Sequence record: PX880099.1
Length of the DNA stretch: 64,000 bases
Source: a phage
Reading direction: 5' to 3' (one strand)
In this document: positions 1 through 64,000 of the stretch, piece by piece
How positions within the stretch are numbered: position 1 is the first letter of the stretch
Layout: each line of letters starts with the position of its first letter
Notes under the pieces: generated by a model
Databases searched by the model: none
The model's input: the letters and a program-made list of their open reading frames with translations, nothing else
What the model was told of the DNA's origin: nothing
Position numbers and translations under genes: made by a program

Positions 1-2076
1 GTGGCAAAGAAAAAGGCAGCAGGTAGTTTAGCTGGAGTAGATATTGAAGTAAAGGCTCAACCAGGTAAACAGACTCTTGCAATGGATTTAATGCCAGAAG
101 TTATGATTTATGGTGGTGCCGCTGGATGTGTTTCTGCTGAAACGGAATATCTTACAAAAGATGGTTGGAGACAGATTAGTGAATATTCGGGAGAGGATAT
201 TTACCAATACAACCCTAAGAATAAGCGTTTAGAATTGGTAACACCTTATTTTGTAGAATACGATTTAAATGGAGATAACCTATACAGAATAACAAATGGT
301 GTAGGATTGTTCCAAGAACTTAGTATGGAACACCGTTTTGTATTCTATAAGAAAAAGAAATCAAAGAAACATTTTGAGATTCTTGTAGGAGATCTTATTG
401 CATTACAGCAAATAGGAAAACCCCTTCAAGGTTATGTAGAAAATCCATTCGGTAAACGTGTTCCTTTTAACATACCTGGTAAAAAGAGTACTTACTTAAA
501 AATACACGAGGTTATTTCAACAGATGATAAGAAATATTGTTTTGAGACTCCAAGCAGTTATATTGTCTTTAGACGTGGCGATCACTGCTTCGTTACTGGG
601 AATAGCGGCAAGTCTCGTCTGCTATTGCTGAAAGCTTTAAAATACGCCTACAAAGATCCTTTGTTTGGTGGAATACTTTTTCGTAAGAACACCACTGCTC
701 ACCGTAAACCAGGTGGTCTGTTTACAGAAGCAAAACGTTTGTATCTTCCTTTACAACCGCACGTAAAAGAAAGTACAATGGATATCATTTTTGAAGCCAC
801 TGGTGGCGGAACCCTCAAATTCGACCATTTGGAAAATGATAACGTAACAGCAGAAACAAACCATCAGGGTACACAGTATTCAATGGTAGGTTTTGACGAG
901 TTAACCCACTTCACGCAATATGAAATGCTCTATCTTCTGGGACGTATGCGTTCAGAATCAGAAACAAGCTTCATGTTGTGCACATGTAACCCCGATGCAG
1001 ATAGTTGGGTTTTGAATTGGGTGTTACCTTATCTTGATGAGGGTGGTTATCCTAGAGAAGATATGTGTGGTAAACAAAAATATTTCATCATTGTTAACGA
1101 TGAACCTGTTTTTGCTGACACACCTGAAGAACTGAAAGAAAAATATCCAGAAAACTGTTTCATGGAAAACCCTAATACAGGGGAGACAGTTGTTATTGAA
1201 CCACAAACTTTCGTATTTATTGGTGGGACAATATTTGATAACCCAGAACTGATTAGGCTTAACCCTAATTACTTAGCACAGCTTAAATCACAAACAGCAA
1301 TTAAAAGAGCACAGCTTCTGGATGGTTGTTGGTTTGCACGTATTCAGAAAGAATCTTTCTTTCAACGTGAATGGTTACATAAAATATCTTATAAAGATGT
1401 TCCTAACAATCTTAAACTAATGCGAGCCTGGGATAAAGCTGTTTCAGTTCCTACAGAAACTTATCGTTATCCAGACTATACAACGTCTGTCAAAATGGGT
1501 AAAGATCAAGATGGTAATATCTACATCTTTGGTGACTATGACTATGACGCTGTGGACGAGAAAAGTAAAATTTTCGGAAGGTTTAGAAGACTACCTGGGG
1601 AAAGGGATAATCTGATTCTTAATCAATGTAAGATTGATGGACCAGAAGTTACAGTAGTGCTTCCTAAAGACCCATCTGGTGCTGGGACAATAGAATATAC
1701 AGAGTCTGCAAAGAAACTTATTCTAGAAGGTTTTGTTGTTAAACCAGATGCTATGCCAGGTAACAAGAAAAAGCTTCAGCGTTTTATGCCTTTTAGTAGC
1801 GCGTGTCAAAATGGTTTTGTTTATATTGTTGAAGATTCTTTCCCTAATGTGGAAACTCTAACCCACTTTTATAAAGAATTGGAATCTTTCAATGGTGAAA
1901 GATCTACAGCCACTATTAAAGATGACATTCCCGATGCTGCTGCTTCTTGTTTCAATACTCTGTCAAAAGAGAATACTTTCAAGGCAGTAGCTATCCCTGC
2001 AACAACAAATGCTCCTACAGGATACAGTAGAATGAACAGCGGATTTCACCAACCGTATAGTGTCCGTAAAAGATAA
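1..2076 (+). CDS. Terminase large subunit; P-loop interrupted by putative mini-intein; may be 5'-partial at window edge
   Basis: 691-aa ORF. Split Walker A (YGGAAG / intein / SGKS), Walker B-like VGFDELTHF, CTCNP motif; portal-sized gene follows. ORF starts at GTG at nt 1 so true start may lie upstream. Confidence 0.8.
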   Translation: MAKKKAAGSLAGVDIEVKAQPGKQTLAMDLMPEVMIYGGAAGCVSAETEYLTKDGWRQISEYSGEDIYQYNPKNKRLELVTPYFVEYDLNGDNLYRITNGVGLFQELSMEHRFVFYKKKKSKKHFEILVGDLIALQQIGKPLQGYVENPFGKRVPFNIPGKKSTYLKIHEVISTDDKKYCFETPSSYIVFRRGDHCFVTGNSGKSRLLLLKALKYAYKDPLFGGILFRKNTTAHRKPGGLFTEAKRLYLPLQPHVKESTMDIIFEATGGGTLKFDHLENDNVTAETNHQGTQYSMVGFDELTHFTQYEMLYLLGRMRSESETSFMLCTCNPDADSWVLNWVLPYLDEGGYPREDMCGKQKYFIIVNDEPVFADTPEELKEKYPENCFMENPNTGETVVIEPQTFVFIGGTIFDNPELIRLNPNYLAQLKSQTAIKRAQLLDGCWFARIQKESFFQREWLHKISYKDVPNNLKLMRAWDKAVSVPTETYRYPDYTTSVKMGKDQDGNIYIFGDYDYDAVDEKSKIFGRFRRLPGERDNLILNQCKIDGPEVTVVLPKDPSGAGTIEYTESAKKLILEGFVVKPDAMPGNKKKLQRFMPFSSACQNGFVYIVEDSFPNVETLTHFYKELESFNGERSTATIKDDIPDAAASCFNTLSKENTFKAVAIPATTNAPTGYSRMNSGFHQPYSVRKR
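127..603 (+). other. Putative mini-intein (159 aa) inside terminase Walker A
   Basis: Insert begins with Cys (codon 127-129, CVSAETEYLTKDGW) and ends with Asn (601-603) followed by Ser. Removing it restores GAAGSGKS. Too short for a homing endonuclease domain. Confidence 0.6.
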
Positions 2077-2079
2077 TTG

Positions 2080-2108
2080 TTGACAAAAGTCACTTTAAAG
2101 TGTATTAT
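2080..2108 (+). promoter_or_regulatory. Sigma70-like promoter candidate upstream of portal gene
   Basis: TTGACA (2080-2085), 17-nt spacer, TATTAT (2103-2108), TG just upstream of the -10. Confidence 0.5.
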
Positions 2109-2177
2109 AACTAGATAGGTGAGGTTGTATATAATACAGCCTTGCCTTAACGATTTTATACCTGACTGGAGGAACAA

Positions 2178-3743
2178 GTGTCAACAGGAAAAAGAACGTA
2201 CACTAAAAAGTCAGAATACTGGGACAAAGGTGCTGCAAATAAAGCTGCTCTCTCTCCAACAAAAGAAGCAGAGAAAGAGAAAACGTTACTCCTGTCACCT
2301 GAAATAGGAACGATCGGATTAAACTCAATCAAAGCATTTACGAATTTCATGCAACCTTATGAGACTCGTTTCCCAGAATGTATTCGAACTTTTAAAGAGA
2401 TGGGTGAAGACCCTGATGTAGCTACTGCTCTTGATGCTACGTATATCTTTGTAGATAGAGCATTCTTTGATTTTAAGATAAAATACAATGTAAGCTCGGC
2501 AAAGTCAAGAAAAGCTGCTAAGTTTATTGATTATATGTTACGTAATATGCAAGCCCCTCTACGTCAATATGTTAGATCACTTTTGACATATAAACAATAT
2601 GGGTTTGCATTCGCAGAAAAAGTTTATGAGTTGGATGAAGATCCTAAGAGTCCTTACTTTGGGTATTGGCGATTAACTAAGCTGGCTTTTAGACCACAAG
2701 ATACTCTTCACATGGCTCAACCTTTTACATATTCGGCAGACGGACGTTCTATCTTGTCTGTTAACCAGAATATCACCAATACAATGTTAGCCCCAGGGAA
2801 TACAACTTTAGAAACTGGTATTAAAGAAATTCCTTTCAGTAAAGTTTTATTTGTTGGTAGCAACATTACAGAGAATAACCCACTAGGAGTTAGTCCGCTT
2901 TTAGCTGTATATCGTAGCTGGCGTGAAAAATCTCTTATTCAGGAATTTGAGGTTATTGGGGTATCTAAAGATTTAGGCGGTATGCCAGTTCTTAAGGTTC
3001 CAAGTGACATTCTAAACAGGGCATCTTTAGATCCTGCTGGGGATGAAGCACAATCTCTTCGAGTTCTCCAAGCCAACATCGCTAACCTGCACTCTGGTGA
3101 GCAAGCCTACATGGTATTGCCTTCAGACGTTTATGAAGGTACAGTGATGCGTCAATACGATCTTGTATTCCAAGGTGTTGATGGCACGGGTAAACAGTTT
3201 GACACTCAAGCACTAATCAAACAACGCAAACTGGATATTTATAACCGCTTTGGTGCGGGTGTGTTGATTATGGGTGATGGTGATGCAGGAAGTTTTGCGC
3301 TTTCTGACAACAAACAAACACTATTGTCTCATTTTATTGAGCGAGATGTAGATATTGTTGTAGAAGCTATAAACTCTCAACTGATCCCTCAAACACTACG
3401 ACTAAACAATATCTTCCTTTCTGATGAAGATATGCCTAAGTTTGTCAGTGGTGAAATGGGTGATCCTGATATTGAAGTAAATGCTAAAGCTATTCAGCAG
3501 TTGGTAGCCTCTGGTGCAATACCTTTAACCCCAGAAGTTATTAACGAGTTCCTTGAAAAAATTGGTTTCGAATATCGCATCCCTGACGATATTGTTGCCA
3601 ATAAAGAGAAATTCTTTGAATTCATGGATAACTATATGCCTGACAAAACTTCACGATCAGGAGATGGTTTAGCTACAGCAGGTACTGGAACATCGGATAC
3701 TGTTTCTGCTTTAGATCCTTCAGCACAAAACCTGTCGAATTAA
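2178..3743 (+). CDS. Putative portal protein
   Basis: 521-aa ORF directly after terminase; GGAGG RBS before GTG start. Assignment by position and size only. Confidence 0.55.
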   Translation: MSTGKRTYTKKSEYWDKGAANKAALSPTKEAEKEKTLLLSPEIGTIGLNSIKAFTNFMQPYETRFPECIRTFKEMGEDPDVATALDATYIFVDRAFFDFKIKYNVSSAKSRKAAKFIDYMLRNMQAPLRQYVRSLLTYKQYGFAFAEKVYELDEDPKSPYFGYWRLTKLAFRPQDTLHMAQPFTYSADGRSILSVNQNITNTMLAPGNTTLETGIKEIPFSKVLFVGSNITENNPLGVSPLLAVYRSWREKSLIQEFEVIGVSKDLGGMPVLKVPSDILNRASLDPAGDEAQSLRVLQANIANLHSGEQAYMVLPSDVYEGTVMRQYDLVFQGVDGTGKQFDTQALIKQRKLDIYNRFGAGVLIMGDGDAGSFALSDNKQTLLSHFIERDVDIVVEAINSQLIPQTLRLNNIFLSDEDMPKFVSGEMGDPDIEVNAKAIQQLVASGAIPLTPEVINEFLEKIGFEYRIPDDIVANKEKFFEFMDNYMPDKTSRSGDGLATAGTGTSDTVSALDPSAQNLSN

Positions 3744-3772
3744 AAATATTTAATATTTTTTAATTTTTCTAT

Positions 3773-3800
3773 TGACAAAACAACAAATATCCTGTAGACT
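3773..3800 (+). promoter_or_regulatory. Promoter candidate
   Basis: TTGACA (3773-3778), 16-nt spacer, TAGACT, in AT-rich intergenic region before gene at 3837. Confidence 0.3.
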
Positions 3801-3836
3801 AAGATTTATGGGATATCTGTTTTTAAGAGGTTTCAA

Positions 3837-4316
3837 ATGGAACTCAATAAAGATACACTGTGGGAACTCTTCAAAACCTTCGCTGGTTTTAAAGAGAATT
3901 CTGAATCCCAACAAGATTCTATACCATCTCAAAAACCTGAAACTTTAGTCAAACAAAATAAATTTGATGAAGAAAAGATGCAGGTTATTGAGGTCTTGTA
4001 TTGTCCACCTGAAGAAGACGATCTCCACGGAGAGCGCATGTCTGATTTGGAAATCAGGAAGATGGTTGACAACTTCAATGAGAATATTACCAACATTAGC
4101 GGTAATCTTGGTCACATGAAGAACACCGATAAGTTTTCTCCAATTAAAGCTTGGGTAAATGAAGTCGATTGTTACATTGGTGACGAACTCGTTGTGGAAG
4201 GAACTCCCCTCGTTAAAATCCAATTCAACGACCCTGAATTATATCAAGCTCGTAAAGACGGCGTTCTTAAAGGTTTGAGTATAGGCGCAATGGGCGTTAA
4301 AGTCAAGAAGGACTAA
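3837..4316 (+). CDS. Hypothetical protein in head module
   Basis: 159-aa ORF between portal and scaffold-like genes; AAGAGG-type RBS. Confidence 0.55.
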   Translation: MELNKDTLWELFKTFAGFKENSESQQDSIPSQKPETLVKQNKFDEEKMQVIEVLYCPPEEDDLHGERMSDLEIRKMVDNFNENITNISGNLGHMKNTDKFSPIKAWVNEVDCYIGDELVVEGTPLVKIQFNDPELYQARKDGVLKGLSIGAMGVKVKKD

Positions 4317-4318
4317 TC

Positions 4319-5434
4319 GTGGCAAATACATATTTAACTAACGTAGACTTTTCAGGAAAAGCTACGGAAGAGTCACTAGGTGCTCATATTGCTTACACTT
4401 TTGATTTTCAAGGTGGAGCGGCATCTGGTTATAATACCCCCCTTTTATTTAAGTCAGACGGATCTCCAGACATAACTTTTGAAAAGTTAGAAGCTCTCAC
4501 TAAAATGGGAGAAGATGTTACAGAGTTACGTAAAAGCTATATTCAACAAGTGATGGATCGCATCTCTGAAAAAGTGCGTGAAAAATTTGAAGCTGGTTCG
4601 GATTGGGTTTACGTTATTGATGCTGACTTCGATGCGAACGTTGCAATTTTCTGTTCAGATAACGGTATGTTCTCTGTTGGCTTTAAAGTTGACGGACTGA
4701 ATGTTGAAGTTGAAGAGGTTGCTAAACCTGTTGTTCGTGTTACTGATTATCAAGTTGTTGATGGTGATGTAATGATCTCCATTGATTTCTTTGAGGACGT
4801 TTTAGACGATGCTTTGAGTAATCTCGTTAAGAGTTCCTTGAAACAAAGTCAAGTTAAAGATTATTTAGTGAAAGCTCACGCTAAAGCTAATACAAACTCT
4901 GTGGATGCAGAGGCTAACCCCGCAGGTGATAAATCTGCAAACACAACTGGAATCAATAAAGGAGAAACCCCTTTGGAAAATATCAACAAAGAAGAATTCC
5001 TGAAATCTGCTGAATTCCAAGAACTGATGAAAGCACAGATCGCTGAAGCTGTAGAAAAAGCAGCCGCAGATGCACGTGCAGCCGCAGAACTTGAAGCACA
5101 GGAAAAAATCGCTAAGGCAGAACAGGAAGCAGAAGAACTTCGTAAAGCTGAACAAGCTCGTATCGAAGAAGAATATACAACTGTTGTTAAATCCTATTCT
5201 TTCGTAGAAGAAGACAAAGTTGAAGCTCTCGTTAAATATCTGGTAGACAATAAAGATATCGCTGAAACTATCGTCAAAGCATTCGAAAAAGCACGTGCAG
5301 AAGTGGACGCAGTTAAGAAAGAATTTGGAACAGAACGTGGTGTTGACGTGATCAATACTCAACCTGTAGCTAAATCTTCTTCTGAACTGATTAGTCAGAA
5401 AGCTGCTGAACTTAAAAAAGCCCAGAAACAATAA
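4319..5434 (+). CDS. Putative scaffolding protein, possibly protease/scaffold fusion
   Basis: 371 aa; C-terminal third is A/E/K-rich predicted coiled coil (AEAVEKAAADARAAAELEAQEKIAKAEQEAEELRKAEQ); lies between portal and capsid genes as lambda C/Nu3 does. Confidence 0.45.
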   Translation: MANTYLTNVDFSGKATEESLGAHIAYTFDFQGGAASGYNTPLLFKSDGSPDITFEKLEALTKMGEDVTELRKSYIQQVMDRISEKVREKFEAGSDWVYVIDADFDANVAIFCSDNGMFSVGFKVDGLNVEVEEVAKPVVRVTDYQVVDGDVMISIDFFEDVLDDALSNLVKSSLKQSQVKDYLVKAHAKANTNSVDAEANPAGDKSANTTGINKGETPLENINKEEFLKSAEFQELMKAQIAEAVEKAAADARAAAELEAQEKIAKAEQEAEELRKAEQARIEEEYTTVVKSYSFVEEDKVEALVKYLVDNKDIAETIVKAFEKARAEVDAVKKEFGTERGVDVINTQPVAKSSSELISQKAAELKKAQKQ

Positions 5435-5453
5435 TCTTAGGAGATTAAATTAA

Positions 5454-5852
5454 ATGGCTAAAGGAATTACTTTATCTAACTCTCGCCAGGAATTCGGACA
5501 CCTGGTTCTGGGTGGAGTGTTTAGCTCTGACCTTGGACACTGTGTACGTGAAGTTAACCTGGTTAAAACAGCAACCATGAAAATTGGTTCTATCCTGAAA
5601 GCTGACAACACTGAAGCTGCTAAAGCTGAAGCTGCCGATGCTGCTAAAGTTCTGATTTGGACTGATGCTCTGTTCGGTATTGACGATGTAGCAGTAGGTG
5701 ACACTTTCACCGCAGTTGTTGGCGTACGTGATCTTACTCTGAACCGCTTTGCAGTATACTACAAAGATGGCTCCCTGGTAGATGACGCTGGCGTAGCAGC
5801 ACTGGAAACACATGATCTGAAACTGACCGAAAAAGTCGTTTTCACTTCTTAA
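5454..5852 (+). CDS. Putative head decoration / capsid-associated protein
   Basis: 132 aa, directly upstream of major capsid gene (lambda D-E-like arrangement); strong RBS GGAGA; host-preferred codons suggest high expression. Confidence 0.4.
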   Translation: MAKGITLSNSRQEFGHLVLGGVFSSDLGHCVREVNLVKTATMKIGSILKADNTEAAKAEAADAAKVLIWTDALFGIDDVAVGDTFTAVVGVRDLTLNRFAVYYKDGSLVDDAGVAALETHDLKLTEKVVFTS

Positions 5853-5873
5853 TTTTAATAGGAGATTAATATA

Positions 5874-6875
5874 ATGCCAGCAGTAATTTTAGATCAGGTT
5901 GTAGATTTCAGCCCTATGATCGAACTTCAGGATTCCCCTGATACACTGATTGCCAGCCTGAATCTGTTCAGTGTTGACTATCATTCAACTACCGCTATTG
6001 AAATCGGTAAAGAAAAAGCTGAAGATGCTCTGATCTCCGCTCGTGAGCGTGGTGGTGAGCGTAACTTCCTGACCATGAAAAATCCAGAACTGAAAGCGTT
6101 CCGTATTCCGTTCTTCCCTCTGGATAAAAACATCAAAGCTCAAGATATTCAATCTTTCCGTAGCTTTGCGATGGCAGGAATCAATGACTCTCTGCGCACA
6201 GACGCTGAAGTTGTTAACCGCTATATGTCCCAGATTCTGCGTGACGTAGCAAAAACCAAAGAGAAAATCTTTGCAGAAGCAGTTATGGGTCGTGCCTATA
6301 ACGGCGTAGGTGGTGCAGCTAACTCTGCATACAACTGGTATACCGAGTGGAATGCTACCCAGAAATCTGTTGCTGTAGACTTTGCTTCTACCACTGTTTC
6401 TCCAGCAGCCACTATCGAGCAAGAAGCTCGTGCTTACATCATCGATACTAAACAAGATGGCTCTACCGCTACTCGTATCGTAGCTCTGTGTTCTCGTGAA
6501 TTTTTCGCATCTCTGGTTAACTCTCCATTTGTTCGCCAGGCGTATCAGTATTTCCAGGGAACTCCTAACCTTCTGCGTGACCGCCTTAGCGGTAACATGG
6601 ATGTTCAGGTGTTCGAATGGAACGGTGTAACTTACATTGAAGATATCCACGGTAACATCCCTGCTGGTGAAGCATATGTTCTGCCTATGGGTATCGAAGG
6701 TATGTTCCAGGCGCACTACGCTCCTGCGGATACTCCAGAACTGGCTAACACCCAGGCTCGTGAACTGTATACCTTCATGATCAGCCAGCACCGCACTATT
6801 CAGCTTCAGTCTGAATTCTCGCTGCTCGCAGTTAACACCCGTCCAGAACTGGTAGTTAAACTGACTACGGCTTAA
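5874..6875 (+). CDS. Major capsid protein, lambda gpE-like family
   Basis: 333 aa; C-terminal region resembles lambda gpE (LANTQARELYTF... SLLAVNTRPELVVKL versus gpE GNTQARGLRTYG... LLADPDEFVSVQLA); strong terminator follows. Confidence 0.75.
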   Translation: MPAVILDQVVDFSPMIELQDSPDTLIASLNLFSVDYHSTTAIEIGKEKAEDALISARERGGERNFLTMKNPELKAFRIPFFPLDKNIKAQDIQSFRSFAMAGINDSLRTDAEVVNRYMSQILRDVAKTKEKIFAEAVMGRAYNGVGGAANSAYNWYTEWNATQKSVAVDFASTTVSPAATIEQEARAYIIDTKQDGSTATRIVALCSREFFASLVNSPFVRQAYQYFQGTPNLLRDRLSGNMDVQVFEWNGVTYIEDIHGNIPAGEAYVLPMGIEGMFQAHYAPADTPELANTQARELYTFMISQHRTIQLQSEFSLLAVNTRPELVVKLTTA

Positions 6876-6886
6876 CAGAACTCTGT

Positions 6887-6920
6887 TAAGATTAGAGGCT
6901 CGTCCGTGATGGGCGAGCCT
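6887..6920 (+). terminator. Rho-independent terminator after capsid gene
   Basis: AGGCTCGTCC / GTGAT loop / GGGCGAGCCT (10-bp stem, one G-U) followed by TTTTCTGTTT. Confidence 0.7.
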
Positions 6921-6959
6921 TTTCTGTTTACAATAAGAGTTTACAACGAGGAGATTGAT

Positions 6960-7304
6960 ATGTCAAACCCAGAATTGAAACGTTACTTTAGTTATCACGA
7001 AATGATTCGTGATTTCGAATCGCTTTCACCACTGATCGATGCTGATAAAACATTAGTATCTGCACCACCAATGTCTTTCTATCTGAAAGATGGTCGTATT
7101 GCATTAGGTGGAAACTTCATTCACTTCCTCACGCGTTTGAGAGAAGAAACAGGTATTCTTGTGCATCCTTTTGCAAGTGAAGAACACATGGGTTACTATC
7201 TTGTAAGTTACGAAGACTATGCACCTGTAAAAATCAAAGAAGAAGTTTTAAAAGTAGAAGCGGTAGACACTCCAGCTAAAAAACGTTCCCTTCGTAAAAA
7301 ATAA
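6960..7304 (+). CDS. Hypothetical protein
   Basis: ORF called from 6906 but that start lies in the terminator; ATG at 6960 has a GAGGAG RBS. Confidence 0.5.
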   Translation: MSNPELKRYFSYHEMIRDFESLSPLIDADKTLVSAPPMSFYLKDGRIALGGNFIHFLTRLREETGILVHPFASEEHMGYYLVSYEDYAPVKIKEEVLKVEAVDTPAKKRSLRKK

Positions 7305-7313
7305 GGTGGGCTT

Positions 7314-7862
7314 ATGCTGAATGCGGTAGAGTTGGCACCACTGATCCGAATTCTTGTTTATAACCCTTCTCAAGAAGTATTGCCAGATGCAATGCTGATT
7401 CAGATCATCCAAACTTGGATTGATATTATAGGGAATGAAGATAAGGATAAGTGTGCAGTATTGTGGAATAGCTTGATTTCTGTTTTAGAGTATCTATGGA
7501 ACAACGATGTTCTTAACAACAATACTCAAACAGGAGGAGCTATGTCCCGCAGAGAAAAGATGGGTGAAGTCGAAGTTGAAGTTAAATTTAACAACGGTCA
7601 AGTAACTTATAAGTCTCCGTGGGAAGATATCTATCATAACTATTTAAATGGTCTTATGGTCATTCCTGGGTGCACGGCAGGACGAGGAGCAACCAGTAAA
7701 GTTCTTATTGGCGGTGTGGATGCTCGTGAGATTGATCGAGTAAACAGCGATCCTAACTCTGTGAATGGTCTTGGTAATGTTGCAAGTGTTGATCGTAATA
7801 CACGTAACGTTAATTATTTGCGAAATTACGGACCTGTTTCTTTTTATCGTAGGGACAAATAA
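7314..7862 (+). CDS. Putative head-tail connector/adaptor protein
   Basis: 182 aa, between capsid and sheath genes; N-terminus resembles gp6-like connector proteins. Weak. Confidence 0.4.
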   Translation: MLNAVELAPLIRILVYNPSQEVLPDAMLIQIIQTWIDIIGNEDKDKCAVLWNSLISVLEYLWNNDVLNNNTQTGGAMSRREKMGEVEVEVKFNNGQVTYKSPWEDIYHNYLNGLMVIPGCTAGRGATSKVLIGGVDAREIDRVNSDPNSVNGLGNVASVDRNTRNVNYLRNYGPVSFYRRDK

Positions 7863-8350
7863 TGGAAAGTGAGATCTTACCAGGTGACGATACAGATTGG
7901 GAAACCATTATCAAAAAGATGATGGACCTTGAACAAGTTCAAATCGAAGCTGGTTTTTTAACAAACAAAAGGCATCCTGAATCAGATCTCACTATTCCTG
8001 CAATAGCAGCTATTCAACAATACGGTAATGAAACAAATAACATACCTGCTCGTCCTTTTATAACAGATGGTGCTGTTATCTCACAGAACAATATCGCTAA
8101 AAAGATGAAGCAGGTTTTTGCAAATTACCTAATGAACAATGTTGGATTAGCTGTTTTTGAGCCTATAGCGAGAGCCTCTAGAGAAGGAATAGCTCAAGCG
8201 ATTGCAATGCAACGTTATCGTCCTTTATCTCCTGTGACAATTAAGATACGACAAGATAAAGGCAACTATTCTAATCATATCTTAATAGATACGGCATACA
8301 TGATAAATGCAATCGAAACAAAAATCACAAAAAGCAAGTCTAAAAAATAA
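7862..8350 (+). CDS. Putative neck/head-completion protein
   Basis: 162 aa; start overlaps previous stop (ATAATGG); position in neck module. Confidence 0.4.
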   Translation: MESEILPGDDTDWETIIKKMMDLEQVQIEAGFLTNKRHPESDLTIPAIAAIQQYGNETNNIPARPFITDGAVISQNNIAKKMKQVFANYLMNNVGLAVFEPIARASREGIAQAIAMQRYRPLSPVTIKIRQDKGNYSNHILIDTAYMINAIETKITKSKSKK

Positions 8351-8351
8351 C

Positions 8352-8380
8352 TTGCATAAACTTTGTTTTTGATGTATACT
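8352..8380 (+). promoter_or_regulatory. Promoter candidate
   Basis: TTGCAT (8352-8357), 17-nt spacer, TATACT (8375-8380). Predicted TSS would fall inside the downstream RBS, which lowers confidence. Confidence 0.3.
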
Positions 8381-8395
8381 AAAAAGGAGATACAA

Positions 8396-8812
8396 GTGTT
8401 ACTAGATCAATTTACTCTCCTTGATCTAACTGAATACCAAGGTCGTAGACGAGTCTACAAAGAGGCAGTTGGTTCAGTTATTGCTAACTTAGAAAGTAGT
8501 GTAGAATATGAACCATTTACTATTGAAGCGGCAAGCTTACAACCGATATCTGGTAAAACACTGAATGCACTACCTGAAGGTTACAGATCTAAGGCTCAAT
8601 ATAGTTTCTGGACTAAAACAGAAATGAAGGGGTTACAACAAGGAACAGAACAGTTATCAGATCAGATATTGATAGATGGTAAATGGTATTCTGTTTATTC
8701 CCTTAAAGATTGGACCAGAACATCTTTCTTAGTCCATCATCACTGTGTTGCGATATTAGACGATCAAAACAACTCCTGGTCTTATGGAACAGAAGGAGGA
8801 AACTTTGGCTAA
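8396..8812 (+). CDS. Putative neck/tail-completion protein
   Basis: ORF called from TTG 8363; GTG at 8396 is preceded by AAGGAG at 6-nt spacing. Confidence 0.45.
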   Translation: MLLDQFTLLDLTEYQGRRRVYKEAVGSVIANLESSVEYEPFTIEAASLQPISGKTLNALPEGYRSKAQYSFWTKTEMKGLQQGTEQLSDQILIDGKWYSVYSLKDWTRTSFLVHHHCVAILDDQNNSWSYGTEGGNFG

Positions 8813-9443
8813 TATTTACCAACAAATAGAAGCATACGAAAATGCCATCTACTTAAATATAGGTGGCTTCCTTCAAGAATTAGTGGGGTTGCCAGTCTAT
8901 GTTATGGATAAGCCATTCATTAAACCGGATACTCCTTACCTAGCACTACGTATTATCACTTCCAGCGATTCTGGAGGTTGGTCTTACCGAAGTTCTATTC
9001 AAAATGATATGTATTCCTACGAGATGGATAATACCTACGAGATTGAACTTGTAGCCTATCGTGGAAGACCTACCACTTTGATGAGCTATGTTCTGGCTGC
9101 TCTCCGTGGTGCAGAGGAATTAAAATACAAACATCTCTATTCTAAAGGTCTTGGTTTTTTAGGAGCCTCCAATATAGCTCAAGCCAATACAATTGTAGAC
9201 GGAGATAAGACTGAATTAAGAGCGCGTATGGTTATGACGTTCAACACTCGTATGAGTATTGAAGATATTGCTACTACACCAATAGAAGCAATCAACATGC
9301 ACATCCGTTCATTCAGAGATAGTTACAATGATCCTATCCCTTTAGATTTAATTCTAAACAGGGTTTATGCAATTACTTTGGTTCCAGGCGAATACTCGTC
9401 AGTTAATCAAAATGGATCATTATTTAACAACCCTACCGAATAA
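8784..9443 (+). CDS. Putative tail-completion/sheath-terminator protein
   Basis: 219 aa; alternative in-frame TTG start at 8805 with AAGGAGG RBS; immediately upstream of sheath gene. Confidence 0.4.
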   Translation: MEQKEETLANIYQQIEAYENAIYLNIGGFLQELVGLPVYVMDKPFIKPDTPYLALRIITSSDSGGWSYRSSIQNDMYSYEMDNTYEIELVAYRGRPTTLMSYVLAALRGAEELKYKHLYSKGLGFLGASNIAQANTIVDGDKTELRARMVMTFNTRMSIEDIATTPIEAINMHIRSFRDSYNDPIPLDLILNRVYAITLVPGEYSSVNQNGSLFNNPTE

Positions 9444-9477
9444 ACTCATTGGAATTAAGTTTCTAACAGGAGCATAA

Positions 9478-10851
9478 ATGGCAACTTTTCGTGAAAAGGT
9501 AGCAACCGTAACTTTACTGTACGGTGCTACATCAATTCGTGAAACCCAGTTCGATATTCCCCTGATCCTTACAGGTCAGAACGTAACTGGCGAAGCGATT
9601 CAATATTACTCTTCTTCCGATGCACTTTTGGAAGCAGGTTATGGATTAAATGATCCAGCGTATATTATGGCAGTCAAACTGTTTAACGGTTTGTTCCCAC
9701 CAGATCAAGTCATGGTTGGTAAGCGTGAAGTTACAAACTTTACTCTAACTCCAATCGTAGAAGATAGTGCAACTTACACAATTACCATCAAAAATGGTAC
9801 CAAGAAAAAAGAATTTAAATTCATTGCTGATGACACTGCAACTGCACAAGAGATTGTAGTTGGTCTGACTGAAATGATCAATGCAGATCTTGTTTATGGC
9901 CCACTGTTTACAGTAGCTAACAACGGCGCTGCAATGACTTTCACTCCAGTAGAAGGTAAGTTTGGTTCTATTGACAGCACAGGTTTCACTCAAGAAACTG
10001 TCTATGCTAATGCTATTACGGAAGATATCGCTGCTCTGCATGATATTGATAGTAGCTGGTTCTGGACCCTTTCAGATTCCCATGAAACAGAAGATGTTCT
10101 AGCTTTGGCTGCATGGGTAGAAGAGAATGATAAAGTTTACTTCTTCTCTAGCTCTGAACCTGGAATTAAAACGAAAGCAGAAGATAACGTTCTGGAACGA
10201 CTGAATGACCTCGGTTATAATAACACTTGCTTTGCTTTGTGGATGACTGATGCAGATTCTGTATTCCCAGAAGCAGCAGTTGTTGGTGCAATCTGTTCTC
10301 GTCAACCTGGTTTAACTACCCTTCACGGTAAAACACTGGTAGGAGTAGAGATCGAGAAACTGGATCAGACTTCGGAAAACAATATTGTTCAACAGAACGG
10401 TAACATCTATCGTAAAGAGCATGGAACTCTGTTCTATCGTGATGGATTGATGGTTAGCGGTTTCTTTGTTGACTATGTTGTTCATGCTTTGTGGTTTAAA
10501 GCTCGCACAGAAGAATCACTGTTTACACTGTTTAAACAACAGTCTATGCTGGGTGGTGGTGTTCGTGCTACTTCAAACGGTCTGGCTTTGATTCGACAAG
10601 CTGTTCTGGCTAACCCGATCCAAGTAGGTATCCTCAACGGTTCCATCGCTAATGAAGTTGTTACTTCTGAAGAGACTGGTTTGCGTGTCGATCTGAAACC
10701 TATTGTTTATATTCCTTCTCGTGCCGATATGACCGATGCGCAAATCAATGCTCGTCTGGTTGATGGGATGAAGATTGAATATGTTTACGCTGGCTTCTTC
10801 CATTACGTTAAAGTTCAGGTCAACGTCCTGACTAACCGTACTGCAAACTAA
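9478..10851 (+). CDS. Tail sheath protein
   Basis: 457 aa; first gene of sheath-tube-chaperone-tape measure series; RBS AGGAG; hairpin follows. Confidence 0.65.
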   Translation: MATFREKVATVTLLYGATSIRETQFDIPLILTGQNVTGEAIQYYSSSDALLEAGYGLNDPAYIMAVKLFNGLFPPDQVMVGKREVTNFTLTPIVEDSATYTITIKNGTKKKEFKFIADDTATAQEIVVGLTEMINADLVYGPLFTVANNGAAMTFTPVEGKFGSIDSTGFTQETVYANAITEDIAALHDIDSSWFWTLSDSHETEDVLALAAWVEENDKVYFFSSSEPGIKTKAEDNVLERLNDLGYNNTCFALWMTDADSVFPEAAVVGAICSRQPGLTTLHGKTLVGVEIEKLDQTSENNIVQQNGNIYRKEHGTLFYRDGLMVSGFFVDYVVHALWFKARTEESLFTLFKQQSMLGGGVRATSNGLALIRQAVLANPIQVGILNGSIANEVVTSEETGLRVDLKPIVYIPSRADMTDAQINARLVDGMKIEYVYAGFFHYVKVQVNVLTNRTAN

Positions 10852-10856
10852 TACGG

Positions 10857-10880
10857 CGGGGGTTAAGCCCCCGTTATCAA
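10857..10880 (+). terminator. Hairpin / weak terminator after sheath gene
   Basis: CGGGGG / TTAAG loop / CCCCCG, then TTATCAAAA (poor U-tract). Confidence 0.35.
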
Positions 10881-10897
10881 AATAAAGAGGATCTATA

Positions 10898-11377
10898 ATG
10901 GATAAAATGCTTACTGGCGTAATGGCCTACGACCCATCTCAAGTTATCCTTTCATTAGGTGGTTGGGAACCGTGGGGTTTTGCGGCTGATACTAAAATCG
11001 TTATTGCTAAATCTAACGATATTATCAACCCTTATTCAGGGACTGATGGTGACGTTTCACTAGCTTTGAGTCGTAACCGTTTGGGAACACTCACAATGTC
11101 TTTGCAACGCACATCTCCAGCTAACGAAGTACTTGCAACATATGCACAAACAATGTATTCTACTCGTCAAGTAGCATTCAGCGTTTACTTGGAAGACCCA
11201 CGTGGCTATTACATTAGCACGATTGGATGGATTCAAAGTCAGCCTGAAGATACTATTGGCGAAATGATTACAGAGAACCAATGGGTTATTGGTCTTAAAG
11301 ATGCAAGCCTTCTGCGTAATGAAGTTGGTGTAGGTTTGAGCACCCTTAACTCAATCTCTGCTCTGACAATTCAATAA
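10898..11377 (+). CDS. Tail tube protein
   Basis: 159 aa between sheath and chaperone genes; RBS AAGAGG; strong terminator follows. Confidence 0.6.
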   Translation: MDKMLTGVMAYDPSQVILSLGGWEPWGFAADTKIVIAKSNDIINPYSGTDGDVSLALSRNRLGTLTMSLQRTSPANEVLATYAQTMYSTRQVAFSVYLEDPRGYYISTIGWIQSQPEDTIGEMITENQWVIGLKDASLLRNEVGVGLSTLNSISALTIQ

Positions 11378-11384
11378 TAAATAA

Positions 11385-11405
11385 AGGGCAGAAATGCCCT
11401 TTTTA
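11385..11405 (+). terminator. Rho-independent terminator after tube gene
   Basis: AGGGCA / GAAA loop / TGCCCT followed by TTTTTAT. Confidence 0.7.
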
Positions 11406-11422
11406 TCATTAGAGAGGAAAAT

Positions 11423-11905
11423 ATGTCACAAGAACAAGATAACACAATTCAAAAATATGCTCGACCAGAAGAAGTAGTTGAGATTCCGTTAGATGGAAAC
11501 AGATCTGTTACTTTCCGTATTATGAAGTGGAGTCCATCTAAAGTGTTTGACAGGATTCCAGAATTGGGTAGTGTTCTGGTTGTTCCTATGACTATGTATA
11601 GCACAGCAACAATGTCAGCAGACGAAGACCTTGAGTCACGTATTGCTATGGCACTGATCCAACTTTTTGCGGGTTTGGAAGAAAAGAATTTAACTGTCTT
11701 TTTGCGTAAAATTTTAGATGAGGTTTATACTCAAGACGGTTATAACGTTGCAGAAAATTTTGATGAATTATTTATGGCTCACCCAGAACTAGTGTTAGAT
11801 CTTACTGCTAAAGTTCTGGAGGTAAACTACGGCCCTTTTTTCAAACGAGGTTTCGGAAAACTGTTCACACAGCTTCAGGCGATGACGAGTTTAGCAGCAA
11901 ATTAA
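11423..11905 (+). CDS. Tail assembly chaperone (G-like), zero-frame product
   Basis: 160 aa between tube and tape measure genes; RBS GAGAGG; contains slippery heptamer near its 3' end. Confidence 0.55.
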   Translation: MSQEQDNTIQKYARPEEVVEIPLDGNRSVTFRIMKWSPSKVFDRIPELGSVLVVPMTMYSTATMSADEDLESRIAMALIQLFAGLEEKNLTVFLRKILDEVYTQDGYNVAENFDELFMAHPELVLDLTAKVLEVNYGPFFKRGFGKLFTQLQAMTSLAAN

Positions 11906-12171
11906 CACCTGCGATTGAACATGCTATCGACACAGCAACGAAAACCCTTACTTTGAAGTGGTATGAGGTTATTCTTTGCAAAGTCGTTAAAGATACCTCG
12001 GAAACACTGAAAACATTGGATAACTACGGTGTAGATTATCTTTTAAAACTATATGAGTATTTAACATACGAAGAGTATGTTGAAGCCATGTATGTTAAAG
12101 ACACTTCAATAAAGAGAAAACATCAAAACCAGACAAATAAAATGTCAGATTTGTTTAAGAAACTTGTTTAA
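11423..12171 (+). CDS. Tail assembly chaperone, -1 frameshift-extended isoform (GT-like)
   Basis: Shift at 11836-11842 joins ~140 aa of the zero frame to ~109 aa in the -1 frame ending at 12171; conserved chaperone arrangement upstream of tape measure genes. Confidence 0.45.
11836..11842 (+). promoter_or_regulatory. Putative -1 frameshift slippery heptamer T_TTT_TTC
   Basis: Heptamer in X_XXY_YYZ register of the chaperone frame. The -1 frame is open from 11812 to 12171 with no start codon before TTG 11953 and no RBS there. Confidence 0.5.
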
Positions 12172-12191
12172 TCCAACACGAGGAACATACT

Positions 12192-14180
12192 TTGTTAGAA
12201 ATTAACGCCTCCAAAATTAGTAACGTGGTTACGTTTAAGGTGGACAAGAACAGTCTCAAGGAAGCAAAAGATGCCGTGTTGAGTGTTCAGAAGTTTGCAA
12301 ATAAAATGCAACCCACTATGAACATGACCAAGTTTAGACAACAAATGAAAGAGATTGAGCGTGAACTTAAGAAAGCTCAAACTCAAAGTCAAAAACCTAT
12401 GCGAGCACCTACTCCCGCTGGAGCGGGTGCTCCTGTAGGCGGATCTGGCAGACCTAGAACTCCTAAAACCCCGCAAGGAAGAGAAGAAGAAAAAGCTCGT
12501 AAAGCTGCTGAACGCGAAGCTAAAGCAGCAGCACGTAGGGAAGACTTAGGTAATCTTCGTTTGCAGAACTTTAACTATCGAGCAAGAGCATTTAGTAAAG
12601 CCAGTCCTGGCGCTATGCAAGAAGCTAGAGACGTTATGGGTAAAGCTGTAGAGCAATACAAAAAGGGTGAAATAACTCTTCAACGTATGAACCAAGCTCT
12701 TGCTCACCAGTTGGATGCTTTACGCAGATCTCATCGTGAAAAGAATGCTGAAATAGAAGACGAGGTTCGCGGTCGTCGCCGTATTCGTAGAGAGTTAGAA
12801 GCAGAAGCTAAAATGCGTATACGTATGCGAAATCGTGAACTTAGGGATATAGAACGCAATCGTAAACGTGAATTAGCTCAACAAAGACGTGACCGTGATC
12901 GTCGATATGGACAATTAAAAGAAGGTGCAGCAGGTCTTAATCCACGCATGATTGCATCCTCTTTGATTGGTGCTGGGCTGTTTGCGGGTGGTTCTGTAGT
13001 TGGTAATACGTTGATGAATACTAACGAAAGAATTAAACTTGTAAGCCGTGGTGCTGAAAACGTTCAGACAAACGCCAACGCTATTTTGGCAATGACAGCT
13101 TGGGGTGAACAGAACGGTGTAGACTCTGCAAATATTATTAAGTCAATAGATAATATTAAAGACGTTCGTGAACGTCTTGGTAATACAGTTTTAGCCTCAA
13201 AATGGAATGAGAAAGAAGGGAAGTGGAAAGGCGGCGATAATGGCATAAATGACATTATGAACTTGTTTGGATGGAATCCAGAACAGCTTAAACCTTTACA
13301 GAACGATCCTTTAGCTTTTATTCAGGCTACTGTTAATGAAGGTGAGCGTCGAGGTATGAACTCTGCTCAAATCGGGCGACTTCTTGAAAACCTTGGTGAT
13401 GACCTTATGCACTACCAACGTATGTTTAGTAAAAACGGCGAAGGGTATAATGAAGTATTGAAAATGCTTCAAAGAACAGGTGCAACATTAACTCAAGAAC
13501 AAATAGATGCTTCTAAAGAGTTTACTCGTTTTGCTGCAACAGTTCAGCTTGTAGGTCAAGGTATGCAGAACCATTTCTTAGAGGGTTTTGTGAAAGCCTT
13601 ACCTAAAGATGATTCTTGGTTGGATAACGTTAAAGTGCTAGATCAGTTTGCCAAAGATTTAGGTGAAGAACTTGGTAAGACAACAGTGCAATTAGGAGGT
13701 TTTGCTAAAGAATTGGGAGATGGTTTCGGATCTTTTACCAATTGGCTTAAAGAAACATTCCCAGATACATTCGGAGACAACACAGATCCTAATAAATCTA
13801 TGGCACAAAAAGCATACGAGGCAACGCAAAGTGGAGACAGCAATCCTGTAGCAGATTGGTTGTACAATTTAACAGGTATTGATACACAAGATATTGGTCG
13901 TATGTGGAGAGGAGAACAAACAAGGACACGTGCTTTTGGATTTGGTAATCCTCTTGAAGATTTACGTGAATCAGCCTATACACCTAACGTAAGTTTGGCT
14001 CGTAATCAACCTGTTGTTGAGAATACGGTAGCAATACCAAGTGATCTTATCAAAGTTACGATCAGCCCTTCTTCAGAGTTTGGAAATATTCTTGATGCAA
14101 GAATTCAAAATAGCGGAAATAGCATTTTCCAACGTTTGTCTCTTTCAACTCTAAGTGGACAATCTAACACTGGTGGTTAA
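12192..14180 (+). CDS. Putative tail tape measure protein
   Basis: 662 aa directly after chaperone pair; R/E-rich helical N-terminal region; hydrophobic segment MIASSLIGAGLFAGGSVVG; TTG start with GAGGA RBS. Confidence 0.55.
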   Translation: MLEINASKISNVVTFKVDKNSLKEAKDAVLSVQKFANKMQPTMNMTKFRQQMKEIERELKKAQTQSQKPMRAPTPAGAGAPVGGSGRPRTPKTPQGREEEKARKAAEREAKAAARREDLGNLRLQNFNYRARAFSKASPGAMQEARDVMGKAVEQYKKGEITLQRMNQALAHQLDALRRSHREKNAEIEDEVRGRRRIRRELEAEAKMRIRMRNRELRDIERNRKRELAQQRRDRDRRYGQLKEGAAGLNPRMIASSLIGAGLFAGGSVVGNTLMNTNERIKLVSRGAENVQTNANAILAMTAWGEQNGVDSANIIKSIDNIKDVRERLGNTVLASKWNEKEGKWKGGDNGINDIMNLFGWNPEQLKPLQNDPLAFIQATVNEGERRGMNSAQIGRLLENLGDDLMHYQRMFSKNGEGYNEVLKMLQRTGATLTQEQIDASKEFTRFAATVQLVGQGMQNHFLEGFVKALPKDDSWLDNVKVLDQFAKDLGEELGKTTVQLGGFAKELGDGFGSFTNWLKETFPDTFGDNTDPNKSMAQKAYEATQSGDSNPVADWLYNLTGIDTQDIGRMWRGEQTRTRAFGFGNPLEDLRESAYTPNVSLARNQPVVENTVAIPSDLIKVTISPSSEFGNILDARIQNSGNSIFQRLSLSTLSGQSNTGG

Positions 14181-14187
14181 TAAAATA

Positions 14188-14209
14188 CCTCGCTTCGGCG
14201 GGGTTTTTT
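14188..14209 (+). terminator. Rho-independent terminator after tape measure gene
   Basis: CCTCGC / TTCG loop / GCGGGG followed by TTTTTT. Confidence 0.7.
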
Positions 14210-14217
14210 CGTTTCCC

Positions 14218-14247
14218 TTGACACGAAGTTTCTATATGTGTTACAAT
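14218..14247 (+). promoter_or_regulatory. Sigma70-like promoter for baseplate operon
   Basis: TTGACA (14218-14223), 18-nt spacer, TGT-TACAAT (extended -10, 14239-14247). Confidence 0.5.
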
Positions 14248-14257
14248 AATCAATATG

Positions 14258-14280
14258 GGAAGATCTTGCATCTTCCTTTT
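14258..14280 (+). promoter_or_regulatory. Leader hairpin with U-tract (possible attenuator)
   Basis: GGAAGAT / CTTGC loop / ATCTTCC followed by TTTT, between promoter and start codon at 14307. Confidence 0.35.
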
Positions 14281-14306
14281 GGCATTATCATTACTACGAG
14301 GTTATC

Positions 14307-15008
14307 ATGGCAGCAATGACTCCACAACAGTCGGTGAGAGCCGTCTATAAGGCAGAACAGGAAATCAACTCTACCGAGAATAAAAATACCTCGGCATCTA
14401 CCGTAAAGGGTGATAATGGTTTCTGTATTTTAGCAAGTGTTTATAATAGTTCAAGCGATCAATACATTCAAAACTTTAAAGCAATTACTTTCGATTCAGT
14501 CCCTGAAATAGGTGTAACTCGTGAAGCAGACGTTACAAGTTTTCCTGTGGAATCAGGATCGGATGTAAGCGATCATGTTCAAATAAAAAACAACAGATTT
14601 AAACTTTCAGGTATAATTACCGAAACACCAATTCGGCTTATGCGAGATCAATTATACAGTGCAGGTGTAAATGGTGCAAGGATTTCTCAAGCAATAGAAT
14701 ATCTAGATCAAATATTTGAGTCAAGACAACCAATAGTTCTTTTGACAGAACACAGAACTTTTGAAAATGTTATTCTCAAAGGTTATTCGTATGATTATAA
14801 ATCTGAATTTGCTATGCAATTTGATTTAGAGTTTGAACAAATCCGTCTCGTTTCTAAGGCCACTACTAATGCTATTGCTGTAAAAACAGCACCAAATAAA
14901 TCGACGGGTGGTGATGTGAAAGGTCAAGTTGCTTCGAATGGTCCTAAGTCAGATATTACAGTAAGAACTGCTGAAGCTACTAATACCCCAACAAACAACG
15001 GAGGTTAA
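14307..15008 (+). CDS. Putative baseplate/tail protein
   Basis: 233-aa ORF, first gene after tape measure terminator and promoter. Confidence 0.45.
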   Translation: MAAMTPQQSVRAVYKAEQEINSTENKNTSASTVKGDNGFCILASVYNSSSDQYIQNFKAITFDSVPEIGVTREADVTSFPVESGSDVSDHVQIKNNRFKLSGIITETPIRLMRDQLYSAGVNGARISQAIEYLDQIFESRQPIVLLTEHRTFENVILKGYSYDYKSEFAMQFDLEFEQIRLVSKATTNAIAVKTAPNKSTGGDVKGQVASNGPKSDITVRTAEATNTPTNNGG

Positions 15009-15010
15009 TA

Positions 15011-15424
15011 GTGACAACTTATTCTAAAACAACAAGGTCTACAAGTAATACAGGCTACAGTGCAGTTTATCTAGAGGACCATTCTACTTATTTTGCATGG
15101 TACCTGAAAACTGAAGAGTATCCTGATCAAACATATACGGTTACATTGGATGGAGTTGATTATGACATTCGTTTAAGGTGGAACACTAGGGACGAGTCTT
15201 GGCAATGTCAGATTGGATTATCTGGAGATGATCCAAGTATAAGTTTCAAAGTTACAAATGGTTTAGATCTTCTTAAACCTTATAAATATCTTGAAAGTGT
15301 GCCAGATGGTCAATTGTATATAGTAGATACAGTTAAGATTAATGGTCGTCCTGGGTATACAACTACAGGTCGAGATAAACGTTTTGTATTGGTTTATATT
15401 GATAACAAACCTAATCAGGCGTAA
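15011..15424 (+). CDS. Hypothetical baseplate-module protein
   Basis: 137 aa, tightly packed in baseplate operon. Confidence 0.45.
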   Translation: MTTYSKTTRSTSNTGYSAVYLEDHSTYFAWYLKTEEYPDQTYTVTLDGVDYDIRLRWNTRDESWQCQIGLSGDDPSISFKVTNGLDLLKPYKYLESVPDGQLYIVDTVKINGRPGYTTTGRDKRFVLVYIDNKPNQA

Positions 15425-15433
15425 GGAGATAAT

Positions 15434-16444
15434 ATGGCAGAAAGAGAGTATACAAAAGCTCCTGCCCCTAATTTAAACAGGGCATACAAATTATTAATTG
15501 GTTCTGCCACAAACACAATACAGAAGAGAACTAAGAACTCGGCATTTAAATCTACAGTAGATTTGGATACCAAGTTAGGAACAACAGAAAAATCCTCTTC
15601 TAATTTGTATTTGTTGCAAGACCATCAAATAACCTTCAGTATTAAGAAAGATAATAACAAAGATCCTAACCAAGCAGAGATTGTAGTTTATAACCTTTCG
15701 GATGATACTGTTAACTATATAAACCGTGGTATCCGAAATAACTTGGCTGTTGCTTTAGCGGTAGGATACGAAGGTGAAGAGTTGGTTATGGTCTTCAAAG
15801 GAACTATCCAGTGGGTTAGTGATACTTTTGACTCGGTAGACAGGAAAACCACTTTACACTGTTTGGATGGCGGTATTAACATTGCAGAAGCAAGAACAAG
15901 CCGCAGTTATCCAAAAGGAACTAAAATCAAACGTGTTGTGACAGATTTGGTAAAGGATTTAGGAACTACAGAAGGTAATATACACGTAGATAATGATCAA
16001 ACCTTATCTTCAGCTACAGCTATGTGTGGAAACACTTCACATTACCTAGAACATATTTGTAAAAGTATTGATCACAATGTATCAATACAAGATGGATCTG
16101 TTTATGTCACTCCTCGTTCACAAATGTCTAGTGCACGTAGCGCCTATATTAGCCCTGAAACTGGTCTGATAGGAAGTCCAGAACCATTCCACAACGATAT
16201 AAAACCTACTAAAAAAGTTACCAAGTCCTCTAAGAAGGCAAAGAAACCTACAGACGGTGTTAAATTCAAATGCCAAATGAATGGTGCAATATTACCAGAA
16301 AAAACAATCTGGTTAAAAAGCCGAGATTATGATGGTCCGTTTAAAGTTGTTTCTGTTTCTCACAATGGTGATAAAGAGGGTAAAGAGTGGGTTACTGAAG
16401 TGGAGTGTGTATCCGTGTCTGAAATAATGACTAAGGAGAAATAA
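15434..16444 (+). CDS. Putative baseplate hub protein (P2 gpD / Mu gp44-like position)
   Basis: 336 aa immediately upstream of spike gene; positional inference. Confidence 0.4.
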   Translation: MAEREYTKAPAPNLNRAYKLLIGSATNTIQKRTKNSAFKSTVDLDTKLGTTEKSSSNLYLLQDHQITFSIKKDNNKDPNQAEIVVYNLSDDTVNYINRGIRNNLAVALAVGYEGEELVMVFKGTIQWVSDTFDSVDRKTTLHCLDGGINIAEARTSRSYPKGTKIKRVVTDLVKDLGTTEGNIHVDNDQTLSSATAMCGNTSHYLEHICKSIDHNVSIQDGSVYVTPRSQMSSARSAYISPETGLIGSPEPFHNDIKPTKKVTKSSKKAKKPTDGVKFKCQMNGAILPEKTIWLKSRDYDGPFKVVSVSHNGDKEGKEWVTEVECVSVSEIMTKEK

Positions 16445-17178
16445 TGGATGCATTGAATTTTGTCACAGCAATGCGTGGCTTAATGACAGAACAATTAGCA
16501 GAAGTCCATACAGCCCTGCCAGTCCGTGTGACTGGCGTTAATTATGGTGCTAAAACTGTCACTTTAGAATCTATTGTTAAAAACACACGATCTAGTGAAG
16601 ATGAAATAGATTACCCTACTTTTGAAGATGTTCCTTTTATGGTTAATGGGGGTGGGACAGGAAGAATCTCATTCCCTATTAAAGCTGGCGATTTAGGAAC
16701 TGTTATATTTTCTGAAAGAGATCCTTCTAATGCACTGCAAACTAGTGGAGAAACCTCTTCATCATCCACTTTTATGCAGCCTTGTGGATTATACCCTATT
16801 TGTTTTATTCCCAAAATAGCTACAGGAACAGATTCAACAGAAGCTGTAGATTCTGAAAAGGTGGTTATTTCTAATAACAAAAACACATACGCTTCTTTCG
16901 ACCCCACAGGAAATATCTCAATATGGAATAGTCAAGGGATGAAAATAGATATTACTACCTCTGGCATCACTATTACAGATGGCACAGGGACTTTGGATCT
17001 AAAAGGTGGTAATTTAACTTTCAAAGGCGGCGTAGCAGATATCAATGGTCTTAAAATAGATCAGAATGGTTTGATGACAGATGGCAATGGCATCGGATTC
17101 CATACTCACACGCACACGGTTCGTAACATTCAGAGCGGTAACTCAAGTGCCGAGTCCTTAAAACCAACAGGAGCCTAA
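16444..17178 (+). CDS. Baseplate central spike protein (P2 gpV-like)
   Basis: 244 aa; C-terminal beta-helix-like repeats (GGNLTFKGGVADINGLKIDQNG) and HTHTH tip motif typical of gpV-family spike apex. Confidence 0.6.
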   Translation: MDALNFVTAMRGLMTEQLAEVHTALPVRVTGVNYGAKTVTLESIVKNTRSSEDEIDYPTFEDVPFMVNGGGTGRISFPIKAGDLGTVIFSERDPSNALQTSGETSSSSTFMQPCGLYPICFIPKIATGTDSTEAVDSEKVVISNNKNTYASFDPTGNISIWNSQGMKIDITTSGITITDGTGTLDLKGGNLTFKGGVADINGLKIDQNGLMTDGNGIGFHTHTHTVRNIQSGNSSAESLKPTGA

Positions 17179-17179
17179 C

Positions 17180-17806
17180 ATGGGAATCCCTTTTGACTTA
17201 AAACTTGGGCCAAACAACGACCTCATCATGGATGATGGGGATTTGGTCCTCACTACAACCAGAACAGAAATTGCAGCACAAACTCTTGGGATAACTCTGA
17301 ACACGTATCGTGGGGAGTGGTTTTTAAATACTAACTTCGGTGTTCCTTACTTACAAGAGATTATTGGTGTTGCTAGAAAGAAAGATATTGTAGACAGAAT
17401 ATTTTTAGCAGAGATTGCCAAAAACGTTTACATAGATACAATAAACAGTTATAAATCTGCTTATGACATGGACCAACGTTATTATTCAATGACAGTTATG
17501 GTCACAGTTGGAGCAGATACAGTAACATCTATATTCAATACTCAACCTTCTGAAGAGTTTATTTACCCTGAAGCTGGTGAAGACAATGCAGCGATCATTT
17601 GTGAAGCTTACAGTATTGTTGAGAATTCGAATAGACTTTATCGCTTTATCAACTTTGTTGGTTTGCCACGTGATACCTACTCTACTTGGTGGAATGAATG
17701 GTCTACAGAGTCAGCAGTGGAAAGAATCATGGTTAACGAAAAAGGTGATGCATTAGCTACAAACAATAACTTCGGTATAACAGCTATGACAGGAGTAGAA
17801 GAGTAA
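17180..17806 (+). CDS. Baseplate wedge protein, gp25/gpW-like
   Basis: 208 aa; N-terminal region typical of GPW_gp25 family (FDLKLGPNNDLIMDDGDLVLTTTRTEIAAQTLGITLNTYRGEWFLNTNFGVPY). Confidence 0.65.
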   Translation: MGIPFDLKLGPNNDLIMDDGDLVLTTTRTEIAAQTLGITLNTYRGEWFLNTNFGVPYLQEIIGVARKKDIVDRIFLAEIAKNVYIDTINSYKSAYDMDQRYYSMTVMVTVGADTVTSIFNTQPSEEFIYPEAGEDNAAIICEAYSIVENSNRLYRFINFVGLPRDTYSTWWNEWSTESAVERIMVNEKGDALATNNNFGITAMTGVEE

Positions 17807-18279
17807 TGGCAGATTTAACTACGATCAAAATTTCTGATCTTACACAAACAACCTCTGTGTCTGATACAGATTTCTTTGTAACAGATCAGGCTGGAATAAC
17901 AAAGAAAACTTCTTTGAAAGTGCTGTTGAGTGGTGCAGGGGTAACTAGAAACCGTCTGAATGCACGGGGAACAGTAACTAGCACCCTGGCATTAGATATT
18001 AGTTCGGCAGAATATTTTTCAGCAACTTTATCTTCTGCAACGTGCACAATTAGTTTTACTAATATTCCAGTAGCAACAAATGCAGTTTTAAACTTTACTT
18101 TAGCTTTGCGTCAAGGAAGTGGTGCAAATAAAGTCGTATGGCCTTCTTCTGTAAAATGGAGTTTTGGTCGTTCCCCAGTTTTGAGTTATCGTCAAGGTGC
18201 AACAGACACTTTTGAGTTTATCAGTTATGATAATGGAGCAACTTGGACAGGTAGCTTAGTTTTAGCAGGAGTTATTTAA
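17806..18279 (+). CDS. Hypothetical baseplate-module protein
   Basis: 157 aa; overlapping stop/start with neighbours. Confidence 0.45.
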   Translation: MADLTTIKISDLTQTTSVSDTDFFVTDQAGITKKTSLKVLLSGAGVTRNRLNARGTVTSTLALDISSAEYFSATLSSATCTISFTNIPVATNAVLNFTLALRQGSGANKVVWPSSVKWSFGRSPVLSYRQGATDTFEFISYDNGATWTGSLVLAGVI

Positions 18280-21155
18280 TGTCAAGAGTTAAGCACAATA
18301 TTGACAACACGTTTCAGTTGATTGAAGGGTTGGTTCAGTTTTTGGAAAGAAATACTGGGCTTACCATAGATCCTACGGTTCAGCATTACATTATCAACCC
18401 ACAAAACGTATTGGCGAACAACAGACACTTTATTAACTGGACAGCGCAGGAAGGGCAACCAAACGGTGACGCTACTACCGAAGGTCAATCTGTGCTTATC
18501 ACTGGTTTTGCTTATGCATATTTGGCTACAGGGGATAAAAAATATCTTGAATCTGCCGAGAAGTATTGGCAAGCCTATATAGATCACTTCTTCGGGGGCC
18601 AACCTATTCCTGATCCTCCGGCTAAATATCGTCCCAACTGGATCATCAATGGTAAAGAACCACGTTTAGCACACTACCCTCTCACAGATGATGGATATCC
18701 TACGCACGGCGGGTTCAAAGGTAGCATGATGACTTGGATTAACGGAAGGACTGTTATTCCTAAAGGTGCGCCACACTGGGGAGAATACTTAGATAAAGCT
18801 TGGTTTGCTTTCAATGGTAATCTTGGTTGGAACTCTGTTAACGCAACAGTGTATGCAACTAACCCAGACGGTTCAACCAACTGGAAAGAATATGGAGATC
18901 AGTGGGACGTTGAATGGATTATAGACCGTCTAGGACGTAAAGTTGATTGGGATGGTAACATTTTATCTACTGGTCATAGCTTTGCAGAATATGGAACAGT
19001 GCAACTTAAAAACGCTTCTGTGAACGGTGACTATAAATTCAACTACGCTACATGCAACCCTGTAGAACACGGTGGATATCTGCTTAAGCGTAATGAGATG
19101 TGGCATAACCGTCCTGTAAACGTTCCGGTAGAGTTAGGTTATCAAGATAATGCTTCCGATGCTGAAACGTGGTGGTGTGATGCAAACTACTTGATGTATC
19201 AGATCACAGGAGAGAGAAAATACTGGCTTTGCTGGCAATCTTCTTTATTGCTGTGTCAAGACTACTCAAACATCGATATGTTTGATAAATTCTTCCGTAG
19301 ATCTACGACAGCAATAATTCCTTTTACAGATGGTATCTCTTATGATTACTCATACCCATCTACAGCAATACCTAAATATTCTCGTGACGAATTAGGATAC
19401 ACAGTAATTCGCCAAGATGTTGCAGCACAAACAACTCTAGAACAACAGGCAGTTTGGTTCAGAGTGGATCAGAATTCAAAACTTCGTATTGAGTTTCAAG
19501 GTGTAGATGATGCAGGGGAAGGTGTTCTTTTCCGTCCAGAGTTAGAATTAAGCAAGACTAAGAGTGAAACAGACACAGTGACATATCGTTGTGGCTTACC
19601 TCTTGGTGCAGCTAATATGACTAAGATGGATATACCTTTATCTAGTTTTATGCGCACTGAACCTCCTGGAGGTGGTGTATATATTATTGCTGAACCTAGA
19701 ATCATTGTTGACTGGGGAAGCAATACTGTGATACAATATAAATATGCAACTGGTATTGCTGGGACAAATAGTGATCAGATAGTTTCTGCTAATATGGATT
19801 CAGATGGTGGTTTTACTATTGGGTTTTGGTTAACACCAACTAAAACAGCCAATTTAAAATCTATTACGTATCGTTCATACGCAGATGATTTTAACATCAC
19901 TATTACGGATTCCGCAGGTTGGAGATGGTGGGCTATGTTAGAAAAAACAAATTCTGCATGGGTTACTAAAGCTTTAAGTCCTGCTGATTTCAAATTAAGT
20001 ACTTGGCAACCTAATCACGATGACACAGAGACAAAACCTTCGTCAATAAACCTGACTGCTGTTGATCAGATCAACATTGCATTGGATTCTGAACCTGCAA
20101 ATGGCTTGACAGGGGCAATCGACTTTTATTGCGTTAACGATATCCCATCTTTGTATTCTTCAGCCGCTGGCGATGATTACACAATGTATTTCAGGGTTAC
20201 AGTTTCATCTGAAAATCCTTATACAGCAAAACTTGGAGATTGTACAATACTGGACTACAAACTTGACAGTTTGAATTATACTCCAGGAATCATTCCATTT
20301 TCCAATATTAGTGATCCTAATACAGCATTATATGACGGTTGGCGTGGTATTCCTTACCCAGGTTATCAATACCCATCCTTATATTGTTTTAAAGGGAGAG
20401 ATATTGACTGGGTTCGTATGAACAACAGTATAGACTTTTTATATGATTCACAAATGTGGTTTTATAATAAGTTTGCCCCTGTAATGCCTGGGCCAATGGC
20501 ACAAGCTTATGTTTGGGATCGTTGGGATGCTCATAAATATGGAAACAAAAATGAGTTCACAATGTATCATTGGAACGATAAAGCTTGGGATGGTTATGAA
20601 GCACGAGCATTCTTCTGTGCGTGTCATACGGTATACGAACTGAAAAAACGAGGAGCCGAAGTTCCTGAAAAACTTTTAACAGTTTGTAAAAACTGGATCA
20701 ACTATCTGAAATGGTTCCAAGATAACAACGAAGGAAGAACACCAACAATATTTTATCCCAATGGAGAAGTGGCTGCGCCTGTAGATGACTTTACAAGTCA
20801 CATGTCTGCGCTCTTTATGGCGGGATGTGCTATAATGGGGATGGCTGGATATGATTCAGAAATTCCTAACATTAAAATAGTAGCAGACCGCTGTTTTGAA
20901 CTTATTCAGGAAAACTATATTGTTCTTGGTCCTAATCACGTCATGAATGGTTGTTGGAGTGCCGCTCCTAGACCAGATAGTGATAACGGAGTCTTCTTTG
21001 GCTTCCACGCTGGAGAGTTGTTACGTGGTTTTGGGTTGTATGCTTTATACAAAAAACTTAATCCCCAAAATGCATTACCTGTTTTGGATTCGAGCAATAT
21101 TCCTGCACTTACTGTTTTGACAATGGCAAACATTAGTGTGGACGTTACCGAGTAA
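18279..21155 (+). CDS. Large structural protein (putative tail fibre/spike or baseplate appendage)
   Basis: 958 aa; inserted between W-like and J-like baseplate genes. Confidence 0.5.
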   Translation: MSRVKHNIDNTFQLIEGLVQFLERNTGLTIDPTVQHYIINPQNVLANNRHFINWTAQEGQPNGDATTEGQSVLITGFAYAYLATGDKKYLESAEKYWQAYIDHFFGGQPIPDPPAKYRPNWIINGKEPRLAHYPLTDDGYPTHGGFKGSMMTWINGRTVIPKGAPHWGEYLDKAWFAFNGNLGWNSVNATVYATNPDGSTNWKEYGDQWDVEWIIDRLGRKVDWDGNILSTGHSFAEYGTVQLKNASVNGDYKFNYATCNPVEHGGYLLKRNEMWHNRPVNVPVELGYQDNASDAETWWCDANYLMYQITGERKYWLCWQSSLLLCQDYSNIDMFDKFFRRSTTAIIPFTDGISYDYSYPSTAIPKYSRDELGYTVIRQDVAAQTTLEQQAVWFRVDQNSKLRIEFQGVDDAGEGVLFRPELELSKTKSETDTVTYRCGLPLGAANMTKMDIPLSSFMRTEPPGGGVYIIAEPRIIVDWGSNTVIQYKYATGIAGTNSDQIVSANMDSDGGFTIGFWLTPTKTANLKSITYRSYADDFNITITDSAGWRWWAMLEKTNSAWVTKALSPADFKLSTWQPNHDDTETKPSSINLTAVDQINIALDSEPANGLTGAIDFYCVNDIPSLYSSAAGDDYTMYFRVTVSSENPYTAKLGDCTILDYKLDSLNYTPGIIPFSNISDPNTALYDGWRGIPYPGYQYPSLYCFKGRDIDWVRMNNSIDFLYDSQMWFYNKFAPVMPGPMAQAYVWDRWDAHKYGNKNEFTMYHWNDKAWDGYEARAFFCACHTVYELKKRGAEVPEKLLTVCKNWINYLKWFQDNNEGRTPTIFYPNGEVAAPVDDFTSHMSALFMAGCAIMGMAGYDSEIPNIKIVADRCFELIQENYIVLGPNHVMNGCWSAAPRPDSDNGVFFGFHAGELLRGFGLYALYKKLNPQNALPVLDSSNIPALTVLTMANISVDVTE

Positions 21156-21163
21156 GGGGTAAA

Positions 21164-23317
21164 ATGAAACAAGCTATATTTACTGTCACGCGAGACAAGA
21201 GAGTAAATGCGAGTTCATTTAACTACACGACTGTTGACGGAACAGCAGTCGCTGGTAGAGATTATATAGCAAAATCGGGAACACTTGTGTTCCCGGATGA
21301 TGCTGATTCTGCTACCATTGTGGTTGAAGTATTTGAACGACCAAAGAACTCAATAGATCTTAACTTCTCCCTCCAAGTTTCAGGGATTAGTCAAAATAAC
21401 ATGATGGTTGAAACGACCATCAATTGTATTATAACTACTATCCAAGAAAATACTACTCCAATAACTTGGACTACAAAAGACGTTAAAATGTTTTCTCCTA
21501 TGTATTGGACAATAGATTCTCAAGCAACGGAAAGTTGTTCTATTGTATCTCATGGAGACTCTTTTACTGCAAGATTTGTAAACAGAACAACAGCAGGTTT
21601 GGCAGGGGTTATCTGGAGCACAGTTGACAAATATGACCATAAAGGTGTTGGGTATTTACCCCACACAGATTTAAGTTCAGAGAAACTTTGGTTTAAAATG
21701 GAAATTAGTCAAAACATGCCAGGTTTTAAAGAAGAACCTTTGGTGCCAACTTTGACTGTAACTCTCTTGGATAAAAGTGTCCACTATGTTAGTTTAGGAT
21801 TTTATGCTTCAGATATTTCAGAAGATGGTAAAACAGCTACAATCAAATTAGATTTTGGTAATATCTTCTCTGGTCCTAATAATGATATTCCTTTGGACAT
21901 GAGTGCTGTAGATAATATTTTCTTCTCTTTGATTACAGCAAGGTATGAAGAAATAGAAGAGATTGTGCCTATTGATAGTCAAGAGGCTTGGTTTACTTTC
22001 ACTCTTCTTGAACCTACTTCTGGTTATAGTATGATGAAAGTCAGTAACCTTGTCCAGCCTGAACATGATATTCGCATGTGCACATCTTATGACGATATGT
22101 ATAACCTGACTCCAGAGAGAGTTATTTATAATACATATGCGCTAGGTTATCGTGGAATGATTAACCATTACAATGGAATGTCTCACTATTATGAGTTCTC
22201 ATGGAACGGAACATCTTGGGCTTTAAATAGATCTGTCTTCCTGAATCCAGCTACAGAAGCTTGGCTAAATAGTTTCCATTCTATAGCGAACGAGAAGGGT
22301 TACACAATAATGAACTCTTTAAGTTTTGAGTTGATGAGCACAGTTTGTCCTGTTGAATGGGTCCAGCATGATTGGAACGATGCTCTTGCAGCAACAGGGT
22401 ATGAACCTCCTAGTTATGTGTTGTCTCCAACTATTGACGAAGGTATGGAATATTTGCAAAATGTTATTAATAAAATAGCATCTATTTCGCAAGCTAATAA
22501 TATTCCAGTTGTCATTCAAATTGGTGAGCCTTGGTGGTGGTATAATACAGCAAGTAAAATGCCTTGCATATATGATTACACTACCAAACTGGCATTCAAC
22601 ACAGAAACAGGTTTATTTGCACAAGATGCAGGAACAATAGATAATTATAAAACAGGAACGCCGTTTGACGAATACTATGCATTTTTGTCTCGTAAACTAG
22701 GATTAAGAGTTACAAAGTTTGCAACAGATACTAGAGCAAATTACCCAGGAGCCAAGGTAACATTGCTTCCGTTCTTGCCATCAATTATCGGCAACGGTTT
22801 GATGGAGAAAGTTAACTTCCCGTCTGATTACTACATTCCTGAAGCTTTTGATTTTTACTGTTCAGAGTGTTATGACTGGCTTCTGGAAGGTAAGATGATG
22901 AAAGCATTTGATGCAATTACTATACCACATGAAAAATTAGGTTTTGAATATTCTGATATTCACTACCTTTCAGGTTTTGTTCCAGATGCTACTCTTGCAC
23001 CTTTGTATGGCTTTGATCCTAAATCAAACTACCGCACATATCTTTGGAAGATGATTATAGGTAACATAGTGTTGAACGCCAATAAGTTTGACGGACTTAC
23101 ACAATATATATGGGCCTATCCTCAAATAATGCATGATTCTATCACGGTAGTTAATTCTCAATCCCAAGTTTTCTATATGGGTAACGTGCCTTTGAACGTT
23201 TATTTACAGGATATCACTCTTAAACAGGTAAATGTTGAGATTGCCACCATAAGTGGAATTACATTAGCCACTAAATCTGGAGAAGATTTAGTAACAACAC
23301 AAAAATTTTATATATAG
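21164..23317 (+). CDS. Large structural protein (putative tail fibre/spike)
   Basis: 717 aa in the same insertion. Confidence 0.5.
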   Translation: MKQAIFTVTRDKRVNASSFNYTTVDGTAVAGRDYIAKSGTLVFPDDADSATIVVEVFERPKNSIDLNFSLQVSGISQNNMMVETTINCIITTIQENTTPITWTTKDVKMFSPMYWTIDSQATESCSIVSHGDSFTARFVNRTTAGLAGVIWSTVDKYDHKGVGYLPHTDLSSEKLWFKMEISQNMPGFKEEPLVPTLTVTLLDKSVHYVSLGFYASDISEDGKTATIKLDFGNIFSGPNNDIPLDMSAVDNIFFSLITARYEEIEEIVPIDSQEAWFTFTLLEPTSGYSMMKVSNLVQPEHDIRMCTSYDDMYNLTPERVIYNTYALGYRGMINHYNGMSHYYEFSWNGTSWALNRSVFLNPATEAWLNSFHSIANEKGYTIMNSLSFELMSTVCPVEWVQHDWNDALAATGYEPPSYVLSPTIDEGMEYLQNVINKIASISQANNIPVVIQIGEPWWWYNTASKMPCIYDYTTKLAFNTETGLFAQDAGTIDNYKTGTPFDEYYAFLSRKLGLRVTKFATDTRANYPGAKVTLLPFLPSIIGNGLMEKVNFPSDYYIPEAFDFYCSECYDWLLEGKMMKAFDAITIPHEKLGFEYSDIHYLSGFVPDATLAPLYGFDPKSNYRTYLWKMIIGNIVLNANKFDGLTQYIWAYPQIMHDSITVVNSQSQVFYMGNVPLNVYLQDITLKQVNVEIATISGITLATKSGEDLVTTQKFYI

Positions 23318-23325
23318 GAGTAAAA

Positions 23326-25101
23326 ATGTCAACTACAATTACTAATTTACCCGAAACATCAAAAGTTAATGGTTCTGATTACCTGGTTTTAGACCAACCT
23401 GATAAGACTGTTAAAAGCACAGTTTCCAACTTTCTTACTGACACTGGGGTGGTTTTAGCCACCCAGTTGAAAGATACTGGCTCAGAGTTAGTTACTTATA
23501 AATCTGCATTGAGTGGTGCGATTGCGCGTAACATCCATGAACGACTTTCTGACTATGTAAGTGTTAAAGACTTTGGTGCAATTGGTGATGGAGTTGCTGA
23601 TGATACAGCAGCAATACAGATAGCTAATGATGCAGCTACAGAAGTGGGTACTACTTTGTTCTTCCCTAAAGGGGTGTATCGTTGTACTGATGGTATCGAC
23701 AAGACTTGTGAATGGGTAGGTTCAGGTGCTGCAAAAATAGGTGCTTTTCCTCTTACGGATGATAAAGTATTTATGATACCAGGAATCAAGAACAAACTAC
23801 CTGGTACTTGCTTGTTATTCACTGGTGTAGGAACAAAATCTTTCTCTACAAATAGAGAAGACGAGTTCTCTAGTGTACGCTATTGTGTGTTAAATAAGGG
23901 AAGGAAAGGGCAAGGGTTAACACCTTTCGGTAAAGACCTAGCAATAGTGTGTGATTTTAACTATAAGAATACACTAGACGGAGAAGTTACAGATCCTACT
24001 AATGACAACTCTGCGGATTACGATGTAGGGTTGTTAATGCACAATACAGACCTATCTGGCCCATCTAATGTAACAGTCGGGGGTTATTTCAAGGTAGCAG
24101 GTACAATGCACTTTGGGCAAGACCCTGACGGGTGTACTGTATATGAATTAAGGACTATGGGAAACATTGGCCTAGCTATAGTAGGGGATGGCACTGGCAC
24201 TAATAGTGCATTTAATATGCACGGTGGTGCTATCTTTGGAAACGACCATCACAGCCGTAACGTAGAGTCCGGTGTAGAGAAGTGGGGAAAACATGCACTA
24301 TACATAGACATCCCATCTTCTGTAGGTTCTGGTTCACGTAATGGTATCTCCTTCCATGGAACATGGCTGGCAACTAAGTTAGATGTTCCAGTAAAATATG
24401 ACAGATGCGGTGCTATCCAATTCTTTGGTGTGGTGTTTGAGAATGCAACACAAGCAGGTAGCCAACAAGCGGGAGGTATTAAAAAACAAATTGGAACCAG
24501 TAATACAGGTGATATAGGTTTCTTTGGGTGCAGATTTAATTCAGACCAGATACGTATTTCTGGTGCTTTATTGGATACTGCGACGGAATCGACAGTGATC
24601 GTTTCTGGAAGTAATGCTGGATATGGTGTTGAATTTTGGAAAGGAAAGGTTGGAGGGCGTTTTACAGGAAGCAAAAATCAAACAAATATTCAACTAACGG
24701 ATGATCCAACAAAAACAACTAGTGGTGTGGTTCTACGTCGTGATTCTTCTGGTAATTTTAATATCTTACATAACAATGATATTAAATTTACATGCGACGG
24801 TGGGGGGATTAAGACCCACCTATCATCAACTGTAGCTACAGTTAGTGGTGGTCAGACTAATATAACTAGAAACTTGCACAAGCTAAGTGGTGGTACTCAA
24901 GAGTTAAACACATTGAACGGTGGAGTCGAAGGGATGCGTGTTGTTTTAGTGAGAAACACATCTGCCGACACAATTACACTAAAGAATCAAACAGGCAATT
25001 TACGCATCAATGGGGACTTTACTCTAGGAGCCTTCGACACTATAGAGCTAATTTACATAGGTGGTTATTGGAATGAAATAGGACGAGTTGACAGGGCTTA
25101 A
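23326..25101 (+). CDS. Tailspike with pectate-lyase-fold (beta-helix) domain, putative depolymerase
   Basis: 591 aa; conserved fibre-anchor-like N-terminus, then VKDFGAIGDGVADDTAAIQ motif typical of Pectate_lyase_3-type beta-helix proteins. Confidence 0.6.
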   Translation: MSTTITNLPETSKVNGSDYLVLDQPDKTVKSTVSNFLTDTGVVLATQLKDTGSELVTYKSALSGAIARNIHERLSDYVSVKDFGAIGDGVADDTAAIQIANDAATEVGTTLFFPKGVYRCTDGIDKTCEWVGSGAAKIGAFPLTDDKVFMIPGIKNKLPGTCLLFTGVGTKSFSTNREDEFSSVRYCVLNKGRKGQGLTPFGKDLAIVCDFNYKNTLDGEVTDPTNDNSADYDVGLLMHNTDLSGPSNVTVGGYFKVAGTMHFGQDPDGCTVYELRTMGNIGLAIVGDGTGTNSAFNMHGGAIFGNDHHSRNVESGVEKWGKHALYIDIPSSVGSGSRNGISFHGTWLATKLDVPVKYDRCGAIQFFGVVFENATQAGSQQAGGIKKQIGTSNTGDIGFFGCRFNSDQIRISGALLDTATESTVIVSGSNAGYGVEFWKGKVGGRFTGSKNQTNIQLTDDPTKTTSGVVLRRDSSGNFNILHNNDIKFTCDGGGIKTHLSSTVATVSGGQTNITRNLHKLSGGTQELNTLNGGVEGMRVVLVRNTSADTITLKNQTGNLRINGDFTLGAFDTIELIYIGGYWNEIGRVDRA

Positions 25102-25106
25102 CTAGA

Positions 25107-25128
25107 CAGTGCGTAAGCACTGCTTTTC
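25107..25128 (+). terminator. Terminator after tailspike gene
   Basis: CAGTGC / GTAA loop / GCACTG followed by CTTTTC. Confidence 0.5.
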
Positions 25129-25223
25129 ACACAACTTTTCTTAAAGGTTATCCTAGAGATAGCCTTTCTGAATGGGTGGTATCAGAAAAGTTATTCCATG
25201 CATCTGTTTCCCTGTAACACTAT

Positions 25224-25245
25224 CCCCTCTCTGGAGGGGTTTCTT
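25224..25245 (+). terminator. Second hairpin with T-rich tail
   Basis: CCCCTC / TCTG loop / GAGGGG followed by TTTCTT, just upstream of the RBS of small ORF 25266. Confidence 0.4.
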
Positions 25246-25265
25246 AGAAAAACAAAGAGGTACTT

Positions 25266-25415
25266 ATGAACGAATTATTCTCCCAAGGCGGTATTGCCCC
25301 AGGTACTACTGCCATTAGTCTTAGTGCTGCTGTACTTGTGCATTCAGCGGGTTCTGTAGACCTTGGGGAATTAGCTGTATCTCGTGATTTAAAAAGTAAT
25401 GAGAACGCACTATGA
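25266..25415 (+). CDS. Small hypothetical protein (49 aa)
   Basis: Not in ORF track (below 60 aa). AAGAGG RBS 6 nt before ATG; stop overlaps next start (ATGA). Confidence 0.35.
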   Translation: MNELFSQGGIAPGTTAISLSAAVLVHSAGSVDLGELAVSRDLKSNENAL

Positions 25416-25654
25416 GAAAATTTTTAATAGGTATGTTCTGTACATATCCTGATAATAAAGTCAGTTCTACTAAAGTCTGGAACGCTGTAGGCATGTCGGT
25501 TATGACAGGCATGTTTATCTTTTTAGGAATAGAAAAAGAAATTCCTGAATGGATGGGTTGGGCTTTTGTTTTCATGATAACCCCTTCTCGCCTCATGAAA
25601 AATCTTATTGATTTACGTTGGGGCAGATCACAATCTACCAAAGAGGATGACTAA
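25412..25654 (+). CDS. Small membrane protein (two predicted TM helices)
   Basis: 80 aa with hydrophobic segments VWNAVGMSVMTGMFIFLGI and WMGWAFVFMITP; coupled to upstream and downstream genes. Confidence 0.5.
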   Translation: MRKFLIGMFCTYPDNKVSSTKVWNAVGMSVMTGMFIFLGIEKEIPEWMGWAFVFMITPSRLMKNLIDLRWGRSQSTKEDD

Positions 25655-27141
25655 TGGACGAATATGGTTTGACAGATGCGGGATTTGTAATCCCGACTTT
25701 TGACGATGTTTTAAACAACTACATGACAGCAGTAAAAAACACATTTGGTGCAGATGCAGCCACTTCGGAAGATACTGTGATCGGACAACTGTTTAGAATA
25801 ATTGCATATACAGATTACACATTGTGGGAAGGTATGCAAGGGGTTTATAATACTCAAACACTGGATGGTGCAGAAGGTATTTATCTTGATGAAATCTTTT
25901 CTAAACGTGGTTTCTATCGAGCAGGGGCGGCAGCAAGTACAGGTTATGCATATGTTAAAAGTAATAACAAAGCAGCTTGGACTTATGAGTTAGGCACGGA
26001 TATTTACTTCAACTCTGATAGTGATATGAACTACTATGTTAGCACACCAACTATGTTGAATGCTAAGATTGCAGCTTATCAAATCTCTCGTGCTAATGCA
26101 ACTGCTACAGGTGTTCCAAATATTACTTTTTATGCACAAAGTGCGGTGGATGGAGGACTAAACAGTAAAACACTTGCACCTGGTTCTTCTACATTTATAA
26201 CCGATCTTGAAACTTTTATCAAGGCGAATTTAACAGAAGCTGATCGTAGTCTTGTATTTTCTGATTCAGGTAACTTATCAATTGGTTTTACTTCTTTAAC
26301 CAGTGATACTCCAGTGGGACTAGTAACTCCTATCAAATTTTATGCTAGTGTTCCAGTTGGAACTAAATGGAGTGAAATTCCAGTAGTTGCAGCAGAGAAA
26401 GGATACAATCCTGTTGGTGTGGAGTCTATTACAGGGATATCTTCTACCTTTACAGGTTATCTTGACAGTGGTAACTTCTATTCATTTTCTCCGGGTCGAG
26501 ATGTTGAGACAGACGCAGAATTCCGCTCTCGTTTCAATGACAACGTTGATGAAGCTAACGCAGGGACACGAGCAGCTATTGTGAAAGCTCTGCTACTTAC
26601 AGATGGTGTTACTAAGGTGAAGATTTATGATAACCCTACATTACATGATCAAGAACATGCTCCAGCTATGACTTTCCAGACTATAGTTTATGGTGGCAGT
26701 GCAGAAGAAATTGCAAATGTTATCTATAAAACCAAACCAATCAACACTTTGACACACGGAACAACTAACATAACAGTTACAACAGAAGATGGAGGACAAG
26801 AAATTATTCGCTTCTCTCCTGGTGCTTCTGCTATGTATTCCGTAAAACTTGTTTATCAAACTGTCAACGGAACAACTTTAAGTGGAACAGAAAAACAAAA
26901 CATCGTAGAAGCTTTACAAAACCTGCAAGCTTACTTTGAGTTAGGTTCTTCAGTAACGAACGATCAAATCAAAGGTGTTATTTATGCAGCACTTGCTTTT
27001 GGACGCTTGACTTCTCTTCGTGTTTATGTTAAACTTAATACTGAGGATGACAGTAAATATACAGAGAATAATATAGTTCCTGCTTATAATGTTGTCCCTT
27101 CTTTTGACCTTGATAACATTTCTTACGAGTATGGAGTGTAA
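25654..27141 (+). CDS. Baseplate wedge protein, J-like (P2 gpJ / T4 gp6 family)
   Basis: 495 aa; N-terminal YGLTDAGFVIPTFDDVL pattern typical of Baseplate_J proteins; followed by I-like and fibre genes. Confidence 0.5.
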   Translation: MDEYGLTDAGFVIPTFDDVLNNYMTAVKNTFGADAATSEDTVIGQLFRIIAYTDYTLWEGMQGVYNTQTLDGAEGIYLDEIFSKRGFYRAGAAASTGYAYVKSNNKAAWTYELGTDIYFNSDSDMNYYVSTPTMLNAKIAAYQISRANATATGVPNITFYAQSAVDGGLNSKTLAPGSSTFITDLETFIKANLTEADRSLVFSDSGNLSIGFTSLTSDTPVGLVTPIKFYASVPVGTKWSEIPVVAAEKGYNPVGVESITGISSTFTGYLDSGNFYSFSPGRDVETDAEFRSRFNDNVDEANAGTRAAIVKALLLTDGVTKVKIYDNPTLHDQEHAPAMTFQTIVYGGSAEEIANVIYKTKPINTLTHGTTNITVTTEDGGQEIIRFSPGASAMYSVKLVYQTVNGTTLSGTEKQNIVEALQNLQAYFELGSSVTNDQIKGVIYAALAFGRLTSLRVYVKLNTEDDSKYTENNIVPAYNVVPSFDLDNISYEYGV

Positions 27142-27143
27142 AA

Positions 27144-27773
27144 ATGGCAGTGAGTGTTGACCATGTAACAACTTGGGCCAGTATCAATGAAGATGTTAAA
27201 AACCTTCTGATTGAAGATTTTAAATCTTCTCCTAACATTGTCAAGCTCCTCTACATCGTATCCAGTGAAAAGCAAAAGATAGATCAGGCAATGATCTATC
27301 TTGCTAAACACCGCTTGATCTCTACAGCCACAGGCAAATACCTAGATATTCTAGGGGAAGAAATGGGGATCGAACGTAATGGCTCTGATGATGAAGAGTA
27401 TAGAACAATATTAAAAATCAGGGCTTACCGCGTAGCCTCATCGGGGACTCGTGGTGACATAATTGATATCTTCGCCCGTTTCACAGGAACAGAGCGTGAA
27501 ACGCTTAATACTTACGTAGGTTTGAATAAAACCTTTGATGTGTTTTTCTACAACCTGTGTCTTCAATCTGATCAAGCTTTAGAGCAGTTGCTAAGTGTTT
27601 TCCCTATTATTAGTAGCTACCGTCTTGGAGCAAAAGCAGGATCAGCTTTTGGTTTTAGTTCTTATTATGCTACCAAACCGCCTCATGGTATTGGTGGTTT
27701 AGGTTCCCTGTACATGGAATCTACTGGGGATGAAACAGGACGCATGTGTACGCTTCTCAAGCAAATAGATTAA
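27144..27773 (+). CDS. Putative baseplate protein (P2 gpI / Mu gp48-like position)
   Basis: 209 aa directly after J-like gene; positional inference. Confidence 0.4.
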   Translation: MAVSVDHVTTWASINEDVKNLLIEDFKSSPNIVKLLYIVSSEKQKIDQAMIYLAKHRLISTATGKYLDILGEEMGIERNGSDDEEYRTILKIRAYRVASSGTRGDIIDIFARFTGTERETLNTYVGLNKTFDVFFYNLCLQSDQALEQLLSVFPIISSYRLGAKAGSAFGFSSYYATKPPHGIGGLGSLYMESTGDETGRMCTLLKQID

Positions 27774-27782
27774 GGAGTTTAA

Positions 27783-28844
27783 ATGGCGAAGCCAATATAT
27801 TATCCTGACTGGGCTACACAAACTGTAACGCTCCCAGGAACTTTAAACACAAACAAAATTAGACCTAAAGAAACCATCCGCACAGTTGGTATGGATTATG
27901 GTCAAATCATGACTTGCGAAGAAATGAACTGGATTCTTAATAATATCGGTTTATGGATTCGCTATTTGGTGGATGATTTTCTTCCAACTTTACCTAATAC
28001 CTACTTGCCTTTAGTGGGAACTAAGATTACAATGGCAGGTGATGCTACTGGTGAGGCCACTTGGAACGGTAACAAAGAAGTTACTTTATCTATCCAAGTT
28101 CAAGATAACAGTCATAATCACTTGTCAGCAAACATTACAGATGCTACTAGTTCAACAGTAACACCAAACGTGTTGGTAAAACGTGATGCGGGTGGTGCTA
28201 TTTATGGTGGCGATGTTTATGTTAACGGTACTTCCACAACAGATCCTGCAACACTGTTCTTCAAAAACTTTGCAGGACAAACAAATGGTGAGATTTCTGC
28301 CGAGTATCAAAGCGGAGGTCAGCTTTACATCTATCGTAGAAATCCTAGCACAGGTAGTGTATCGGCAGGTGTTCGTTTATATGATGCAGGTTATGTTCTA
28401 ATAGATAATCCAAGATCGAACAGTGGACAAGATACTTCTAACGGAAATGCTTTAGTTCGTTTAGATTATCTGAACTCTCGTTTGACTTCCCTTCAGAACA
28501 CATTGCAGACGAATATTAACACTGTTCAAAACAACTTGAATAATGTTAACAACAACCTCTCTTCTCGTATAAACAATGTAGAAAGTAATCATCAAAGCCA
28601 GATTACAAATAACTACAACTATGCTAACGGAACCTTTGTAAGAGATATTCGTTATACTAGCCAAGGTGTGTATTATCCACCAGGGAACGAGGTTTCTTGG
28701 ACTTATATCTGTTCTTCTGGTTATGTTCTTTCTGGTATTATTGTTCAGGAAACAGGTCGTAGTTCTGCGGATAACATTGGTGGGGTTTACTTCAAACGCC
28801 TCCAGCGCAACGTTAACGGAAACTGGTACGATATTGGAGGCTAA
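27783..28844 (+). CDS. Putative tail fibre protein
   Basis: 353 aa after J/I-like genes; N/S/T/Q-rich repetitive C-terminal half; followed by chaperone-sized gene. Confidence 0.5.
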   Translation: MAKPIYYPDWATQTVTLPGTLNTNKIRPKETIRTVGMDYGQIMTCEEMNWILNNIGLWIRYLVDDFLPTLPNTYLPLVGTKITMAGDATGEATWNGNKEVTLSIQVQDNSHNHLSANITDATSSTVTPNVLVKRDAGGAIYGGDVYVNGTSTTDPATLFFKNFAGQTNGEISAEYQSGGQLYIYRRNPSTGSVSAGVRLYDAGYVLIDNPRSNSGQDTSNGNALVRLDYLNSRLTSLQNTLQTNINTVQNNLNNVNNNLSSRINNVESNHQSQITNNYNYANGTFVRDIRYTSQGVYYPPGNEVSWTYICSSGYVLSGIIVQETGRSSADNIGGVYFKRLQRNVNGNWYDIGG

Positions 28845-29390
28845 ATGATATTTACAAATTTTAAAAAGTATATTCCTGAAGATCCTGAACTAAAAGAATT
28901 GGTAGAAGCAGAGAACATTCTTTTCCTTCGTTGTGATCAAGGTTACGATTGGTATGATTTACGTAGCACAGAATTCAATAACGATAAAATGAAAGTCGTT
29001 TTTGATGATCAAAATCGTATTGTGTTTTGGAATACTGATCCTACACTACTTTGCCCTGAAGATCTTTCTATAGCACAAGTAGACTTTAATATAGATACTT
29101 TTGAGGATATTAGGAACAAGGTTTTGGATTTAGAAACCTTAACTCTTAAGGATAAAGAGTATTCCCGTGAAGAGTTGATGACACAAGCTAGTGCAAAGAT
29201 TCGCTCTTTACAAGAAACAGCGGTAGCACTTATAACACCTTTACAATATGCTAAAGATTTAGAAATGGCTACTGAAGATGAATTAGCTTATCTTAAAAAT
29301 CTTCAAGTTTATGTGGTTAAACTAAACCGTGTTCCGCTTCAAAAAAACTATCCTTACGCTATAGATTGGCCTACATTACCGACGGAATAA
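28845..29390 (+). CDS. Putative tail fibre assembly protein
   Basis: 181 aa immediately downstream of fibre gene (P2 H-G arrangement). Confidence 0.45.
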   Translation: MIFTNFKKYIPEDPELKELVEAENILFLRCDQGYDWYDLRSTEFNNDKMKVVFDDQNRIVFWNTDPTLLCPEDLSIAQVDFNIDTFEDIRNKVLDLETLTLKDKEYSREELMTQASAKIRSLQETAVALITPLQYAKDLEMATEDELAYLKNLQVYVVKLNRVPLQKNYPYAIDWPTLPTE

Positions 29391-29399
29391 GGGATCACT

Positions 29400-29735
29400 A
29401 TGGAATTTCAAGAAGCATGGGGACTTGCAAAGGATGCAATCATCCCTTTAATCGGAGTCATCTGGTTCTTTTTCAAACAAAAAATGGATAAATTCGGCTC
29501 TGATCTTGAGGAAATGGAGGAGAAAAGTCGAGAGCTAGAGAAGAAGTTGGTCTTTGTTGAATCAACTTATGCAACTAAAGCCGAACTTACCCAGATGCTA
29601 AATCAAATTAACTCTACATTAATGGCAAATAATAACACTCTTGAGCAAAAGATTGAAAAGATTATGGACCTCAAGAATGCTACTATTCAAATGATGCTAG
29701 ATGACATAGTTAAACGTACACAGAATAAGGGGTAA
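29400..29735 (+). CDS. Small membrane-anchored coiled-coil protein
   Basis: 111 aa; N-terminal hydrophobic segment IIPLIGVIWFFF then charged helical region. Confidence 0.45.
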   Translation: MEFQEAWGLAKDAIIPLIGVIWFFFKQKMDKFGSDLEEMEEKSRELEKKLVFVESTYATKAELTQMLNQINSTLMANNNTLEQKIEKIMDLKNATIQMMLDDIVKRTQNKG

Positions 29736-29738
29736 TTA

Positions 29739-32700
29739 ATGGCAACATTCCCAACATATCCAGCAACGTCTCTTGAACAGGGCGTAGATCTGGTTATTTT
29801 CTCGTCTAACCAACTCCATGATGTTATTAATGGAAGTGCTACAGAGAGTATTGAAACAGAATCAGGGTTGATACCAACCCTGAGAAAAGCCCTTGTTGAC
29901 AACTTTTTCTTTAAAAGCCCATTGGATTGGGCGCAAGGCACAAACGAAACAGTTTTTAACCAACTTCGTTATTTCCAGAATGGAGTGTTGAGTGGTTATT
30001 ACTATGCGCCTAATGCTACACTGGTAAACCCAATTCCTATGCAAGGGACTCCAGTAGGAGATAACAACTGGGTATTGTGGGGACTGAAGACAGAACAACT
30101 AGCAACAGAAGTCACCCCTTGGGTGTATTCTGGTGCAACTGGTTATGAAACAGTAATCAGTCCTCCCTACATCTTTGATAGTGCTATTGTTACAATCAAT
30201 GGTGTTATTCAGGTTCTGGGAGAAGCTTTCCGCATAGAAGATAGTAAAATCATTTTATCTGAACCTTTGGGGCATGATCCTGCAACAGGACTGCCAAACA
30301 AGCTTTTTGCCTATATTGGTAAAATCGTAGCTTCCGCAGATACAGATCCTAACTTAGAAAACCGTCTTGTCAGTTTAGAAACAAAAACTGAAGAACTGAC
30401 AGAAAGCATGGATAAAGTACCTTTACAAACTATTGCTCGTAAATACGGTTTGTTGGATGATGAAGTAGCTTACGCAACAGCGGGTCAATCATTAACAGGG
30501 ATTAAAGCTCTGTATGATCCGGTAGCACAATCTTCCTACACATTGCCTCCTAACATCACAGGGACTTTAACATCTTTGTCTGTTTCTGGAGTAATGACTT
30601 ATTCTGGCGGATCTGTAGATCTTTCTGCATTAGCTGTTGAACGTGGACAGTTTGTTCATTTGCCTACAAGCTTTGGTAATAACGTAACTCTGACAGCTAA
30701 AAATCAGACGATTGGGCGTGGCGCTGGTCGCTATCGTTGGGCGGGGAGTTTACCAAAAAGTATTTTAGCTTCTGATACATTGGAGACAAGCGGTGGATTA
30801 GGTCCAAACGCATGGGTTCTAACTAATACAGAAGGACTGTTAACCCCTCGTGGTGGAACATACAACGATTTATTCGATGTTGTCTACTTGTCAGAATTTG
30901 CTAACAATACAACTACCTATGCCACACCAGAAGCAGCTTTCCAGGCGGCACTGTTAGCGGCAAAAGCTTCGAAAAGTAAGATTCTCGATGCTTACGGTTG
31001 CGATATGACTTTCACGACAAGCTCTTTTGATATTCAAGGTATCACTTTGCGTGGGGGTGTGTTCCGTGGTCAACGCGACTATCGTGTGCAAAATGCTACA
31101 GTAGAAGGCACAACTTTCCGTAACTCTCGTGTTATGTATTGGGGTGGTGCTGTGCGCATGTTCGATTGTTTGTGGGACGGTGCTCCTCGCGCAGGTCAAG
31201 TTGGTAGCTTGGTATTCCAAGGCAACCCAATATCAGGTACTTTTGAAATTGATAATTGTACTTTTAAAAATGGGTTATATGGCATCCTTCAACAAGGAAC
31301 AGGGGAACCAGTAACACGCGGTGTCTTCCGTAACCTTACCTTCATGGACATGCAAGGTGATGCAATAGAACTGAACGTCATCAATAAACATTACGATGAT
31401 GGTTGTGTAATTGAGAATATTTACCTGTCTAATATCGATGGGACTAACGCTCCTATTCCTCTGTCCAACTGGGGTATCGGTATCGGTGTAGCTGGTAAAG
31501 GACCATATGGTTACGGAATCCCTGATGATCAATATTGCAAGAATATTACAATTCGTAACGTTTTTGCAAAACGTTGTCGTCAGATTGTCCACGTAGAAGT
31601 TGGTCGTAATATCTCTATCGAAAACATTCATGGCGATCCAGATCAAACCGTATCTGTTGGGACAGGTTTGGCAACTGGCGCAGTTGTAATGTATGGAAGT
31701 AAAGATTTTACGATTGACGGTGTTTACGGAGAGCCTAAAACAGACGGTAGCACACTTGCAAGTAATATCCGTATGATTTATTTGGAGTGGGGAACTAACG
31801 CAGTTCTGGACGAAGAGGGTAATCCGGTAGTTCCGGCACAGGGCAGACCTTCAAACCCATGCTTTAACTATTCTGTTCGTAACATTCACACCAAAACTGG
31901 GCGTGTTTTTGCAGGAGTTTCCGCTGGGCCAGGCTATGAAAACAGAGTCAGCTTTGAGAATATCCGTTGTGCTGCGTTGCAGTTGTTCGGTGTAGCTTCT
32001 TGGCTTTCAATGTCTAACATCACCTGTAATATCTTTGATTGTGTTGGTCAACCTGAATCTGGTCCAGGGACATTTTATGATGGATTCTTCCGTAGAGAAA
32101 AATCTGTTCTTGAGATGGTTAACGTAAACTGTTACCCAGATGGCAAGACTATGGTTACTGGTCGCCCACAGTGGAGCCGTTGCCGTTACTCTGATATTCA
32201 TCGTGTCAACTGTAATGTTGAAGCTAATATGTATACCAATATCGCAGGTGGTATTGGAGCTATTGTAGGGACAACTGGCAAAGTTTATTACTTAGAGCCT
32301 AACCCTAGCCGAAACATTGATGGGATGCATTTCCCAACAGGGAAGGAGTTTGACAAAGGGGATATGATAGTCAAAGCGGATAATACGTTCTTCCTTGTAA
32401 CAACAAGTGGGGCATACATTCCAGATATCCCAGCTTTCGGTATTCGAGCTACACAAGCAGGAGATACCTTCCTGACACAGAACTTGACTCCTAATGGGAC
32501 AGCAACAAACGCTTCTTGGTTGTATCACTATCCTCTGTCAGCAGGAACACGTATCCGTATTCCTGGTGCTGGTGTAGGTGGAGCAGATTTGGACACAGTT
32601 ATTACTCGTGCACCTTATCAAGATAATGATACGTGGACTAACCCAGTTAAAATAGACATTGCAGATCCAATTGTAACGCCTACGAGTGCTGGAGTTAGAA

Positions 32701-32792
32701 TCAAAACCATACCTAACGATTCTAGTAATGTTTCTGTAGGTAATACTGCGGTTATTCGCCCAACGCCAGTGGTAGATGTGCCAACAACCTAA
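29739..32792 (+). CDS. Large tail fibre/spike with parallel beta-helix region (putative depolymerase)
   Basis: 1017 aa; central region with beta-helix-like repeats (NCTFKNGLYGILQQG, CVIENIYLSNIDG, NITIRNVFAKRC, NISIENIHGD). Confidence 0.55.
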   Translation: MATFPTYPATSLEQGVDLVIFSSNQLHDVINGSATESIETESGLIPTLRKALVDNFFFKSPLDWAQGTNETVFNQLRYFQNGVLSGYYYAPNATLVNPIPMQGTPVGDNNWVLWGLKTEQLATEVTPWVYSGATGYETVISPPYIFDSAIVTINGVIQVLGEAFRIEDSKIILSEPLGHDPATGLPNKLFAYIGKIVASADTDPNLENRLVSLETKTEELTESMDKVPLQTIARKYGLLDDEVAYATAGQSLTGIKALYDPVAQSSYTLPPNITGTLTSLSVSGVMTYSGGSVDLSALAVERGQFVHLPTSFGNNVTLTAKNQTIGRGAGRYRWAGSLPKSILASDTLETSGGLGPNAWVLTNTEGLLTPRGGTYNDLFDVVYLSEFANNTTTYATPEAAFQAALLAAKASKSKILDAYGCDMTFTTSSFDIQGITLRGGVFRGQRDYRVQNATVEGTTFRNSRVMYWGGAVRMFDCLWDGAPRAGQVGSLVFQGNPISGTFEIDNCTFKNGLYGILQQGTGEPVTRGVFRNLTFMDMQGDAIELNVINKHYDDGCVIENIYLSNIDGTNAPIPLSNWGIGIGVAGKGPYGYGIPDDQYCKNITIRNVFAKRCRQIVHVEVGRNISIENIHGDPDQTVSVGTGLATGAVVMYGSKDFTIDGVYGEPKTDGSTLASNIRMIYLEWGTNAVLDEEGNPVVPAQGRPSNPCFNYSVRNIHTKTGRVFAGVSAGPGYENRVSFENIRCAALQLFGVASWLSMSNITCNIFDCVGQPESGPGTFYDGFFRREKSVLEMVNVNCYPDGKTMVTGRPQWSRCRYSDIHRVNCNVEANMYTNIAGGIGAIVGTTGKVYYLEPNPSRNIDGMHFPTGKEFDKGDMIVKADNTFFLVTTSGAYIPDIPAFGIRATQAGDTFLTQNLTPNGTATNASWLYHYPLSAGTRIRIPGAGVGGADLDTVITRAPYQDNDTWTNPVKIDIADPIVTPTSAGVRIKTIPNDSSNVSVGNTAVIRPTPVVDVPTT

Positions 32793-32802
32793 TGGAAATA
32801 GA

Positions 32803-32826
32803 GAGGGGGGAATCCCCCTCTTCTTC
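32803..32826 (+). terminator. Terminator after 1017-aa fibre gene
   Basis: GAGGGGG / GAAT loop / CCCCCTC followed by TTCTTCC. Confidence 0.55.
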
Positions 32827-32857
32827 CAATAGAATGGTCTAATAATAGGAGAGATAA

Positions 32858-34882
32858 ATGAATTTAACAAGACCTAATAGTGCGATAGCCGATCTAGTAG
32901 AAGCTACTTATCGAAAACGTCGCAGTTTTGAGGCAGGTTTTACATTACGTAATTCCCGTGAAGTTTTGCTGTTAGCGGCAGAAGGGAATTATTACCAATG
33001 GAAAGGAACTTTTCCTAAAGTAGTTCCAGCAAACTCTACGCCAGCCACCACAGGTGGTATTTCTTCCCTTGCATGGCAAAGTGTTGGGACCGCTGATGAT
33101 ATAGCAATTATCAATGCCAAGTTTACGGCAATGCAGCAACAGATTGATGATCTGTCGGAAACAATACCTGAAGCTGGTAAATCGGCTTATCAGATCGCAC
33201 TTGATAATGGTTTTGTTGGAACAGAAGCACAATGGCTTGCTTCTTTGAAAGGGGATACTGGTGCTCAACTTAATATTAAAGGATCATTAGCAAGCACTAG
33301 TGAACTACCATCTACAGGTAACGTTGCAGGGGATGGTTATATCGTAGGTGATGTGATTTACGCTTGGGATGGTTCTGTTTGGAAACTTATTTCTTCTCTT
33401 GGGCCAGAAGGTAAATCAGCTTATGAGGTATGGTTGGCAGATGGTAATACAGGATCTGTTTATGATTTTCTTACCTCTATAAAAGGTGATAAAGGCGATG
33501 TTGGTCCTACAGGGCCACAGGGAGCACCTGGTGTTAACGCCAACGGTTTTGATTATCGTGGGGATTTGCCTTCTACAAGTAACTTACCACAACCTAACTC
33601 TGAAAACGTAAGCCAAGCTTATTCTATCAATGGTAATCTTTATGTCTCCAATGGGACAGCTTGGGTCAACATGGGTAATATTGTTGGTCCTCAAGGTCCA
33701 CAAGGTGAGGCAGGTAAAGACGGTCTAGATGGAACAGATGGAGATGAAGGGAAATCTGCATATCAAAGTTGGCTGGATGCTGGTAATGAAGGGACAGAAG
33801 TAGATTTTATTGCCTCGCTTAAAGGTCCAAAAGGAGACAAGGGAGAGCAAGGAGAACGAGGACCACAAGGCGAATTAGGTCCACAAGGACCAGTGGGTGC
33901 AACAGGATCAGGTTTAGAGATTATCGGGGTTCTGAACAGCGAAGCTGAACTTCCTCCGACTGGAGAAGTAGGTGATGCATATAAAATTAATAATGATTTG
34001 TATGTTTGGGTTCAAGATGCTACGGAATGGATGAATGTTGGCAGTCTTGGAGGAACATCAATTACAGCTAAAGGTCATGTTCCAAACAGTGAAGCTCTCC
34101 CTGTTTACAATAACTATGGCGATGCCTACTTAACTGAAGACACTAGTAATCTTTACATCTATACCTACGATCAAGACACCAATTCCGCATCTTTTGTTGA
34201 CATGGGAAGTATTAAAGGCGACAAAGGTGAAAAAGGGGATAAAGGAGATAAGGGTGATCCTGGAACAAACGGAACCAACGGTACTGATGGGACCAACGGT
34301 AAGGACGGCGCACAGTGGTTTGTAGCAACAACTAATCCAGTCGCAGGAGACGGTGTTATCAATGATTACGCCTTCAATACTACCACTGGAGCAGTGTTTA
34401 AGAAAACAGATTCTTCTACGTGGACACTTATAGGAACTCTTCCTAGTATACCAGAAGCTCCTCAAGACGGCTTGACGTATGGTCGTTCTGATGGAAACTG
34501 GATCGAAATATCAGGATCAGATCCTACGGAAGCTATAACGCCAACTAGAGTTACAGCAGGTTTCATGGAACTTGAAACAACTACTGCCAACTCTGGAGCA
34601 TCTTGGACTCCTTCTGGAACTTCCAATATGTATGTTGTTACAGTAACTGACGCTCTGACAGTTGGAGCATGGCCTGGTGTCACTGGCTCTACAAAACCTA
34701 AAGCGTTTTCAGCAATGATTTATTTGATTCAAGATACAACGGGACACACGGTTACACTAGATGCGTCTTATGGAGCACTAAATGATACAGAAATAGCAAC
34801 TACTGCTAACGCAGTAACAATTTTGCAATTAACGTATCCTGGTGTGGGTGATATCGTGGACATGGTTGTTGTAACACGATAA
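32858..34882 (+). CDS. Tail fibre with collagen-like Gly-X-Y repeats
   Basis: 674 aa; several interrupted G-X-Y runs (GPQGPQGEAGKDGLDGTDGDEGK; KGDKGEKGDKGDKGDPGTNGTNGTDGTNGKDG). Confidence 0.6.
   Translation: MNLTRPNSAIADLVEATYRKRRSFEAGFTLRNSREVLLLAAEGNYYQWKGTFPKVVPANSTPATTGGISSLAWQSVGTADDIAIINAKFTAMQQQIDDLSETIPEAGKSAYQIALDNGFVGTEAQWLASLKGDTGAQLNIKGSLASTSELPSTGNVAGDGYIVGDVIYAWDGSVWKLISSLGPEGKSAYEVWLADGNTGSVYDFLTSIKGDKGDVGPTGPQGAPGVNANGFDYRGDLPSTSNLPQPNSENVSQAYSINGNLYVSNGTAWVNMGNIVGPQGPQGEAGKDGLDGTDGDEGKSAYQSWLDAGNEGTEVDFIASLKGPKGDKGEQGERGPQGELGPQGPVGATGSGLEIIGVLNSEAELPPTGEVGDAYKINNDLYVWVQDATEWMNVGSLGGTSITAKGHVPNSEALPVYNNYGDAYLTEDTSNLYIYTYDQDTNSASFVDMGSIKGDKGEKGDKGDKGDPGTNGTNGTDGTNGKDGAQWFVATTNPVAGDGVINDYAFNTTTGAVFKKTDSSTWTLIGTLPSIPEAPQDGLTYGRSDGNWIEISGSDPTEAITPTRVTAGFMELETTTANSGASWTPSGTSNMYVVTVTDALTVGAWPGVTGSTKPKAFSAMIYLIQDTTGHTVTLDASYGALNDTEIATTANAVTILQLTYPGVGDIVDMVVVTR
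33481..34320 (+). repeat. Collagen-like triplet-repeat segments within fibre gene
   Basis: Repeated GGN-NNN-NNN codon periodicity encoding G-X-Y runs at ~33481-33540, 33686-33750, 33821-33910 and 34201-34320. Confidence 0.6.
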
Positions 34883-34885
34883 CAG

Positions 34886-34910
34886 AAGCCCCGAAAGGGG
34901 CTTTCTTTTT
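34886..34910 (+). terminator. Rho-independent terminator
   Basis: AAGCCCC / GAAA loop / GGGGCTT followed by TCTTTTT. Confidence 0.7.
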
Positions 34911-34923
34911 ATGGAGGGTTTAA

Positions 34924-37599
34924 ATGTTTCCAATTCCAATATTTACTATTATGACCAGCACTGGTGTCGTTCCTCTGCCAGCAGGTATTGTTAAAAAAGT
35001 AATCACTTTAGATTACCCAGACAATGCTGGTAATTCTAACAGCAGTTTAGCAATTTTGCTTAATGATGGTAGATTGTTTACTCAAGGCGCAAACCTTTTT
35101 GGTGAGATTGCAGATGGAACTCGTAGTGCACGATTCAATAACTTCCACTTAGCTTCTACTGTAGTAGCGGATGTGTTTACCGCAGATCGTTGTTTTGTTA
35201 TTAAAACTAACAGTGGGGGATGGCAATATTCAGGATTGACAGCAGGATTGGTAGGATCTATAGCAGCAGGTGGTACGGACGCATGTGTAACTACTTGGAC
35301 CAGCTTTCCATCTGTAATAACAGGGACTATCTCTTTAGCCAATCTTAAAGAGGTTAAGGGAGGATATAACAACACTCTCTGGTTAATGAATAGTGGTGTT
35401 CTTTATGGATCAGGTCAAAACACAGTAGGTAGTTTAGGTGCAAGTACTACTAACGAAGTTTCTACTCCTCGTCAGATAACAAGTGCAGCAGTTGCTTTTG
35501 ATGCAGGTTACAACCAATGCTCTTATGTCAACAATGTGGGAACCTTGCGTGTTTGTGGAGCTAGTAAAGGTTTAGCAGGTAATAATAACACAACAACAGC
35601 TTTTGTCAATGCCAAGATATCCGCTACTGAAACAGTGTATGTCAAAGATTACATCAATACAGTTTCCCAGACAATAGTTGTAGGAGATACCTCCGGTGGC
35701 ACGGGTACAGTAAACTACTTATATGTTAGATCTAATACAGAAACAACCTACACTAAACTGGATACCTTTGCAGCAGGTTTCTCAACATGGAAGTTTCCAC
35801 CAAGCCGCCACTCTTTTTTCGTTGGGATCAATAATTCCTTGTGGGCTATTGGTAAGAACTACACTGCAAACTTAGGTTTGGGGTATGATTCTGCGAGCGG
35901 AGATCCACTCCAAGTGGGAAAACCAGTTAAACCTGAAGGAGTGGGTTCTTGGGATATAAACAAGCTCACAAGCGTTCATACGCTGAATATGGATGTTACT
36001 AACCAATTAGGTTATCAAGGAACCTTTTTCGTTTATAATGGAGATATGTATTATTCCGGTATTTGGAAAGATGGGAAAGCCTCGTATCTGTTCAATAGTG
36101 GTCTAAACTATAATAAATTCACACCAATAGCAAGCTCCGTGATTACGGGTGATATTCTGGCAACTGGCTTAACTACAGATTCTTTAGGAATTTGTATTGT
36201 AGGCGGAACTAAACAGTTGACACATTCTGTTAGCCCAGAAGGAGGTAAACTTTTCAATATTAAATACACTTCTTCTGCCCCTGCAAACATGACAATATCA
36301 TCTACTGGTTTAATGACTTTCCATGCAGAAGGTGGTTTTGATGCAGGTATGACAGCCTTAAACGCTGAAGGAACAACTTTATCAGATACCTCTGGAGGAT
36401 ATGCTTCAACATTGAGCGTTTACACTCCTAGCTTATCTGCAATGGATGTAGGAACAACACAAACAATGGTAGCAGAAATAACGCCAACAGGGGCAGCAAG
36501 CTTACCTGGTATGGTTGTTGAGTATTTCTCTAATGACCCTACGGTAGCAACAGTTGACCCCGTTACAGGCGTTATTACAGCAGTTGCTGATGGGGATTGT
36601 CGTATCGGTTGTAGAGCAACTTATCAAGGTGTGGTAACTGCCGAAGATAGTTCTTATCTCGCAGTGAATGCTGTGGTGATTGTGATGGACTATGATTTGA
36701 CGCAAGAAACTATTCCGGCGGATGTAAAGGTCAACAGGAGTAACCGTTATGCCAGGGCTTCTGGAGATATCCTTGTACCTACGGAGAGTTCTGCTCCCGT
36801 AGCACCTTTAGAATATGTTGGTACAACTCCACAAGGTAGACGTGTTGTAGCAGCCAACCGTACACATATCTTTATCAACAACAACTTGACAACAGCTTCC
36901 CCGTGGTTGAAGACGAACTTGACAGTCACGGCATCAACAATCAACTCTCCGGTTGGAACTACGGCTAACACTTACAAGTTAACACCTTCTACAACTTCAG
37001 GACAACATATTTTATCAGCAGTGAATACAGCTTCTGATATTACAGCAGGTAAGCACTGGGCGGCATCCGTATTCTTGAAGCCAGACGGGATCACTAAAGT
37101 GAAACTCAAATTGACTTCAGGAGATGAGATTAACGAAGGGACTTATGATCTTGTAGCTGGAACATTTACAGGTGCAGATGCAAACATAATCGATATGGGG
37201 AATGGTTGGTATCGTGTAATTCTACACAAAGTGACAGTTGCCAAACAAGCATCTATAACCTATGAGATTATAGCTTTGAATGCAAGTGGATCAGACACTT
37301 TCGCAGGAGATGGTACGGCAGGTCTTATTGCTTGGGTTCCACAGCTTGAGATGGGTGATATGACAAATCCAGTTTGGGCGGGGACACCATTTGTTTGTTC
37401 TTATGCACGAGACACTACCAGTGCTGTTACCTTCACTATTCCTAAGAATGGACATACTGGCGTGGACATTTACCACACTGATGGTACTGTGCAACGAGAG
37501 GTCTTCACTGGTACAGCTACAACTTGGATGTTGACGTTCACCGCCGCAAGTGCGGATTGGGGATCGAAGTTCATTACAGGTTTGAAATATTACGACTAA
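34924..37599 (+). CDS. Large tail fibre protein
   Basis: 891 aa; G/T/S/N-rich repetitive sequence; last gene of plus-strand structural block. Confidence 0.5.
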   Translation: MFPIPIFTIMTSTGVVPLPAGIVKKVITLDYPDNAGNSNSSLAILLNDGRLFTQGANLFGEIADGTRSARFNNFHLASTVVADVFTADRCFVIKTNSGGWQYSGLTAGLVGSIAAGGTDACVTTWTSFPSVITGTISLANLKEVKGGYNNTLWLMNSGVLYGSGQNTVGSLGASTTNEVSTPRQITSAAVAFDAGYNQCSYVNNVGTLRVCGASKGLAGNNNTTTAFVNAKISATETVYVKDYINTVSQTIVVGDTSGGTGTVNYLYVRSNTETTYTKLDTFAAGFSTWKFPPSRHSFFVGINNSLWAIGKNYTANLGLGYDSASGDPLQVGKPVKPEGVGSWDINKLTSVHTLNMDVTNQLGYQGTFFVYNGDMYYSGIWKDGKASYLFNSGLNYNKFTPIASSVITGDILATGLTTDSLGICIVGGTKQLTHSVSPEGGKLFNIKYTSSAPANMTISSTGLMTFHAEGGFDAGMTALNAEGTTLSDTSGGYASTLSVYTPSLSAMDVGTTQTMVAEITPTGAASLPGMVVEYFSNDPTVATVDPVTGVITAVADGDCRIGCRATYQGVVTAEDSSYLAVNAVVIVMDYDLTQETIPADVKVNRSNRYARASGDILVPTESSAPVAPLEYVGTTPQGRRVVAANRTHIFINNNLTTASPWLKTNLTVTASTINSPVGTTANTYKLTPSTTSGQHILSAVNTASDITAGKHWAASVFLKPDGITKVKLKLTSGDEINEGTYDLVAGTFTGADANIIDMGNGWYRVILHKVTVAKQASITYEIIALNASGSDTFAGDGTAGLIAWVPQLEMGDMTNPVWAGTPFVCSYARDTTSAVTFTIPKNGHTGVDIYHTDGTVQREVFTGTATTWMLTFTAASADWGSKFITGLKYYD

Positions 37600-37606
37600 T
37601 AAAAAA

Positions 37607-37635
37607 GGGAACCCGCAAAGGTTCCCTTTTCTTTT
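37607..37635. terminator. Bidirectional rho-independent terminator at convergent module boundary
   Basis: GGGAACC / CGCAAA loop / GGTTCCC flanked by A-run upstream and T-run downstream; lies between converging genes ending at 37599 (+) and 37663 (-). Confidence 0.7.
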
Positions 37636-37662
37636 ATAAAAACTCTTTATAAATCAATAAGA

Positions 37663-38544
37663 TCAGAATGGAATATCATCATCGAAGTCCATTGGAGGTT
37701 CTTCTTGATTACTTGGTTCTGGTTGTGGTTCAGGTTTCTTCTCTTCTTTCTTCTCTTCTTTCTTAGGTTGTTCTGCGGAACCACGAATGGCAGCAGCAAC
37801 TTTATCAGACAGAGCCAGAACTTTACGAGCAGAGTCGATCAGATCTTCTACAGATACAGTCTTAATGGTATGGTCTTTACAAGCATTGAGGATAGCGTGA
37901 CCAACAGATGCCCCAAGATCATAATCATTAATATCAACACCACGAGATTCAGCAATTTCCGATTTCAGCGTGACAGTTGCAGATTGAACAACCCCAGCGA
38001 TATCGAAAGCATCGCCTTTAACACCATTACGAATCAGTTCCAGTGCACCATTTACTGCGTGACCAGTTTCCAGACCTACAGTATCACGTTTTTTATAGGA
38101 TTGCTTAGGAGCAGCATCGTTGGAACCCTTATTGCCAGAAGATTTGTTAGACTTCTGAACACCATCGGTAGACAATACTGTAATACGAGATTTTTTAGTA
38201 TTGTAGTAAGTTTTACCGCCTTTATTATCAACGCGATCAATATCAATACTTACTTCTACACCTTTTTCAATAGTGATCCAGTTATCACCTTCTTTGACTT
38301 GCAGGTTTTCATAACCTTCTTTCAGTTCAATGTCACCAAGAGAAATCCAAACACCTTTCTCATCTGGTTTAGCACCTTTCTCTTTCAGAACAAGAGAAGC
38401 TCGGTGAGTTGAAACAATCGTTTTTCCTTCCCAATGAAAAGTTTTAGGTTCAGCGAATTTATCCAGTTTAACGTAGTCTACGATACCAGTTGCATAAGTT
38501 ACGGTTTTGCCTTTACGATCAGTTTCAGTATTAATTACGGACAT
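37663..38544 (-). CDS. Putative single-stranded DNA-binding protein with E. coli SSB-like C-terminal tail
   Basis: 293 aa; ends PMDFDDDIPF, identical in pattern to the E. coli SSB C-terminal tip, preceded by low-complexity KKEEKKEEKKPEPQPEP linker; GAGGAG RBS. Confidence 0.55.
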   Translation of the reverse strand: MSVINTETDRKGKTVTYATGIVDYVKLDKFAEPKTFHWEGKTIVSTHRASLVLKEKGAKPDEKGVWISLGDIELKEGYENLQVKEGDNWITIEKGVEVSIDIDRVDNKGGKTYYNTKKSRITVLSTDGVQKSNKSSGNKGSNDAAPKQSYKKRDTVGLETGHAVNGALELIRNGVKGDAFDIAGVVQSATVTLKSEIAESRGVDINDYDLGASVGHAILNACKDHTIKTVSVEDLIDSARKVLALSDKVAAAIRGSAEQPKKEEKKEEKKPEPQPEPSNQEEPPMDFDDDIPF

Positions 38545-38560
38545 TATTATCTCCTCTACA

Positions 38561-38953
38561 TTACATTAATTTTGCACAGAAAGAGCGGAGTCTTTCCATA
38601 TCATCTTGCTCTAACAGGTATTTACCTTTACCTATTCCAACTCCAATTTCACCATTAGGAAAATGAACTATTTGCACTGGGAAACCTCCGAGTTTAATTG
38701 TGGCAGCTTTGCCTTCTTCGTCTATAACGTTTCGGATTGTATCTTGCAGTGAAATGAATTCTTTGTTTGTAACAGTGGTTTCAATTATTTCAGATGTTTC
38801 AACACGAGCAGTTAGCTTCTTGTTTCCACCTTGAATAACCAAAATTTGAAAATAAAAAGAGTTGTCAAGACCTACAACATTTTTCTCAACTAGTGTCAAA
38901 CTGGTATAGTTTCCATAAACAGTTTCAACAGCTATCTTAGAACGTTCAGTCAT
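38561..38953 (-). CDS. Hypothetical protein
   Basis: 130-aa ORF in co-directional gene array. Confidence 0.5.
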   Translation of the reverse strand: MTERSKIAVETVYGNYTSLTLVEKNVVGLDNSFYFQILVIQGGNKKLTARVETSEIIETTVTNKEFISLQDTIRNVIDEEGKAATIKLGGFPVQIVHFPNGEIGVGIGKGKYLLEQDDMERLRSFCAKLM

Positions 38954-38998
38954 TGAATGCTATCCTATCATAAAATGTTTAATATTGTCAAGCTTTAA

Positions 38999-39595
38999 TT
39001 ACCAAGGAATATCATCTTCTTCTTCCGATTTGGTATCTACTTGAGGTGGACGTGGAACCTTAACCTCTTTAACAAAGCGAAGATATGGGAAACGCGTAGC
39101 GATTTTAATAACATGTTTGGCATCTTCTCTAACATCTTTGTGCAAGAAGCAGATCCCTGTTTCCAAAGTTGTTTCAAAATCTTTAGAGTAATAACAATCC
39201 TTTCCATCAAATGCAGCCTGGCAGATGGACAGATCAAACTCATTCAGAAAGGTTGTCATTACATTTGGGTCCATAATCATAAGGTTGCAAAGCTGACCAT
39301 CACGTTCAAATTCAAAAACGTGTTTAAGACCAGTAACACCCTCGTAGTTATCAGAAGCCTCTTTGTTTCCTAGTTTACGAATATTAGTTCCCATCAAAGC
39401 AGATGCAATCAAGTCTTGTATTTGCTCTTCTGATCGATGTGCAGGAAGAGACGTGTAAAAATCCAGATCACGTCCAGCAATATCAAGAATACGCCAATCA
39501 CGAACAGCACCGCCAGCCAAGACAGAATTAGGATCAGCGATCTTTAATACAGTAAGAATTTCTTTGGCAATATTGATTTGTTTTGATTTAGTCAT
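38999..39595 (-). CDS. Putative nucleotidyltransferase-fold protein with SSB-like acidic C-terminal tail
   Basis: 198 aa; GGAVRDWRILDIAGRDLD resembles the GGxVRD...DxD head motif of Pol-beta-superfamily nucleotidyltransferases; ends SEEEDDIPW. Confidence 0.45.
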   Translation of the reverse strand: MTKSKQINIAKEILTVLKIADPNSVLAGGAVRDWRILDIAGRDLDFYTSLPAHRSEEQIQDLIASALMGTNIRKLGNKEASDNYEGVTGLKHVFEFERDGQLCNLMIMDPNVMTTFLNEFDLSICQAAFDGKDCYYSKDFETTLETGICFLHKDVREDAKHVIKIATRFPYLRFVKEVKVPRPPQVDTKSEEEDDIPW

Positions 39596-39806
39596 TGATA
39601 CGCTCCACAGTTACTTTAACAATATCGTCCATATTAATCTCATCTCCCAAGACTTCAATAACACCTTCCTCATAAAGTCGAGCACATTCTTCCCATACTT
39701 CTGCTTCCGTCATTCCACCTTCAATCTTATTTGCAAGACCTTTAATAACATCTTCATTTTGTTCATCAATAAGAATTGAAACATTAAAGCTCACTAGTTT
39801 ACGCAT
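39588..39806 (-). CDS. Hypothetical acidic protein
   Basis: 72-aa ORF; AAGGAG RBS; stop overlaps downstream start. Confidence 0.5.
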   Translation of the reverse strand: MRKLVSFNVSILIDEQNEDVIKGLANKIEGGMTEAEVWEECARLYEEGVIEVLGDEINMDDIVKVTVERIND

Positions 39807-39816
39807 TGTTTTCTCC

Positions 39817-39984
39817 TTATACCTCTAAACGGAAAGTTTCTTTAGATACAAAATCGTATCCACCTTTTTCAAGCCAGCCATTGTAAACCTCATCGGCTTG
39901 AGACTCTATCATAAAATACCGAGTGGTAACTTCGTCTCCGACAATACGCACAATTTTATAGCAAATCATGATACCATTTCCCAT
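39817..39984 (-). CDS. Small hypothetical protein (55 aa)
   Basis: Not in ORF track. GGAGG RBS before ATG; start overlaps upstream stop (TAATG). Confidence 0.35.
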   Translation of the reverse strand: MGNGIMICYKIVRIVGDEVTTRYFMIESQADEVYNGWLEKGGYDFVSKETFRLEV

Positions 39985-40175
39985 TAATCTTCCTCCAGAT
40001 CAATTTCATTATAACAATGTATGCAGAAACCATCATTGTGCATATGTTGTTCATAAGACATATCTTTACCACAAGACCAACAACGGATATCCCCATCGTC
40101 CCATTCACGTTCTTCTTCACCTTCAAATTCATCTGGTAGGTAAGGCATACCAAGACAATCTAAATCGTAATGCAT
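39984..40175 (-). CDS. Small zinc-ribbon-like protein
   Basis: 63 aa with CWSC...CIHC cysteine pairs; acidic; GGAGGAG RBS. Confidence 0.5.
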   Translation of the reverse strand: MHYDLDCLGMPYLPDEFEGEEEREWDDGDIRCWSCGKDMSYEQHMHNDGFCIHCYNEIDLEED

Positions 40176-40223
40176 ATCTCCTCCTATAAAGGGGCAGAAG
40201 CCCCTTATAAAACAATGAGTTAA

Positions 40224-42815
40224 CTAGTGACAGGACGCCCAGGAGTTACCCACATCATATCCGGCAGTAAGCTGAACGTTAAGATTGTAAAATTCTCCAG
40301 CCTTAGTAACAGCTAAAGCAGCAAGTTCACCTGCCCGACTATAGGCTGTAAACCATCCACCTTTGGGAGATTCATGAATGTTAGCCCAAATTTGCCCTGT
40401 CTCTTTTTCCTTATTATGCTTCCATTCTTCGACTTTAGCAAGGCATTCTTTATCAATTTTCTTTTGTTCTTCAGGATCGTCTACTTTTTTCCAACCTAAT
40501 GATTCGGGTGAAAACCATTTAAATTCTACAAGGTTACGAGAAACTTCAAGCTGGGCTTCATCGTGATATGCAATCATTTGTTGTACGAAGTCTTTATTCT
40601 TCCAGTCATCTTTAAAGAAGTCAACACTTAGTCCTTCTTCTTCGATCATATCATCATAAATAACCATTGCACGTTTAGCACAGATAACCCCACCGCTTTG
40701 GAACAGAGAGTTAAGAATCGCATGAGCAGAACGAGTAGGAACCTTACGACCGTCAATACCCAAAACATATTGTTTACCAGTCTTAACCCAGAAATCGTTT
40801 AAACGTTCTTTAAGACGCGCCAATGGGAATGCAGCTTCCCAGAAAGCATCGAACACCAATTGACCTGTAAACTTATCGCTACCAATTGTTTTAGCAACCT
40901 TGTCGGCTTGTGCACCATAGGTAATACCATACTTAACAGATTTAGCAGGACTACGTTCAAATTTACGTCCAATAGTTTCAGTGATACGTTTTGCCATCAT
41001 TGTGTGAACATCATTAGGTTTCTCTAACAACAGAGCGTTACAATATTCGTGTGGCTCCGGCTCGTATCGCCAACAGTAGTGTGATTCAATTTTTGCTTCC
41101 AAAGAGTCGAAGTCGTAGCCAATCTGGAAGTATTTAGGAACCTCTACACCAAACAAGTTACGCATCTCCCATCCAAACAAAGATGTGACACGAGGAATAT
41201 TAGCTACAGACCTATGCTTCATACGAGAGGTTGCAGCATCACATGTAGCGGCTGGTGTAGGAATACGCCCATCCGCCCTTACTGCGGCTAAGAAACCTTT
41301 ATCATATTCTTGGTCTTCTTCATCTTCTTCCCAATCAGCACCACCACCTAAAATAGAGTTCCTACGATGCTTATACGTTAAGTATTCTACAATCTGTGTA
41401 GCATAAGGGAATTTCTCACCCAAAGCTTGCAGGTTAGGACAGATTTCTTTTTCCTGACCTTTGGTAAAACATGGGTTAGTCAATACTTTAAGACCGCGAC
41501 CTTTTGCTATACGCTCTTGAATCTTCCTTTCCAAGGTTTCCGGTGTGCACTCCAGATGATCACAACGGTCCTGACAAAAATTAGAAGATAAAGTTTGCTC
41601 AACGTAAGCTCGAATACCTTTCTGAAGTTCTTCCTCGCTCTTTTTAATCTTGGTGCCAGATTTAAGAGTCAAATCTTTATCTTTATATTCCGATGGTACC
41701 CAACCTAATCCTACAAGCCAGTTTTTAATATGGGTTGTATCGTTTAATGTTGCAGGGATGTGAGGATCACATAAAGGCTCATCTGCTGCAACTGGCAGTT
41801 TCCACTCTTTCCCCAACATAACTAACCACCAATCTCCATCCCTCTCTTCCAAATGACCATCATGTTTCTTAGCAAAATTGATCATATGGTTAGTTGGTTC
41901 TAAGTTCTTTTTAATTTGCAACTTAGGTGGAATAAAAGCTTTAAGATAACCTTTTGTTGCTGGTTTAGGTGGCAAAATAGGCTCAACGAGTAAACGAAGA
42001 CGCTCCATTTCTGCATCCAAAAAAGCAAGGTTCTCTTCTGCTTGCTTCATGTTAAAAGCAAACCCACGGTGTTCCTGGCGCGTGATAATGTCTGCTACAC
42101 GTTGTTCAAGTTCAAATGGACCTTCCCATTTATCATAATCACCCCATTCTTCCATGAGGTAATTATATACACTTGTGTTGGCTTTGTTATCATAGATACA
42201 GTAATAAAGCATATCCGCAGCAAAAGTCTTAAATCGATCTTCTTCTGGAATCTCTTTACGGAAATCTATTTTTACATCACCGCCTGCTTTTCGAGAAAGT
42301 GCTGCCAAGCTATGTCCTGATTTGCCCTCAATCTTTCGATCTGGGTTTAACACTTTACTCAAAATCAAAGAGTCAATAAGTTTTACCTTATTTTTGCCCC
42401 ACGTGTTATATTTAACACTGTAATCTAATCCATAAAACAGTTTTGTAGCCAACCAGTCATAGTTGATACCGTTGTGTGCCACAGCCATTTCAACCAAATA
42501 TTCAGGCTTGTCTTTAAAATAACCTTCATGATTAATAAAGTCTGGGAAATCTTTTAATTGAAAATGTGTGTAATCTTGCGCCACATATTCTTTAAGAACA
42601 TACGTGTATTTACCATCTGATTCTTCATAAGGACGCCCGTCAAAAATATACTTAGGGCCATCGTGGAAAGCTACTATCTCTCCTGTTTCATGGTTCTCTA
42701 AGACAATACAGTGCATTTGAAATGTGTCTTTGAGACGATAAGGGCTAGCTAAATAATCGATAGTGTCATTATTCAACAATCCGTTTGCTTCAATATCCCA
42801 TGTAAACTTACTCAC
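40224..42815 (-). CDS. DNA polymerase, family A, with 3'-5' exonuclease domain
   Basis: 863 aa; Exo I-like WDIEANGL; motif A-like DFDSLEAKI; motif B-like AKSVKYGITYG; motif C HDE (AYHDEAQLE). Confidence 0.9.
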   Translation of the reverse strand: MSKFTWDIEANGLLNNDTIDYLASPYRLKDTFQMHCIVLENHETGEIVAFHDGPKYIFDGRPYEESDGKYTYVLKEYVAQDYTHFQLKDFPDFINHEGYFKDKPEYLVEMAVAHNGINYDWLATKLFYGLDYSVKYNTWGKNKVKLIDSLILSKVLNPDRKIEGKSGHSLAALSRKAGGDVKIDFRKEIPEEDRFKTFAADMLYYCIYDNKANTSVYNYLMEEWGDYDKWEGPFELEQRVADIITRQEHRGFAFNMKQAEENLAFLDAEMERLRLLVEPILPPKPATKGYLKAFIPPKLQIKKNLEPTNHMINFAKKHDGHLEERDGDWWLVMLGKEWKLPVAADEPLCDPHIPATLNDTTHIKNWLVGLGWVPSEYKDKDLTLKSGTKIKKSEEELQKGIRAYVEQTLSSNFCQDRCDHLECTPETLERKIQERIAKGRGLKVLTNPCFTKGQEKEICPNLQALGEKFPYATQIVEYLTYKHRRNSILGGGADWEEDEEDQEYDKGFLAAVRADGRIPTPAATCDAATSRMKHRSVANIPRVTSLFGWEMRNLFGVEVPKYFQIGYDFDSLEAKIESHYCWRYEPEPHEYCNALLLEKPNDVHTMMAKRITETIGRKFERSPAKSVKYGITYGAQADKVAKTIGSDKFTGQLVFDAFWEAAFPLARLKERLNDFWVKTGKQYVLGIDGRKVPTRSAHAILNSLFQSGGVICAKRAMVIYDDMIEEEGLSVDFFKDDWKNKDFVQQMIAYHDEAQLEVSRNLVEFKWFSPESLGWKKVDDPEEQKKIDKECLAKVEEWKHNKEKETGQIWANIHESPKGGWFTAYSRAGELAALAVTKAGEFYNLNVQLTAGYDVGNSWASCH

Positions 42816-43609
42816 TATTCCTCCTTTCTAATGTTCTCCAGAACCCACTGAAGTTCTTTTAAACTTAAACTTCTTACTCCCGCAGTTTTACTAGCTTCGG
42901 CTTTAAGTAACGGGTAAGCCTCAATGATACGCGTTTTAAGATCAGAAGTCAAGGCTTTTAAAAAATAGGTAGATGCTTCAGATAAAGAATCTTCTTCTGA
43001 TAACACTTTACCTGCACTTGCTCCCGCTCTCCTAACAGCTATGTCGTAGTCTTTACTGTTGCCTAATACGAATAGTCGATTTTCTCCTAAAACAACGGGA
43101 GAACGCTTCTCGTTGCGTTTAATCCATACCTGGAATACACAAGGAACATCCCAAGGTTCTCCATGAAGAATAAAAGATCCTTTTGGACATTCTTCTTCGT
43201 AAAGAAGATGCATGTGGGGATTTAGTTTGTGTGCAAAAAAGATTTTTTGAAATGTGCGAGGCAAGATAAAACAAATACCACCTTCGTTATCCAACATTTC
43301 AGCACAATGGTTAAAGAATTTAATGGCAAGACTAGCATTTTTTCCAAACGGAGGATTACCGACAAAAGCAGTTACACTGCCAACAGACTCAACAGATTGA
43401 GCTAAAAAATCTGCCTCAATACAATCTTCAAACTTAGGGTCAATATCAAAAGAAGTTATGTTTTTAAAACAAGAAGAGAAAGCTCCTTCTCCCGCAGATG
43501 GTTCTACGTAGTTAGCTTCCTCTCCAAAAATTTCTTTGATCTTATCACATAAGAACCCCGCATAAGCGGGGTTAGTGTAATATTGATCAAGTGTATTCAA
43601 CTTGCTCAA
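42815..43609 (-). CDS. DNA N6-adenine (or N4-cytosine) methyltransferase, orphan
   Basis: 264 aa; SAM motif I VEPSAGEGAF before catalytic motif IV VGNPPFG; no restriction endonuclease partner seen. Confidence 0.7.
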   Translation of the reverse strand: MSKLNTLDQYYTNPAYAGFLCDKIKEIFGEEANYVEPSAGEGAFSSCFKNITSFDIDPKFEDCIEADFLAQSVESVGSVTAFVGNPPFGKNASLAIKFFNHCAEMLDNEGGICFILPRTFQKIFFAHKLNPHMHLLYEEECPKGSFILHGEPWDVPCVFQVWIKRNEKRSPVVLGENRLFVLGNSKDYDIAVRRAGASAGKVLSEEDSLSEASTYFLKALTSDLKTRIIEAYPLLKAEASKTAGVRSLSLKELQWVLENIRKEE

Positions 43610-43618
43610 TAGTCCTCC

Positions 43619-44050
43619 TTAGTTGTTAGCGAACTCAATAGTGAGGTCAACTTTACCATCGTCAGAAATAACCATGTTTTTGGTATTTTTAAAGATGATA
43701 TCTACTTTACCTTCACTTACACGACAGAATGCAACACCATCTGCAACTTTATCAATATAATATTTGTAAGAAAGAATACCCACTTTACTACGACCAGCAC
43801 CTTTTGTGAAAGAAGGGCTTACATCGAAACGGAAACCTTTAGAAGAAACAACACGGTAAGAACGTCCAGTTGGGATATGCTCAATAACAGAGACATTGTT
43901 CTCAACAACTTTTACAGCAAACTCTTCAGGATGATCCTCAACAATCATGTGTGGGATGGCAAATGCCAACGCTTGTTTGTGTTTAATAACACCAGCACCC
44001 AGAGCACCAGCAGCTTTAACTTTTGCATTCAGATCGATTGTCATACGCAT
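43619..44050 (-). CDS. Hypothetical protein
   Basis: 143-aa ORF with its own promoter and RBS GAGGAG. Confidence 0.5.
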   Translation of the reverse strand: MRMTIDLNAKVKAAGALGAGVIKHKQALAFAIPHMIVEDHPEEFAVKVVENNVSVIEHIPTGRSYRVVSSKGFRFDVSPSFTKGAGRSKVGILSYKYYIDKVADGVAFCRVSEGKVDIIFKNTKNMVISDDGKVDLTIEFANN

Positions 44051-44083
44051 TTTTACTTCTCCTCTTGTTTGGTTGATGAGACA

Positions 44084-44112
44084 AGTATAAGTCCCTTCCG
44101 CAAAGTTGTCAA
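44084..44112 (-). promoter_or_regulatory. Consensus sigma70-like promoter (minus strand)
   Basis: On minus strand: TTGACA (plus 44107-44112), 17-nt spacer, TATACT (plus 44084-44089); drives gene starting at 44050. Confidence 0.55.
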
Positions 44113-44122
44113 CAGGTATTTT

Positions 44123-44144
44123 TAATAAAAGGGCCGAAGCCCTT
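44123..44144 (-). terminator. Rho-independent terminator after primase-helicase gene (minus strand)
   Basis: Minus-strand AAGGGC / TTCG loop / GCCCTT followed by TTTATT; stem overlaps the stop codon. Confidence 0.55.
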
Positions 44145-45921
44145 AGTAGTTGCTATCCGTAGGTAAGTTAGCAGGGTTGTTAAAATACTGCTCTTTGTCG
44201 TGAAGAGTTGCAGTTCTAATGTCATAGTAAAACTGCCCTGCTGGACCAGTCTCCGAGAACTCACGGTTTTTTAGGATAAAGCAATGAGTTGTATTACGTT
44301 CTACAGGATCTTCAGCAGCCTTATCTCGTTCCAAAGCCAAGGTAATACCAGCACCTTTAGCCAAGAAACTACTACCCATTGCATCGTCCTCTGTTAAGTG
44401 CTCATTGCCACCGTTAGCTGACTTCTTAACGTGTGAGATGACGATAATAGTTATAGCATACTCTTTCATGATTCGCTTCAACCATGTTGCTAACTCTTCC
44501 TGGGCTTGAACATCCATACCAGAAAGCAAATCAGAATAAGGGTCGATAACAAGAATTGTTACTCCAAAATAGATGATCATCTCCAAAACTTTTTCTTTGA
44601 TAGACTCCACATCTGCTCCACGATCATCACACACGTAAAAACGTGGTGATCCATCTTCTCTTTCGTAAAAATCTAGGATTTTTTCTTTATTCTCTTCCAA
44701 GATTTGAAATTTCTCTTCCGGTGTTTTCCTGTGTAGAGGAATGTGTAGGAAAGAGGATAACAGGTTACGAGAATACTTTTTATAAGTCGCTTCCAAGGAC
44801 AGAATACCTAGGGTATGTTCTGGGTGTGCAACAATAATATGTTTGGTGATCTCGTTCACCATCAAAGTTTTACCGATACTGGTCTTTGCCAGGATGACTG
44901 TAATCTCTTCCTCTACTAAACCACCACCCAACATGTTTGCAGCAACACGCATAAAAGGAGGCAAGGTAATCATCTTGGATTCCAAGCATTCCAATGCAGC
45001 TTCATACAAGACATTAGAAGCATAAACACCTGCGGGAGTGTATAGACGAGCACTCCAAAAAGCTTTTACGAAATCCTTTGCACGACCTTCTTCCAGATAC
45101 TGATTGGCATCCTTAAGATCCATCTGCATACGGTAGACTTTGTTACGAGGTAACACCTTAACAATATTTTCAAATGCCTCATTACCTGCTTTGTCGTTAT
45201 CCATGCAAACAATAATCTTCTTAAATTTTTCAAAGAAAGGATATTGTGCCTGAACTTGTTTATACATACTGGTTTCACCAGTTGTGCCACTTACTACGGC
45301 TGGAAGCTCATATTTACTGTCCAAGTTTTCAGATAGCATTTGATAAGCTGCCAGAGCATCGTGTTCACCACCTGTAATTACAACAGTATGAGAACGATCT
45401 GCAAAACGAATTTGTCCAAAAAGATCTACATCTTTACCTACTTGACCAATAGGTTTACTGAAATCTTTAGGATGAATACGACGCTTAAAACCGACCAATT
45501 CTTTACCGATGGTAGTTGGATATAAACAACTTTCTACTACCATCTGATCCCCTTCCTGACGGTATTCATAACGAACACCATAGAAAGATGAAACTTTTTC
45601 TTTAATGCCTCGATAACCACGTGGGTTGGTTGATGTTTCTTGAACAATTTTACGATGAATCTGTTTATTAAATTCCGAACCCACAATCTCCTCCTCTTCT
45701 TCTAAAACTTCACCATTTTCTCGTAACCATTCTACGCTAGGAATAGTGTATTCACACGCAAAGCACTTAGCACCTTTATGCTCTCCATTAGAATCTAATC
45801 CGTAAACCATCAGGTTATTACGAGAGCGATCCTTGCCATTTTTCATGCAGCGCGGACAACCTGTATGTCCTTCCTTGCTAAGATCAACATCAAATCCATA
45901 TTTAGTTATAATGTGCGACAC
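44143..45921 (-). CDS. Bifunctional DNA primase / DnaB-like helicase (T7 gp4-type)
   Basis: 592 aa; N-terminal zinc-binding CPRC...CFAC; central TOPRIM-like region; C-terminal Walker A ILAKTSIGKT and Walker B-like ILVIDPYSDL. Confidence 0.85.
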   Translation of the reverse strand: MSHIITKYGFDVDLSKEGHTGCPRCMKNGKDRSRNNLMVYGLDSNGEHKGAKCFACEYTIPSVEWLRENGEVLEEEEEIVGSEFNKQIHRKIVQETSTNPRGYRGIKEKVSSFYGVRYEYRQEGDQMVVESCLYPTTIGKELVGFKRRIHPKDFSKPIGQVGKDVDLFGQIRFADRSHTVVITGGEHDALAAYQMLSENLDSKYELPAVVSGTTGETSMYKQVQAQYPFFEKFKKIIVCMDNDKAGNEAFENIVKVLPRNKVYRMQMDLKDANQYLEEGRAKDFVKAFWSARLYTPAGVYASNVLYEAALECLESKMITLPPFMRVAANMLGGGLVEEEITVILAKTSIGKTLMVNEITKHIIVAHPEHTLGILSLEATYKKYSRNLLSSFLHIPLHRKTPEEKFQILEENKEKILDFYEREDGSPRFYVCDDRGADVESIKEKVLEMIIYFGVTILVIDPYSDLLSGMDVQAQEELATWLKRIMKEYAITIIVISHVKKSANGGNEHLTEDDAMGSSFLAKGAGITLALERDKAAEDPVERNTTHCFILKNREFSETGPAGQFYYDIRTATLHDKEQYFNNPANLPTDSNY

Positions 45922-45933
45922 TTTGTTCTCCTG

Positions 45934-46212
45934 TTAAAATGGTTCGTTAGTCTCCATCATATATTCTGCTTCTAGTTCTTCCATGTGCTTTCTAAATTGG
46001 AAAGCAATTTCTGCTACAGTTACATTTAAATCTTTTTCAAAAACTTCTGTAGATCCTTCATAAAAACGAATACCGTCAATTAAAAGCCCTCCGTGGTAAT
46101 CCCAATCGCTTTCACGAGAAAGTGGATTAGGTTCTTCATAATAGTAATCCACCTCCACGACCAAGGCTTTCCCGTTACGAGTGGTGTATTCAAAATCAAA
46201 AGTGTTAATCAT
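45934..46212 (-). CDS. Hypothetical protein
   Basis: 92-aa ORF between glycosyltransferase and primase-helicase genes. Confidence 0.5.
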   Translation of the reverse strand: MINTFDFEYTTRNGKALVVEVDYYYEEPNPLSRESDWDYHGGLLIDGIRFYEGSTEVFEKDLNVTVAEIAFQFRKHMEELEAEYMMETNEPF

Positions 46213-47156
46213 TATAGCTCCTCAAATAAAAGTCTACGACGCTCATTCAACACATCAATGTGATAATGAGTCCTGACATACTTAGCTAATGCTAATCCTT
46301 TCTCCATGCAAACATCGGGAGCACTTAATAAGTATTCCGTAATATCTTTCCACTCGGAAGGTGTTTCAGCAAAGAATAACAAATCTTTAAACTCTTGTGT
46401 ATGATAATTCTCACGAGGAGAGCAGATTAAAGGTAAACCCTTAGCACCCGCCTCAAGAATTTTAAGATTGCTTTTTGCATTATTAAACACGTTATCGATC
46501 AATGGTGCAAGACTGATTTGATGACCATCGTAAGATTCCATGTAGTTGGCATATGGTCTTACACCTTCATAAACACAAGTTGGTGCTACATTTTCTCTGA
46601 TTAAAGACCATTCACGACTACTTAAAACTTCAGAATCCCTACGAAAACCACATATTGTAAGATCTTTACCAAAATCGGGCAAGATAGCCAAATCTTGTTT
46701 ATGTGTTTCACTTCCAGCCCAGACTAATGGAGTTTTGGAGTAGCGATCACGGGTCAACACAAATTGACCTTCATCGTAAGGAAGTCCATTAGGGATTATG
46801 TGCACATTATCATTGTATTGTGAAAGTTCAACTTGCAAGGCAGGTGTCGTAGTTGTAACAAGATCACTGTGCTCTAAAAACCATTTTAAATGTTCACGAA
46901 TACCTGATTCAAAAATACCTTCTAACATGTGTCCTTTTGGAATAACTAAAGAGTCATCCAAATCCATAACCATTTTAAAGCCTAGGTTTTTAAGGGCTAA
47001 AAAGCCCTCTTTACCTTTTGTTGGCACTCCGTTAAAAACGAAAACGTTGTGTTTAGGTTGTGAAGAGAACTGCCTTGAGTAAGGCAGCACTACCCTATGG
47101 AAATCGCAGACACTATAATTGATTCCGTTACGATTGTCAAGAATTATTTGTCCCAT
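46212..47156 (-). CDS. Putative glycosyltransferase (GT-B-like), paralogue 1
   Basis: 314 aa; shares CDFHRVVLPY, VWAG, FNNAKSNLKILEAGAKGLPLICS and YVRTHY blocks with adjacent paralogue; E-x-G-x-x-G-x-P block resembles GT-B donor-binding region. Confidence 0.5.
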   Translation of the reverse strand: MGQIILDNRNGINYSVCDFHRVVLPYSRQFSSQPKHNVFVFNGVPTKGKEGFLALKNLGFKMVMDLDDSLVIPKGHMLEGIFESGIREHLKWFLEHSDLVTTTTPALQVELSQYNDNVHIIPNGLPYDEGQFVLTRDRYSKTPLVWAGSETHKQDLAILPDFGKDLTICGFRRDSEVLSSREWSLIRENVAPTCVYEGVRPYANYMESYDGHQISLAPLIDNVFNNAKSNLKILEAGAKGLPLICSPRENYHTQEFKDLLFFAETPSEWKDITEYLLSAPDVCMEKGLALAKYVRTHYHIDVLNERRRLLFEEL

Positions 47157-47163
47157 ACTTCAC

Positions 47164-48150
47164 CTACAAACTTTCAATAACCTGGCGTCGCAATTCGTTT
47201 GCATCTGCCAGATTATAATGTGTTCGAACATGTTCCGCTAAGAACAAGCCGCGATCTTCCCGATAGTTCGGATTACGAAGAAGCTTAACAATTTCGTAAT
47301 GCCATTCTGCTTTATTCTCTGCGTAAGCAACAGCGCGAGCATCTACAGGGTTAAAATAAGGTAATACCTTAGAACAAACAATCGGAATACCTTTTGCCCC
47401 AGCTTCAAGGATTTTGAGATTACTTTTACAATTATTAAAATCATTATCTACCAAAGGAGCTATAGCAATAGCATGACTTTCGTAAACACTCATGTAGTTA
47501 TCTAAATCTTTTACAGCAGCTTTATATTTGGCATTTGGTAAATTTCTACGGATCTTAATCCACTCTTGCCCTGTGATACTCTGCGAAGCTTCATACCCCG
47601 CAATAGTAAGAAGTTCATCATCAAAAGTATTAGAGACTAGTCGTAAATCGGGTTCGTGACTAGCACCGCCAGCCCATACAACAGGGGCACCGGATGAACG
47701 ATCATTTGACAAAGTGAATTGTCCGCTATCAAAAGGAAGTGCATTTCGGATCACAACAACATTCCTATTTAAGTGACGGATCTTATATGCCAAATATTCC
47801 GTAGTCACAATGACCACATCGGCAAGCTTAACCATAGCTACAATAGCATGAGTGTTTGACTCATATAAACTTGCTAAATAATGTTCTGGATTAAGTTGGT
47901 AGAAATCATCTAAATCTACAACAATCTTAACACCTTGACGTTTCAGGGACAGAACATATTCTGCCCCTTTAGAATGAATACGGTTAAACACGACAACATC
48001 TTTCTTAGGCTGAAAATTATTGTTGTTAAATGGTATAACAATACGATGATAATCACAACCACTGTGAGGTTTTGCATCAATTTTCAGTTTAGTCCATTTT
48101 TTATTTGACATGTGCCAGTGCCTCCTCATAAGAAATTCGGATTTTCCCAT
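47164..48150 (-). CDS. Putative glycosyltransferase (GT-B-like), paralogue 2
   Basis: 328 aa; same conserved blocks (CDYHRIVIPF, VWAG, FNNCKSNLKILEAGAKGIPIVCS, HVRTHY). Confidence 0.5.
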   Translation of the reverse strand: MGKSEFLMRRHWHMSNKKWTKLKIDAKPHSGCDYHRIVIPFNNNNFQPKKDVVVFNRIHSKGAEYVLSLKRQGVKIVVDLDDFYQLNPEHYLASLYESNTHAIVAMVKLADVVIVTTEYLAYKIRHLNRNVVVIRNALPFDSGQFTLSNDRSSGAPVVWAGGASHEPDLRLVSNTFDDELLTIAGYEASQSITGQEWIKIRRNLPNAKYKAAVKDLDNYMSVYESHAIAIAPLVDNDFNNCKSNLKILEAGAKGIPIVCSKVLPYFNPVDARAVAYAENKAEWHYEIVKLLRNPNYREDRGLFLAEHVRTHYNLADANELRRQVIESL

Positions 48151-48784
48151 TTTTAATATCTTCTAAAGACGCTTTATATTCTTCCCAGTTAATGCCAATA
48201 GCAGCTTCTTTCTCTTCTTTTGTCAGATTAGCAAAAGGCATAGGATTATTTCCAAAAACATCGTCTGGGTGGATATAAGCCATGATACGAAGTGGACAAG
48301 GTATTGCCTGAATACCCTGATTCAAACCAGCAGCTTTCAAACGGTGTACCCATTCAGCATCTTCAAAACCATAGCCGTGAGTGTAAGGGCGGAAATAACC
48401 CATCTTCTCAACAACGGCACGAGAATACATTGCAAATTGACACATTGCAAGTTCCCAGAGAATAACTTCTCCTTTACTCCCAACAACTTTATCTTTGAAA
48501 TACTCCGGCATACCAAAGAAATCCCATCCTCCAGAGACAGCTTGATCTACAAAATATGTTTCCCATCCCTCCATGATTGGGTAGCAATCGTCGTCAAAAA
48601 TAAACCAATAATCATAACCTTCTTCATAAAACTGGTGCATAAGTTCATTCCTGGCATAAGCTACACCTTTACGATCTGGATCGTTGAATACTCGAAAATC
48701 TGCGTGTGGATCTGTTACAAGGTAGTCTTTAAGTGGACGGACACCTACAGTGATAACACCCACTCCGATTTTAATATTTTCCAT
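48101..48784 (-). CDS. Putative GT-A-fold glycosyltransferase (DxD motif)
   Basis: 227 aa; ARNELMHQFYEEGYDYWFIFDDDCYP resembles the GT2-type nucleotide-sugar-binding region with DxD. Confidence 0.4.
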   Translation of the reverse strand: MENIKIGVGVITVGVRPLKDYLVTDPHADFRVFNDPDRKGVAYARNELMHQFYEEGYDYWFIFDDDCYPIMEGWETYFVDQAVSGGWDFFGMPEYFKDKVVGSKGEVILWELAMCQFAMYSRAVVEKMGYFRPYTHGYGFEDAEWVHRLKAAGLNQGIQAIPCPLRIMAYIHPDDVFGNNPMPFANLTKEEKEAAIGINWEEYKASLEDIKNGKIRISYEEALAHVK

Positions 48785-48792
48785 TTTCTCTC

Positions 48793-49356
48793 CTAAATAG
48801 TTTTACTGTGATCGTGACAGTGTAATAAATGATGTATAGACCGTTGAGGATTTGTTTGACCTAATCTGTAAATGTGAAACAGATACATTCCCCGCATCAA
48901 TCCTAACCTCTTTCCTTTTTCATGTAAAGTGCGAGAGAAAATTAAGTCGAATTGGATAGATTTTTCTTCGAAAGGAATTTCATTCCACAATGATTTTCTA
49001 AAAAGCAAAAAGAAACCTGCTAGAGGTGTTCCGAAAGGAACTTCTTCAACACTCACTTTATGATAGTCTCTTGCAACCTTAGCATATTCTATATGGTTTA
49101 GAATATCTGGATCATCGTTAATTTGGTTAGAGAAAAGCTGATAACCACTACCTAACCTGTTACAAGTTGCACCTATTACATCAAAAGGTGGGTTTGACAT
49201 AACAAGCTCTTCAAGCATAGATGGTTGATCAGGCAGGAGGAACATCGTATCGGTATCTCTTAAACACACCCAACTATCATCTGGAAGAACGGCAATAGCT
49301 TCATTGATAGCCTTGCCGATATTTCCTGTCAGATAGGGAGTAATATAATAAATCAT
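48793..49356 (-). CDS. Putative glycosyltransferase-like protein
   Basis: 187 aa; N-terminal YYITPY...VCLRDTDTMFL resembles GT-A start with a D-x-D. Weak. Confidence 0.3.
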   Translation of the reverse strand: MIYYITPYLTGNIGKAINEAIAVLPDDSWVCLRDTDTMFLLPDQPSMLEELVMSNPPFDVIGATCNRLGSGYQLFSNQINDDPDILNHIEYAKVARDYHKVSVEEVPFGTPLAGFFLLFRKSLWNEIPFEEKSIQFDLIFSRTLHEKGKRLGLMRGMYLFHIYRLGQTNPQRSIHHLLHCHDHSKTI

Positions 49357-49372
49357 TCTCCCCTCCGTTATA

Positions 49373-49564
49373 TTAACTGTCAGCTACAATCCCACGTTTA
49401 ATCATTTCTTGTTGGATTTGGATGACACGATCTCGTGCTTCCATATATTCTTTAAAAGATTCTTGGAGATGGTCACGAGCTACATCCCGTAGTTTAATCA
49501 GTTTGTCGTTTGTCACTTCTTGAAGAGAGATCTCGCCAGTTTCATTGGTCCCAAGCGTTTTCAT
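49373..49564 (-). CDS. Hypothetical protein
   Basis: 63-aa ORF with AAGGAGG RBS. Confidence 0.45.
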   Translation of the reverse strand: MKTLGTNETGEISLQEVTNDKLIKLRDVARDHLQESFKEYMEARDRVIQIQQEMIKRGIVADS

Positions 49565-49772
49565 TTACAACCTCCTTAATAGCTACTGCACAGTTCTTAC
49601 AAATACATTGACCTTTGTTCTTAGAAATTTCAATGTAAGGTTCATTTTCGTTTTCTCCGCGTCGTGAATCGTATATTACAGTATTGAAGCAGACAACGCA
49701 AATGTTTTTAATAACGACATATTTTTGCACTTTTTGTTTAGTGCGAAAATTGACTTCAATAACTTCTCCCAT
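49542..49772 (-). CDS. Small Cys-rich protein (zinc-finger-like)
   Basis: ORF called from 49820; preferred start is ATG at 49772 (MGEVIEV...) with GGGAG RBS, overlapping upstream stop (TGATG); CVVC...CKNC pairs. Confidence 0.45.
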   Translation of the reverse strand: MGEVIEVNFRTKQKVQKYVVIKNICVVCFNTVIYDSRRGENENEPYIEISKNKGQCICKNCAVAIKEVVNENAWDQ

Positions 49773-50056
49773 CAGTGAATCTCCCCTAAAATGTTGTTTT
49801 GAGACATTACTGCGGAGCATTCTACAGCATCATGAGTCCTTGCAAAACGCTCCCACAACACAGCATCTACTTTAAGAACCATACAAGGATAAATACTGTC
49901 GTTGATCATATCAATACTGTATTTATCTACATCCTTTTCATCTTCCATAAACAAAGTAGCGTATGCTTCCAAATGCTTACGGGTGTAGTATACGTCCTCT
50001 TCGGTAAGACCGACAACCAGGTAACTTGCTACAACAACAGTATTATCTTCTTGCAT
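49772..50056 (-). CDS. Hypothetical protein
   Basis: ORF called from 50119; preferred start is ATG at 50056 (MQEDNT...) with AAGGGGAG RBS. Confidence 0.45.
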   Translation of the reverse strand: MQEDNTVVVASYLVVGLTEEDVYYTRKHLEAYATLFMEDEKDVDKYSIDMINDSIYPCMVLKVDAVLWERFARTHDAVECSAVMSQNNILGEIH

Positions 50057-50057
50057 T

Positions 50058-50579
50058 TTAACTCCCCTTTGGTAGATAGAAACCATGCACTTTATCTCGA
50101 TAAACAAGACGCATATCACGCTCCCAGTGTGTCTTTATATTCCGCTTCTTGAAGTATAGAGCACCTTTAGTAACATCTAAAACAGACCGCAATTCAGGAA
50201 AATGTTTCTCTAAATAAAGTAAACGCTCCGCTATTGCTTTTGCTTCCTGCCACTTATCTTTCTCTGTTACGTTAAAAGTTTTCGCATATGAGAATTGCCC
50301 TTTCTGGAACAAGACTCCTCTGACTGTGTTAGGAAAGTAGGCATCATTTCTTCTATTGATTACCACATTCCCAACGGCATTCATTCCTTTTTTACCCAGA
50401 CCGCGACCTTCTGCGTAAATTGCACAAGCTAATAGAATTTTATCATTATATTGCTTTGTACATTTGTGAACTACTTTAGCGGTTTTTACGTTTGCAGCTT
50501 CGGCTTTCGCCACAACAGGTGTAAATGTAAAAGCAGTTAAGGATAGTAACGCAACTGTTACAAAGTTTTTTATCAGCAA
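50058..50579 (-). CDS. Secreted cell-wall hydrolase, SleB-like (candidate endolysin)
   Basis: 173 aa; N-terminal signal-peptide-like segment MLIKNFVTVALLSLTAFTFTPVVAKA; LACAIYAEGRG block typical of SleB-type hydrolases; TTG start with AAGGAGG RBS. Confidence 0.6.
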   Translation of the reverse strand: MLIKNFVTVALLSLTAFTFTPVVAKAEAANVKTAKVVHKCTKQYNDKILLACAIYAEGRGLGKKGMNAVGNVVINRRNDAYFPNTVRGVLFQKGQFSYAKTFNVTEKDKWQEAKAIAERLLYLEKHFPELRSVLDVTKGALYFKKRNIKTHWERDMRLVYRDKVHGFYLPKGS

Positions 50580-50611
50580 ATTTTGCCTCCTTTTTAAGTT
50601 AACGAACTTCT

Positions 50612-50640
50612 AGTATAACACGATAGAGGCTTTATTGCAA
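50612..50640 (-). promoter_or_regulatory. Sigma70-like promoter for hydrolase gene (minus strand)
   Basis: On minus strand: TTGCAA (plus 50635-50640), 17-nt spacer, TGT-TATACT (plus 50612-50617). Confidence 0.5.
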
Positions 50641-50678
50641 GAGGGGGATTTCTCCCCCTCAAAATCATTTGTTAATTA

Positions 50679-51281
50679 TTATGGACATTCATACCATTCT
50701 TTTTTACCACCGAAGGCCATCACCACATCGCAAATATCCAGACCAGCTTTACCTACACCATATGCTTTCAGTTTCCATTCCCCATCTTCACGAACCAAGG
50801 AAGCCACGTGGCAGATTGTGTTGCCAGCTACTTCAGGAGCCAGGAAGTCAAAATCCAGAATTTCCACATTGCGCTCGGAGTCGAAGATTTTAAGCATACC
50901 TTCAGAAGCATGACCAAAACGTTTCAGACCTGTATCATCATCAATGGTCAGAACAAAGGCAATCTCTTGTGCATCAGGAGAGATTTTAGCCAGAGTAATA
51001 TCAATCTGCTCCATGCTGCCAGTTCCATCACGAACATCGTCACCAGCGAAGGTAGAACGTTCAGGATCAAACTTGTTAGCATAGCAAACTAGATGACGTG
51101 CAGACAGCATTTCAGGATTGCCAGCGGCATTGTGACGACAAACCAGTGCACTTACATCCAGATCCAGTTTAGAATCAGATTTCCAAGAGAATTCCAGGCG
51201 CAGTTCTTTCAGAGCCGGAGCAACTTTCTTCAGGGAAATTTTTTCGCTAGAGCCTTTTTTCAGAGAAATTTTATCAGTCAT
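50679..51281 (-). CDS. TerD-domain protein
   Basis: 200 aa; aligns by eye with E. coli TerD (ISLKKG..ISLKK / VSLSKGGNVSLSK; LDLDVSALV / FDLDASAFL; GEWKLKAYGVGKAGL / GEWKFRAVGQGYAGGL). Confidence 0.8.
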   Translation of the reverse strand: MTDKISLKKGSSEKISLKKVAPALKELRLEFSWKSDSKLDLDVSALVCRHNAAGNPEMLSARHLVCYANKFDPERSTFAGDDVRDGTGSMEQIDITLAKISPDAQEIAFVLTIDDDTGLKRFGHASEGMLKIFDSERNVEILDFDFLAPEVAGNTICHVASLVREDGEWKLKAYGVGKAGLDICDVVMAFGGKKEWYECP

Positions 51282-51296
51282 CTTTTGTCTCCTCTA

Positions 51297-51566
51297 TTAT
51301 TTAAGTGTAATACCAGTTACAGTCAATTCTACTTCCAAAAGCTTAGATGTGTTTTGGATTGCTACTAATTGTGCATGATGGTTTAGTTCTACAGCAGAAT
51401 AATCATTTTCCCCATCATCTACTTTTAAATAAACAATAACTTCACTAAGGTCTAAACCATTTTCGTCAAATGCATTTTCATAGACGAAAGTATCTCCTAC
51501 ATCCAAATCTTTAATGGTAAGGCATCGTTTATTTACTTTTTGCTCATCAATTTCGAAGTTTAACAC
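51297..51566 (-). CDS. Hypothetical protein, paralogue of 52588-52866
   Basis: 89 aa; shares DLxxGDTF, Y(E/D)(N/A)(A/Y)(F/E)D(E/A)(N)GLD and C-terminal EV(E/D)L(T/E)VT(G/N)ITLK with the other copy. Confidence 0.5.
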   Translation of the reverse strand: MLNFEIDEQKVNKRCLTIKDLDVGDTFVYENAFDENGLDLSEVIVYLKVDDGENDYSAVELNHHAQLVAIQNTSKLLEVELTVTGITLK

Positions 51567-51795
51567 TTCTTCCTCCTAATGTTATCTCCGGTTTGTATAT
51601 ACGAAGAATTATAGCATTTTCATTTTCTTTGTCAACCCATTCTTCATAATCGGGCCATACATGAATCTCTACTCTACTTACAATATCTTCCATCCGCACA
51701 GTCCCAATGAAATATTCTTTGAGACTGCGCATAATGAAAGCTTCTCTCTCGCGCCAATAATTTTCTACGACTTGAGAGGCAAGCTCGTCGATCAT
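51547..51795 (-). CDS. Hypothetical protein
   Basis: 82-aa ORF; overlapping stop/start with neighbours. Confidence 0.45.
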   Translation of the reverse strand: MIDELASQVVENYWREREAFIMRSLKEYFIGTVRMEDIVSRVEIHVWPDYEEWVDKENENAIILRIYKPEITLGGRSVKLRN

Positions 51796-52586
51796 TTTTT
51801 AGCACCTACCTTAACAACCCACTCTCCGAACTCTTCAGATAAGAGTTTGTCATAAAGCTCTGAATCTGTCAAGTCTAAATCTTTAATGCCAATAAAACCA
51901 ACATTGTCATAAGCATTTGCCAGTTCTTTCAGGAAGCTGAACTTCTCATTACCAACGCCAACCATGAACCAATAGATAGGCTTATTCTTATTCTCTTCAA
52001 TAAGACGACGAACAGCACTAGGATCACCATTCTCACCATCTGTCTGGAAGAATACAACACCAGGAGTAACGTCAGCACCTGGTTCAGATACAGCTACAAC
52101 TTTTTCACGCTCTACCGATACTGTTTCAGTTTTACCCAGCAGACGATTAAAGAAGCCTTTCTTTGGAGCCTCCTCTTGTACCACTTGTTTAGTGGTAACA
52201 TATTTGGTAACAGTGCCAAAATACTCATCGTAGATATCTGCCATTACAGGGGCGTAATTTGTTCCACCTCCGATACGAACATTACGCATACATTTACCAA
52301 CATAGTCATCGTAAACGTCTGCTGTTGCTGGAGTAAGCTCTTGAGAACTCGTATTGAAGGCCCACATGTCAATTTGTTCATTATCGTCGAACAGCATACC
52401 AAAAGGAAGCAGTTTGCCTACAAAATCACTCACTACCCCACGAGTATATAGACCATGCATACTACCAGAAATATCTAGAGCACATGCTACACGAAGAACA
52501 ATCTTACCTTCATTCAGGTTCTTATTCTTTTTCAGAGAGAAAGCAAGGTTTTCTTGACGTTTTTTCAGGCTGATTTTCTCGGACAT
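51792..52586 (-). CDS. vWA-domain protein (TerY-like)
   Basis: 264 aa; MIDAS motif DISGSM; N-terminus (MSEKISLKK) echoes TerD start; sits within Ter-type neighbourhood. Confidence 0.55.
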   Translation of the reverse strand: MSEKISLKKRQENLAFSLKKNKNLNEGKIVLRVACALDISGSMHGLYTRGVVSDFVGKLLPFGMLFDDNEQIDMWAFNTSSQELTPATADVYDDYVGKCMRNVRIGGGTNYAPVMADIYDEYFGTVTKYVTTKQVVQEEAPKKGFFNRLLGKTETVSVEREKVVAVSEPGADVTPGVVFFQTDGENGDPSAVRRLIEENKNKPIYWFMVGVGNEKFSFLKELANAYDNVGFIGIKDLDLTDSELYDKLLSEEFGEWVVKVGAKK

Positions 52587-52587
52587 A

Positions 52588-52866
52588 TTATTTCTCCTTC
52601 TTAAGTGTAATATTGGTAACTTCTAAATCTACTTCCACCATATTTGTATCTGGTGGGATGCAATGAGTATAGCCTCGTTGTGCTAGTGATCCATTAATAC
52701 AGATCGCACTGTTTGTGGAATTTTTAATGAACACCAAGTTACGGTAGGTATCCAACCCTGCGTCTTCATAGGCATCATAATACATGAATGTGTCCCCTAT
52801 GCCAAGGTCTTCGAAAGCAATAGGTAAATCCTGACACTTTTCTTCTTGAATATTGAATCTAAACAC
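52588..52866 (-). CDS. Hypothetical protein, paralogue of 51297-51566
   Basis: ORF called from 52932; GTG at 52866 is preferred (GAGGAGG RBS 5 nt upstream; aligns with start of paralogue). Confidence 0.45.
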   Translation of the reverse strand: MFRFNIQEEKCQDLPIAFEDLGIGDTFMYYDAYEDAGLDTYRNLVFIKNSTNSAICINGSLAQRGYTHCIPPDTNMVEVDLEVTNITLKKEK

Positions 52867-53422
52867 GCATACCTCCTCTACCAATTTTGAAGCCCAAATC
52901 GTAAGCTTCCTTAGTGATCTTTTGTAACTCACTTATAGGAAGTGTTACAAGAGGATCATCTTCTTCAATTTCCATCTTGTCATCTTCTGTTTCAATGAGA
53001 GTATTATGCACTTTGTGATAAGGGTTGTCAACACGTTTAAACTTATTCTTTTCTGTGCTGAAAAAACAATCTGGATCTTCTTCACCATCACCCCAACCTT
53101 GGTTAGGATCTCCGTCAGATTGTTCTGTAGGGATTTCACCTGTAAAATACTCTTCCAGCACCATAGCGATACCGTCCCTTGGATTCGAGGAATGCATTAA
53201 ATCACAAACCTTACCCCAATCCATAGCCCATTCGAACCGTTCACGAACGCCATTTTCATTCTCCTTTCCAGAGAAAACACAACCATAACTATCATAGTTG
53301 CCATACATCTCTTCAATAACAACACCATCCTTCAAAAGAAAGAGATAGCAAGGTGATCCGTCGAAAGAAGTAGAAAGGGCAGCTTTGCCCGATTCCTTAC
53401 ACAAAAAGCTAAAACAACCCAT
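52859..53422 (-). CDS. Hypothetical acidic protein
   Basis: 187-aa ORF in operon context. Confidence 0.5.
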   Translation of the reverse strand: MGCFSFLCKESGKAALSTSFDGSPCYLFLLKDGVVIEEMYGNYDSYGCVFSGKENENGVRERFEWAMDWGKVCDLMHSSNPRDGIAMVLEEYFTGEIPTEQSDGDPNQGWGDGEEDPDCFFSTEKNKFKRVDNPYHKVHNTLIETEDDKMEIEEDDPLVTLPISELQKITKEAYDLGFKIGRGGMRV

Positions 53423-53619
53423 TACAAACCCTCCTTCAGATTATCAAGAGCTACAGTGGTTTCACAAAATTCTCCATATGCTTTATGATGTTCTAGAAAA
53501 GCTTCAGGTCCACCCCAATCATTATCGTGTGTATTCCAACCATCAATAAAAGCATCTTCAATGATTGTGATCAGTTCCTGTCGAGTCAACGTAATGGTAT
53601 CAGGTTTTGGATTATGCAT
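53422..53619 (-). CDS. Hypothetical protein
   Basis: 65-aa ORF; start overlaps upstream small ORF stop. Confidence 0.45.
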   Translation of the reverse strand: MHNPKPDTITLTRQELITIIEDAFIDGWNTHDNDWGGPEAFLEHHKAYGEFCETTVALDNLKEGL

Positions 53620-53785
53620 CTTCTTTCTCCTCTAAAATATGAAACCCATAGCTACAATAGTCCTGAAAGGTTTCGTGTGCAAGATCTTCTATATCCTCTT
53701 GAGACATATCATCTTCAATTTCGATATCCACAACCTCATTGCATCCACACCAAGCAGTTTCAATATTCACTCGTAAAGTTTTCAT
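53612..53785 (-). CDS. Small hypothetical protein (57 aa)
   Basis: Not in ORF track. GAGGAAG RBS before ATG; ATGA overlap with upstream stop; fills an otherwise empty 160-nt gap. Confidence 0.3.
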   Translation of the reverse strand: MKTLRVNIETAWCGCNEVVDIEIEDDMSQEDIEDLAHETFQDYCSYGFHILEEKEDA

Positions 53786-53988
53786 TCTTCTTCCTCATTA
53801 AATTCCACATCAGAAATAACTTTAAATCTACCAAAGTTACGACAACCTTCATAGATATATCCATCACGACAAGCTGCAAAAATATCTGGAGTTTGTAGCT
53901 GGGTCATTGGGGCAAAGCGTTTCTCTTCGTCATAACGAACACCTATTTCTCCAGCTTGTTCGTCAAGCATGTATACACGGATTCTCAT
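53782..53988 (-). CDS. Hypothetical protein
   Basis: 68-aa ORF; coupled to TelA-like gene upstream. Confidence 0.45.
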   Translation of the reverse strand: MRIRVYMLDEQAGEIGVRYDEEKRFAPMTQLQTPDIFAACRDGYIYEGCRNFGRFKVISDVEFNEEEE

Positions 53989-55097
53989 TTACCCAACCCC
54001 TTCTTAACAGCGTCAACCATCCCATCTTCGAGAGATTGAACTTCATTGATGTAATCAACACGGGCAGCACGGGCTTCCGTATTGATGCGGTTAGTTTCTT
54101 CCAACATTTTAACCAAGTTTTCCTGATCGTGACGCAGAGTTTCAATATCCAACACTTGACGGTTAGCCAGTGCTGCTGCTTCGATCTGATTCTGTGTGGC
54201 AAGATCGCTACCCAGTTTAATTGCCAGGTTAAATTCATCAAGAACGTTATTCTGTGTCTCTGCGGCTTTCATTTGACGTAAGCTTTCAATATACATTGAG
54301 AAGTTAGCAGAGTAAGCAGGAATAACATTATTTACTATGTTACGCGCAGATCGCATTAAGCTTGCAGAAACTTTTTGCATACCTTGCACACGTGGTCCCA
54401 TTTGGACACACAGTAGGCGCAATGCTTTTAAATCCGCAATACGAATCTCCAGAAGATCCAAGGTATCTCGGATCGCTTGTCGCTGTTCTACCGCATCTTC
54501 TGGAAGAGCAGCCAAAGCTTGTTCTTCTTTTTCATAGGTCGCTGTTAGAAGCTGCATATCTCGGTTCAAACTTGCAGCATATTGTCCAATAGCTTGATGT
54601 AGCTTTTCAAGGTATACCAAAGAATCTTCTTCTTTGCGAATATCCATTTGAAGGTTCTTTACCAACTCTTCAATACGGTTATTAACATTATCAAACTCCC
54701 CAAACAGATCTTCTTTCATACCCATAACTTTTTTAATGAGTTTAGTAATACCTTTGCTTTGTTTAATAGAGTTTGGATCAAGTTGTTTTGCCTGTTTAAT
54801 CAAAGCTGTGAGTCGTTCACTCATCTGATCGCCTTGATTACTACGTTGATGTTTTAATACCTCGGCATTCAAGGAACGCAAGGTTGTTCCTGCCTCTGCC
54901 CCGATCTCTTCGATCTCTTGTCGTGTCATAGAAGGCAAAACTGGGACTTCTTGCGGTGCGGCTGGTGCATAAACAGGACTGGCATCTAACACGCTTGGAG
55001 CAAATACAGATTTACTTGCATCTGTTGTTGCAGTGAATACACTCATTTCAGACTTCTTCTGACCACCAGTAGCTGCTTTTAAAAACGGACTTGTCAT
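53985..55097 (-). CDS. TelA-like (toxic anion resistance family) protein
   Basis: 370 aa, largely predicted coiled coil; size and neighbourhood (TerD, TerC, vWA) fit TelA/KlaA; family call not motif-verified. Confidence 0.55.
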   Translation of the reverse strand: MTSPFLKAATGGQKKSEMSVFTATTDASKSVFAPSVLDASPVYAPAAPQEVPVLPSMTRQEIEEIGAEAGTTLRSLNAEVLKHQRSNQGDQMSERLTALIKQAKQLDPNSIKQSKGITKLIKKVMGMKEDLFGEFDNVNNRIEELVKNLQMDIRKEEDSLVYLEKLHQAIGQYAASLNRDMQLLTATYEKEEQALAALPEDAVEQRQAIRDTLDLLEIRIADLKALRLLCVQMGPRVQGMQKVSASLMRSARNIVNNVIPAYSANFSMYIESLRQMKAAETQNNVLDEFNLAIKLGSDLATQNQIEAAALANRQVLDIETLRHDQENLVKMLEETNRINTEARAARVDYINEVQSLEDGMVDAVKKGLGK

Positions 55098-55684
55098 TCT
55101 TCATTCTCCTCTTCTGCATCTCTTATGTATGGTGAAACACCGTATTCTTTAGCTACTTTAACCCAATCGTCCCATTTATACAACCATAATTTTCCTTCTG
55201 TTCCTTCTTTATCTGATTTTAACCACATATTAGGTTGCTTACCTGGATACATGCGATTAGGTTTACGATTATAACCTCTAATACATCTTGTCGCAAACCT
55301 ATCTACCAGAACAAGAACATATTTATATTCGTGGTTCAACGGCTCTTTGGAAGTAGCTTTAGGGTTTGCCCCTAATTCTGCTGCCAGTTTTTGCCAATGA
55401 GCACCGTGCCGACTAAACTTACCCATACAACCATCAATAGCATGAGCAATTTCGTGCTTCATTGTATCCACGATCATATCTCTTGTAGAGTTCTTATGCA
55501 AGTGCCAATTTACAACAACAATTTTATCTCGGTAGTTGCACCAACCGAAAGAGTTATTCACTTTGTTTCTAACGCAAGCTTTATATCCTGCTTCACGTAA
55601 CATGTTGTAGTAAACAGGAAAATCTTCTTTTATTTCCTGCATCACTTCCCACCACAAGAGTTGCAAGTCTCTCTCGGTATACAT
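55094..55684 (-). CDS. SprT-like zinc metallopeptidase domain protein
   Basis: 196 aa; HExxH motif in TMKHEIAHAIDG with downstream Gly/His typical of SprT-like domains. Confidence 0.5.
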   Translation of the reverse strand: MYTERDLQLLWWEVMQEIKEDFPVYYNMLREAGYKACVRNKVNNSFGWCNYRDKIVVVNWHLHKNSTRDMIVDTMKHEIAHAIDGCMGKFSRHGAHWQKLAAELGANPKATSKEPLNHEYKYVLVLVDRFATRCIRGYNRKPNRMYPGKQPNMWLKSDKEGTEGKLWLYKWDDWVKVAKEYGVSPYIRDAEEENEE

Positions 55685-55687
55685 AAC

Positions 55688-56281
55688 TTACACCTTAAAA
55701 GTGAAATGCGTGGTCGTGGCTTCAAAATCAGGGCCAGATAAACGTGCACTGAAATCTGAAATATTTGTAATTAAAAAGCTTTTATGCATACCTAACACAG
55801 CCACGCTTTCAATATCTTCTACTAACATTTCAATCATGTTAGAAACATGGCTGAACGTAGTGTTTTGTTTTTTGATGGTGTAGAAAGAAAGATTCCCACC
55901 TGCTGTATAAGATACTTCTTCAAAATCTTTAATCGTATACTGTGTCCCATCAGTAAAGAAAATGGTAGCTTTATTAGTAGCACGTTTCTTGTTTTTTGGT
56001 CCTTTTTTACGTTTACTGCGAGTAGGAAAACCATTTGGGAATACCGTAGCTACAAATTCTTCAGGAGAAACCTCCTTACCGAAATCATAACCATAAGAAA
56101 CAGCATCTATAAACTCATCGTCCTCATTTTTAAAATAATGAAAATAGGGCCAATTTGACAGATTATCAAGCATCTTATGCTCATCCACAGCAGAGAACGT
56201 ATCCCTCAAAGCACGTGTGATTTGCAAAGCATTAGGCAACCTTTTAACACCTACGATGGAAGTACGAATAGAAATTGTCAT
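55688..56281 (-). CDS. Hypothetical protein
   Basis: 197-aa ORF. Confidence 0.5.
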   Translation of the reverse strand: MTISIRTSIVGVKRLPNALQITRALRDTFSAVDEHKMLDNLSNWPYFHYFKNEDDEFIDAVSYGYDFGKEVSPEEFVATVFPNGFPTRSKRKKGPKNKKRATNKATIFFTDGTQYTIKDFEEVSYTAGGNLSFYTIKKQNTTFSHVSNMIEMLVEDIESVAVLGMHKSFLITNISDFSARLSGPDFEATTTHFTFKV

Positions 56282-56295
56282 TATTTTTCTCCTTA

Positions 56296-56733
56296 TTAAC
56301 GTCGCTTGCTACGAGATGAACTCTTTTTACTTAAAGGGCTATTGTAAGATTTACGAGTTGTATAGCTGCTATTTGTTTTAAAAGTTTGTCTCGGCTTTTC
56401 ATAAGTTTTTATCTCTTGTTTAGGCTTACCATAAAAATTAGTTTTCGGTTTAGGTGTGTTATAATGTTTATTAATAATCGTTCTGTTATCGTTATAATCC
56501 CCGCCGCTACGATTACTGCCACCGCTCATCATATGTCCTAACAACATACCTGTAGCAAACTCACCAACACCGCTACTACTAGAACCGCCACCATTGTTGA
56601 TAATAGTTGTATCTCCGTCAGATCCTTGTTGAGCGTATTGTTGAGGAGGTTGTTGATATTGTGTAGGATTTGTTTCATCCTCGCAAGCTGTTAAAAAGAT
56701 ACAACCAATTAAAATCAGGGCTAGTTTTTTCAT
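56296..56733 (-). CDS. Putative lipoprotein (glycine-zipper, low complexity)
   Basis: ORF called from 56808; preferred start ATG at 56733 with GAGGA RBS gives MKKLALILIGCIFLTAC (lipobox LTAC); Q/G/S/N-rich mature region. Confidence 0.45.
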   Translation of the reverse strand: MKKLALILIGCIFLTACEDETNPTQYQQPPQQYAQQGSDGDTTIINNGGGSSSSGVGEFATGMLLGHMMSGGSNRSGGDYNDNRTIINKHYNTPKPKTNFYGKPKQEIKTYEKPRQTFKTNSSYTTRKSYNSPLSKKSSSRSKRR

Positions 56734-56920
56734 ATTTGCTTTCCTCGTTTTGACTATTAATACATCTGTGTTTGAAATCTCCAGAGAAGCAATAAAGCTG
56801 CTCTCCATCTCGGTATAAACTCACTTTACTGCCGTTGATTACGCTTGTCAATACAAAAATTACAACAAACAACCCTATTGCAAAACAAATATTTTCAAAC
56901 ACAACCAACAAGTATTTCAT
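56675..56920 (-). CDS. Small membrane protein overlapping lipoprotein gene (possible i-spanin-like partner)
   Basis: 81 aa; N-terminal TM segment LLVVFENICFAIGLFVVIFVL; 3' end overlaps lipoprotein start by ~59 nt in a different frame. Confidence 0.3.
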   Translation of the reverse strand: MKYLLVVFENICFAIGLFVVIFVLTSVINGSKVSLYRDGEQLYCFSGDFKHRCINSQNEESKYEKTSPDFNWLYLFNSLRG

Positions 56921-57267
56921 TTTAAAAATACCTCATCATCAGTTTCATTATCCCAGAAGAACAAATCCCAACCATTAGGATCATTCCACTTGGCGGCTGG
57001 AGAAGTCCAGATTTGTTCGATATCAATATTCAAAACTTCGCCGTTTCGTTTTGAAACAGCCTTGGTTAATTCCCAACGAGATACAGGTTCTACCTCTCCT
57101 GAACCACTTCCACAACAAACTACTACGTTAGGAGGAAGGTTAATTGGATCTTTGGTCACAATCATAACGCTTACCCCAGGGTAAACTTTTGAAAGATAAT
57201 CTGAAACGTAATCAACATCACCAGGTAAATCCCAAACAAGTTTTTGAATTTCATCAAAATTGCTCAT
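56917..57267 (-). CDS. Hypothetical protein
   Basis: 116-aa ORF with AGGAGAG RBS, first gene after TerC terminator. Confidence 0.5.
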   Translation of the reverse strand: MSNFDEIQKLVWDLPGDVDYVSDYLSKVYPGVSVMIVTKDPINLPPNVVVCCGSGSGEVEPVSRWELTKAVSKRNGEVLNIDIEQIWTSPAAKWNDPNGWDLFFWDNETDDEVFLK

Positions 57268-57280
57268 AAGTCTCTCCTAT

Positions 57281-57303
57281 AAAATAGCCTCCCGAAGGAG
57301 GCT
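57281..57303 (-). terminator. Terminator after TerC gene (minus strand)
   Basis: Minus-strand AGCCTCC / TTCG loop / GGAGGCT followed by ATTTTAT. Confidence 0.5.
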
Positions 57304-57309
57304 CATCTA

Positions 57310-58284
57310 TTAAACAGCAGCTTCTTCTTTTTCAGGGAAGATAAAGCTTGCAATAACGCCAAGAGCTAATGTGCCTAGAACAATCATCAGACTTACGTTA
57401 GGGGAAATATCATGCGGGAGGAATGACCACTTGGCATGAAGTGTTTCACCGAACGGGTGATACATAAGTTTAGCACCAACAAACACCAGAACCACAGCAA
57501 CAGCTTTCTCTAAGTGAACCAAATATTTCACAGCTACACTTAACACAAAGAAAAGTGCACGTAAACCAAGAACAGCCATCAGCATTGCAGAATAAACTAG
57601 CAGAGGTTCTTGTGTCACACCGATCACAGCCGGAACTGAATCAAAAGAGAAGACAATATCTGTAAGCTCAATAACAAACACACAAAGAAGAGCAGGAGTT
57701 GCATATTTAATACCATTCTTAATGGTAATGAACTTTTCACCATCCAGTGCATTGTGCACAGGCAGGATTTTACCTACTAAACGAACAGCCCAATGTTTAG
57801 AGTAATCGATATCCTCTTCTTCATCACCACCTTTGATGATAGCCACGGCAGACCAAGCTACAATCAAACCGAACAACACTTGGACCGACCAATGAAGGTT
57901 AAACAGAGCGGTGCCTGCTGCAACAAAAATACCTCGGAAGACAATGGCTCCTGCAATCCCCCAAAGTAAAATCTTATGTTGGAGATGTGTGCTCTTAATT
58001 CCAAAGCTTGCAAAAATTGCCATGAACACCATTAGGTTATCTACAGAAAGACTCTTTTCCAACACATAGCCACTTAGGAAAAGCGCGGCAAACTCTTTAC
58101 CATGTTCTACCCAAATGAATGCGTAATATCCTAAAGCTAAAGCAATCCAAAAAACAGACCAAAGCAAAGCAGATTTAATTCCAATTTCTTTATTCTCTTT
58201 ATGACCAAAGAAATCGATACCAATAGACAATGCTAAAATACCAACTAAAACAACTACATCAATGATTGGGAAACCAAGTTGCAT
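57310..58284 (-). CDS. TerC-family integral membrane protein
   Basis: 324 aa, multiple TM helices; conserved LSVDN motif (EKSLSVDNLMVF). Confidence 0.8.
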   Translation of the reverse strand: MQLGFPIIDVVVLVGILALSIGIDFFGHKENKEIGIKSALLWSVFWIALALGYYAFIWVEHGKEFAALFLSGYVLEKSLSVDNLMVFMAIFASFGIKSTHLQHKILLWGIAGAIVFRGIFVAAGTALFNLHWSVQVLFGLIVAWSAVAIIKGGDEEEDIDYSKHWAVRLVGKILPVHNALDGEKFITIKNGIKYATPALLCVFVIELTDIVFSFDSVPAVIGVTQEPLLVYSAMLMAVLGLRALFFVLSVAVKYLVHLEKAVAVVLVFVGAKLMYHPFGETLHAKWSFLPHDISPNVSLMIVLGTLALGVIASFIFPEKEEAAV

Positions 58285-58365
58285 TATTTTCTCCTTTCTC
58301 TTTGCGGGGAACCACTCCCCGCCTCATGTGATACATCTTACTCTTTTTTAAAACCTTGTCAACAC

Positions 58366-58587
58366 TTATTTTGAAGAACTGGAGGAAAAGATTCCACGCA
58401 GCACTGCCATAATGAACGCTACGCACACCACGGTCCAGAATGTAACAGGAACAGTGATATCTGTGTGACCCATCATTTCAACAACGTAGTTGTAAGCCAG
58501 CAGCAGAAGCCACGCTGGAATCATACTGATCAGGAAAGCCAGAACAAACACGATAACTACTGCCAGAACACCTGCAACAACACCCAT
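58366..58587 (-). CDS. Small membrane protein
   Basis: 73 aa with two long hydrophobic segments. Confidence 0.5.
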   Translation of the reverse strand: MGVVAGVLAVVIVFVLAFLISMIPAWLLLLAYNYVVEMMGHTDITVPVTFWTVVCVAFIMAVLRGIFSSSSSK

Positions 58588-58600
58588 ATTATTTCTCCTC

Positions 58601-59083
58601 TTAAAGTTTATAAATAGTCACATCGTGACCTGCTTTTACTAAAGTTTCTTCAATCATCACTTCAATGATAGCCCAATTACCTCCTGCCAACCCTGCTCCA
58701 ATCATAGGTAAACCAATCTTATGTTCGGCAGATGTGTTCACCCATTTGTGGAGATCCTTTGCCATAGCCTCAAGAGCATCATACAGGGCATCATAGTCCA
58801 ACTGACGACCTTTACCGTTATACCCGTAACGGTACTGTCCGTATAGGTTATAAACCAGTGGGTCAGACACCTCCTCCGGCACCCCTAAACTAAAAGAACC
58901 CAGCTTACTTTGATCACCTGCGGCTGTGTCCAAGTCGGCTGCATATGCATAAGGAAATGCTCGTTTAATTTGCGGAGCAATCCCTGCACCCATATTACAC
59001 ATACAGTTACAACAGTGGGCTATAACGTTCACTTCCCCGTTCTTCGCTGCATCGATCAGATTCCCAGTAACAACCTTCAACAT
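58601..59083 (-). CDS. Macro-domain protein (ADP-ribose binding/processing)
   Basis: 160 aa; N-terminal VVTGNLIDA...VNVIAHCCNCMCNMGAGIAPQI and C-terminal IGLPMIGAGLAGG match the macro-domain pattern (cf. YmdB). Confidence 0.6.
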   Translation of the reverse strand: MLKVVTGNLIDAAKNGEVNVIAHCCNCMCNMGAGIAPQIKRAFPYAYAADLDTAAGDQSKLGSFSLGVPEEVSDPLVYNLYGQYRYGYNGKGRQLDYDALYDALEAMAKDLHKWVNTSAEHKIGLPMIGAGLAGGNWAIIEVMIEETLVKAGHDVTIYKL

Positions 59084-59092
59084 TTTTCCTCC

Positions 59093-59920
59093 TTACAGAA
59101 TATGTTGTTTTGTGTAACGATCCAAGAACTCAAAGTTTTCAGTATACTTTGCAATTCGATTGTAGCCTTCAGCTAAACAGCCGAAGAAAAGTTGTTCCAC
59201 ATAGTAGTGTGGCAATTGGCTAAGAATGATTTTGAAGTCTTCATGATTTTGGCCCATAAGGTACTTAATAGGACGAACAAGACACTGTGCATCACGTTCT
59301 TCATTAATCATTTTAACAAACGCTTCTGGTGTATTAATATAGTTAAAATTCAGCTTAGCTTCGGTATCTGCTTGATTACCTTCATATTTTGCAAAATACA
59401 AGAAGTAAACATCATTTTTAACTTGATTTTCATCAAGAATCTCAATCAGTTTGTCTTCATGAGTTCCAGTGATATTTACATCATCAATGAACACAAGCTT
59501 CTTATCACCCCAGAATTCTTTGTTGCAGTAGAATGTATCCCCATCAATAAGTTTCTTACGACTAGCTTTATCTAAGAAACCATAATCGTTGATATAGCTA
59601 ACTTTACGATGAATAATATCCAGTTCTGCTGAACGACCTTGATCATATTGTGCTTGCAACATATTAAAGTAATTAATAAAATGATCTGTCATCATTGTTG
59701 CAGCATTATGCACATGGTTATAAGGAGAAGGAATGATAACAAATTGTTCCCCAATATGTTTCATTGCCACTTGAGCAAAAAACTGAAGTGCCAATTCTTT
59801 ACCCATACGACGCGCAGCTTGGTTACTGCCAAATTTCAATTTTGAATAATCTTTGATATCAAAAGTAGCAGTTTCCAGGTCATCAAATTTATTTGCAAAA
59901 ATTTGAGTTTGATTACGCAT
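59093..59920 (-). CDS. Phosphoribosyltransferase-domain protein (type I PRTase)
   Basis: 275 aa; PRPP-binding signature KLVFIDDVNITGTHE. Confidence 0.55.
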   Translation of the reverse strand: MRNQTQIFANKFDDLETATFDIKDYSKLKFGSNQAARRMGKELALQFFAQVAMKHIGEQFVIIPSPYNHVHNAATMMTDHFINYFNMLQAQYDQGRSAELDIIHRKVSYINDYGFLDKASRKKLIDGDTFYCNKEFWGDKKLVFIDDVNITGTHEDKLIEILDENQVKNDVYFLYFAKYEGNQADTEAKLNFNYINTPEAFVKMINEERDAQCLVRPIKYLMGQNHEDFKIILSQLPHYYVEQLFFGCLAEGYNRIAKYTENFEFLDRYTKQHIL

Positions 59921-60590
59921 TTACAATTTCTCCTCTTTTAAGTTTCTCTAGTAAGTCGTTAGGGTTCTTAATATGACAGAAGTTAATCCCTATGTCAACA
60001 CATTTTCCATCAAATTCTTCGCTGTCCCCAACATGTAAAATCTCTTCAGCCTTCAAAGGAATGCTTGAATATGTGGCGGTCCTAACAAAGAATCTAGGAT
60101 CTGGTTTACACAACAGATGTTCGTCTGAAAAATGCATAAATTCAAAACAATTCCAACTGTCAAACATACAAGCACGACGCAAAATATCCCCAGATATGAA
60201 ATTAGTATTGCTTTTAATACTAAGATCATATTTACCAGACAAGTATAGCAAACAAACTGGCAAATCTAAAGCAATATGTGGAGGAAATTTAAGAAACCAT
60301 TGTTCACACTCAAAACGCATTTGTGCAGATTCTACAGGGGTTAAACCTATCTTTCTTCCCAACATGTTCCATGCATATGCTACGCCTTCTGCACACCCAT
60401 TTAGTGCAGCATTATCCATAATTTCTTTGGCATCTTTATATGCTTCTTTTGCCGCACGTTCAGACATTCTACCATATGTAGCAATAGTGTGCGTACGTGC
60501 ATCTGCATAGTTTTGATTGGCAGAAATAAGAGTATTCCATACATCAAAAGAAATATGTTTTATTGTCATACTAGGCCCACCACGCATCAA
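59913..60590 (-). CDS. HAD-like hydrolase (non-canonical motif I)
   Basis: 225 aa; motif I-like ISFDVWNTL (second acidic residue replaced) and motif IV-like VGDSEEFDG. Tentative. Confidence 0.4.
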   Translation of the reverse strand: MMRGGPSMTIKHISFDVWNTLISANQNYADARTHTIATYGRMSERAAKEAYKDAKEIMDNAALNGCAEGVAYAWNMLGRKIGLTPVESAQMRFECEQWFLKFPPHIALDLPVCLLYLSGKYDLSIKSNTNFISGDILRRACMFDSWNCFEFMHFSDEHLLCKPDPRFFVRTATYSSIPLKAEEILHVGDSEEFDGKCVDIGINFCHIKNPNDLLEKLKRGEIVNA

Positions 60591-61176
60591 GATTTAAGTT
60601 ACTGTCTACCACAACTTGTTCTATGTGGTAGCCTTTTATCTGTATCCCACTGTTCAAGAGCATATCATATGCTTCATTGAAACGCAACTTATCTTCTGCG
60701 GAATATAAGCGAGCATTGTAAAATCGGTAATCAAGTTCTTCAGCATTAGAAGAAATACGGAAGAAGTTTGTTTCTACTTCAGGATCACTTGCTGAAGTTT
60801 TAATGTGAACTTCTCCGTAATTTTCTTTGCTTAGATCCATGAAAAGAACACAGGCAACATGTTTAAACATTCGTTCCAGTTTGTAACGAACAACATTGAA
60901 ACCTGCGTTCTCAAGTTTTTCTACACATTGCAACATTAACGTAGTGTCGAGATCGCTTTGATACTTTGTTAACATACGATCACGTTGAGACTTTGTATCC
61001 CGATGTAAATCAATTGTTGTGCATTTGGCACCAATGATCTTAGCTGCTTTCATCAACTCTTCAGAACTAACGTTAGATAAAGTAAGATGAAAATGGGCTT
61101 TCCACACTTTTTTAGCAGGGACACCAAAAGATTTATCCCCACTATTCGGCATGTTGACTACTACACTATGTTGCAT
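60571..61176 (-). CDS. Hypothetical protein (possible 2H-phosphoesterase-like; unverified)
   Basis: 201 aa; one H-x-T-x-like motif (AHFHLTL) and a degenerate second (EVHIKTS). Confidence 0.4.
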   Translation of the reverse strand: MQHSVVVNMPNSGDKSFGVPAKKVWKAHFHLTLSNVSSEELMKAAKIIGAKCTTIDLHRDTKSQRDRMLTKYQSDLDTTLMLQCVEKLENAGFNVVRYKLERMFKHVACVLFMDLSKENYGEVHIKTSASDPEVETNFFRISSNAEELDYRFYNARLYSAEDKLRFNEAYDMLLNSGIQIKGYHIEQVVVDSNLNLDAWWA

Positions 61177-61191
61177 TACTTATCTCCTCAC

Positions 61192-61383
61192 TTAAAATGG
61201 AAGTCTTTGAAGTTCATCTCCTCCGATATCAAGTAATTTAGCAACATCTCGATCAGAAAGCAACTCTTTTCTTTGTAAAATATCCACAAGGGTTGCAAGA
61301 ATGTCCTTAACGTCCCGATCACTGTTCTTCAAAAGTTCTCCTGCCGTCCCTACCCTATCTCCTACAGCAAAATATGTAACCAT
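61192..61383 (-). CDS. Hypothetical protein
   Basis: ORF called from 61416 overlaps nrdG; ATG at 61383 has a GGAGG RBS and removes the overlap. Confidence 0.4.
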   Translation of the reverse strand: MVTYFAVGDRVGTAGELLKNSDRDVKDILATLVDILQRKELLSDRDVAKLLDIGGDELQRLPF

Positions 61384-61396
61384 AAAACCTCCTACG

Positions 61397-61867
61397 CTAA
61401 TCTGATTGCCAACCACTCGCCGTTTTGGTCCATAATCTTTGATTATCTGACCCTCTGAAAGGTTTTGTGGTTGGATTGTTTATTTCATACTTTCCGTCTA
61501 CAATAATGTCAACAAGATTTTTAATATACAAAGGCACTTCCTCAAAAGTATATCCTGTATACACCATTATATCTTTGCTTGACCCATAAACGTCTCTAAC
61601 CTTTTCTATAAGGTTTTTAACATTGTAAATATTCTGCGGATCTAATGGTTCTCCTCCTAAAATTGTTAAACCTTTTACAAACGGTCTTGACAAATCTTTT
61701 AAAACTTGCTCTACATTTTCGTTAGTGAACGGTTTCCCATAAGAATAAGACCAGGCTTTCTGGTTAAAACAGCCACGACAACCGTGGCTACAACCACTAA
61801 CCCAGAGGGAGCACCTAACTCCCTCACCATTAATAAGATCTACAGGTTCATATCCTGCAAAATTCAA
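61397..61867 (-). CDS. nrdG: Anaerobic ribonucleotide reductase activating protein (radical SAM)
   Basis: 156 aa; CxxxCxxC cluster CSHGCRGC; overlaps stop of nrdD by 4 nt. Confidence 0.85.
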   Translation of the reverse strand: MNFAGYEPVDLINGEGVRCSLWVSGCSHGCRGCFNQKAWSYSYGKPFTNENVEQVLKDLSRPFVKGLTILGGEPLDPQNIYNVKNLIEKVRDVYGSSKDIMVYTGYTFEEVPLYIKNLVDIIVDGKYEINNPTTKPFRGSDNQRLWTKTASGWQSD

Positions 61868-63678
61868 AGATGTTTCTCCCTTTGCAAAACTTCCTGCATT
61901 TTACCTTTGTTATAAGGCCGTGAATTAGGGGCAGAAAGATACCCTGATACACGTCTAACTACAGAAATAGTTTCTTCTTCATGGTTGCCACAATTAGGAC
62001 ACTCAAACCCTTTAGCCGTTGCCTTAAATTCTCCATGAAAACCACACTTAAAGCATTGATCCACGGGCTGATTAATACCAAAATAGTGAATATGTTCATA
62101 AGCGTAGTCTACTAAAGTCTCCAAAGCTTCTAAGTTATTCTTTAAGTTTGGTGTTTCGACATAACTTATGTTACCACCATTGCTAATCTGTGCAAAACCT
62201 GCTTCATAATCCCATTTTTCAAAAGGATTTGTTACCAACCATACAGGTTGATGAAAAGAATTAGTAAGATAGTCTCTTTCTACCAGACCTGGATATTTTT
62301 CATTTAAAGCTGTTGCAAATTTATAGCACAAGGATTCTGCTGGAGTTCCATAAAGACTAAATGCCAACTTAGATCGTTCTTTAAACACAGCACACACATC
62401 TTTCATATGTTGCAGAATGTTTTTACCTAGTTCCTTTTTATCTTTTTCCTCTGGATAAAGGATTTCCAAAGCTTCGGCAAGACCTACATAACCAATACTA
62501 ATAGAAGCATAACCACCTTCAAACAAAGCACCAATTTCATCGTTGGCATTTAAACGCGCTAAAGCCCCTTCCATGAAAAGAATAGGGTTTTCAGATGCTT
62601 TGGTATGTCTGATACGGTTTACACGTAGCATGTGAGCATCGTAGGCTATCTCCATATGTTTATTAAGAAGATCGGTGAAAGATTCTCCTTTACTTCTCGC
62701 TTCCGCAGCAATCAGAGGCAAGTTGATAGAAACTACTCCAAGGTTGAATCGTCCATCATATTTTTCTCCTTGTTCGGTGGCATAGTACGACAAAAAGGAA
62801 CGACAACCCATACTCGTAACGGTACCATCTGCTGATCCCGTAACTTCTTTGTTCAAAGGAACAGAAATAAAATCTGGATAAATACGATCAGCACAACATG
62901 CCAAAGCTTGTTGCTTAAGGTCGTAGTTAGGATCACTAGGTTTCATGTTAACACCTTCTTGTAAAAAGAAAATAACTTTAGGGAATACAGGCGTTACATG
63001 ATCTTTACCTAGACCGTTACTATGCACTTTAAGATAGTTAGCTGTGATCATTCTGCCAAAAACAGAGGTATCCAGACCCATACTGATTGTAATAAAAGGA
63101 GATTGTCCATTAACACTCATTAAAGTGTTAACCTGATACAAAAGAGTTTGCATAGCGTCATATACATCTTGTTCGGTCATTTCTAGGGCTTCTTTCCTTG
63201 CATAACAACCGTAGCGACGTTTGGTTATCTCCATGTTTTTAAGGAAACTGGCTTCAACATAAGGACTAAGACCTTTATCAATGTGCGCACACGTCTGACC
63301 TCCATACTGACTGGAGGCAACAGCTTGGATGATTTGAGTTAGCACTGTAGTAGCTACTCCAATAGATTTTGGTTTTTCTATCTGTGCAGCACCGATCTTA
63401 AAACCATTCTCTAACATATCTTGATAATTAACAAGACAACAGTTTGTAAGAGGAGAGAGCAGATAATCCAAGTCGTGAATATGTCCAAAACCTTCTGTAT
63501 GCCATTCTGACAAGTTTTTTGGCAGTATCTGTGTCATTGCCATATGTTTGCTTAAAATCCCCGCCAAGAGATCCCTGTGCGTGTTAACAAGGTGGGAAGG
63601 TTTGTTTGCATTCTCTCTAGTGTATGTTTCTGAAGTGCGATCTAAAAAAGAAAAAACATCTTGGTACAAATCTTTCAT
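61864..63678 (-). CDS. nrdD: Anaerobic ribonucleoside-triphosphate reductase (class III)
   Basis: 604 aa; C-terminal zinc ribbon CFKCGFHG...CPNCGN and glycyl-radical motif RRVSGYLS. Confidence 0.9.
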   Translation of the reverse strand: MKDLYQDVFSFLDRTSETYTRENANKPSHLVNTHRDLLAGILSKHMAMTQILPKNLSEWHTEGFGHIHDLDYLLSPLTNCCLVNYQDMLENGFKIGAAQIEKPKSIGVATTVLTQIIQAVASSQYGGQTCAHIDKGLSPYVEASFLKNMEITKRRYGCYARKEALEMTEQDVYDAMQTLLYQVNTLMSVNGQSPFITISMGLDTSVFGRMITANYLKVHSNGLGKDHVTPVFPKVIFFLQEGVNMKPSDPNYDLKQQALACCADRIYPDFISVPLNKEVTGSADGTVTSMGCRSFLSYYATEQGEKYDGRFNLGVVSINLPLIAAEARSKGESFTDLLNKHMEIAYDAHMLRVNRIRHTKASENPILFMEGALARLNANDEIGALFEGGYASISIGYVGLAEALEILYPEEKDKKELGKNILQHMKDVCAVFKERSKLAFSLYGTPAESLCYKFATALNEKYPGLVERDYLTNSFHQPVWLVTNPFEKWDYEAGFAQISNGGNISYVETPNLKNNLEALETLVDYAYEHIHYFGINQPVDQCFKCGFHGEFKATAKGFECPNCGNHEEETISVVRRVSGYLSAPNSRPYNKGKMQEVLQREKHL

Positions 63679-63749
63679 TATTAATCCTTATTTTGTGAGT
63701 AGAACTATTATTCTACCTCTTTCAACCGAAAAAAGCTTTGAGGGAAATC

Positions 63750-63770
63750 AAAAAAGGCGCAAAGTGCGCC
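63750..63770 (-). terminator. Rho-independent terminator (minus strand)
   Basis: Minus-strand GGCGCA / CTT loop / TGCGCC followed by TTTTTT; lies just downstream of the truncated ORF ending at 63782. Confidence 0.55.
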
Positions 63771-63781
63771 TTTAAGTTTTA

Positions 63782-64000
63782 TCATTTGGAGAGGAATTGT
63801 CTTCCCATGATCTTACCGTTCTTCACAGCGGTCCCATCGTGTCCATTGTAATCCCAGGTTCCATCGATATTACGCAAGAAGCTATCACGAACAGTATAGG
63901 CTTTACCGTTCTCTACTTTACTTTCTTCCACAATGATTGCCATAACAAGCTTATTTTCAATTTCGGTAGTAACCGATTCTTTGATACCCTCTGTAACTTC
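63782..64000 (-). CDS. 3' end of a minus-strand gene running off the window (partial)
   Basis: Open minus-strand frame from the window edge to TGA at 63782-63784 (...GKIMGRQFLSK*); followed by terminator. Confidence 0.4.
   Translation of the reverse strand, partial: EVTEGIKESVTTEIENKLVMAIIVEESKVENGKAYTVRDSFLRNIDGTWDYNGHDGTAVKNGKIMGRQFLSK

What the first reader, a model, noticed from the sequence alone, without database searches (positions are those of the whole stretch)
23326..25101. Tailspike with pectate-lyase-type beta-helix signature, probable polysaccharide depolymerase
After a fibre-anchor-like N-terminus the protein carries VKDFGAIGDGVADDTAAIQ, the characteristic start of pectate-lyase-3 / tailspike beta-helix enzymes. 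The 1017-aa protein at 29739-32792 has a separate beta-helix-like central region. Two different depolymerase-like spikes would suggest recognition of two different capsule or O-antigen types.
Basis: partly seen in the sequence, partly recalled or inferred. Interest (0 to 1): 0.45.

Follow-up and report, generated by a model that had tools for sequence, protein, structure and literature searches.

The report
Swappable beta-helix tailspike, phi92-like phage
This gene encodes a phage tailspike: a short, widely shared attachment peg joined to a rare beta-helix enzyme-like body that most likely binds and cuts a still-unknown sugar coat of E. coli. It is an ordinary example of how these phages swap host-range modules.

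Summary

The window is a phAPEC8-like Phapecoctavirus. The gene sits in the slot that holds the endosialidase gp143 in phi92, and its first 51 residues match gp143 at 49 positions. That peg is found on at least 48 different bodies. This body occurs in only five of 50,697 phage records, in a few ε15-like E. coli prophages, and on T7-type anchors.

Seventy-four homologues conserve a polar set (K147, R177, D210, Y254, D268, D307-H-H-x-R311, D328, invariant E372). I could not link this set by sequence or profile to any solved enzyme. Hydrolase versus lyase, and the target glycan, therefore stay open.

The 1017-aa protein is the family's conserved colanidase-like spike. It is 99.8% identical to phAPEC8 gp088, and its body is 33% identical to phi92 gp150.

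Verdict: ordinary, a new member of a known kind.

The parts
23316..23320 (+). Shine-Dalgarno AGGAG, 5 nt before the ATG, overlapping the stop codon of the upstream 717-aa gene
   Evidence: Read directly from the sequence.
23326..25101 (+). Tailspike gene (591 aa plus stop), positional equivalent of phi92 gene 143
   Evidence: ORF list. Gene order matches phAPEC8, alia and phi92. A 99%-identical 591-aa protein, P0001, occurs on contigs up to 149.8 kb.
23326..23478 (+). Virion-anchor module, aa 1-51 (MSTTITNLPETSK...ATQLKDT)
   Evidence: 49/51 identical to the phi92 gp143 N-terminus. Nt 1-152 are shared at 99-100% with 79 other phage records that carry other bodies. Identity to phAPEC8 stops exactly at 23478. 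71 proteins with this anchor carry about 48 unrelated bodies. Modelled as disordered in the monomer (pLDDT <50 for aa 1-55).
23479..23562 (+). Linker/neck, aa 52-79, itself exchangeable
   Evidence: Phage alia has the same anchor and body but a different linker that is 17 aa shorter. P0020 has the same anchor and linker joined to a different body. pLDDT 50-68.
23563..23619 (+). Beta-helix N-terminal cap motif VKDFGAIGDGVADDTAAIQ (aa 80-98)
   Evidence: Pfam PF12708 matches aa 77-127, E=2.4e-11, above cut-off. It is the only part that aligns by sequence or profile to solved structures such as GH55, AlgE4, PfbA and the Sf6 tailspike.
23563..24585 (+). Right-handed parallel beta-helix body, about aa 80-420
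23764..24441 (+). Span holding the conserved polar set, the candidate active or binding site: K147, K155, R177, D210, D227, Y254 (24085-24087), D268 (24127-24129), D307-H308-H309-S-R311 (24244-24258), D328 (24307-24309), E372 (24439-24441)
   Evidence: Conservation in 74 homologues of 23-87% identity: E372 100%, R311 99%, R177/Y254/D328 97%, K147/D268 96%, D210 95%, H308 93%, H309 92%. The window protein keeps every one of these residues.
24586..25098 (+). C-terminal beta-sandwich region, about aa 421-591; its last ~90 aa are a divergent Phage_depo_C (PF25692) domain at aa 509-582, nt 24850-25071
   Evidence: DSSP strand pattern. PF25692 scores 17 bits, below its cut-off of 25. The same profile segment matches 5-7 tandem copies in other proteins that do pass PF25692. 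N558, R560 and W582 are conserved. No peptidase_S74 chaperone domain.
25103..25180 (+). Conserved 'inter-tailspike' element directly after the stop codon: hairpin 25104-25124 plus a T-run, then a second hairpin at 25143-25167
   Evidence: 81-87% identical to the spacer between the two tailspike genes of SP6-like and K1-5-like podophages. The first stem shows a compensatory change. Fold energy -26.7 kcal/mol, z=-3.2. No Rfam family matches.
25266..25415 (+). 49-aa relic of the 5' end of a Kuttervirus-type tailspike gene, internally deleted and truncated; marks the right edge of the swapped cassette
   Evidence: Aligns to residues 1-8 and 62-95 of Salmonella phage S8 TSP S8_156. Matches tailspike PHROGs. 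Also present in alia and UP17.
23479..25416 (+). Extent of the cassette that differs from phAPEC8, where the endosialidase body sits
   Evidence: blastn of window 23000-25999 against phAPEC8: identity ends at 23478 and resumes at 25417.
29739..32792 (+). Second beta-helix spike (1017 aa), colanidase-like, conserved in the subfamily, positional equivalent of phi92 gene 150
   Evidence: 1015/1017 identical to phAPEC8 gp088. aa 1-215 are 75% and aa 455-1002 are 33% identical to phi92 gp150. PDB 6e0v E=1.9e-79. phrog_6117 E=1.5e-282, and Tail_spike_N at aa 302-361. Partial WcaM similarity.

Best explanation
The 591-aa protein is the exchangeable receptor-binding tailspike of a phAPEC8-like (Phapecoctavirus) myovirus. 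Its 51-residue N-terminal peg docks it on the virion. [quoted passage not shown] A short linker leads to a right-handed beta-helix followed by a beta-sandwich end. The helix carries a groove lined by a conserved polar set (Y254, D268, D307-H308-H309-x-R311, D328, E372, plus K147/R177/D210). This groove most likely binds a repeat-unit polysaccharide on the E. coli surface (O-antigen or capsule, identity unknown) and cleaves it. Cleavage would let the phage move through the glycan layer until the conserved fibres reach the outer membrane. I rate a glycoside hydrolase as somewhat more likely than a lyase. The gene arrived as a cassette (23479-25416) by recombination between the conserved peg on the left and conserved 'inter-tailspike' or relic sequences on the right. 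The same body is found on other anchors in other phage types. Shown here: the ORF, motif, fold, anchor identity, slot, cassette borders, family conservation and mosaic distribution. Inferred: trimer, position on the virion, enzymatic cleavage, chemistry and substrate.
Against: There is no biochemical or host-range evidence for this protein or any member of its body family in the papers searched. Beyond the cap motif, nothing aligns by sequence or profile to a characterised active site, so 'enzyme' rests on conservation and analogy. Phage alia carries the same body and was isolated on K-12 MG1655, a strain that by general knowledge lacks O-antigen and capsule, so the spike is dispensable on that host. 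Prophage copies of one allele occur in both O146:H21 and O178:H7 strains, so no single serotype points to the substrate. Only a monomer was modelled, and the anchor is unstructured in it.
Confidence: 0.75

Rival explanations
1. Same architecture, but the body is a polysaccharide lyase (beta-elimination on a uronic-acid-containing capsule) rather than a hydrolase.
Confidence: 0.25
2. The spike only binds its glycan (a non-catalytic adhesin) and does not cleave it.
Against: One invariant and about ten near-invariant charged or aromatic residues persist across homologues down to 23% identity, while the rest of the sequence averages 19% column identity. This pattern is typical of an active site. 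The domain layout (helix plus depolymerase-type C-terminal sandwich) matches enzymatic tailspikes.
Confidence: 0.1
3. The body modifies the glycan (epimerase or esterase type) instead of depolymerising it.
For: The Pfam family name and the structural neighbours include mannuronan C5-epimerases. Other alleles in the same slot carry SGNH esterase domains (PF13472).
Against: The AlgE catalytic motif is not detectably aligned. There is no SGNH or esterase domain in this protein. I know of no virion-borne beta-helix epimerase.
Confidence: 0.04

Closest known systems
phi92 gp143 (EndoN92 endosialidase tailspike, 'fibre I') and the phAPEC8 gp095 endosialidase
   Same: Same genomic slot between the N4-gp65-like gene and the small membrane-protein and wedge genes. 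The first 51 residues are 49/51 identical, so attachment to the virion is presumably the same.
   Different: The body is unrelated. It has no sialidase beta-propeller domains (PF12217/12218/12219) and no C-terminal intramolecular chaperone (PF13884). Instead it has a PF12708 beta-helix and a beta-sandwich end.
Escherichia phage alia gp023 (YP_009985126, Justusliebigvirus) and vB_Eco_J-01 tail protein
   Same: Body 98.8-99.2% identical over aa 76-591. Same anchor, same downstream element and same relic ORF.
   Different: The linker differs and is 17 aa shorter. These phages belong to another genus, so the cassette is shared between Phapecoctavirus and Justusliebigvirus. The proteins are annotated only as 'tail protein' or 'hypothetical' and are not characterised.
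Beta-helix tailspike depolymerases with solved structures (GVE2 ORF18 7chu, AS12 gp42 6eu4, CBA120 TSP1 4oj5, Depo32 7vz3, phiAB6 5js4)
   Different: Only 11-16% identity. Sequence and profile searches align only the cap motif. I could not link the conserved D-H-H-x-R / E372 set to any of them by sequence; no residue-level structural superposition was available.
ε15/phiV10-like prophage tailspikes of E. coli (P0004; WP_097490404.1 in strain 2013C-3033), annotated 'glycosyl hydrolase family 28-related protein'
   Same: Same body family: 77% aa identity to P0004 and 71-74% nt identity for the chromosomal copies.
   Different: A different N-terminal anchor of about 190 aa (phrog_13893/1171). A podovirus prophage context next to the lysis cassette. 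Possibly a different fine specificity.
phi92 gp150 colanidase (PDB 6e0v), for the 1017-aa protein
   Same: Same slot. N-terminal 215 aa are 75% identical. The beta-helix body is homologous (33% identity over about 550 aa; E=1.9e-79 to 6e0v).
   Different: The window and phAPEC8 version is 213 aa longer and has an inserted Tail_spike_N (TSP1/gp66-type) domain at about aa 229-367. At 33% identity, colanic-acid specificity is inferred and not shown.

Membership tests
Pectate-lyase-3 / Pect-lyase_RHGA_epim superfamily (Pfam PF12708) | N-terminal cap motif (DFGAxGDGxxDDTxAIQ) scoring above Pfam's gathering threshold | tested here: met
   aa 77-127, 44.3 bits against a cut-off of 27, E=2.4e-11.
Pectate-lyase-3 / Pect-lyase_RHGA_epim superfamily (Pfam PF12708) | Right-handed parallel beta-helix fold | tested here: met
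Pectate-lyase-3 / Pect-lyase_RHGA_epim superfamily (Pfam PF12708) | Catalytic residues of a characterised member (GH28, GH55 or AlgE type) alignable in the body | tested here: not met
   phmmer, hmmsearch and hhalign align only the cap. The body's conserved set is its own.
Virion-borne phage tailspike depolymerase | N-terminal module homologous to that of a protein shown to be on the virion | tested here: met
   49/51 identity to phi92 gp143 aa 1-51. The virion location of gp143 is from PMC13450770.
Virion-borne phage tailspike depolymerase | Gene lies in the baseplate/tail-fibre module | tested here: met
   Flanked by tail, baseplate-wedge and fibre genes and syntenic with phAPEC8, alia and phi92.
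Virion-borne phage tailspike depolymerase | Homotrimer | not testable with these tools
   Only monomer prediction is available.
Virion-borne phage tailspike depolymerase | Degrades a host surface polysaccharide | not testable with these tools
   Needs biochemistry. No report was found for any family member.
Virion-borne phage tailspike depolymerase | C-terminal beta-sandwich domain of depolymerase type (PF25692) | tested here: inconclusive
   Direct Pfam score is 17 bits, below the cut-off of 25. The family profile segment matches tandem PF25692 domains in other proteins, and the model shows beta-sandwich-like strands.
Endosialidase (GH58) tailspikes, the usual occupant of this slot in phi92 and phAPEC8 | Sialidase beta-propeller and stalk domains (PF12217/12218/12219/12195) and C-terminal peptidase_S74 chaperone (PF13884) | tested here: not met
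   None of these domains is found in the 591-aa protein. They are present in phAPEC8 P0030.
AlgE-type mannuronan C5-epimerase / alginate lyase | YG(F/I)DPH(D/E) catalytic motif in register | tested here: not met
   hhalign of profile A2 against the AlgE4 A-module aligns only residues 3-49. The AlgE4 sequence was recalled from memory and only residues 4-100 were checked, so this is a weak negative.
Colanidase (phi92 gp150 family), for ORF 29739-32792 | Sequence homology of the beta-helix body to the solved colanidase | tested here: met
   PDB 6e0v E=1.9e-79 over aa 426-1000. 33% identity. phrog_6117 E=1.5e-282.
Colanidase (phi92 gp150 family), for ORF 29739-32792 | Cleaves colanic acid | not testable with these tools
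   Activity is reported for phi92 gp150 only, as cited in PMC13450770.

The most novel reading that the evidence does not exclude
The body (aa 80-591) belongs to an uncharacterised depolymerase family of about 170 clusters at 50% identity. It is absent from PHROGs v4 and from solved structures beyond the cap. Its conserved Y254 / D268 / D307-H-H-x-R311 / D328 / E372 set may represent a catalytic arrangement, or a glycan specificity, not yet described for beta-helix tailspikes. The family moves between at least four virion architectures using conserved flanking 'handles'.
Probability: 0.2. Interest if true: 0.45.

Novelty: new member of a known kind. Interest (0 to 1): 0.2.

Why it matters
Tailspikes in this slot help decide which encapsulated or smooth E. 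coli strains phi92- and phAPEC8-like phages can reach, and these phages are candidates for therapy. Three results have practical value. First, the exact module borders are now known: peg 1-51, linker 52-79, body 80-591, and right flank up to 25416. Second, the same peg tolerates about 48 bodies, which gives a ready recipe for host-range engineering. Third, an uncharacterised body family is a possible new glycan-cutting tool. None of this changes current understanding of how such phages work.

Tried and rejected
1. Sequence and profile searches of the PDB with the protein and with 20- and 74-sequence profiles matched only the cap motif, so they gave no catalytic assignment.

2. AlgE-like catalytic centre. 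G253-Y254 ... P267-D268 looked like AlgE4's GY..DPH. A database search with the AlgE4 fragment taken returned only short fragments (wasted). hhalign against an AlgE4 sequence recalled from memory aligned only the cap. I dropped the lead.

3. Inferring the substrate from lysogen serotypes. Seven of 5,426 complete E. coli genomes carry a prophage copy. The three with published serotypes are O146:H21 (two strains) and O178:H7, and no serotype was given for Ec-RL2-1X. The result is inconclusive.

4. Literature on phages carrying the body (J-01, alia, P151, Sarma103) contains no tailspike, halo or receptor data.

5. NCBIfam gave only a sub-threshold cap match.

6. Rfam found nothing in the downstream element.

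7. The minus-strand ORFs inside the gene have no family matches.

8. Mapping the conserved residues onto the 3-D model was not possible, because model coordinates are not exposed to the scripting tool. Only the DSSP strand order could be used.

Full report
**Observation**

The + strand ORF 23326-25101 (591 aa) exists. It has an AGGAG ribosome-binding site at 23316-23320. The quoted motif VKDFGAIGDGVADDTAAIQ is at aa 80-98 (nt 23563-23619). Pfam PF12708 (Rhamnogalacturonase A/epimerase, pectate-lyase-like) matches aa 77-127 at 44.3 bits against a cut-off of 27, E=2.4e-11. The two minus-strand ORFs inside the gene have no family matches, and the whole block from 1 to about 37.6 kb is a + strand structural module with positive GC skew.

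**Which phage, which slot**

Window 17000-38000 is about 97.8% identical over 91% of its length to phAPEC8 and other Phapecoctavirus genomes. The part that does not match phAPEC8 is 23479-25416. This runs from codon 52 of the gene to the start of the next conserved gene, a small membrane protein (phrog_1322). In phAPEC8 that interval holds the body of an endosialidase (gp095).

Gene order in the window matches phi92 genes 139-152: hub/spike, small fibre protein, 958-aa tail protein, 717-aa N4-gp65-like protein, this gene, membrane protein, wedge pair, gpH-like fibre and its assembly protein, lipoprotein, colanidase-like spike, collagen-like fibre. The 591-aa ORF is therefore the positional equivalent of phi92 gene 143, the EndoN92 endosialidase.

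Translation of the phi92 gene start shows that aa 1-51 are identical at 49 positions. A 2026 cryo-EM study places gp143, by inference, at the tip of the L-shaped fibre I. [quoted passage not shown] I carry that location over to this protein by analogy only.

**Module structure**

Megablast finds the first 152 nt in 82 phage records, but the full gene in only three: alia (two records) and vB_Eco_J-01, both Justusliebigvirus. Among proteins returned by the homology searches, 71 start with the same peg. After residue 52 they fall into about 48 unrelated body clusters. The bodies include endosialidase, SGNH, GDPD, BNR-sialidase, NAGPA and several beta-helix types.

The alia protein has the same peg and a 99% identical body, but a different linker that is 17 aa shorter. 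P0020 has the same peg and linker through 'VKDFGAIGDG' and then a different beta-helix. The protein is therefore peg (1-51) + linker (52-79) + body (80-591), and each junction is a recombination point seen in nature.

**Fold**

Foldseek against viral models returns 'pectate lyase superfamily' tailspikes.

The last ~90 residues score 17 bits on Pfam's 'Phage depolymerase C-terminal beta sandwich' model, below its cut-off. The same profile segment matches 5-7 tandem copies in other proteins that do pass that model. It is probably a divergent member and an independent domain, perhaps carbohydrate-binding. There is no intramolecular chaperone domain.

**The body family**

Full-length relatives of the body are rare among isolated phages. 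tblastn finds it in 5 of 50,697 records: alia (two records), J-01, and two T7-like phages at 47-48% identity (Rahnella phage Sarma103 and E. coli phage P151). PHROGs v4 has no family covering it, since all PHROG matches end by aa 137.

A profile search of 1.84 billion representatives finds 172 clusters at E<=1e-30. About 49,000 clusters share only the cap. The body sits on several different anchors: an ε15-like ~190-aa anchor in E. coli prophages next to the holin/GH19 lysis cassette, T7-type PF03906 anchors, and others.

In an alignment of 74 homologues (23-87% identity, mean column identity 19%), the conserved positions are:
- invariant: G160, G253 and E372
- at least 92% conserved: K147, R177, D210, Y254, P267, D268, H308, H309, R311 and D328
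- 85-89% conserved: D307, D227 and K155

The window protein keeps all of them. From the DSSP strand order, D268, D307-H309 and E372 follow or lie on the first strand of successive rungs, as expected for residues lining one face of the helix. This is inference and not a structural measurement.

**Chemistry and substrate**

I could not assign either. Sequence and profile searches of the PDB align only the cap. A lead that G253-Y254...P267-D268 mimics the AlgE4 catalytic motif was not supported by hhalign. That test was weak, because the AlgE4 sequence came from memory and only its first 100 residues were verified.

The many conserved acidic residues fit a hydrolase. The Tyr/His/His/Arg/Lys residues keep a lyase possible. 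My estimates are about 0.45 hydrolase, 0.25 lyase, 0.1 binding only, and the remainder other functions or a wrong assignment.

Seven of 5,426 complete E. coli genomes carry a prophage copy at 71-74% nt identity. One allele occurs in both O146:H21 (two strains) and O178:H7, so lysogen serotype does not name the receptor. Alia was isolated on K-12 MG1655, so the spike is an accessory host-range module and not essential.

**The second spike**

ORF 29739-32792 is 1015/1017 identical to phAPEC8 gp088. Its first 215 aa are 75% identical, and aa 455-1002 are 33% identical, to phi92 gp150. It matches PDB 6e0v (colanidase gp150) at E=1.9e-79 and phrog_6117 'colanic acid degradation' at E=1.5e-282. It has sub-threshold similarity to WcaM and an inserted Tail_spike_N domain.

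It is a conserved, colanidase-like spike. Colanic-acid specificity is inferred, not shown.

**Cassette flanks (beyond the finding)**

Directly after the stop codon, 25103-25180 forms two hairpins (-26.7 kcal/mol, z=-3.2). This stretch is 81-87% identical to the spacer between the two tailspike genes of SP6-like (Zindervirus) and K1-5-like (Vectrevirus) podophages, with a compensatory change in the first stem.

Further on, 25210-25390 matches the intergenic region and 5' end of a Kuttervirus tailspike gene. The 49-aa ORF 25266-25415 is an internally deleted, truncated relic of that N-terminus. In total, 369 phage records share pieces of this 315-nt flank. These shared flanks, together with the conserved peg, are plausible recombination handles for moving tailspike cassettes between phage families.

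Exchange of receptor-binding modules among Agtrevirus, Kuttervirus, Kayfunavirus and Phapecoctavirus phages, and variability at the gp143 position, have been reported before (PMC10791037, PMC10269720). This is consistent with known biology and not new in kind.

**Verdict**

The finding is correct and ordinary. It is a new, uncharacterised allele in a known hypervariable tailspike slot of phi92/phAPEC8-like phages. Novelty: new member of a known kind. Interest: about 0.2. The main residual value is the uncharacterised body family and the clearly defined module borders.

Noticed in passing
window 25103-25180: A two-hairpin element directly after the tailspike stop codon is 81-87% identical to the spacer between the two tailspike genes of SP6-like (UAB_Phi78) and K1-5-like (KMB14, K1E) podophages. 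The first stem shows a compensatory change. In the podophages the element ends in the SD and ATG of the second spike gene; here that start is degenerate. It is probably a terminator plus a recombination handle.
   Followed up: partly
window 25266-25415 (and 25210-25390): The 49-aa ORF MNELFSQGGIAPGTTAISL...SNENAL is an internally deleted, truncated relic of the N-terminus of a Kuttervirus (Ackermannviridae) tailspike (S8_156). It is also kept in alia and UP17. It looks like the scar of an earlier cassette exchange.
   Followed up: yes
window 23563-23592; protein P0020; L001:21017-21060: The cap motif itself seems to act as a recombination junction. P0020 shares aa 1-89 with this protein and then continues as a different beta-helix. 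In addition, 44 nt of the motif DNA (23572-23615) are 88.6% identical to a site inside alia's colanidase gene.
   Followed up: partly
window 21164-23317: The 717-aa protein just upstream has a Calx-beta domain, then the N-terminal domain and TIM barrel of the N4 gp65 'non-contractile tail sheath' (PF23845, E=4.9e-79), yet this is a contractile-tailed phage. A BASEL paper reports that related Justusliebigvirus phages use the N4 glycan receptor (PMC11990801), so this protein may be the one that binds it.
   Followed up: no
window 34924-37599 and 32858-34882: There are two further candidate receptor-binding proteins. One is an 891-aa protein with an RCC1-like beta-propeller region and a Big_2 domain. 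The other is a 674-aa fibre with a Tail_spike_N domain and collagen-like repeats.
   Followed up: no
proteins P0238, P0247, P0252, P0254, P0260: The C-terminal ~90-aa domain of the tailspike occurs as 3-7 tandem copies in other large proteins (the 5-7-copy cases are 812-1295 aa), and these pass Pfam PF25692. The domain is therefore an independent, repeatable unit, possibly carbohydrate-binding.
   Followed up: partly
L004 (E. coli 2013C-3033, NZ_CP027323.1 2675318-2677450): An ε15-like prophage next to yfgI carries a 710-aa tailspike with the same body. PGAP names it 'glycosyl hydrolase family 28-related protein'. The same allele is present in O146:H21 and O178:H7 STEC strains.
   Followed up: partly
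window ~37600-38000: Coding strand and GC skew flip here, from + (structural module) to - (methyltransferase, replication and nucleotide-metabolism genes by synteny with alia and phi92).
   Followed up: no

Follow-up and report, generated by a model that had tools for sequence, protein, structure and literature searches.

We found that six genes, encoding TerD, vWA, TelA, TerC, HAD and PRTase_3 proteins, form a co-conserved core within a minus-strand block of the window (the whole 64-kb stretch of phage DNA that was analysed). We judge it about an even call that this block holds a phage-encoded Ter stress system, in which the core would combine a nucleoside-like signal module with a membrane module. 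The window belongs to a Phapecoctavirus of the phAPEC8 type and is 98% identical to Escherichia phage vB_EcoM_3A1_SA_NWU; the phage, an E. coli myovirus in the Stephanstirmvirinae, is non-jumbo, with a genome of ~150 kb.

Gene content and layout of the block

The eight ORFs named in the first-pass annotation were recovered from the ORF list, all on the minus strand and with unchanged coordinates (Table 1), packed co-directionally with many overlaps of 4–20 nt; the SprT-like stop and the TelA start share 4 nt. From ~38 kb on the GC skew is negative, which fits minus-strand coding. The end of the array adjoins nrdG/nrdD, as had been claimed, and the block also adjoins an endolysin gene. The motifs were found again (DISGS of the MIDAS, LSVDN and DSVPA in TerC, HEIAH in the SprT-like protein), and profile searches run for each protein backed all eight family assignments, that of HAD weakly in Pfam and clearly elsewhere.

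Table 1 Features of the block, in window coordinates.
Feature	Position	Strand	Evidence
TerD-domain protein (core)	50679..51281	-	Pfam TerD E 3.2e-28
Small conserved ORF, 89 aa	51297..51566	-	Paralogue of 114-aa ORF, 33-34% identity; homologue in phi92
vWA-TerF-like protein, DISGS MIDAS motif (core)	51792..52586	-	Pfam PF10138 E 2.8e-37
Small conserved ORF, 114 aa	52588..52932	-	Paralogue of 89-aa ORF; 61% identity in phi92
Conserved ORF, 187 aa	52859..53422	-	76% identity in phi92
TelA-like protein (core)	53985..55097	-	Pfam TelA E 1.7e-33
SprT-like HExxH metallopeptidase, predicted (accessory, Phapecoctavirus only)	55094..55684	-	Pfam SprT-like E 4.2e-9; 36.7 bits, cut-off 25.6
ORF, 197 aa	55688..56281	-	C-terminal part shares 40% identity with a segment of phi92 gp179
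Predicted lipoprotein	56296..56808	-	Lipobox LTAC after MKKLALILIGCIF; hydrophobic segment
Small single-TM protein, 81 aa	56675..56920	-	TM-like segment at residues 5-23; 49% identity in phi92
Intrinsic-terminator-like hairpin directly after TerC	57286..57303	-	AGCCTCCttcgGGAGGCT then T-rich tail
TerC/Alx-subfamily integral membrane protein (core)	57310..58284	-	Pfam TerC E 3.6e-40
Sigma70-like promoter for TerC, predicted	58335..58362	-	TTGACA-16-TAAGAT
Small two-TM protein, 73 aa	58366..58587	-	Two TM-like segments; 63% identity in phi92
Macro-domain protein	58601..59083	-	Pfam Macro E 9.6e-5; 22.8 bits, cut-off 22
PRTase_3, ComF-like type I phosphoribosyltransferase (core)	59093..59920	-	Pfam PF15610 E 1.6e-41
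HAD-IA hydrolase (core)	59913..60590	-	HAD models, PHROG 14393, PDB 2om6
201-aa ORF (accessory)	60571..61176	-	Domain fused to NUDIX or HD_4 elsewhere

The 89-, 114-, 187- and 197-aa ORFs matched no Pfam family. In phi92, gp179 lies directly upstream of TelA, and gp180, the homologue of the predicted lipoprotein, carries an annotated signal peptide. Judged by its predicted signals, the block is more than one operon, because TerC is served by a sigma70-like promoter and a terminator of its own. A host-dependent promoter is annotated at the corresponding place in the phAPEC8 record, between the two genes that border the TerC promoter here. The 201-aa ORF, HAD, PRTase_3 and macro genes are set 9–15 nt apart or overlap their neighbours, and no terminator-like sites were seen between them.

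Conservation of the core across phages and bacteria

In phi92 the core stands together in the same order, at 47–81% amino-acid identity (TerD, 81%; TerC, 71%; vWA-TerF-like protein, 67%). Klebsiella phage FBKp34 keeps the core in a rearranged order (TerC, 88%; vWA-TerF-like protein, 39%); its HAD-PRTase pair has moved across the endolysin gene and is still within ~10 kb. A metagenomic phage contig (L006) holds TerC, TerD, vWA and HAD-PRTase inside ~7 kb, with a PRTase 48% identical to that of the block; TelA was not detected in this contig. Furthermore, all six core families are present on the chromosome of an actinobacterium, Pedococcus (L028), in the order TelA-TerD-TerD-TerC/DUF475-vWA-TerD-TerD-HAD-PRTase_3-PRTase_3, and this shared inventory bears out the earlier proposal of a Ter-type neighbourhood linking TerD, TerC, TelA and vWA with PRTase and HAD enzymes. 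Similarly, Bacteroidales MAG loci place HAD-PRTase_3 near two TerD genes or near TerC.

TerD was found in 146 and PRTase_3 in 157 of 50,697 phage records (PRTase_3 also at 21 genome loci), and the vWA-TerF-like protein in 206 phage records. PRTase_3 and TerD record counts match by organism name (Escherichia 105/106, Brevundimonas 7/7, Caulobacter 4/4, Klebsiella 10/8). Recurrence of the cluster is far beyond chance, because divergent genomes repeatedly carry these genes together; rather than unrelated singletons, they are a set co-conserved in related and unrelated phages. The claim that a phage carries the whole set holds for the six-gene core. The macro, SprT-like and 201-aa genes are lineage-specific passengers, because phi92 lacks both the SprT-like gene, for which tblastn found nothing in the phi92 or FBKp34 locus, and the 201-aa ORF, and the macro gene is mostly stand-alone.

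We consider it rather doubtful that the block is a loose assembly of independent accessory genes ('morons') sharing a variable early/accessory region from nrdDG to the endolysin gene, in which TerC, TelA, vWA, TerD, HAD-PRTase, macro and SprT-like proteins would each act alone and have no common pathway. Several promoter-like and terminator-like sites, a TerC gene that looks monocistronic, many unrelated small ORFs and the three passengers that are not co-conserved with the remainder all agree with such an assembly. So does the occurrence of parts singly in other phages: TerC is found alone in roughly 73–92 kb phages of Cronobacter, Proteus, Pectobacterium and Vibrio, and TelA alone in PBECO4-like jumbo phages. 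That each part also exists without the others was counted against the Ter-pathway reading too, as was the ~38 kb separating the HAD-PRTase and Ter modules in Brevundimonas phages. However, the six families stand together in L006 (TelA not detected), FBKp34 and Pedococcus in differing orders and with several parts at 27–50% identity, and PRTase_3 and TerD co-occur genome-wide even when they are not adjacent; both observations argue against such an assembly.

The HAD-PRTase_3 pair and its accessory neighbours

HAD lies directly upstream of PRTase_3 at all phage loci examined and at 20 of the 21 genome loci, making HAD then PRTase_3 an almost invariant gene pair. All 11 divergent homologues compared keep the PRPP loop of PRTase_3 (FIDDVxITGTHE) unchanged. 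HAD scored below the cut-off of Pfam 'Hydrolase' (E 1.4e-3; 19.5 bits, cut-off 26.4); its orthologues pass Pfam PF00702, and the protein itself matches NCBIfam REG-2-like/CTE7 HAD-IA models and PHROG 14393 'hydrolase' (8.7e-121) and has motif I, FDVWNTL, in common with PDB 2om6. Its true start is probably ATG 60569 rather than TTG 60590, because the PHROG match starts at residue 8. Two residues past the nucleophile HAD has Trp instead of Asp, and phosphatase chemistry is therefore not certain. The cases in which no Ter genes lie near HAD-PRTase_3 (XaC1, L007, Rhizobium phages, rhizobial genomes) were counted against the Ter-pathway reading.

The macro ORF matches solved macrodomains (5e3b at 3.4e-13, BT1257, 5m31, TARG1 and Poa1p), PADLOC DarG (4.8e-12) and PHROG 335 (3.7e-57), with similarity to SCO6735, BT1257, DarG and TARG1. 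Macro domains occur in 2,961 phage records, versus 146–223 for the Ter parts. Among the loci examined, the gene stands beside PRTase_3 in Phapecoctavirus and phi92 only (49% identity in phi92), and it was not found next to HAD-PRTase_3 in FBKp34, L006, Rhizobium or Brevundimonas phages, or the bacterial loci. The first-pass annotation had treated it as embedded in the set; as a very common stand-alone phage gene with PRTase_3 for a neighbour in two groups, it is probably a lineage-specific neighbour with an independent function, and the suggested link to NAD or ADP-ribose signalling is a weakly supported speculation. The macro, SprT-like and 201-aa genes are probably accessory, with separate conflict-related roles: probably ADP-ribose removal for the macro protein, and some nucleotide-linked function for the 201-aa domain, which is fused to NUDIX or HD_4 hydrolases elsewhere.

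It is quite unlikely that the 201-aa ORF, HAD, PRTase_3 and macro genes constitute a separate nucleotide/ADP-ribose counter-defence module, with the Ter genes as unrelated neighbours, in which a ribosylated nucleotide, such as an NAD-/ADPR-derived signal or alarmone, would be rebuilt or detoxified. The four genes are tightly packed, without a terminator-like site between them; the HAD-PRTase-macro adjacency is held in phi92; and the macro protein resembles ADP-ribose hydrolases and phosphatases (SCO6735, DarG, TARG1, Poa1p). The hydrolase fusions of the 201-aa domain, the phiPsa374 macro gene adjoining NAMPT and Prs, and an RNA ligase beside HAD-PRTase in XaC1 and L007 point the same way. However, the PRTase belongs to PF15610 and is not NAMPT/NAPRT or Prs-like, the macro gene departs from the pair in the phages and bacterial loci listed above, phi92 lacks the 201-aa ORF, and bacterial HAD-PRTase_3 sits within Ter loci.

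The membrane-side core

TerD matches the solved Klebsiella TerD 2kxt (E 1.5e-15) in a distant alignment, where its Ca-binding stretch GDNRTGEGDGDDE aligns to GDDVRDGTGSMEQ and is only partly kept; this partial degeneration of the acidic stretch was counted against the Ter-pathway reading. TerC exceeds the cut-off of NCBIfam TIGR03718 (319 bits, cut-off 246) and has nine TM-like segments. A search of complete E. coli genomes gave no DNA similarity to TerC, and a Mn riboswitch, looked for in the TerC leader, is absent. Conservation of the membrane and lipoprotein neighbours in phi92 was counted for the Ter-pathway reading.

A metal-homeostasis module, in which an Alx-type TerC would export or redistribute Mn2+/Ca2+ while TerD and vWA buffer divalent cations, so adjusting the infected cell to metal-dependent phage or envelope enzymes rather than to inter-phage conflict, is likewise quite unlikely: in its favour are a TerC score that exceeds the cut-off of the 'TerC/Alx family metal homeostasis membrane protein' model, the Ca-binding fold of TerD (2kxt), the MIDAS metal site of the vWA protein, the adjoining nrdDG and endolysin genes, and the titles of recent papers, which connect Zn and Mn handling with TerC proteins, but the riboswitch-free leader and the partly lost Ca motif speak against it, and the conserved HAD-PRTase partner and TelA are left unexplained.

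Proposed pathway and role

The Ter stress system proposed here would comprise a membrane module (a TerC/Alx cation-transporter-like protein, coiled-coil TelA, the vWA-TerF-like MIDAS protein and TerD, with small TM proteins and a lipoprotein interspersed) and a two-enzyme module, HAD hydrolase followed by PRTase_3. PRTase_3 would join a base to PRPP, giving a nucleoside 5'-monophosphate; this is the one step with direct sequence evidence, in the form of the intact PRPP loop, from which the activity itself is predicted. Family chemistry and the published Ter hypothesis suggest the remaining steps: HAD would remove the phosphate to leave a nucleoside-like molecule; TerD, possibly also the vWA protein, would bind this ligand and/or divalent cations; and TerD/vWA with TelA would alter the inner-membrane state and ion flux through TerC. 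During lytic infection at least TerC would be transcribed, from the predicted host-type promoter, and the module could harden the infected inner membrane against genome entry by a secondary phage, pore-forming colicins or membrane-depolarising abortive-infection effectors. The most likely role would be that of an early-expressed, nucleoside-ligand-gated inner-membrane module that keeps out rival phages or shields the membrane of the infected cell. The literature searched contained no experiments on any phage Ter gene.

Comparison with known systems

Ter systems were reportedly defined by Anantharaman, Iyer and Aravind in 2012, including bacterial Ter loci with linked HAD and PRTase_3 genes. 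Ter genes in virulent phages are already described, and GenBank records of relatives annotate the parts. Phage Ter systems were reported in Acinetobacter phage vB_AbaM_ME3 and Caulobacter jumbo phages, with mention of 'certain other related smaller tailed phages', and were proposed to serve superinfection exclusion/competition (Iyer, Anantharaman, Krishnan, Burroughs & Aravind 2021, Viruses 13:63, PMC7824862). Those systems share TerD, TerC, TerF-type vWA and TelA with the block (ME3 by its published description), and ME3 also has PRTases and HAD 'signal biosynthesis' enzymes. In contrast, the block lies in a non-jumbo phage, has a single PRTase (PF15610) and a single HAD, and is interspersed with a macro domain, a SprT-like peptidase and a NUDIX/HD-associated domain.

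A Ter cluster was also described in Klebsiella phage vB_KpM_FBKp34 (Estrada Bonilla et al. 2021, bioRxiv 10.1101/2021.03.02.433402), of the same subfamily, with terC, terF-vWA, terD and telA clustered by nrdDG and a SleB-type endolysin and a HAD and PRTase ComF-like gene nearby. It differs in having two TerD genes, another gene order and parts only 27–52% identical, except TerC (88%); tblastn of the FBKp34 locus gave no macro, SprT-like or 201-aa match, and TelA was likewise not detected. The locus of Pedococcus sp. KACC 23699, cellular rather than viral, shares TelA, TerD, TerC, vWA-TerF-like, HAD and PRTase_3 genes, all on one strand, whereas TerD is present there in four paralogues and PRTase_3 in two copies, TerC is of the DUF475 type, and the proteins of the locus are 20–31% identical to the phage proteins.

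IncHI2 plasmid R478 terZABCDEF shares TerC, TerD-family proteins and the TerF vWA domain, whereas the block has a single TerD protein, and TelA instead of TerB; no TerB family match was found by Pfam among the window ORFs scanned. R478 ter is associated with tellurite resistance, phage inhibition and colicin resistance, and no Ter-linked phenotypes are known from other systems; bioRxiv 10.1101/2021.03.02.433402 cites Whelan 1995 for the inhibition of phages and the resistance to colicins given by a plasmid ter locus. These phenotypes and the superinfection-exclusion proposal of Iyer et al. were counted for the Ter-pathway reading. The macro protein of the block resembles stand-alone phage macro domains (T4-type Tk.4 'phosphatase', PHROG 335; homologues include RB69 tk.4), most of which have no Ter or PRTase neighbour, whereas in the block and phi92 the gene directly follows PRTase_3.

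Composition of the Ter block

All eight ORFs named in the first-pass annotation are present on the minus strand with the boundaries it proposed, packed head to tail (see table), and the sequence motifs it listed were found in them. Pfam supported the family assignments of the TerD, vWA, TelA, SprT-like, TerC and PRTase_3 ORFs and, barely over the curated cut-off, that of the macro ORF. The HAD assignment was not obtained in Pfam, where the ORF scored under the cut-off; it was obtained from NCBIfam HAD-IA models, PHROG 14393, a solved HAD protein and orthologues that themselves pass Pfam. The whole 10.5-kb block aligns along its full length, at 94–98% identity, with several dozen myoviruses of the phAPEC8 type (Phapecoctavirus, Stephanstirmvirinae), and it matches Escherichia phage vB_EcoM_3A1_SA_NWU best (98.0%). 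Labels in the records of these relatives vary, and include 'TelA-like', 'TerD family protein', 'integral membrane protein TerC', 'putative orotate phosphoribosyltransferase', 'hydrolase', 'phosphatase' and 'macro domain-containing protein'.

Features of the Ter block and its surroundings, with Pfam scores where available
Feature	Coordinates	Strand	Family match or description
SleB-type hydrolase and three glycosyltransferase-annotated genes	47164-49356 and 50058-50579	-	Hydrolase_2, 1.4e-17 (hydrolase)
TerD	50679-51281	-	PF02342, 3.2e-28, 98.9 bits (cut-off 25.3)
Small ORF	51297-51566	-	89 aa
vWA (TerF-like)	51792-52586	-	PF10138, 2.8e-37, 129.2 bits
Small ORF	52588-52932	-	114 aa
TelA	53985-55097	-	PF05816, 1.7e-33, 116.6 bits
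SprT-like	55094-55684	-	PF10263, 4.2e-9, 36.7 bits (cut-off 25.6)
Small ORF	56917-57267	-	116 aa
TerC	57310-58284	-	PF03741, 3.6e-40, 138 bits
TerC leader	58285-58362	-	
Macro	58601-59083	-	PF01661, 9.6e-5, 22.8 bits (cut-off 22)
PRTase_3	59093-59920	-	PF15610 ('ComF-like'), 1.6e-41, 142.9 bits
HAD	59913-60590	-	start probably at 60569
201-aa ORF	60571-61176	-	no Pfam family
nrdD	61864-63678		604 aa

The TerD ORF could be aligned with the solved TerD structures 2kxt and 3ibz. Klebsiella TerD reportedly binds Ca2+ through an acidic motif, GDN(R/L)TG(E/A)GDGDDE; at this position the alignment to 2kxt pairs GDNRTGEGDGDDE with GDDVRDGTGSMEQ, so that the beginning of the motif and one Glu remain and the D-G-D-D run is gone. 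The TerC ORF contains nine TM-like segments and the motifs LSVDN and DSVPA, and its TIGR03718 score (319 bits, cut-off 246.4) places it, by sequence, in the Alx subfamily. Recent capture of this gene from an E. coli host was considered and rejected, as a search of 5,426 complete E. coli genomes found no DNA similar to it. The TelA gene and the vWA gene, whose product carries a MIDAS motif, lie on one strand with those for TerC and TerD within a span of at most 7.6 kb, and this linkage of TelA and a TerF-type vWA to TerC/TerD is retained in phi92, in Klebsiella phage vB_KpM_FBKp34 and in the chromosome of the actinobacterium Pedococcus sp. KACC 23699 (L028).

Large plasmid-type loci are said by Anantharaman, Iyer and Aravind (in 2012) to add TerB, multiple TerDs, ATP-grasp and aldolase/lyase-type biosynthetic enzymes. 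Among the 20 block ORFs scanned, we found no TerB, multiple TerD paralogues, ATP-grasp or aldolase/lyase-type enzyme; the phage block is an abbreviated Ter system.

A six-gene core is co-inherited

We compared the block with loci of phi92, from the sister genus, and of FBKp34, a divergent phage of the subfamily, as well as with unrelated phages, contigs from metagenomes and genomes of cells. In phi92 the order is retained, with identities of 81% for TerD, 67% for vWA, 79% for TelA, 71% for TerC, 65% for PRTase, 47% for HAD and 49% for macro, together with several small ORFs, the lipoprotein and TM proteins of the block; no match for the SprT-like ORF, the 201-aa ORF or four small ORFs was found at this locus. 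FBKp34 carries TerC (88%), vWA (39%), TerD (27%) and HAD and PRTase (both about 50%), with the HAD-PRTase pair shifted across the endolysin. The full inventory still spans no more than about 10 kb at this locus, where a match to macro was not found. A metagenomic phage contig (L006) holds TerC, TerD, vWA-TerF and HAD-PRTase_3 in about 7 kb, its PRTase being 48% identical; TelA was not detected in it. Outside phages, the Pedococcus chromosome shows the order TelA-TerD-TerD-TerC/DUF475-vWA-TerD-TerD-HAD-PRTase_3-PRTase_3, and Bacteroidales MAGs have TerD pairs or TerC beside HAD-PRTase_3.

Record counts in the phage collection were 157 for PRTase_3, 146 for TerD, 175 for TerC, 206 for vWA-TerF and 223 for TelA, and those of PRTase_3 and TerD are near-equal genus by genus. 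Because of this recurrence in phi92, FBKp34, L006, Pedococcus and the MAGs, and because of the matching counts, TerD, vWA, TelA, TerC, HAD and PRTase_3 constitute a genuine set that has been repeatedly co-inherited. The co-conservation on which the first-pass annotation rested its reading holds for these six genes; macro, SprT-like and the 201-aa ORF lie outside the core. Parts of the core also occur separately in many phages. Pseudomonas phage phiPsa374 has, in the region L029 5134-15135, another small Ter module consisting of TerC, vWA-TerF, a small ORF and TelA, in which TerD was not detected.

The HAD-PRTase_3 pair

In type I phosphoribosyltransferases the PRPP loop is a hydrophobic run followed by two acidic residues and T-G-x-T. 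The PRPP-binding loop of PRTase_3, VFIDDVNITGTHE, keeps this type I pattern intact, and its residues D146, D147, T151, G152 and T153 are invariant across 11 sequences, down to 36% identity. The HAD gene is immediately upstream of the PRTase_3 gene and overlaps it by 8 nt. The order HAD-then-PRTase_3 was found in all phage loci examined, and 20 of the 21 loci from genomes show it too; the pair is located in or close to Ter genes at L006, L022, L024, L026, L028 and L030. HAD phosphatases have the nucleophile Asp in motif I and a second Asp at +2, which serves as general acid/base. Motif I of the phage HAD is FDVWNTL, with the nucleophile Asp in place and Trp two residues on, a motif also present in the solved protein 2om6; the later motifs KPD and GDS were found in the ORF as well.

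The pair also appears in other settings. In Xanthomonas phage XaC1 (L002 12518-17527) and at L007 (4443-10825) it adjoins an Rnl1-type RNA ligase with no Ter genes nearby; a large DUF2828/DUF7788 protein lies close to it at L007, and a 528-aa protein occupies a similar position in XaC1. Rhizobial chromosomes and plasmids (L009-L021) carry HAD-PRTase_3 at 38-41% identity, with Ter neighbours not detected, and in Ensifer aridi (L011 9061-11587) a ClpP-like protease gene comes next after the pair.

Macro, SprT-like and 201-aa passengers

The macro ORF matched the solved SCO6735 macrodomain 5e3b (3.4e-13), with LPMIGAGLAGGNW aligned to LPRIGCGLAGGTW at the glycine-rich loop, followed by BT1257, the Appr-1-p processing domain protein 5m31, TARG1 and Poa1p. 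Homologues of macro are present in 2,961 phage records, T4-type tk.4 genes included; only Phapecoctavirus and phi92 were seen to have one beside PRTase_3. The first-pass annotation had read the block as a Ter-type set with PRTase and HAD enzymes and had suggested, among other roles, a link to ADP-ribose signalling in view of the macro domain; the Ter plus PRTase/HAD part of this reading holds, and the link of macro and ADP-ribose to the Ter block is weak. Phage NAD+ reconstitution pathways use NAMPT/NMNAT or Prs-like/NAMPT-like pairs. No NAMPT- or Prs-type enzyme was found in the block, where PF15610 was the sole PRTase-type match among the ORFs scanned; in phiPsa374, macro adjoins annotated NAMPT and Prs genes about 3 kb from the Ter module.

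A PADLOC scan of the block returned only two ORFs, macro as DarG and the 201-aa ORF with two 'AbiEi' models (about 5e-13). The DarG identity was not upheld, since NF048014, whose cut-off is 250 bits, scored 42.7 bits with the macro part alone matching; among the neighbouring ORFs scanned, no Pfam or PADLOC model matched DarT. Likewise, no Pfam AbiEi family matches the 201-aa ORF.

Identity to phAPEC8 is 85% for macro and 77% for HAD, vs 98-100% for the flanking genes, and Shigella phage SF1-1 has the HAD allele of the window together with the other macro allele. This low identity and the mixed alleles in SF1-1 point to probable allelic exchange at the two genes.

The SprT-like ORF contains HEIAH, an HExxH motif, and its gene overlaps the start of TelA; no match was found in phi92 or FBKp34.

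For the 201-aa ORF, no confident structural neighbour was found. A profile search placed it in a family that comprises 247 clusters at 50% identity. Several members about 340 aa long (P0232, P0237, P0264) have its domain behind a NUDIX domain, and the domain is preceded by an HD_4 (RelA/SpoT-type) domain in P0203. These fusions hint that the domain may have a nucleotide-linked role. HxT-like motifs (FHLTL, VHIKT) and alternating charged residues on strands had raised the suspicion of a 2H phosphoesterase or triphosphate-tunnel enzyme; this was rejected, and the protein looks like a tandem ferredoxin/ACT-like fold.

Transcriptional organization

Judged by its sequence, the block is not one operon. 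Upstream of TerC we found a promoter-like TTGACA-16-TAAGAT, where the phAPEC8 record has a host-dependent promoter annotated, and a canonical hairpin terminator lies directly 3' of the TerC stop codon. The remaining genes include two tightly packed runs: the 201-aa ORF, HAD, PRTase, macro and a two-TM ORF; and the 116-aa ORF down to TerD. The NCBIfam TerC model is named 'R_switched_Alx', after a leader-RNA-regulated TerC/Alx subfamily. The phage TerC leader spans only some 50 nt and holds a single short hairpin, and Rfam over the whole window gave no family at gathering score and no Mn riboswitch in this leader. The hairpin, CGGGGAgtggTTCCCCG, is located immediately upstream of the ribosome-binding site and has no Rfam match.

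Relation to known Ter systems

Ter genes (TerC, TerD, TelA, TerF-vWA) are very common in bacteria, plasmids and pathogens, and their links to tellurite resistance, phage inhibition and colicin resistance date from the 1990s. Anantharaman, Iyer and Aravind reportedly described the Ter stress-response system in 2012, with a linked PRTase and HAD phosphoesterase as a 'nucleoside-like metabolite' module. The window has TerD, TerC, TelA, a TerF-type vWA and the PRTase and HAD module of this type of system.

The first-pass annotation had stressed the presence of the whole set in a virulent phage; as a claim of novelty this does not hold. Phage Ter clusters, some with PRTase and HAD, have already been published: Iyer et al. 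2021 (PMC7824862) reported PRTases and HAD enzymes in Acinetobacter phage ME3 and TerD, TerC, TerF and TelA in Caulobacter jumbo phages, mentioned smaller tailed phages, and proposed superinfection exclusion; Estrada Bonilla et al. 2021 (bioRxiv 10.1101/2021.03.02.433402) described a cluster of terC, terF-vWA, terD and telA in FBKp34, a phage from the subfamily of the window phage. Because of these clusters, the finding correctly identifies a kind of system that had been described before, in a phage lineage already sequenced and annotated. Our analysis adds the split between core and passengers, the near-invariant HAD-PRTase_3 pair, a predicted monocistronic TerC unit with a host promoter, and the NUDIX/HD fusions of the 201-aa domain.

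Proposed function

The domain identities, PRPP loop, HAD nucleophile, MIDAS, TerC motifs and membrane and lipoprotein neighbours are direct readings of the DNA. From family chemistry and the published hypothesis, PRTase_3 and HAD would together make a nucleoside-like molecule, TerD and perhaps also vWA would sense this molecule and/or divalent cations, and TelA, vWA and TerC would act at the inner membrane. The weak points of this mechanism are the separate occurrence of its parts, the partial loss of the TerD Ca motif and a HAD without the acid/base Asp.

The role in a lytic phage would most likely be to exclude rival phages or to protect the infected membrane, since tellurite resistance, phage inhibition and colicin resistance are the sole recorded phenotypes of ter loci, as cited in bioRxiv 10.1101/2021.03.02.433402. 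A more specific proposal, which we regard as unlikely, is that the Stephanstirmvirinae HAD-PRTase_3 and macro proteins (with the 201-aa domain in Phapecoctavirus) would, in the course of lytic infection, make and turn over a novel messenger, a ribosylated nucleoside or nucleotide, gating an inner-membrane complex of TerC, TelA, vWA and TerD that blocks entry of competing phages or neutralises membrane-depolarising abortive-infection effectors. If true, such a small-molecule signalling circuit encoded by a virus would give Ter proteins their first defined ligand and function.

The literature searched contained no experimental work on the Ter genes of phAPEC8, phi92 or Stephanstirmvirinae. A compact, conserved Ter set in easily handled lytic E. 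coli phages, whose relatives infect K-12, would be a convenient genetic system in which the HAD/PRTase nucleoside-like signal and the function of the membrane proteins could be tested, Ter function being a long-standing problem. The value of the block lies in this problem and this tractability, not in a surprise of sequence, and no new kind of system is added.

Other observations in the window

A tRNA scan of the 64-kb window found no tRNA. Directly downstream of the block, the SleB-type cell-wall hydrolase, called endolysin in relatives, stands with three genes annotated as glycosyltransferases in those relatives, and phi92 is arranged alike. The 89-aa and 114-aa ORFs on either side of the vWA gene are paralogues (33-34% identical), with a homologue also present in phi92. 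The nrdD gene is a single intact ORF in the window; the phi92 annotation (L001 7218-9296) gives it in two pieces and joins them as a 'spliced variant'. Some host labels look doubtful: 'Campylobacter phage' MG0656xx and Acinetobacter phage vB_AbaM_ABPW7 carry proteins that match those of E. coli Stephanstirmvirinae exactly or almost exactly, as does MAG contig L008 (a 'Proteobacteria bacterium' bin), the binning of which looks doubtful.

Follow-up and report, generated by a model that had tools for sequence, protein, structure and literature searches.

A stand-alone macrodomain of the Tk.4/Adpp family in a phAPEC8-like E. coli phage and its possible role against DarT2-type toxins

Introduction

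The locus described here raises the question of what a small phage protein with the hallmarks of a macro domain acts on, and whether the genes that surround it have any part in that activity. It lies in a stretch of 64,000 nucleotides of phage DNA (PX880099.1), hereafter the window, which in this region shares 93–98% identity with some 65 complete genomes of Phapecoctavirus (E. coli myoviruses of the phAPEC8 type, ~150 kb). The best-matching complete genome is that of phage vB_EcoM_3A1_SA_NWU (OR062524). The initial annotation described the 160-aa product as a macro-domain protein embedded in a block of Ter and phosphoribosyltransferase (PRTase) genes. It proposed that the protein could reverse ADP-ribosylation-based host defence or process a metabolite made by the adjacent PRTase and HAD-like enzymes, with a nearby 201-aa ORF as a potential 2H phosphoesterase partner. 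GenBank records already label the gene as 'macro domain-containing protein' (phage DE16) or as 'phosphatase' (other records).

Results

The 160-aa ORF encodes a macrodomain

The ORF is found exactly where it had been annotated (Table 1), and its translation contains both motifs, GEVNVIAHCCNCMCNMGAGIAPQ and HKIGLPMIGAGLAGGNW, that had been taken as macro-domain hallmarks. The Pfam Macro profile (PF01661) matches 112 of its 118 positions to the protein with 22.8 bits (E = 9.6e-5), a small margin above the 22-bit cut-off, and a precomputed PF01661 match is present on many homologues. The protein also matches PHROG 335 (E = 3.7e-57), and phmmer against the PDB retrieved SCO6735 (3.4e-13), BT1257 (7.7e-9), DarG (3e-7), TARG1/OARD1 (5e-6) and Poa1p (1e-5). 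Homologues number 1723 in the protein database at E ≤ 1e-5 and were detected by tblastn in 2961 of 50,697 phage records. The AlphaFold2 model (pLDDT 92.6, pTM 0.90) has the three-layer alpha/beta/alpha macro fold, and Foldseek aligned it with probability 1.00 and TM values of 0.7–0.86 to TARG1, BT1257, Poa1p, DarG and SCO6735, as well as to viral macrodomains. Judged from these profile matches, which go well past what chance would give, and from the predicted structure, the product is a macrodomain of the ALC1/TARG1-like class, and the gene joins a known phage macrodomain family (PHROG 335), characterised only recently, as a further member that is itself uncharacterised.

Table 1. Coordinates of the macro gene and of features in its vicinity (window numbering)
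Feature	Position	Strand	Remarks
Intrinsic-terminator-like hairpin AGCCTCC-TTCG-GGAGGCT with T-rich tail	57286..57303	-	Just 3′ of terC
TerC-family membrane protein	57310..58284	-	Last gene before the terminator
Mosaic segment (macro and 73-aa genes)	58300..59200		Drop or rise in nucleotide identity against DE16 and contig L016
Predicted membrane protein, 73 aa	58366..58587	-	PHROG 16065; inherited with the macro gene as one cassette
Macrodomain gene, 160 aa	58601..59083	-	TARG1/ALC1-like class, SCO6735-type active site; Pfam, PDB, PHROG, AF2, Foldseek
Shine–Dalgarno sequence AAGGAGG of the macro gene	59088..59094	-	Strong; spaced 4 nt from the ATG; shares nucleotides with the stop codon of PRTase; read directly from the sequence
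PRTase_3, ComF-like phosphoribosyltransferase	59093..59920	-	PF15610 (profile match); adjoins the macro gene
HAD-family hydrolase	59913..60590	-	HAD-then-PRTase_3 pair kept in phages and bacteria
201-aa ORF	60571..61176	-	Domain family without characterised members (PHROG 22504); motif, profile and fold tests speak against a 2H phosphoesterase

The macro gene lies in a tightly packed gene string

The Ter/PRTase surroundings are as originally described, with PRTase_3, HAD, TerC, TelA, vWA-TerF and TerD all found nearby. The order on the minus strand is nrdD, nrdG, a 74-aa ORF, the 201-aa ORF, HAD, PRTase_3, macro, the 73-aa gene and TerC, followed by several genes of unknown function, an SprT-like gene, TelA, vWA-TerF and TerD. 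From the 201-aa ORF to the 73-aa gene, intergenic gaps or overlaps never exceed 20 nt. A scan of the minus strand for terminators yielded two convincing ones, both strong hairpins, just upstream of nrdD (63753–63773) and after terC (Table 1), and none in between. Given this packing and the position of the terminators, it is plausible from the sequence that the whole string from nrdDG to terC, including the macro gene, is co-transcribed. The 81 nt that separate terC from the 73-aa gene contain a sequence that matches a sigma-70-like promoter well (TTGACA, 16 nt spacer, TAAGAT; 58335–58362), so that terC may have a promoter of its own.

Blocks of this E. coli phage type also occur in records named Campylobacter phage (C3, D1), Acinetobacter phage (ABPW7) and Klebsiella phage ZCKP1. 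ABPW7 and ZCKP1 differ little from the window (95–98% identity) and Campylobacter phage C3 has a Justusliebigvirus-type PRTase (65% identity), which suggests host mislabelling or contamination.

The macro and 73-aa genes are inherited as a mosaic cassette

Compared with phage DE16, the segment carrying the macro and 73-aa genes shows 70–91% nucleotide identity between flanks of 94–100%. Against an IMG/VR contig (L016) the pattern is inverted, with 70–98% identity in the segment and 55–88% in the flanks. The proteins behave likewise: the macro and 73-aa proteins are 86% and 85% identical to those of DE16, for which most neighbours reach 95–100%, and 92% and 98% identical to those of L016, for which most neighbours, including TerC, PRTase_3 and HAD, reach only 66–79%. 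With nucleotide breakpoints at about 58300 and 59200, the two genes recombine as a cassette separate from PRTase/HAD. In line with their separate inheritance, a macro allele with at least 95% identity is found in only 5 phage records, compared to 65 for the PRTase. The 73-aa protein is found directly after a macro gene only in Stephanstirmvirinae.

Active-site residues point to a Gln-type enzyme

His23, Asn26 and Gln83 of the macro protein are invariant among 59 homologues, and the HMMER alignment equates them with His24, Asn27 and Gln85 of SCO6735. In the latter enzyme, which removes ADP-ribose from thymidine in DNA, this activity is abolished by Q85A and nearly abolished by N27S, and Gln85 stands where DarG (K80) and TARG1 (K84) have their catalytic lysine (PMC9411070). 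Our alignment shows no such lysine in the phage protein, where the position is occupied by the family-invariant Gln83. Nor is there an equivalent of TARG1 Asp125, which aligns with Ala133 in the stretch G-L-A-G-G; the TARG1 sequence used here also served as outgroup. The SCO6735 and BT1257 sequences used for comparison were rebuilt from printed HMMER alignments.

The loops expected to bind ADP-ribose (N26, the glycine-rich G32-A-G34 and G129-A-G-L-A-G-G135) are conserved, and binding is predicted on this basis. An extended loop, Y84–Q94, contains K91 and R93. Lys34, which positions the DNA in SCO6735, is absent and replaced by Ala33, and the protein is acidic with a pI of 5.3, as opposed to 8.6–9.8 for SCO6735 (9.8), BT1257 (8.7) and TARG1. 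Taken together, the macro protein has the appearance of a Gln-type enzyme that is active, as opposed to the lysine type of DarG and TARG1.

Relationship to characterised macrodomains

A transposon screen performed with a DarTG2 host returned a single hit, Tk.4 (AdfM) of phage T4, and a clean deletion of this gene makes T4 more sensitive to DarTG2 (preprint 10.1101/2025.11.20.689424). The macro protein is 34% identical to Tk.4 over 147 residues (E = 9e-22). Both are stand-alone phage macrodomains of ~155–160 aa from the same PHROG-type family, with H-x-C-N-C and N-L-Y-x-Q motifs and a Gln at the catalytic position; both are acidic, and in neither phage does the gene belong to a NARP1 operon. 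At the position of Ala33, Lys34 in SCO6735, Tk.4 has a Ser. However, the loop following the Gln is shorter in Tk.4, which lacks the counterparts of residues 87–92, the T4 gene is located between tk and vs, and the anti-DarTG2 phenotype is known for T4 only, from genetic evidence in a preprint. PhiKZ gp104, likewise called AdfM, is a more distant macrodomain of the lysine type that strips DarT2 modifications off DNA in vitro (PMC13309987).

The other phage enzyme of relevance is Adpp of Vibrio phage Gary, an ADP-ribose-1''-phosphate phosphatase encoded within NARP1 operons. It lets NARP1 overcome aRES, a RES-domain NAD+ phosphorylase defence, and helps only if both NARP1 enzymes, Adps and Namat, are present (preprint 10.64898/2026.01.28.702374). 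Gp177 of Vibrio phage AG74, 95.5% identical to the assayed Gary Adpp, is 39% identical to the macro protein by tblastn and 42% in the trimmed alignment. It belongs to the same family and shares the invariant residues and the long loop, but has an Arg in place of Ala33, and its gene sits between Adps and Namat. Neither is present in OR062524, as tblastn with the AG74 proteins detected no homologue in the window or in the rest of that genome. The remaining 9 kb of OR062524 hold only small ORFs and tRNAs, and the genome has a single macro gene.

Among solved structures, the best sequence matches are SCO6735 of Streptomyces coelicolor (PDB 5E3B) and Bacteroides BT1257 (2FG1), which resemble the macro protein in having Gln instead of Lys at the catalytic position, the conserved His and Asn, and a long mobile loop. 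In contrast to the phage protein, they are cellular and basic (pI ~9–10), and identity is limited to 29–35%. DarG of the DarTG2 system (T. aquaticus, 5M31/5M3E) is of the same macrodomain class (Foldseek TM ~0.75), and DarG models match the macro protein partially (NCBIfam NF048014, E = 4e-11; PADLOC, E = 4.8e-12): NF048014 scores no more than 42.7 bits against a family cut-off of 250 bits, and only the first 144–147 of 329–338 model positions are covered. Unlike DarG, which has Lys80 at the position of Gln83, the phage protein consists of 160 instead of ~330 aa and has no C-terminal DarT-binding domain. No darT gene adjoins the macro gene either, its neighbours being PRTase_3 and the 73-aa membrane protein, and for these two reasons we consider the protein to be an orphan. 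Human TARG1/OARD1 and yeast Poa1p, of the same fold class, ranked at the top of the Foldseek search (E = 2e-10 and 1.3e-9); sequence identity is only ~25%, and the Lys84/Asp125 dyad of TARG1 is replaced by Gln83/Ala133.

Phylogeny and context within the family

Among relatives whose gene context is defined, the nearest are linked to NARP1, namely those of Otagovirus Psxphi15 (48.5% identity) and Pakpunavirus K5 (44.5%), and NARP1-linked members on uncultured phage contigs are up to 55% identical. The macro protein resembles NARP1-linked members in loop length and acidic pI. We considered a split of the family into AdfM and Adpp branches and rejected it, since the deep nodes of a neighbour-joining tree of 75 members (300 bootstraps) have 0–30% support. 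Moreover, comparison of the aligned NARP1-linked, PRTase-linked and other members revealed no residue position or pI that discriminates between them. Without supported deep nodes or a residue separating NARP1-linked from stand-alone members, sequence cannot assign the substrate. This homogeneous phage family covers both reported activities, DNA de-ADP-ribosylation and ADP-ribose-1''-phosphate phosphatase.

We examined the gene context of the 80 closest viral loci in IMG/VR. Namat- or Adps-like genes are present within ~6 kb at 32 of them; the HAD-PRTase_3 pair is present at five, all with the Stephanstirmvirinae-type Ter/Nrd gene order. Three loci have TelA and vWA only, and at one locus the 201-aa ORF is accompanied by TerC, a vWA-like gene and a weak match to HAD, with nothing else from the marker set; the remaining 39 carry none of these markers.

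Two uncultured phage-like contigs, L117 (43 kb) and L118 (336 kb), possess dense NAD/ADP-ribose clusters of the order Nudix - NAMPT-like - (NADAR) - macro - HAD_SAK_2 - SIR2 - PRPP-synthetase-like - Thg1, with macro genes ~48–49% identical to ours. In Pseudomonas phage Psxphi15 (locus L014, 1111–8990), a TelA ('tellurite resistance') gene follows 2.4 kb downstream of the Adps - Namat - macro string, which has a DprA-like gene in its vicinity; accessory genes of the Ter and NAD types are therefore close together in an unrelated phage as well.

The HAD-PRTase_3 pair and the macro gene occur independently

The order HAD, PRTase_3, macro, 73-aa, TerC is kept in Phapecoctavirus and Justusliebigvirus. 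HAD followed by PRTase_3 is by itself a conserved unit, present in Xanthomonas, Rhizobium and Brevundimonas phages and at 20 bacterial loci (Rhizobium/Ensifer genomes and plasmids, Bacteroidales MAGs, Pedococcus and others). No macro homologue was found within 7–10 kb of the pair at any of the 20 bacterial or the three distant phage loci. Conversely, macro homologues exist without the pair in Henunavirus (56% identical), in a phage from the same subfamily, Klebsiella phage KP13-16 (43%), in Felixounavirus, in T4-like phages and in NARP1 operons. The one apparent bacterial locus with both, a contig labelled 'MAG: Proteobacteria bacterium' (JAEZZU010000022.1), was discarded as a mis-binned Phapecoctavirus contig; its 13 kb encode proteins 99–100% identical to the 201-aa ORF, HAD and PRTase_3, and the macro gene at its end is truncated.

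The distant phages with the pair are jumbo phages, and TerD, TerC or vWA genes are close by at only some of the loci. In Rhizobium phage RHph_TM61 it is found ~250 bp from an NMN adenylyltransferase/Nudix gene. Against solved structures, PRTase_3 gave no meaningful match and HAD a single weak one.

The pair without macro, macro without the pair and the recombination that separates them all speak against the suggestion that the macro protein processes a metabolite made by PRTase and HAD. The macro gene likely acts independently of the pair and of the Ter proteins, and its embedding in the Ter/PRTase block is a lineage-specific arrangement with no demonstrated functional meaning.

Discussion

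On balance, we lean towards the view that the protein is a stand-alone, active macrodomain of the Tk.4 (AdfM)/Adpp family that serves the phage as an orphan DarG-like antitoxin against DarT2-type toxins. The substrate and the biological target that we infer for it are as follows. DarT2-type toxins of the host would ADP-ribosylate thymidines in single-stranded phage DNA; the macro protein would bind the ADP-ribose, hydrolyse the group at C1'' of the ribose and in this way strip ADP-ribose from the DNA, so that replication could continue. Since the removal of ADP-ribose from DNA and the dephosphorylation of ADP-ribose-1''-phosphate both break a bond at ribose C1'', one enzyme may well carry out both reactions, and the macro protein probably dephosphorylates ADP-ribose-1''-phosphate in vitro as well. 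We rank the reversal of DarT2-type modification first because OR062524 has no NARP1 genes and because T4 provides a stand-alone precedent against DarTG2. The fast mosaic evolution of the gene, as often seen for counter-defence genes, may also be counted in favour of such a role. On the other hand, the acidic pI and the presence of Ala33 set the protein apart from the basic SCO6735, BT1257 and TARG1, which act on DNA, and would argue against it. The ranking is a soft one, given that the nearest contexts are NARP1-linked, that the tree lacks support and that no residue is specific to one context. Of the roles first envisaged for the protein, the reversal of host ADP-ribosylation is thus the one favoured, whereas the link to a PRTase/HAD metabolite and the 2H partner are not supported.

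The main role could instead be that of Adpp, with the protein dephosphorylating the ADP-ribose-1''-phosphate generated by aRES and thereby detoxifying it or feeding ADP-ribose to salvage. This would fit the identity to AG74 gp177, a near-orthologue of the assayed Gary enzyme, the Namat- or Adps-like genes near two-fifths of the closest viral loci (32/80), the Adps-Namat-macro strings of K5 and Psxphi15, and the likeness to NARP1-linked members in loop length and pI; Adpp itself has a reported activity and an anti-aRES phenotype (preprint 10.64898/2026.01.28.702374). We nevertheless consider it rather unlikely, as OR062524 lacks homologues of Adps and Namat, while the phosphatase is reported to be useful only with both NARP1 enzymes (same preprint) and alone cannot rebuild NAD+. 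Still less probable is a function linked to NAD+-consuming enzymes of the phage itself, be it hydrolysis of O-acetyl-ADP-ribose, reversal of marks set by a phage SIR2, or clearance of ADP-ribose-1''-phosphate from RNA repair. Outside the window, genes at 17978–18793 and 49062–49994 of OR062524 do encode a Sir2-family protein and a T4-type RNA ligase that could interact with the macrodomain. SIR2 genes also lie near macro in the jumbo-phage-like NAD clusters, and PDB entries of the TARG1/OARD1 and Poa1p relatives are named for activities of this kind. However, the SIR2 and RNA ligase genes are ~70–100 kb away from the macro gene, and no Tpt1/KptA or 2H enzyme was found adjoining it.

A common pathway of HAD, PRTase_3 and macro, in which the latter would process a ribose-1-substituted or ADP-ribose-like product, for example in NAD+/ADP-ribose salvage or as a Ter-type nucleoside signal, would fit the tight packing without a convincing terminator from nrdD to terC, the order kept in two genera, the position of the family beside other PRTase-fold enzymes and HAD in NAD-related clusters, and the proximity of the pair to the NMN adenylyltransferase/Nudix gene in RHph_TM61. 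We regard it as very improbable: the 20 bacterial and three distant phage loci do without macro within 7–10 kb, KP13-16, Henunavirus and many other phages have macro without the pair, recombination breakpoints split the macro and 73-aa genes from PRTase/HAD, and a review of Ter systems names PRTase and HAD among the components, but not macro. A bolder version, to which we attach equally little credence, would see in the HAD-PRTase_3-macro(-73-aa-TerC) string of Stephanstirmvirinae an unrecognised pathway that handles ADP-ribose or products of NAD+ breakdown, with PRTase_3 in the place of Adps/Namat and macro supplying or cleaning a ribose-1''-substituted intermediate; its grounds are the adjacency in one subfamily and the recurrent pairing of macro with other PRTase-fold enzymes, and these only. 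It seems just as improbable that the protein destroys or sequesters ADP-ribose-derived immune signals such as the histidine-ADP-ribose (His-ADPR) of type II Thoeris. The macrodomains of ThsA effectors bind His-ADPR (Migulavirinae Thoeris paper), a C1'' hydrolase could in principle cleave this molecule, and a role of this sort was predicted for phage Macro and NADAR domains in a 2021 jumbo-phage review. Yet no family member is known to act in this manner, the family's conserved catalytic residues correspond to the ones probed in SCO6735 with ADP-ribose attached to DNA as substrate (PMC9411070), and the gene context holds no pointer to Thoeris. In the Migulavirinae Thoeris paper, macrodomains are mentioned only for the host ThsA protein. 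Another NAD-related system, NARP3 (PnuC/NadR), is irrelevant to the macro gene.

Whether its main substrate is modified DNA, as we favour, or ADP-ribose-1''-phosphate, the protein adds phAPEC8-like therapeutic E. coli phages to those with an orphan DarG-like or Adpp-like macrodomain. Where strains carry DarTG2 or RES-type NAD+ defences, the gene is predicted to help determine which hosts the phage can infect.

The 201-aa ORF had been considered as a 2H phosphoesterase partner on account of a single motif. This motif, H30-L-T32-L, is indeed invariant, while the second conserved His motif is H124-I-K126-T, thus not HxT, in all 19 aligned homologues; on the motif, profile and fold tests together we reject the assignment. 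A PDB sequence search gave no match, tblastn against plasmids gave none, and hhalign revealed no similarity between the family profile and the 2H enzyme Acb1. Instead, the family is characterised by invariant HxHxT, ExHxK, RxKxE and RFYNxR motifs, and two PADLOC models labelled 'AbiEi' match the ORF almost end to end (E = 5e-13). A full profile search with the family retrieved 259 cluster representatives, and some homologues have an N-terminal NUDIX fusion and one an HD_4 fusion; proteins P0289, P0316, P0322, P0335 and P0353 of our collection are related. The ORF is probably a nucleotide-related domain, and the family may represent a nucleotide-processing counter-defence domain. In one phage contig (L119, 6001–7021) the neighbourhood is counter-defence-like, as the homologue overlaps the gene for Acb1 (anti-CBASS) and a NADAR gene lies 4 kb away.
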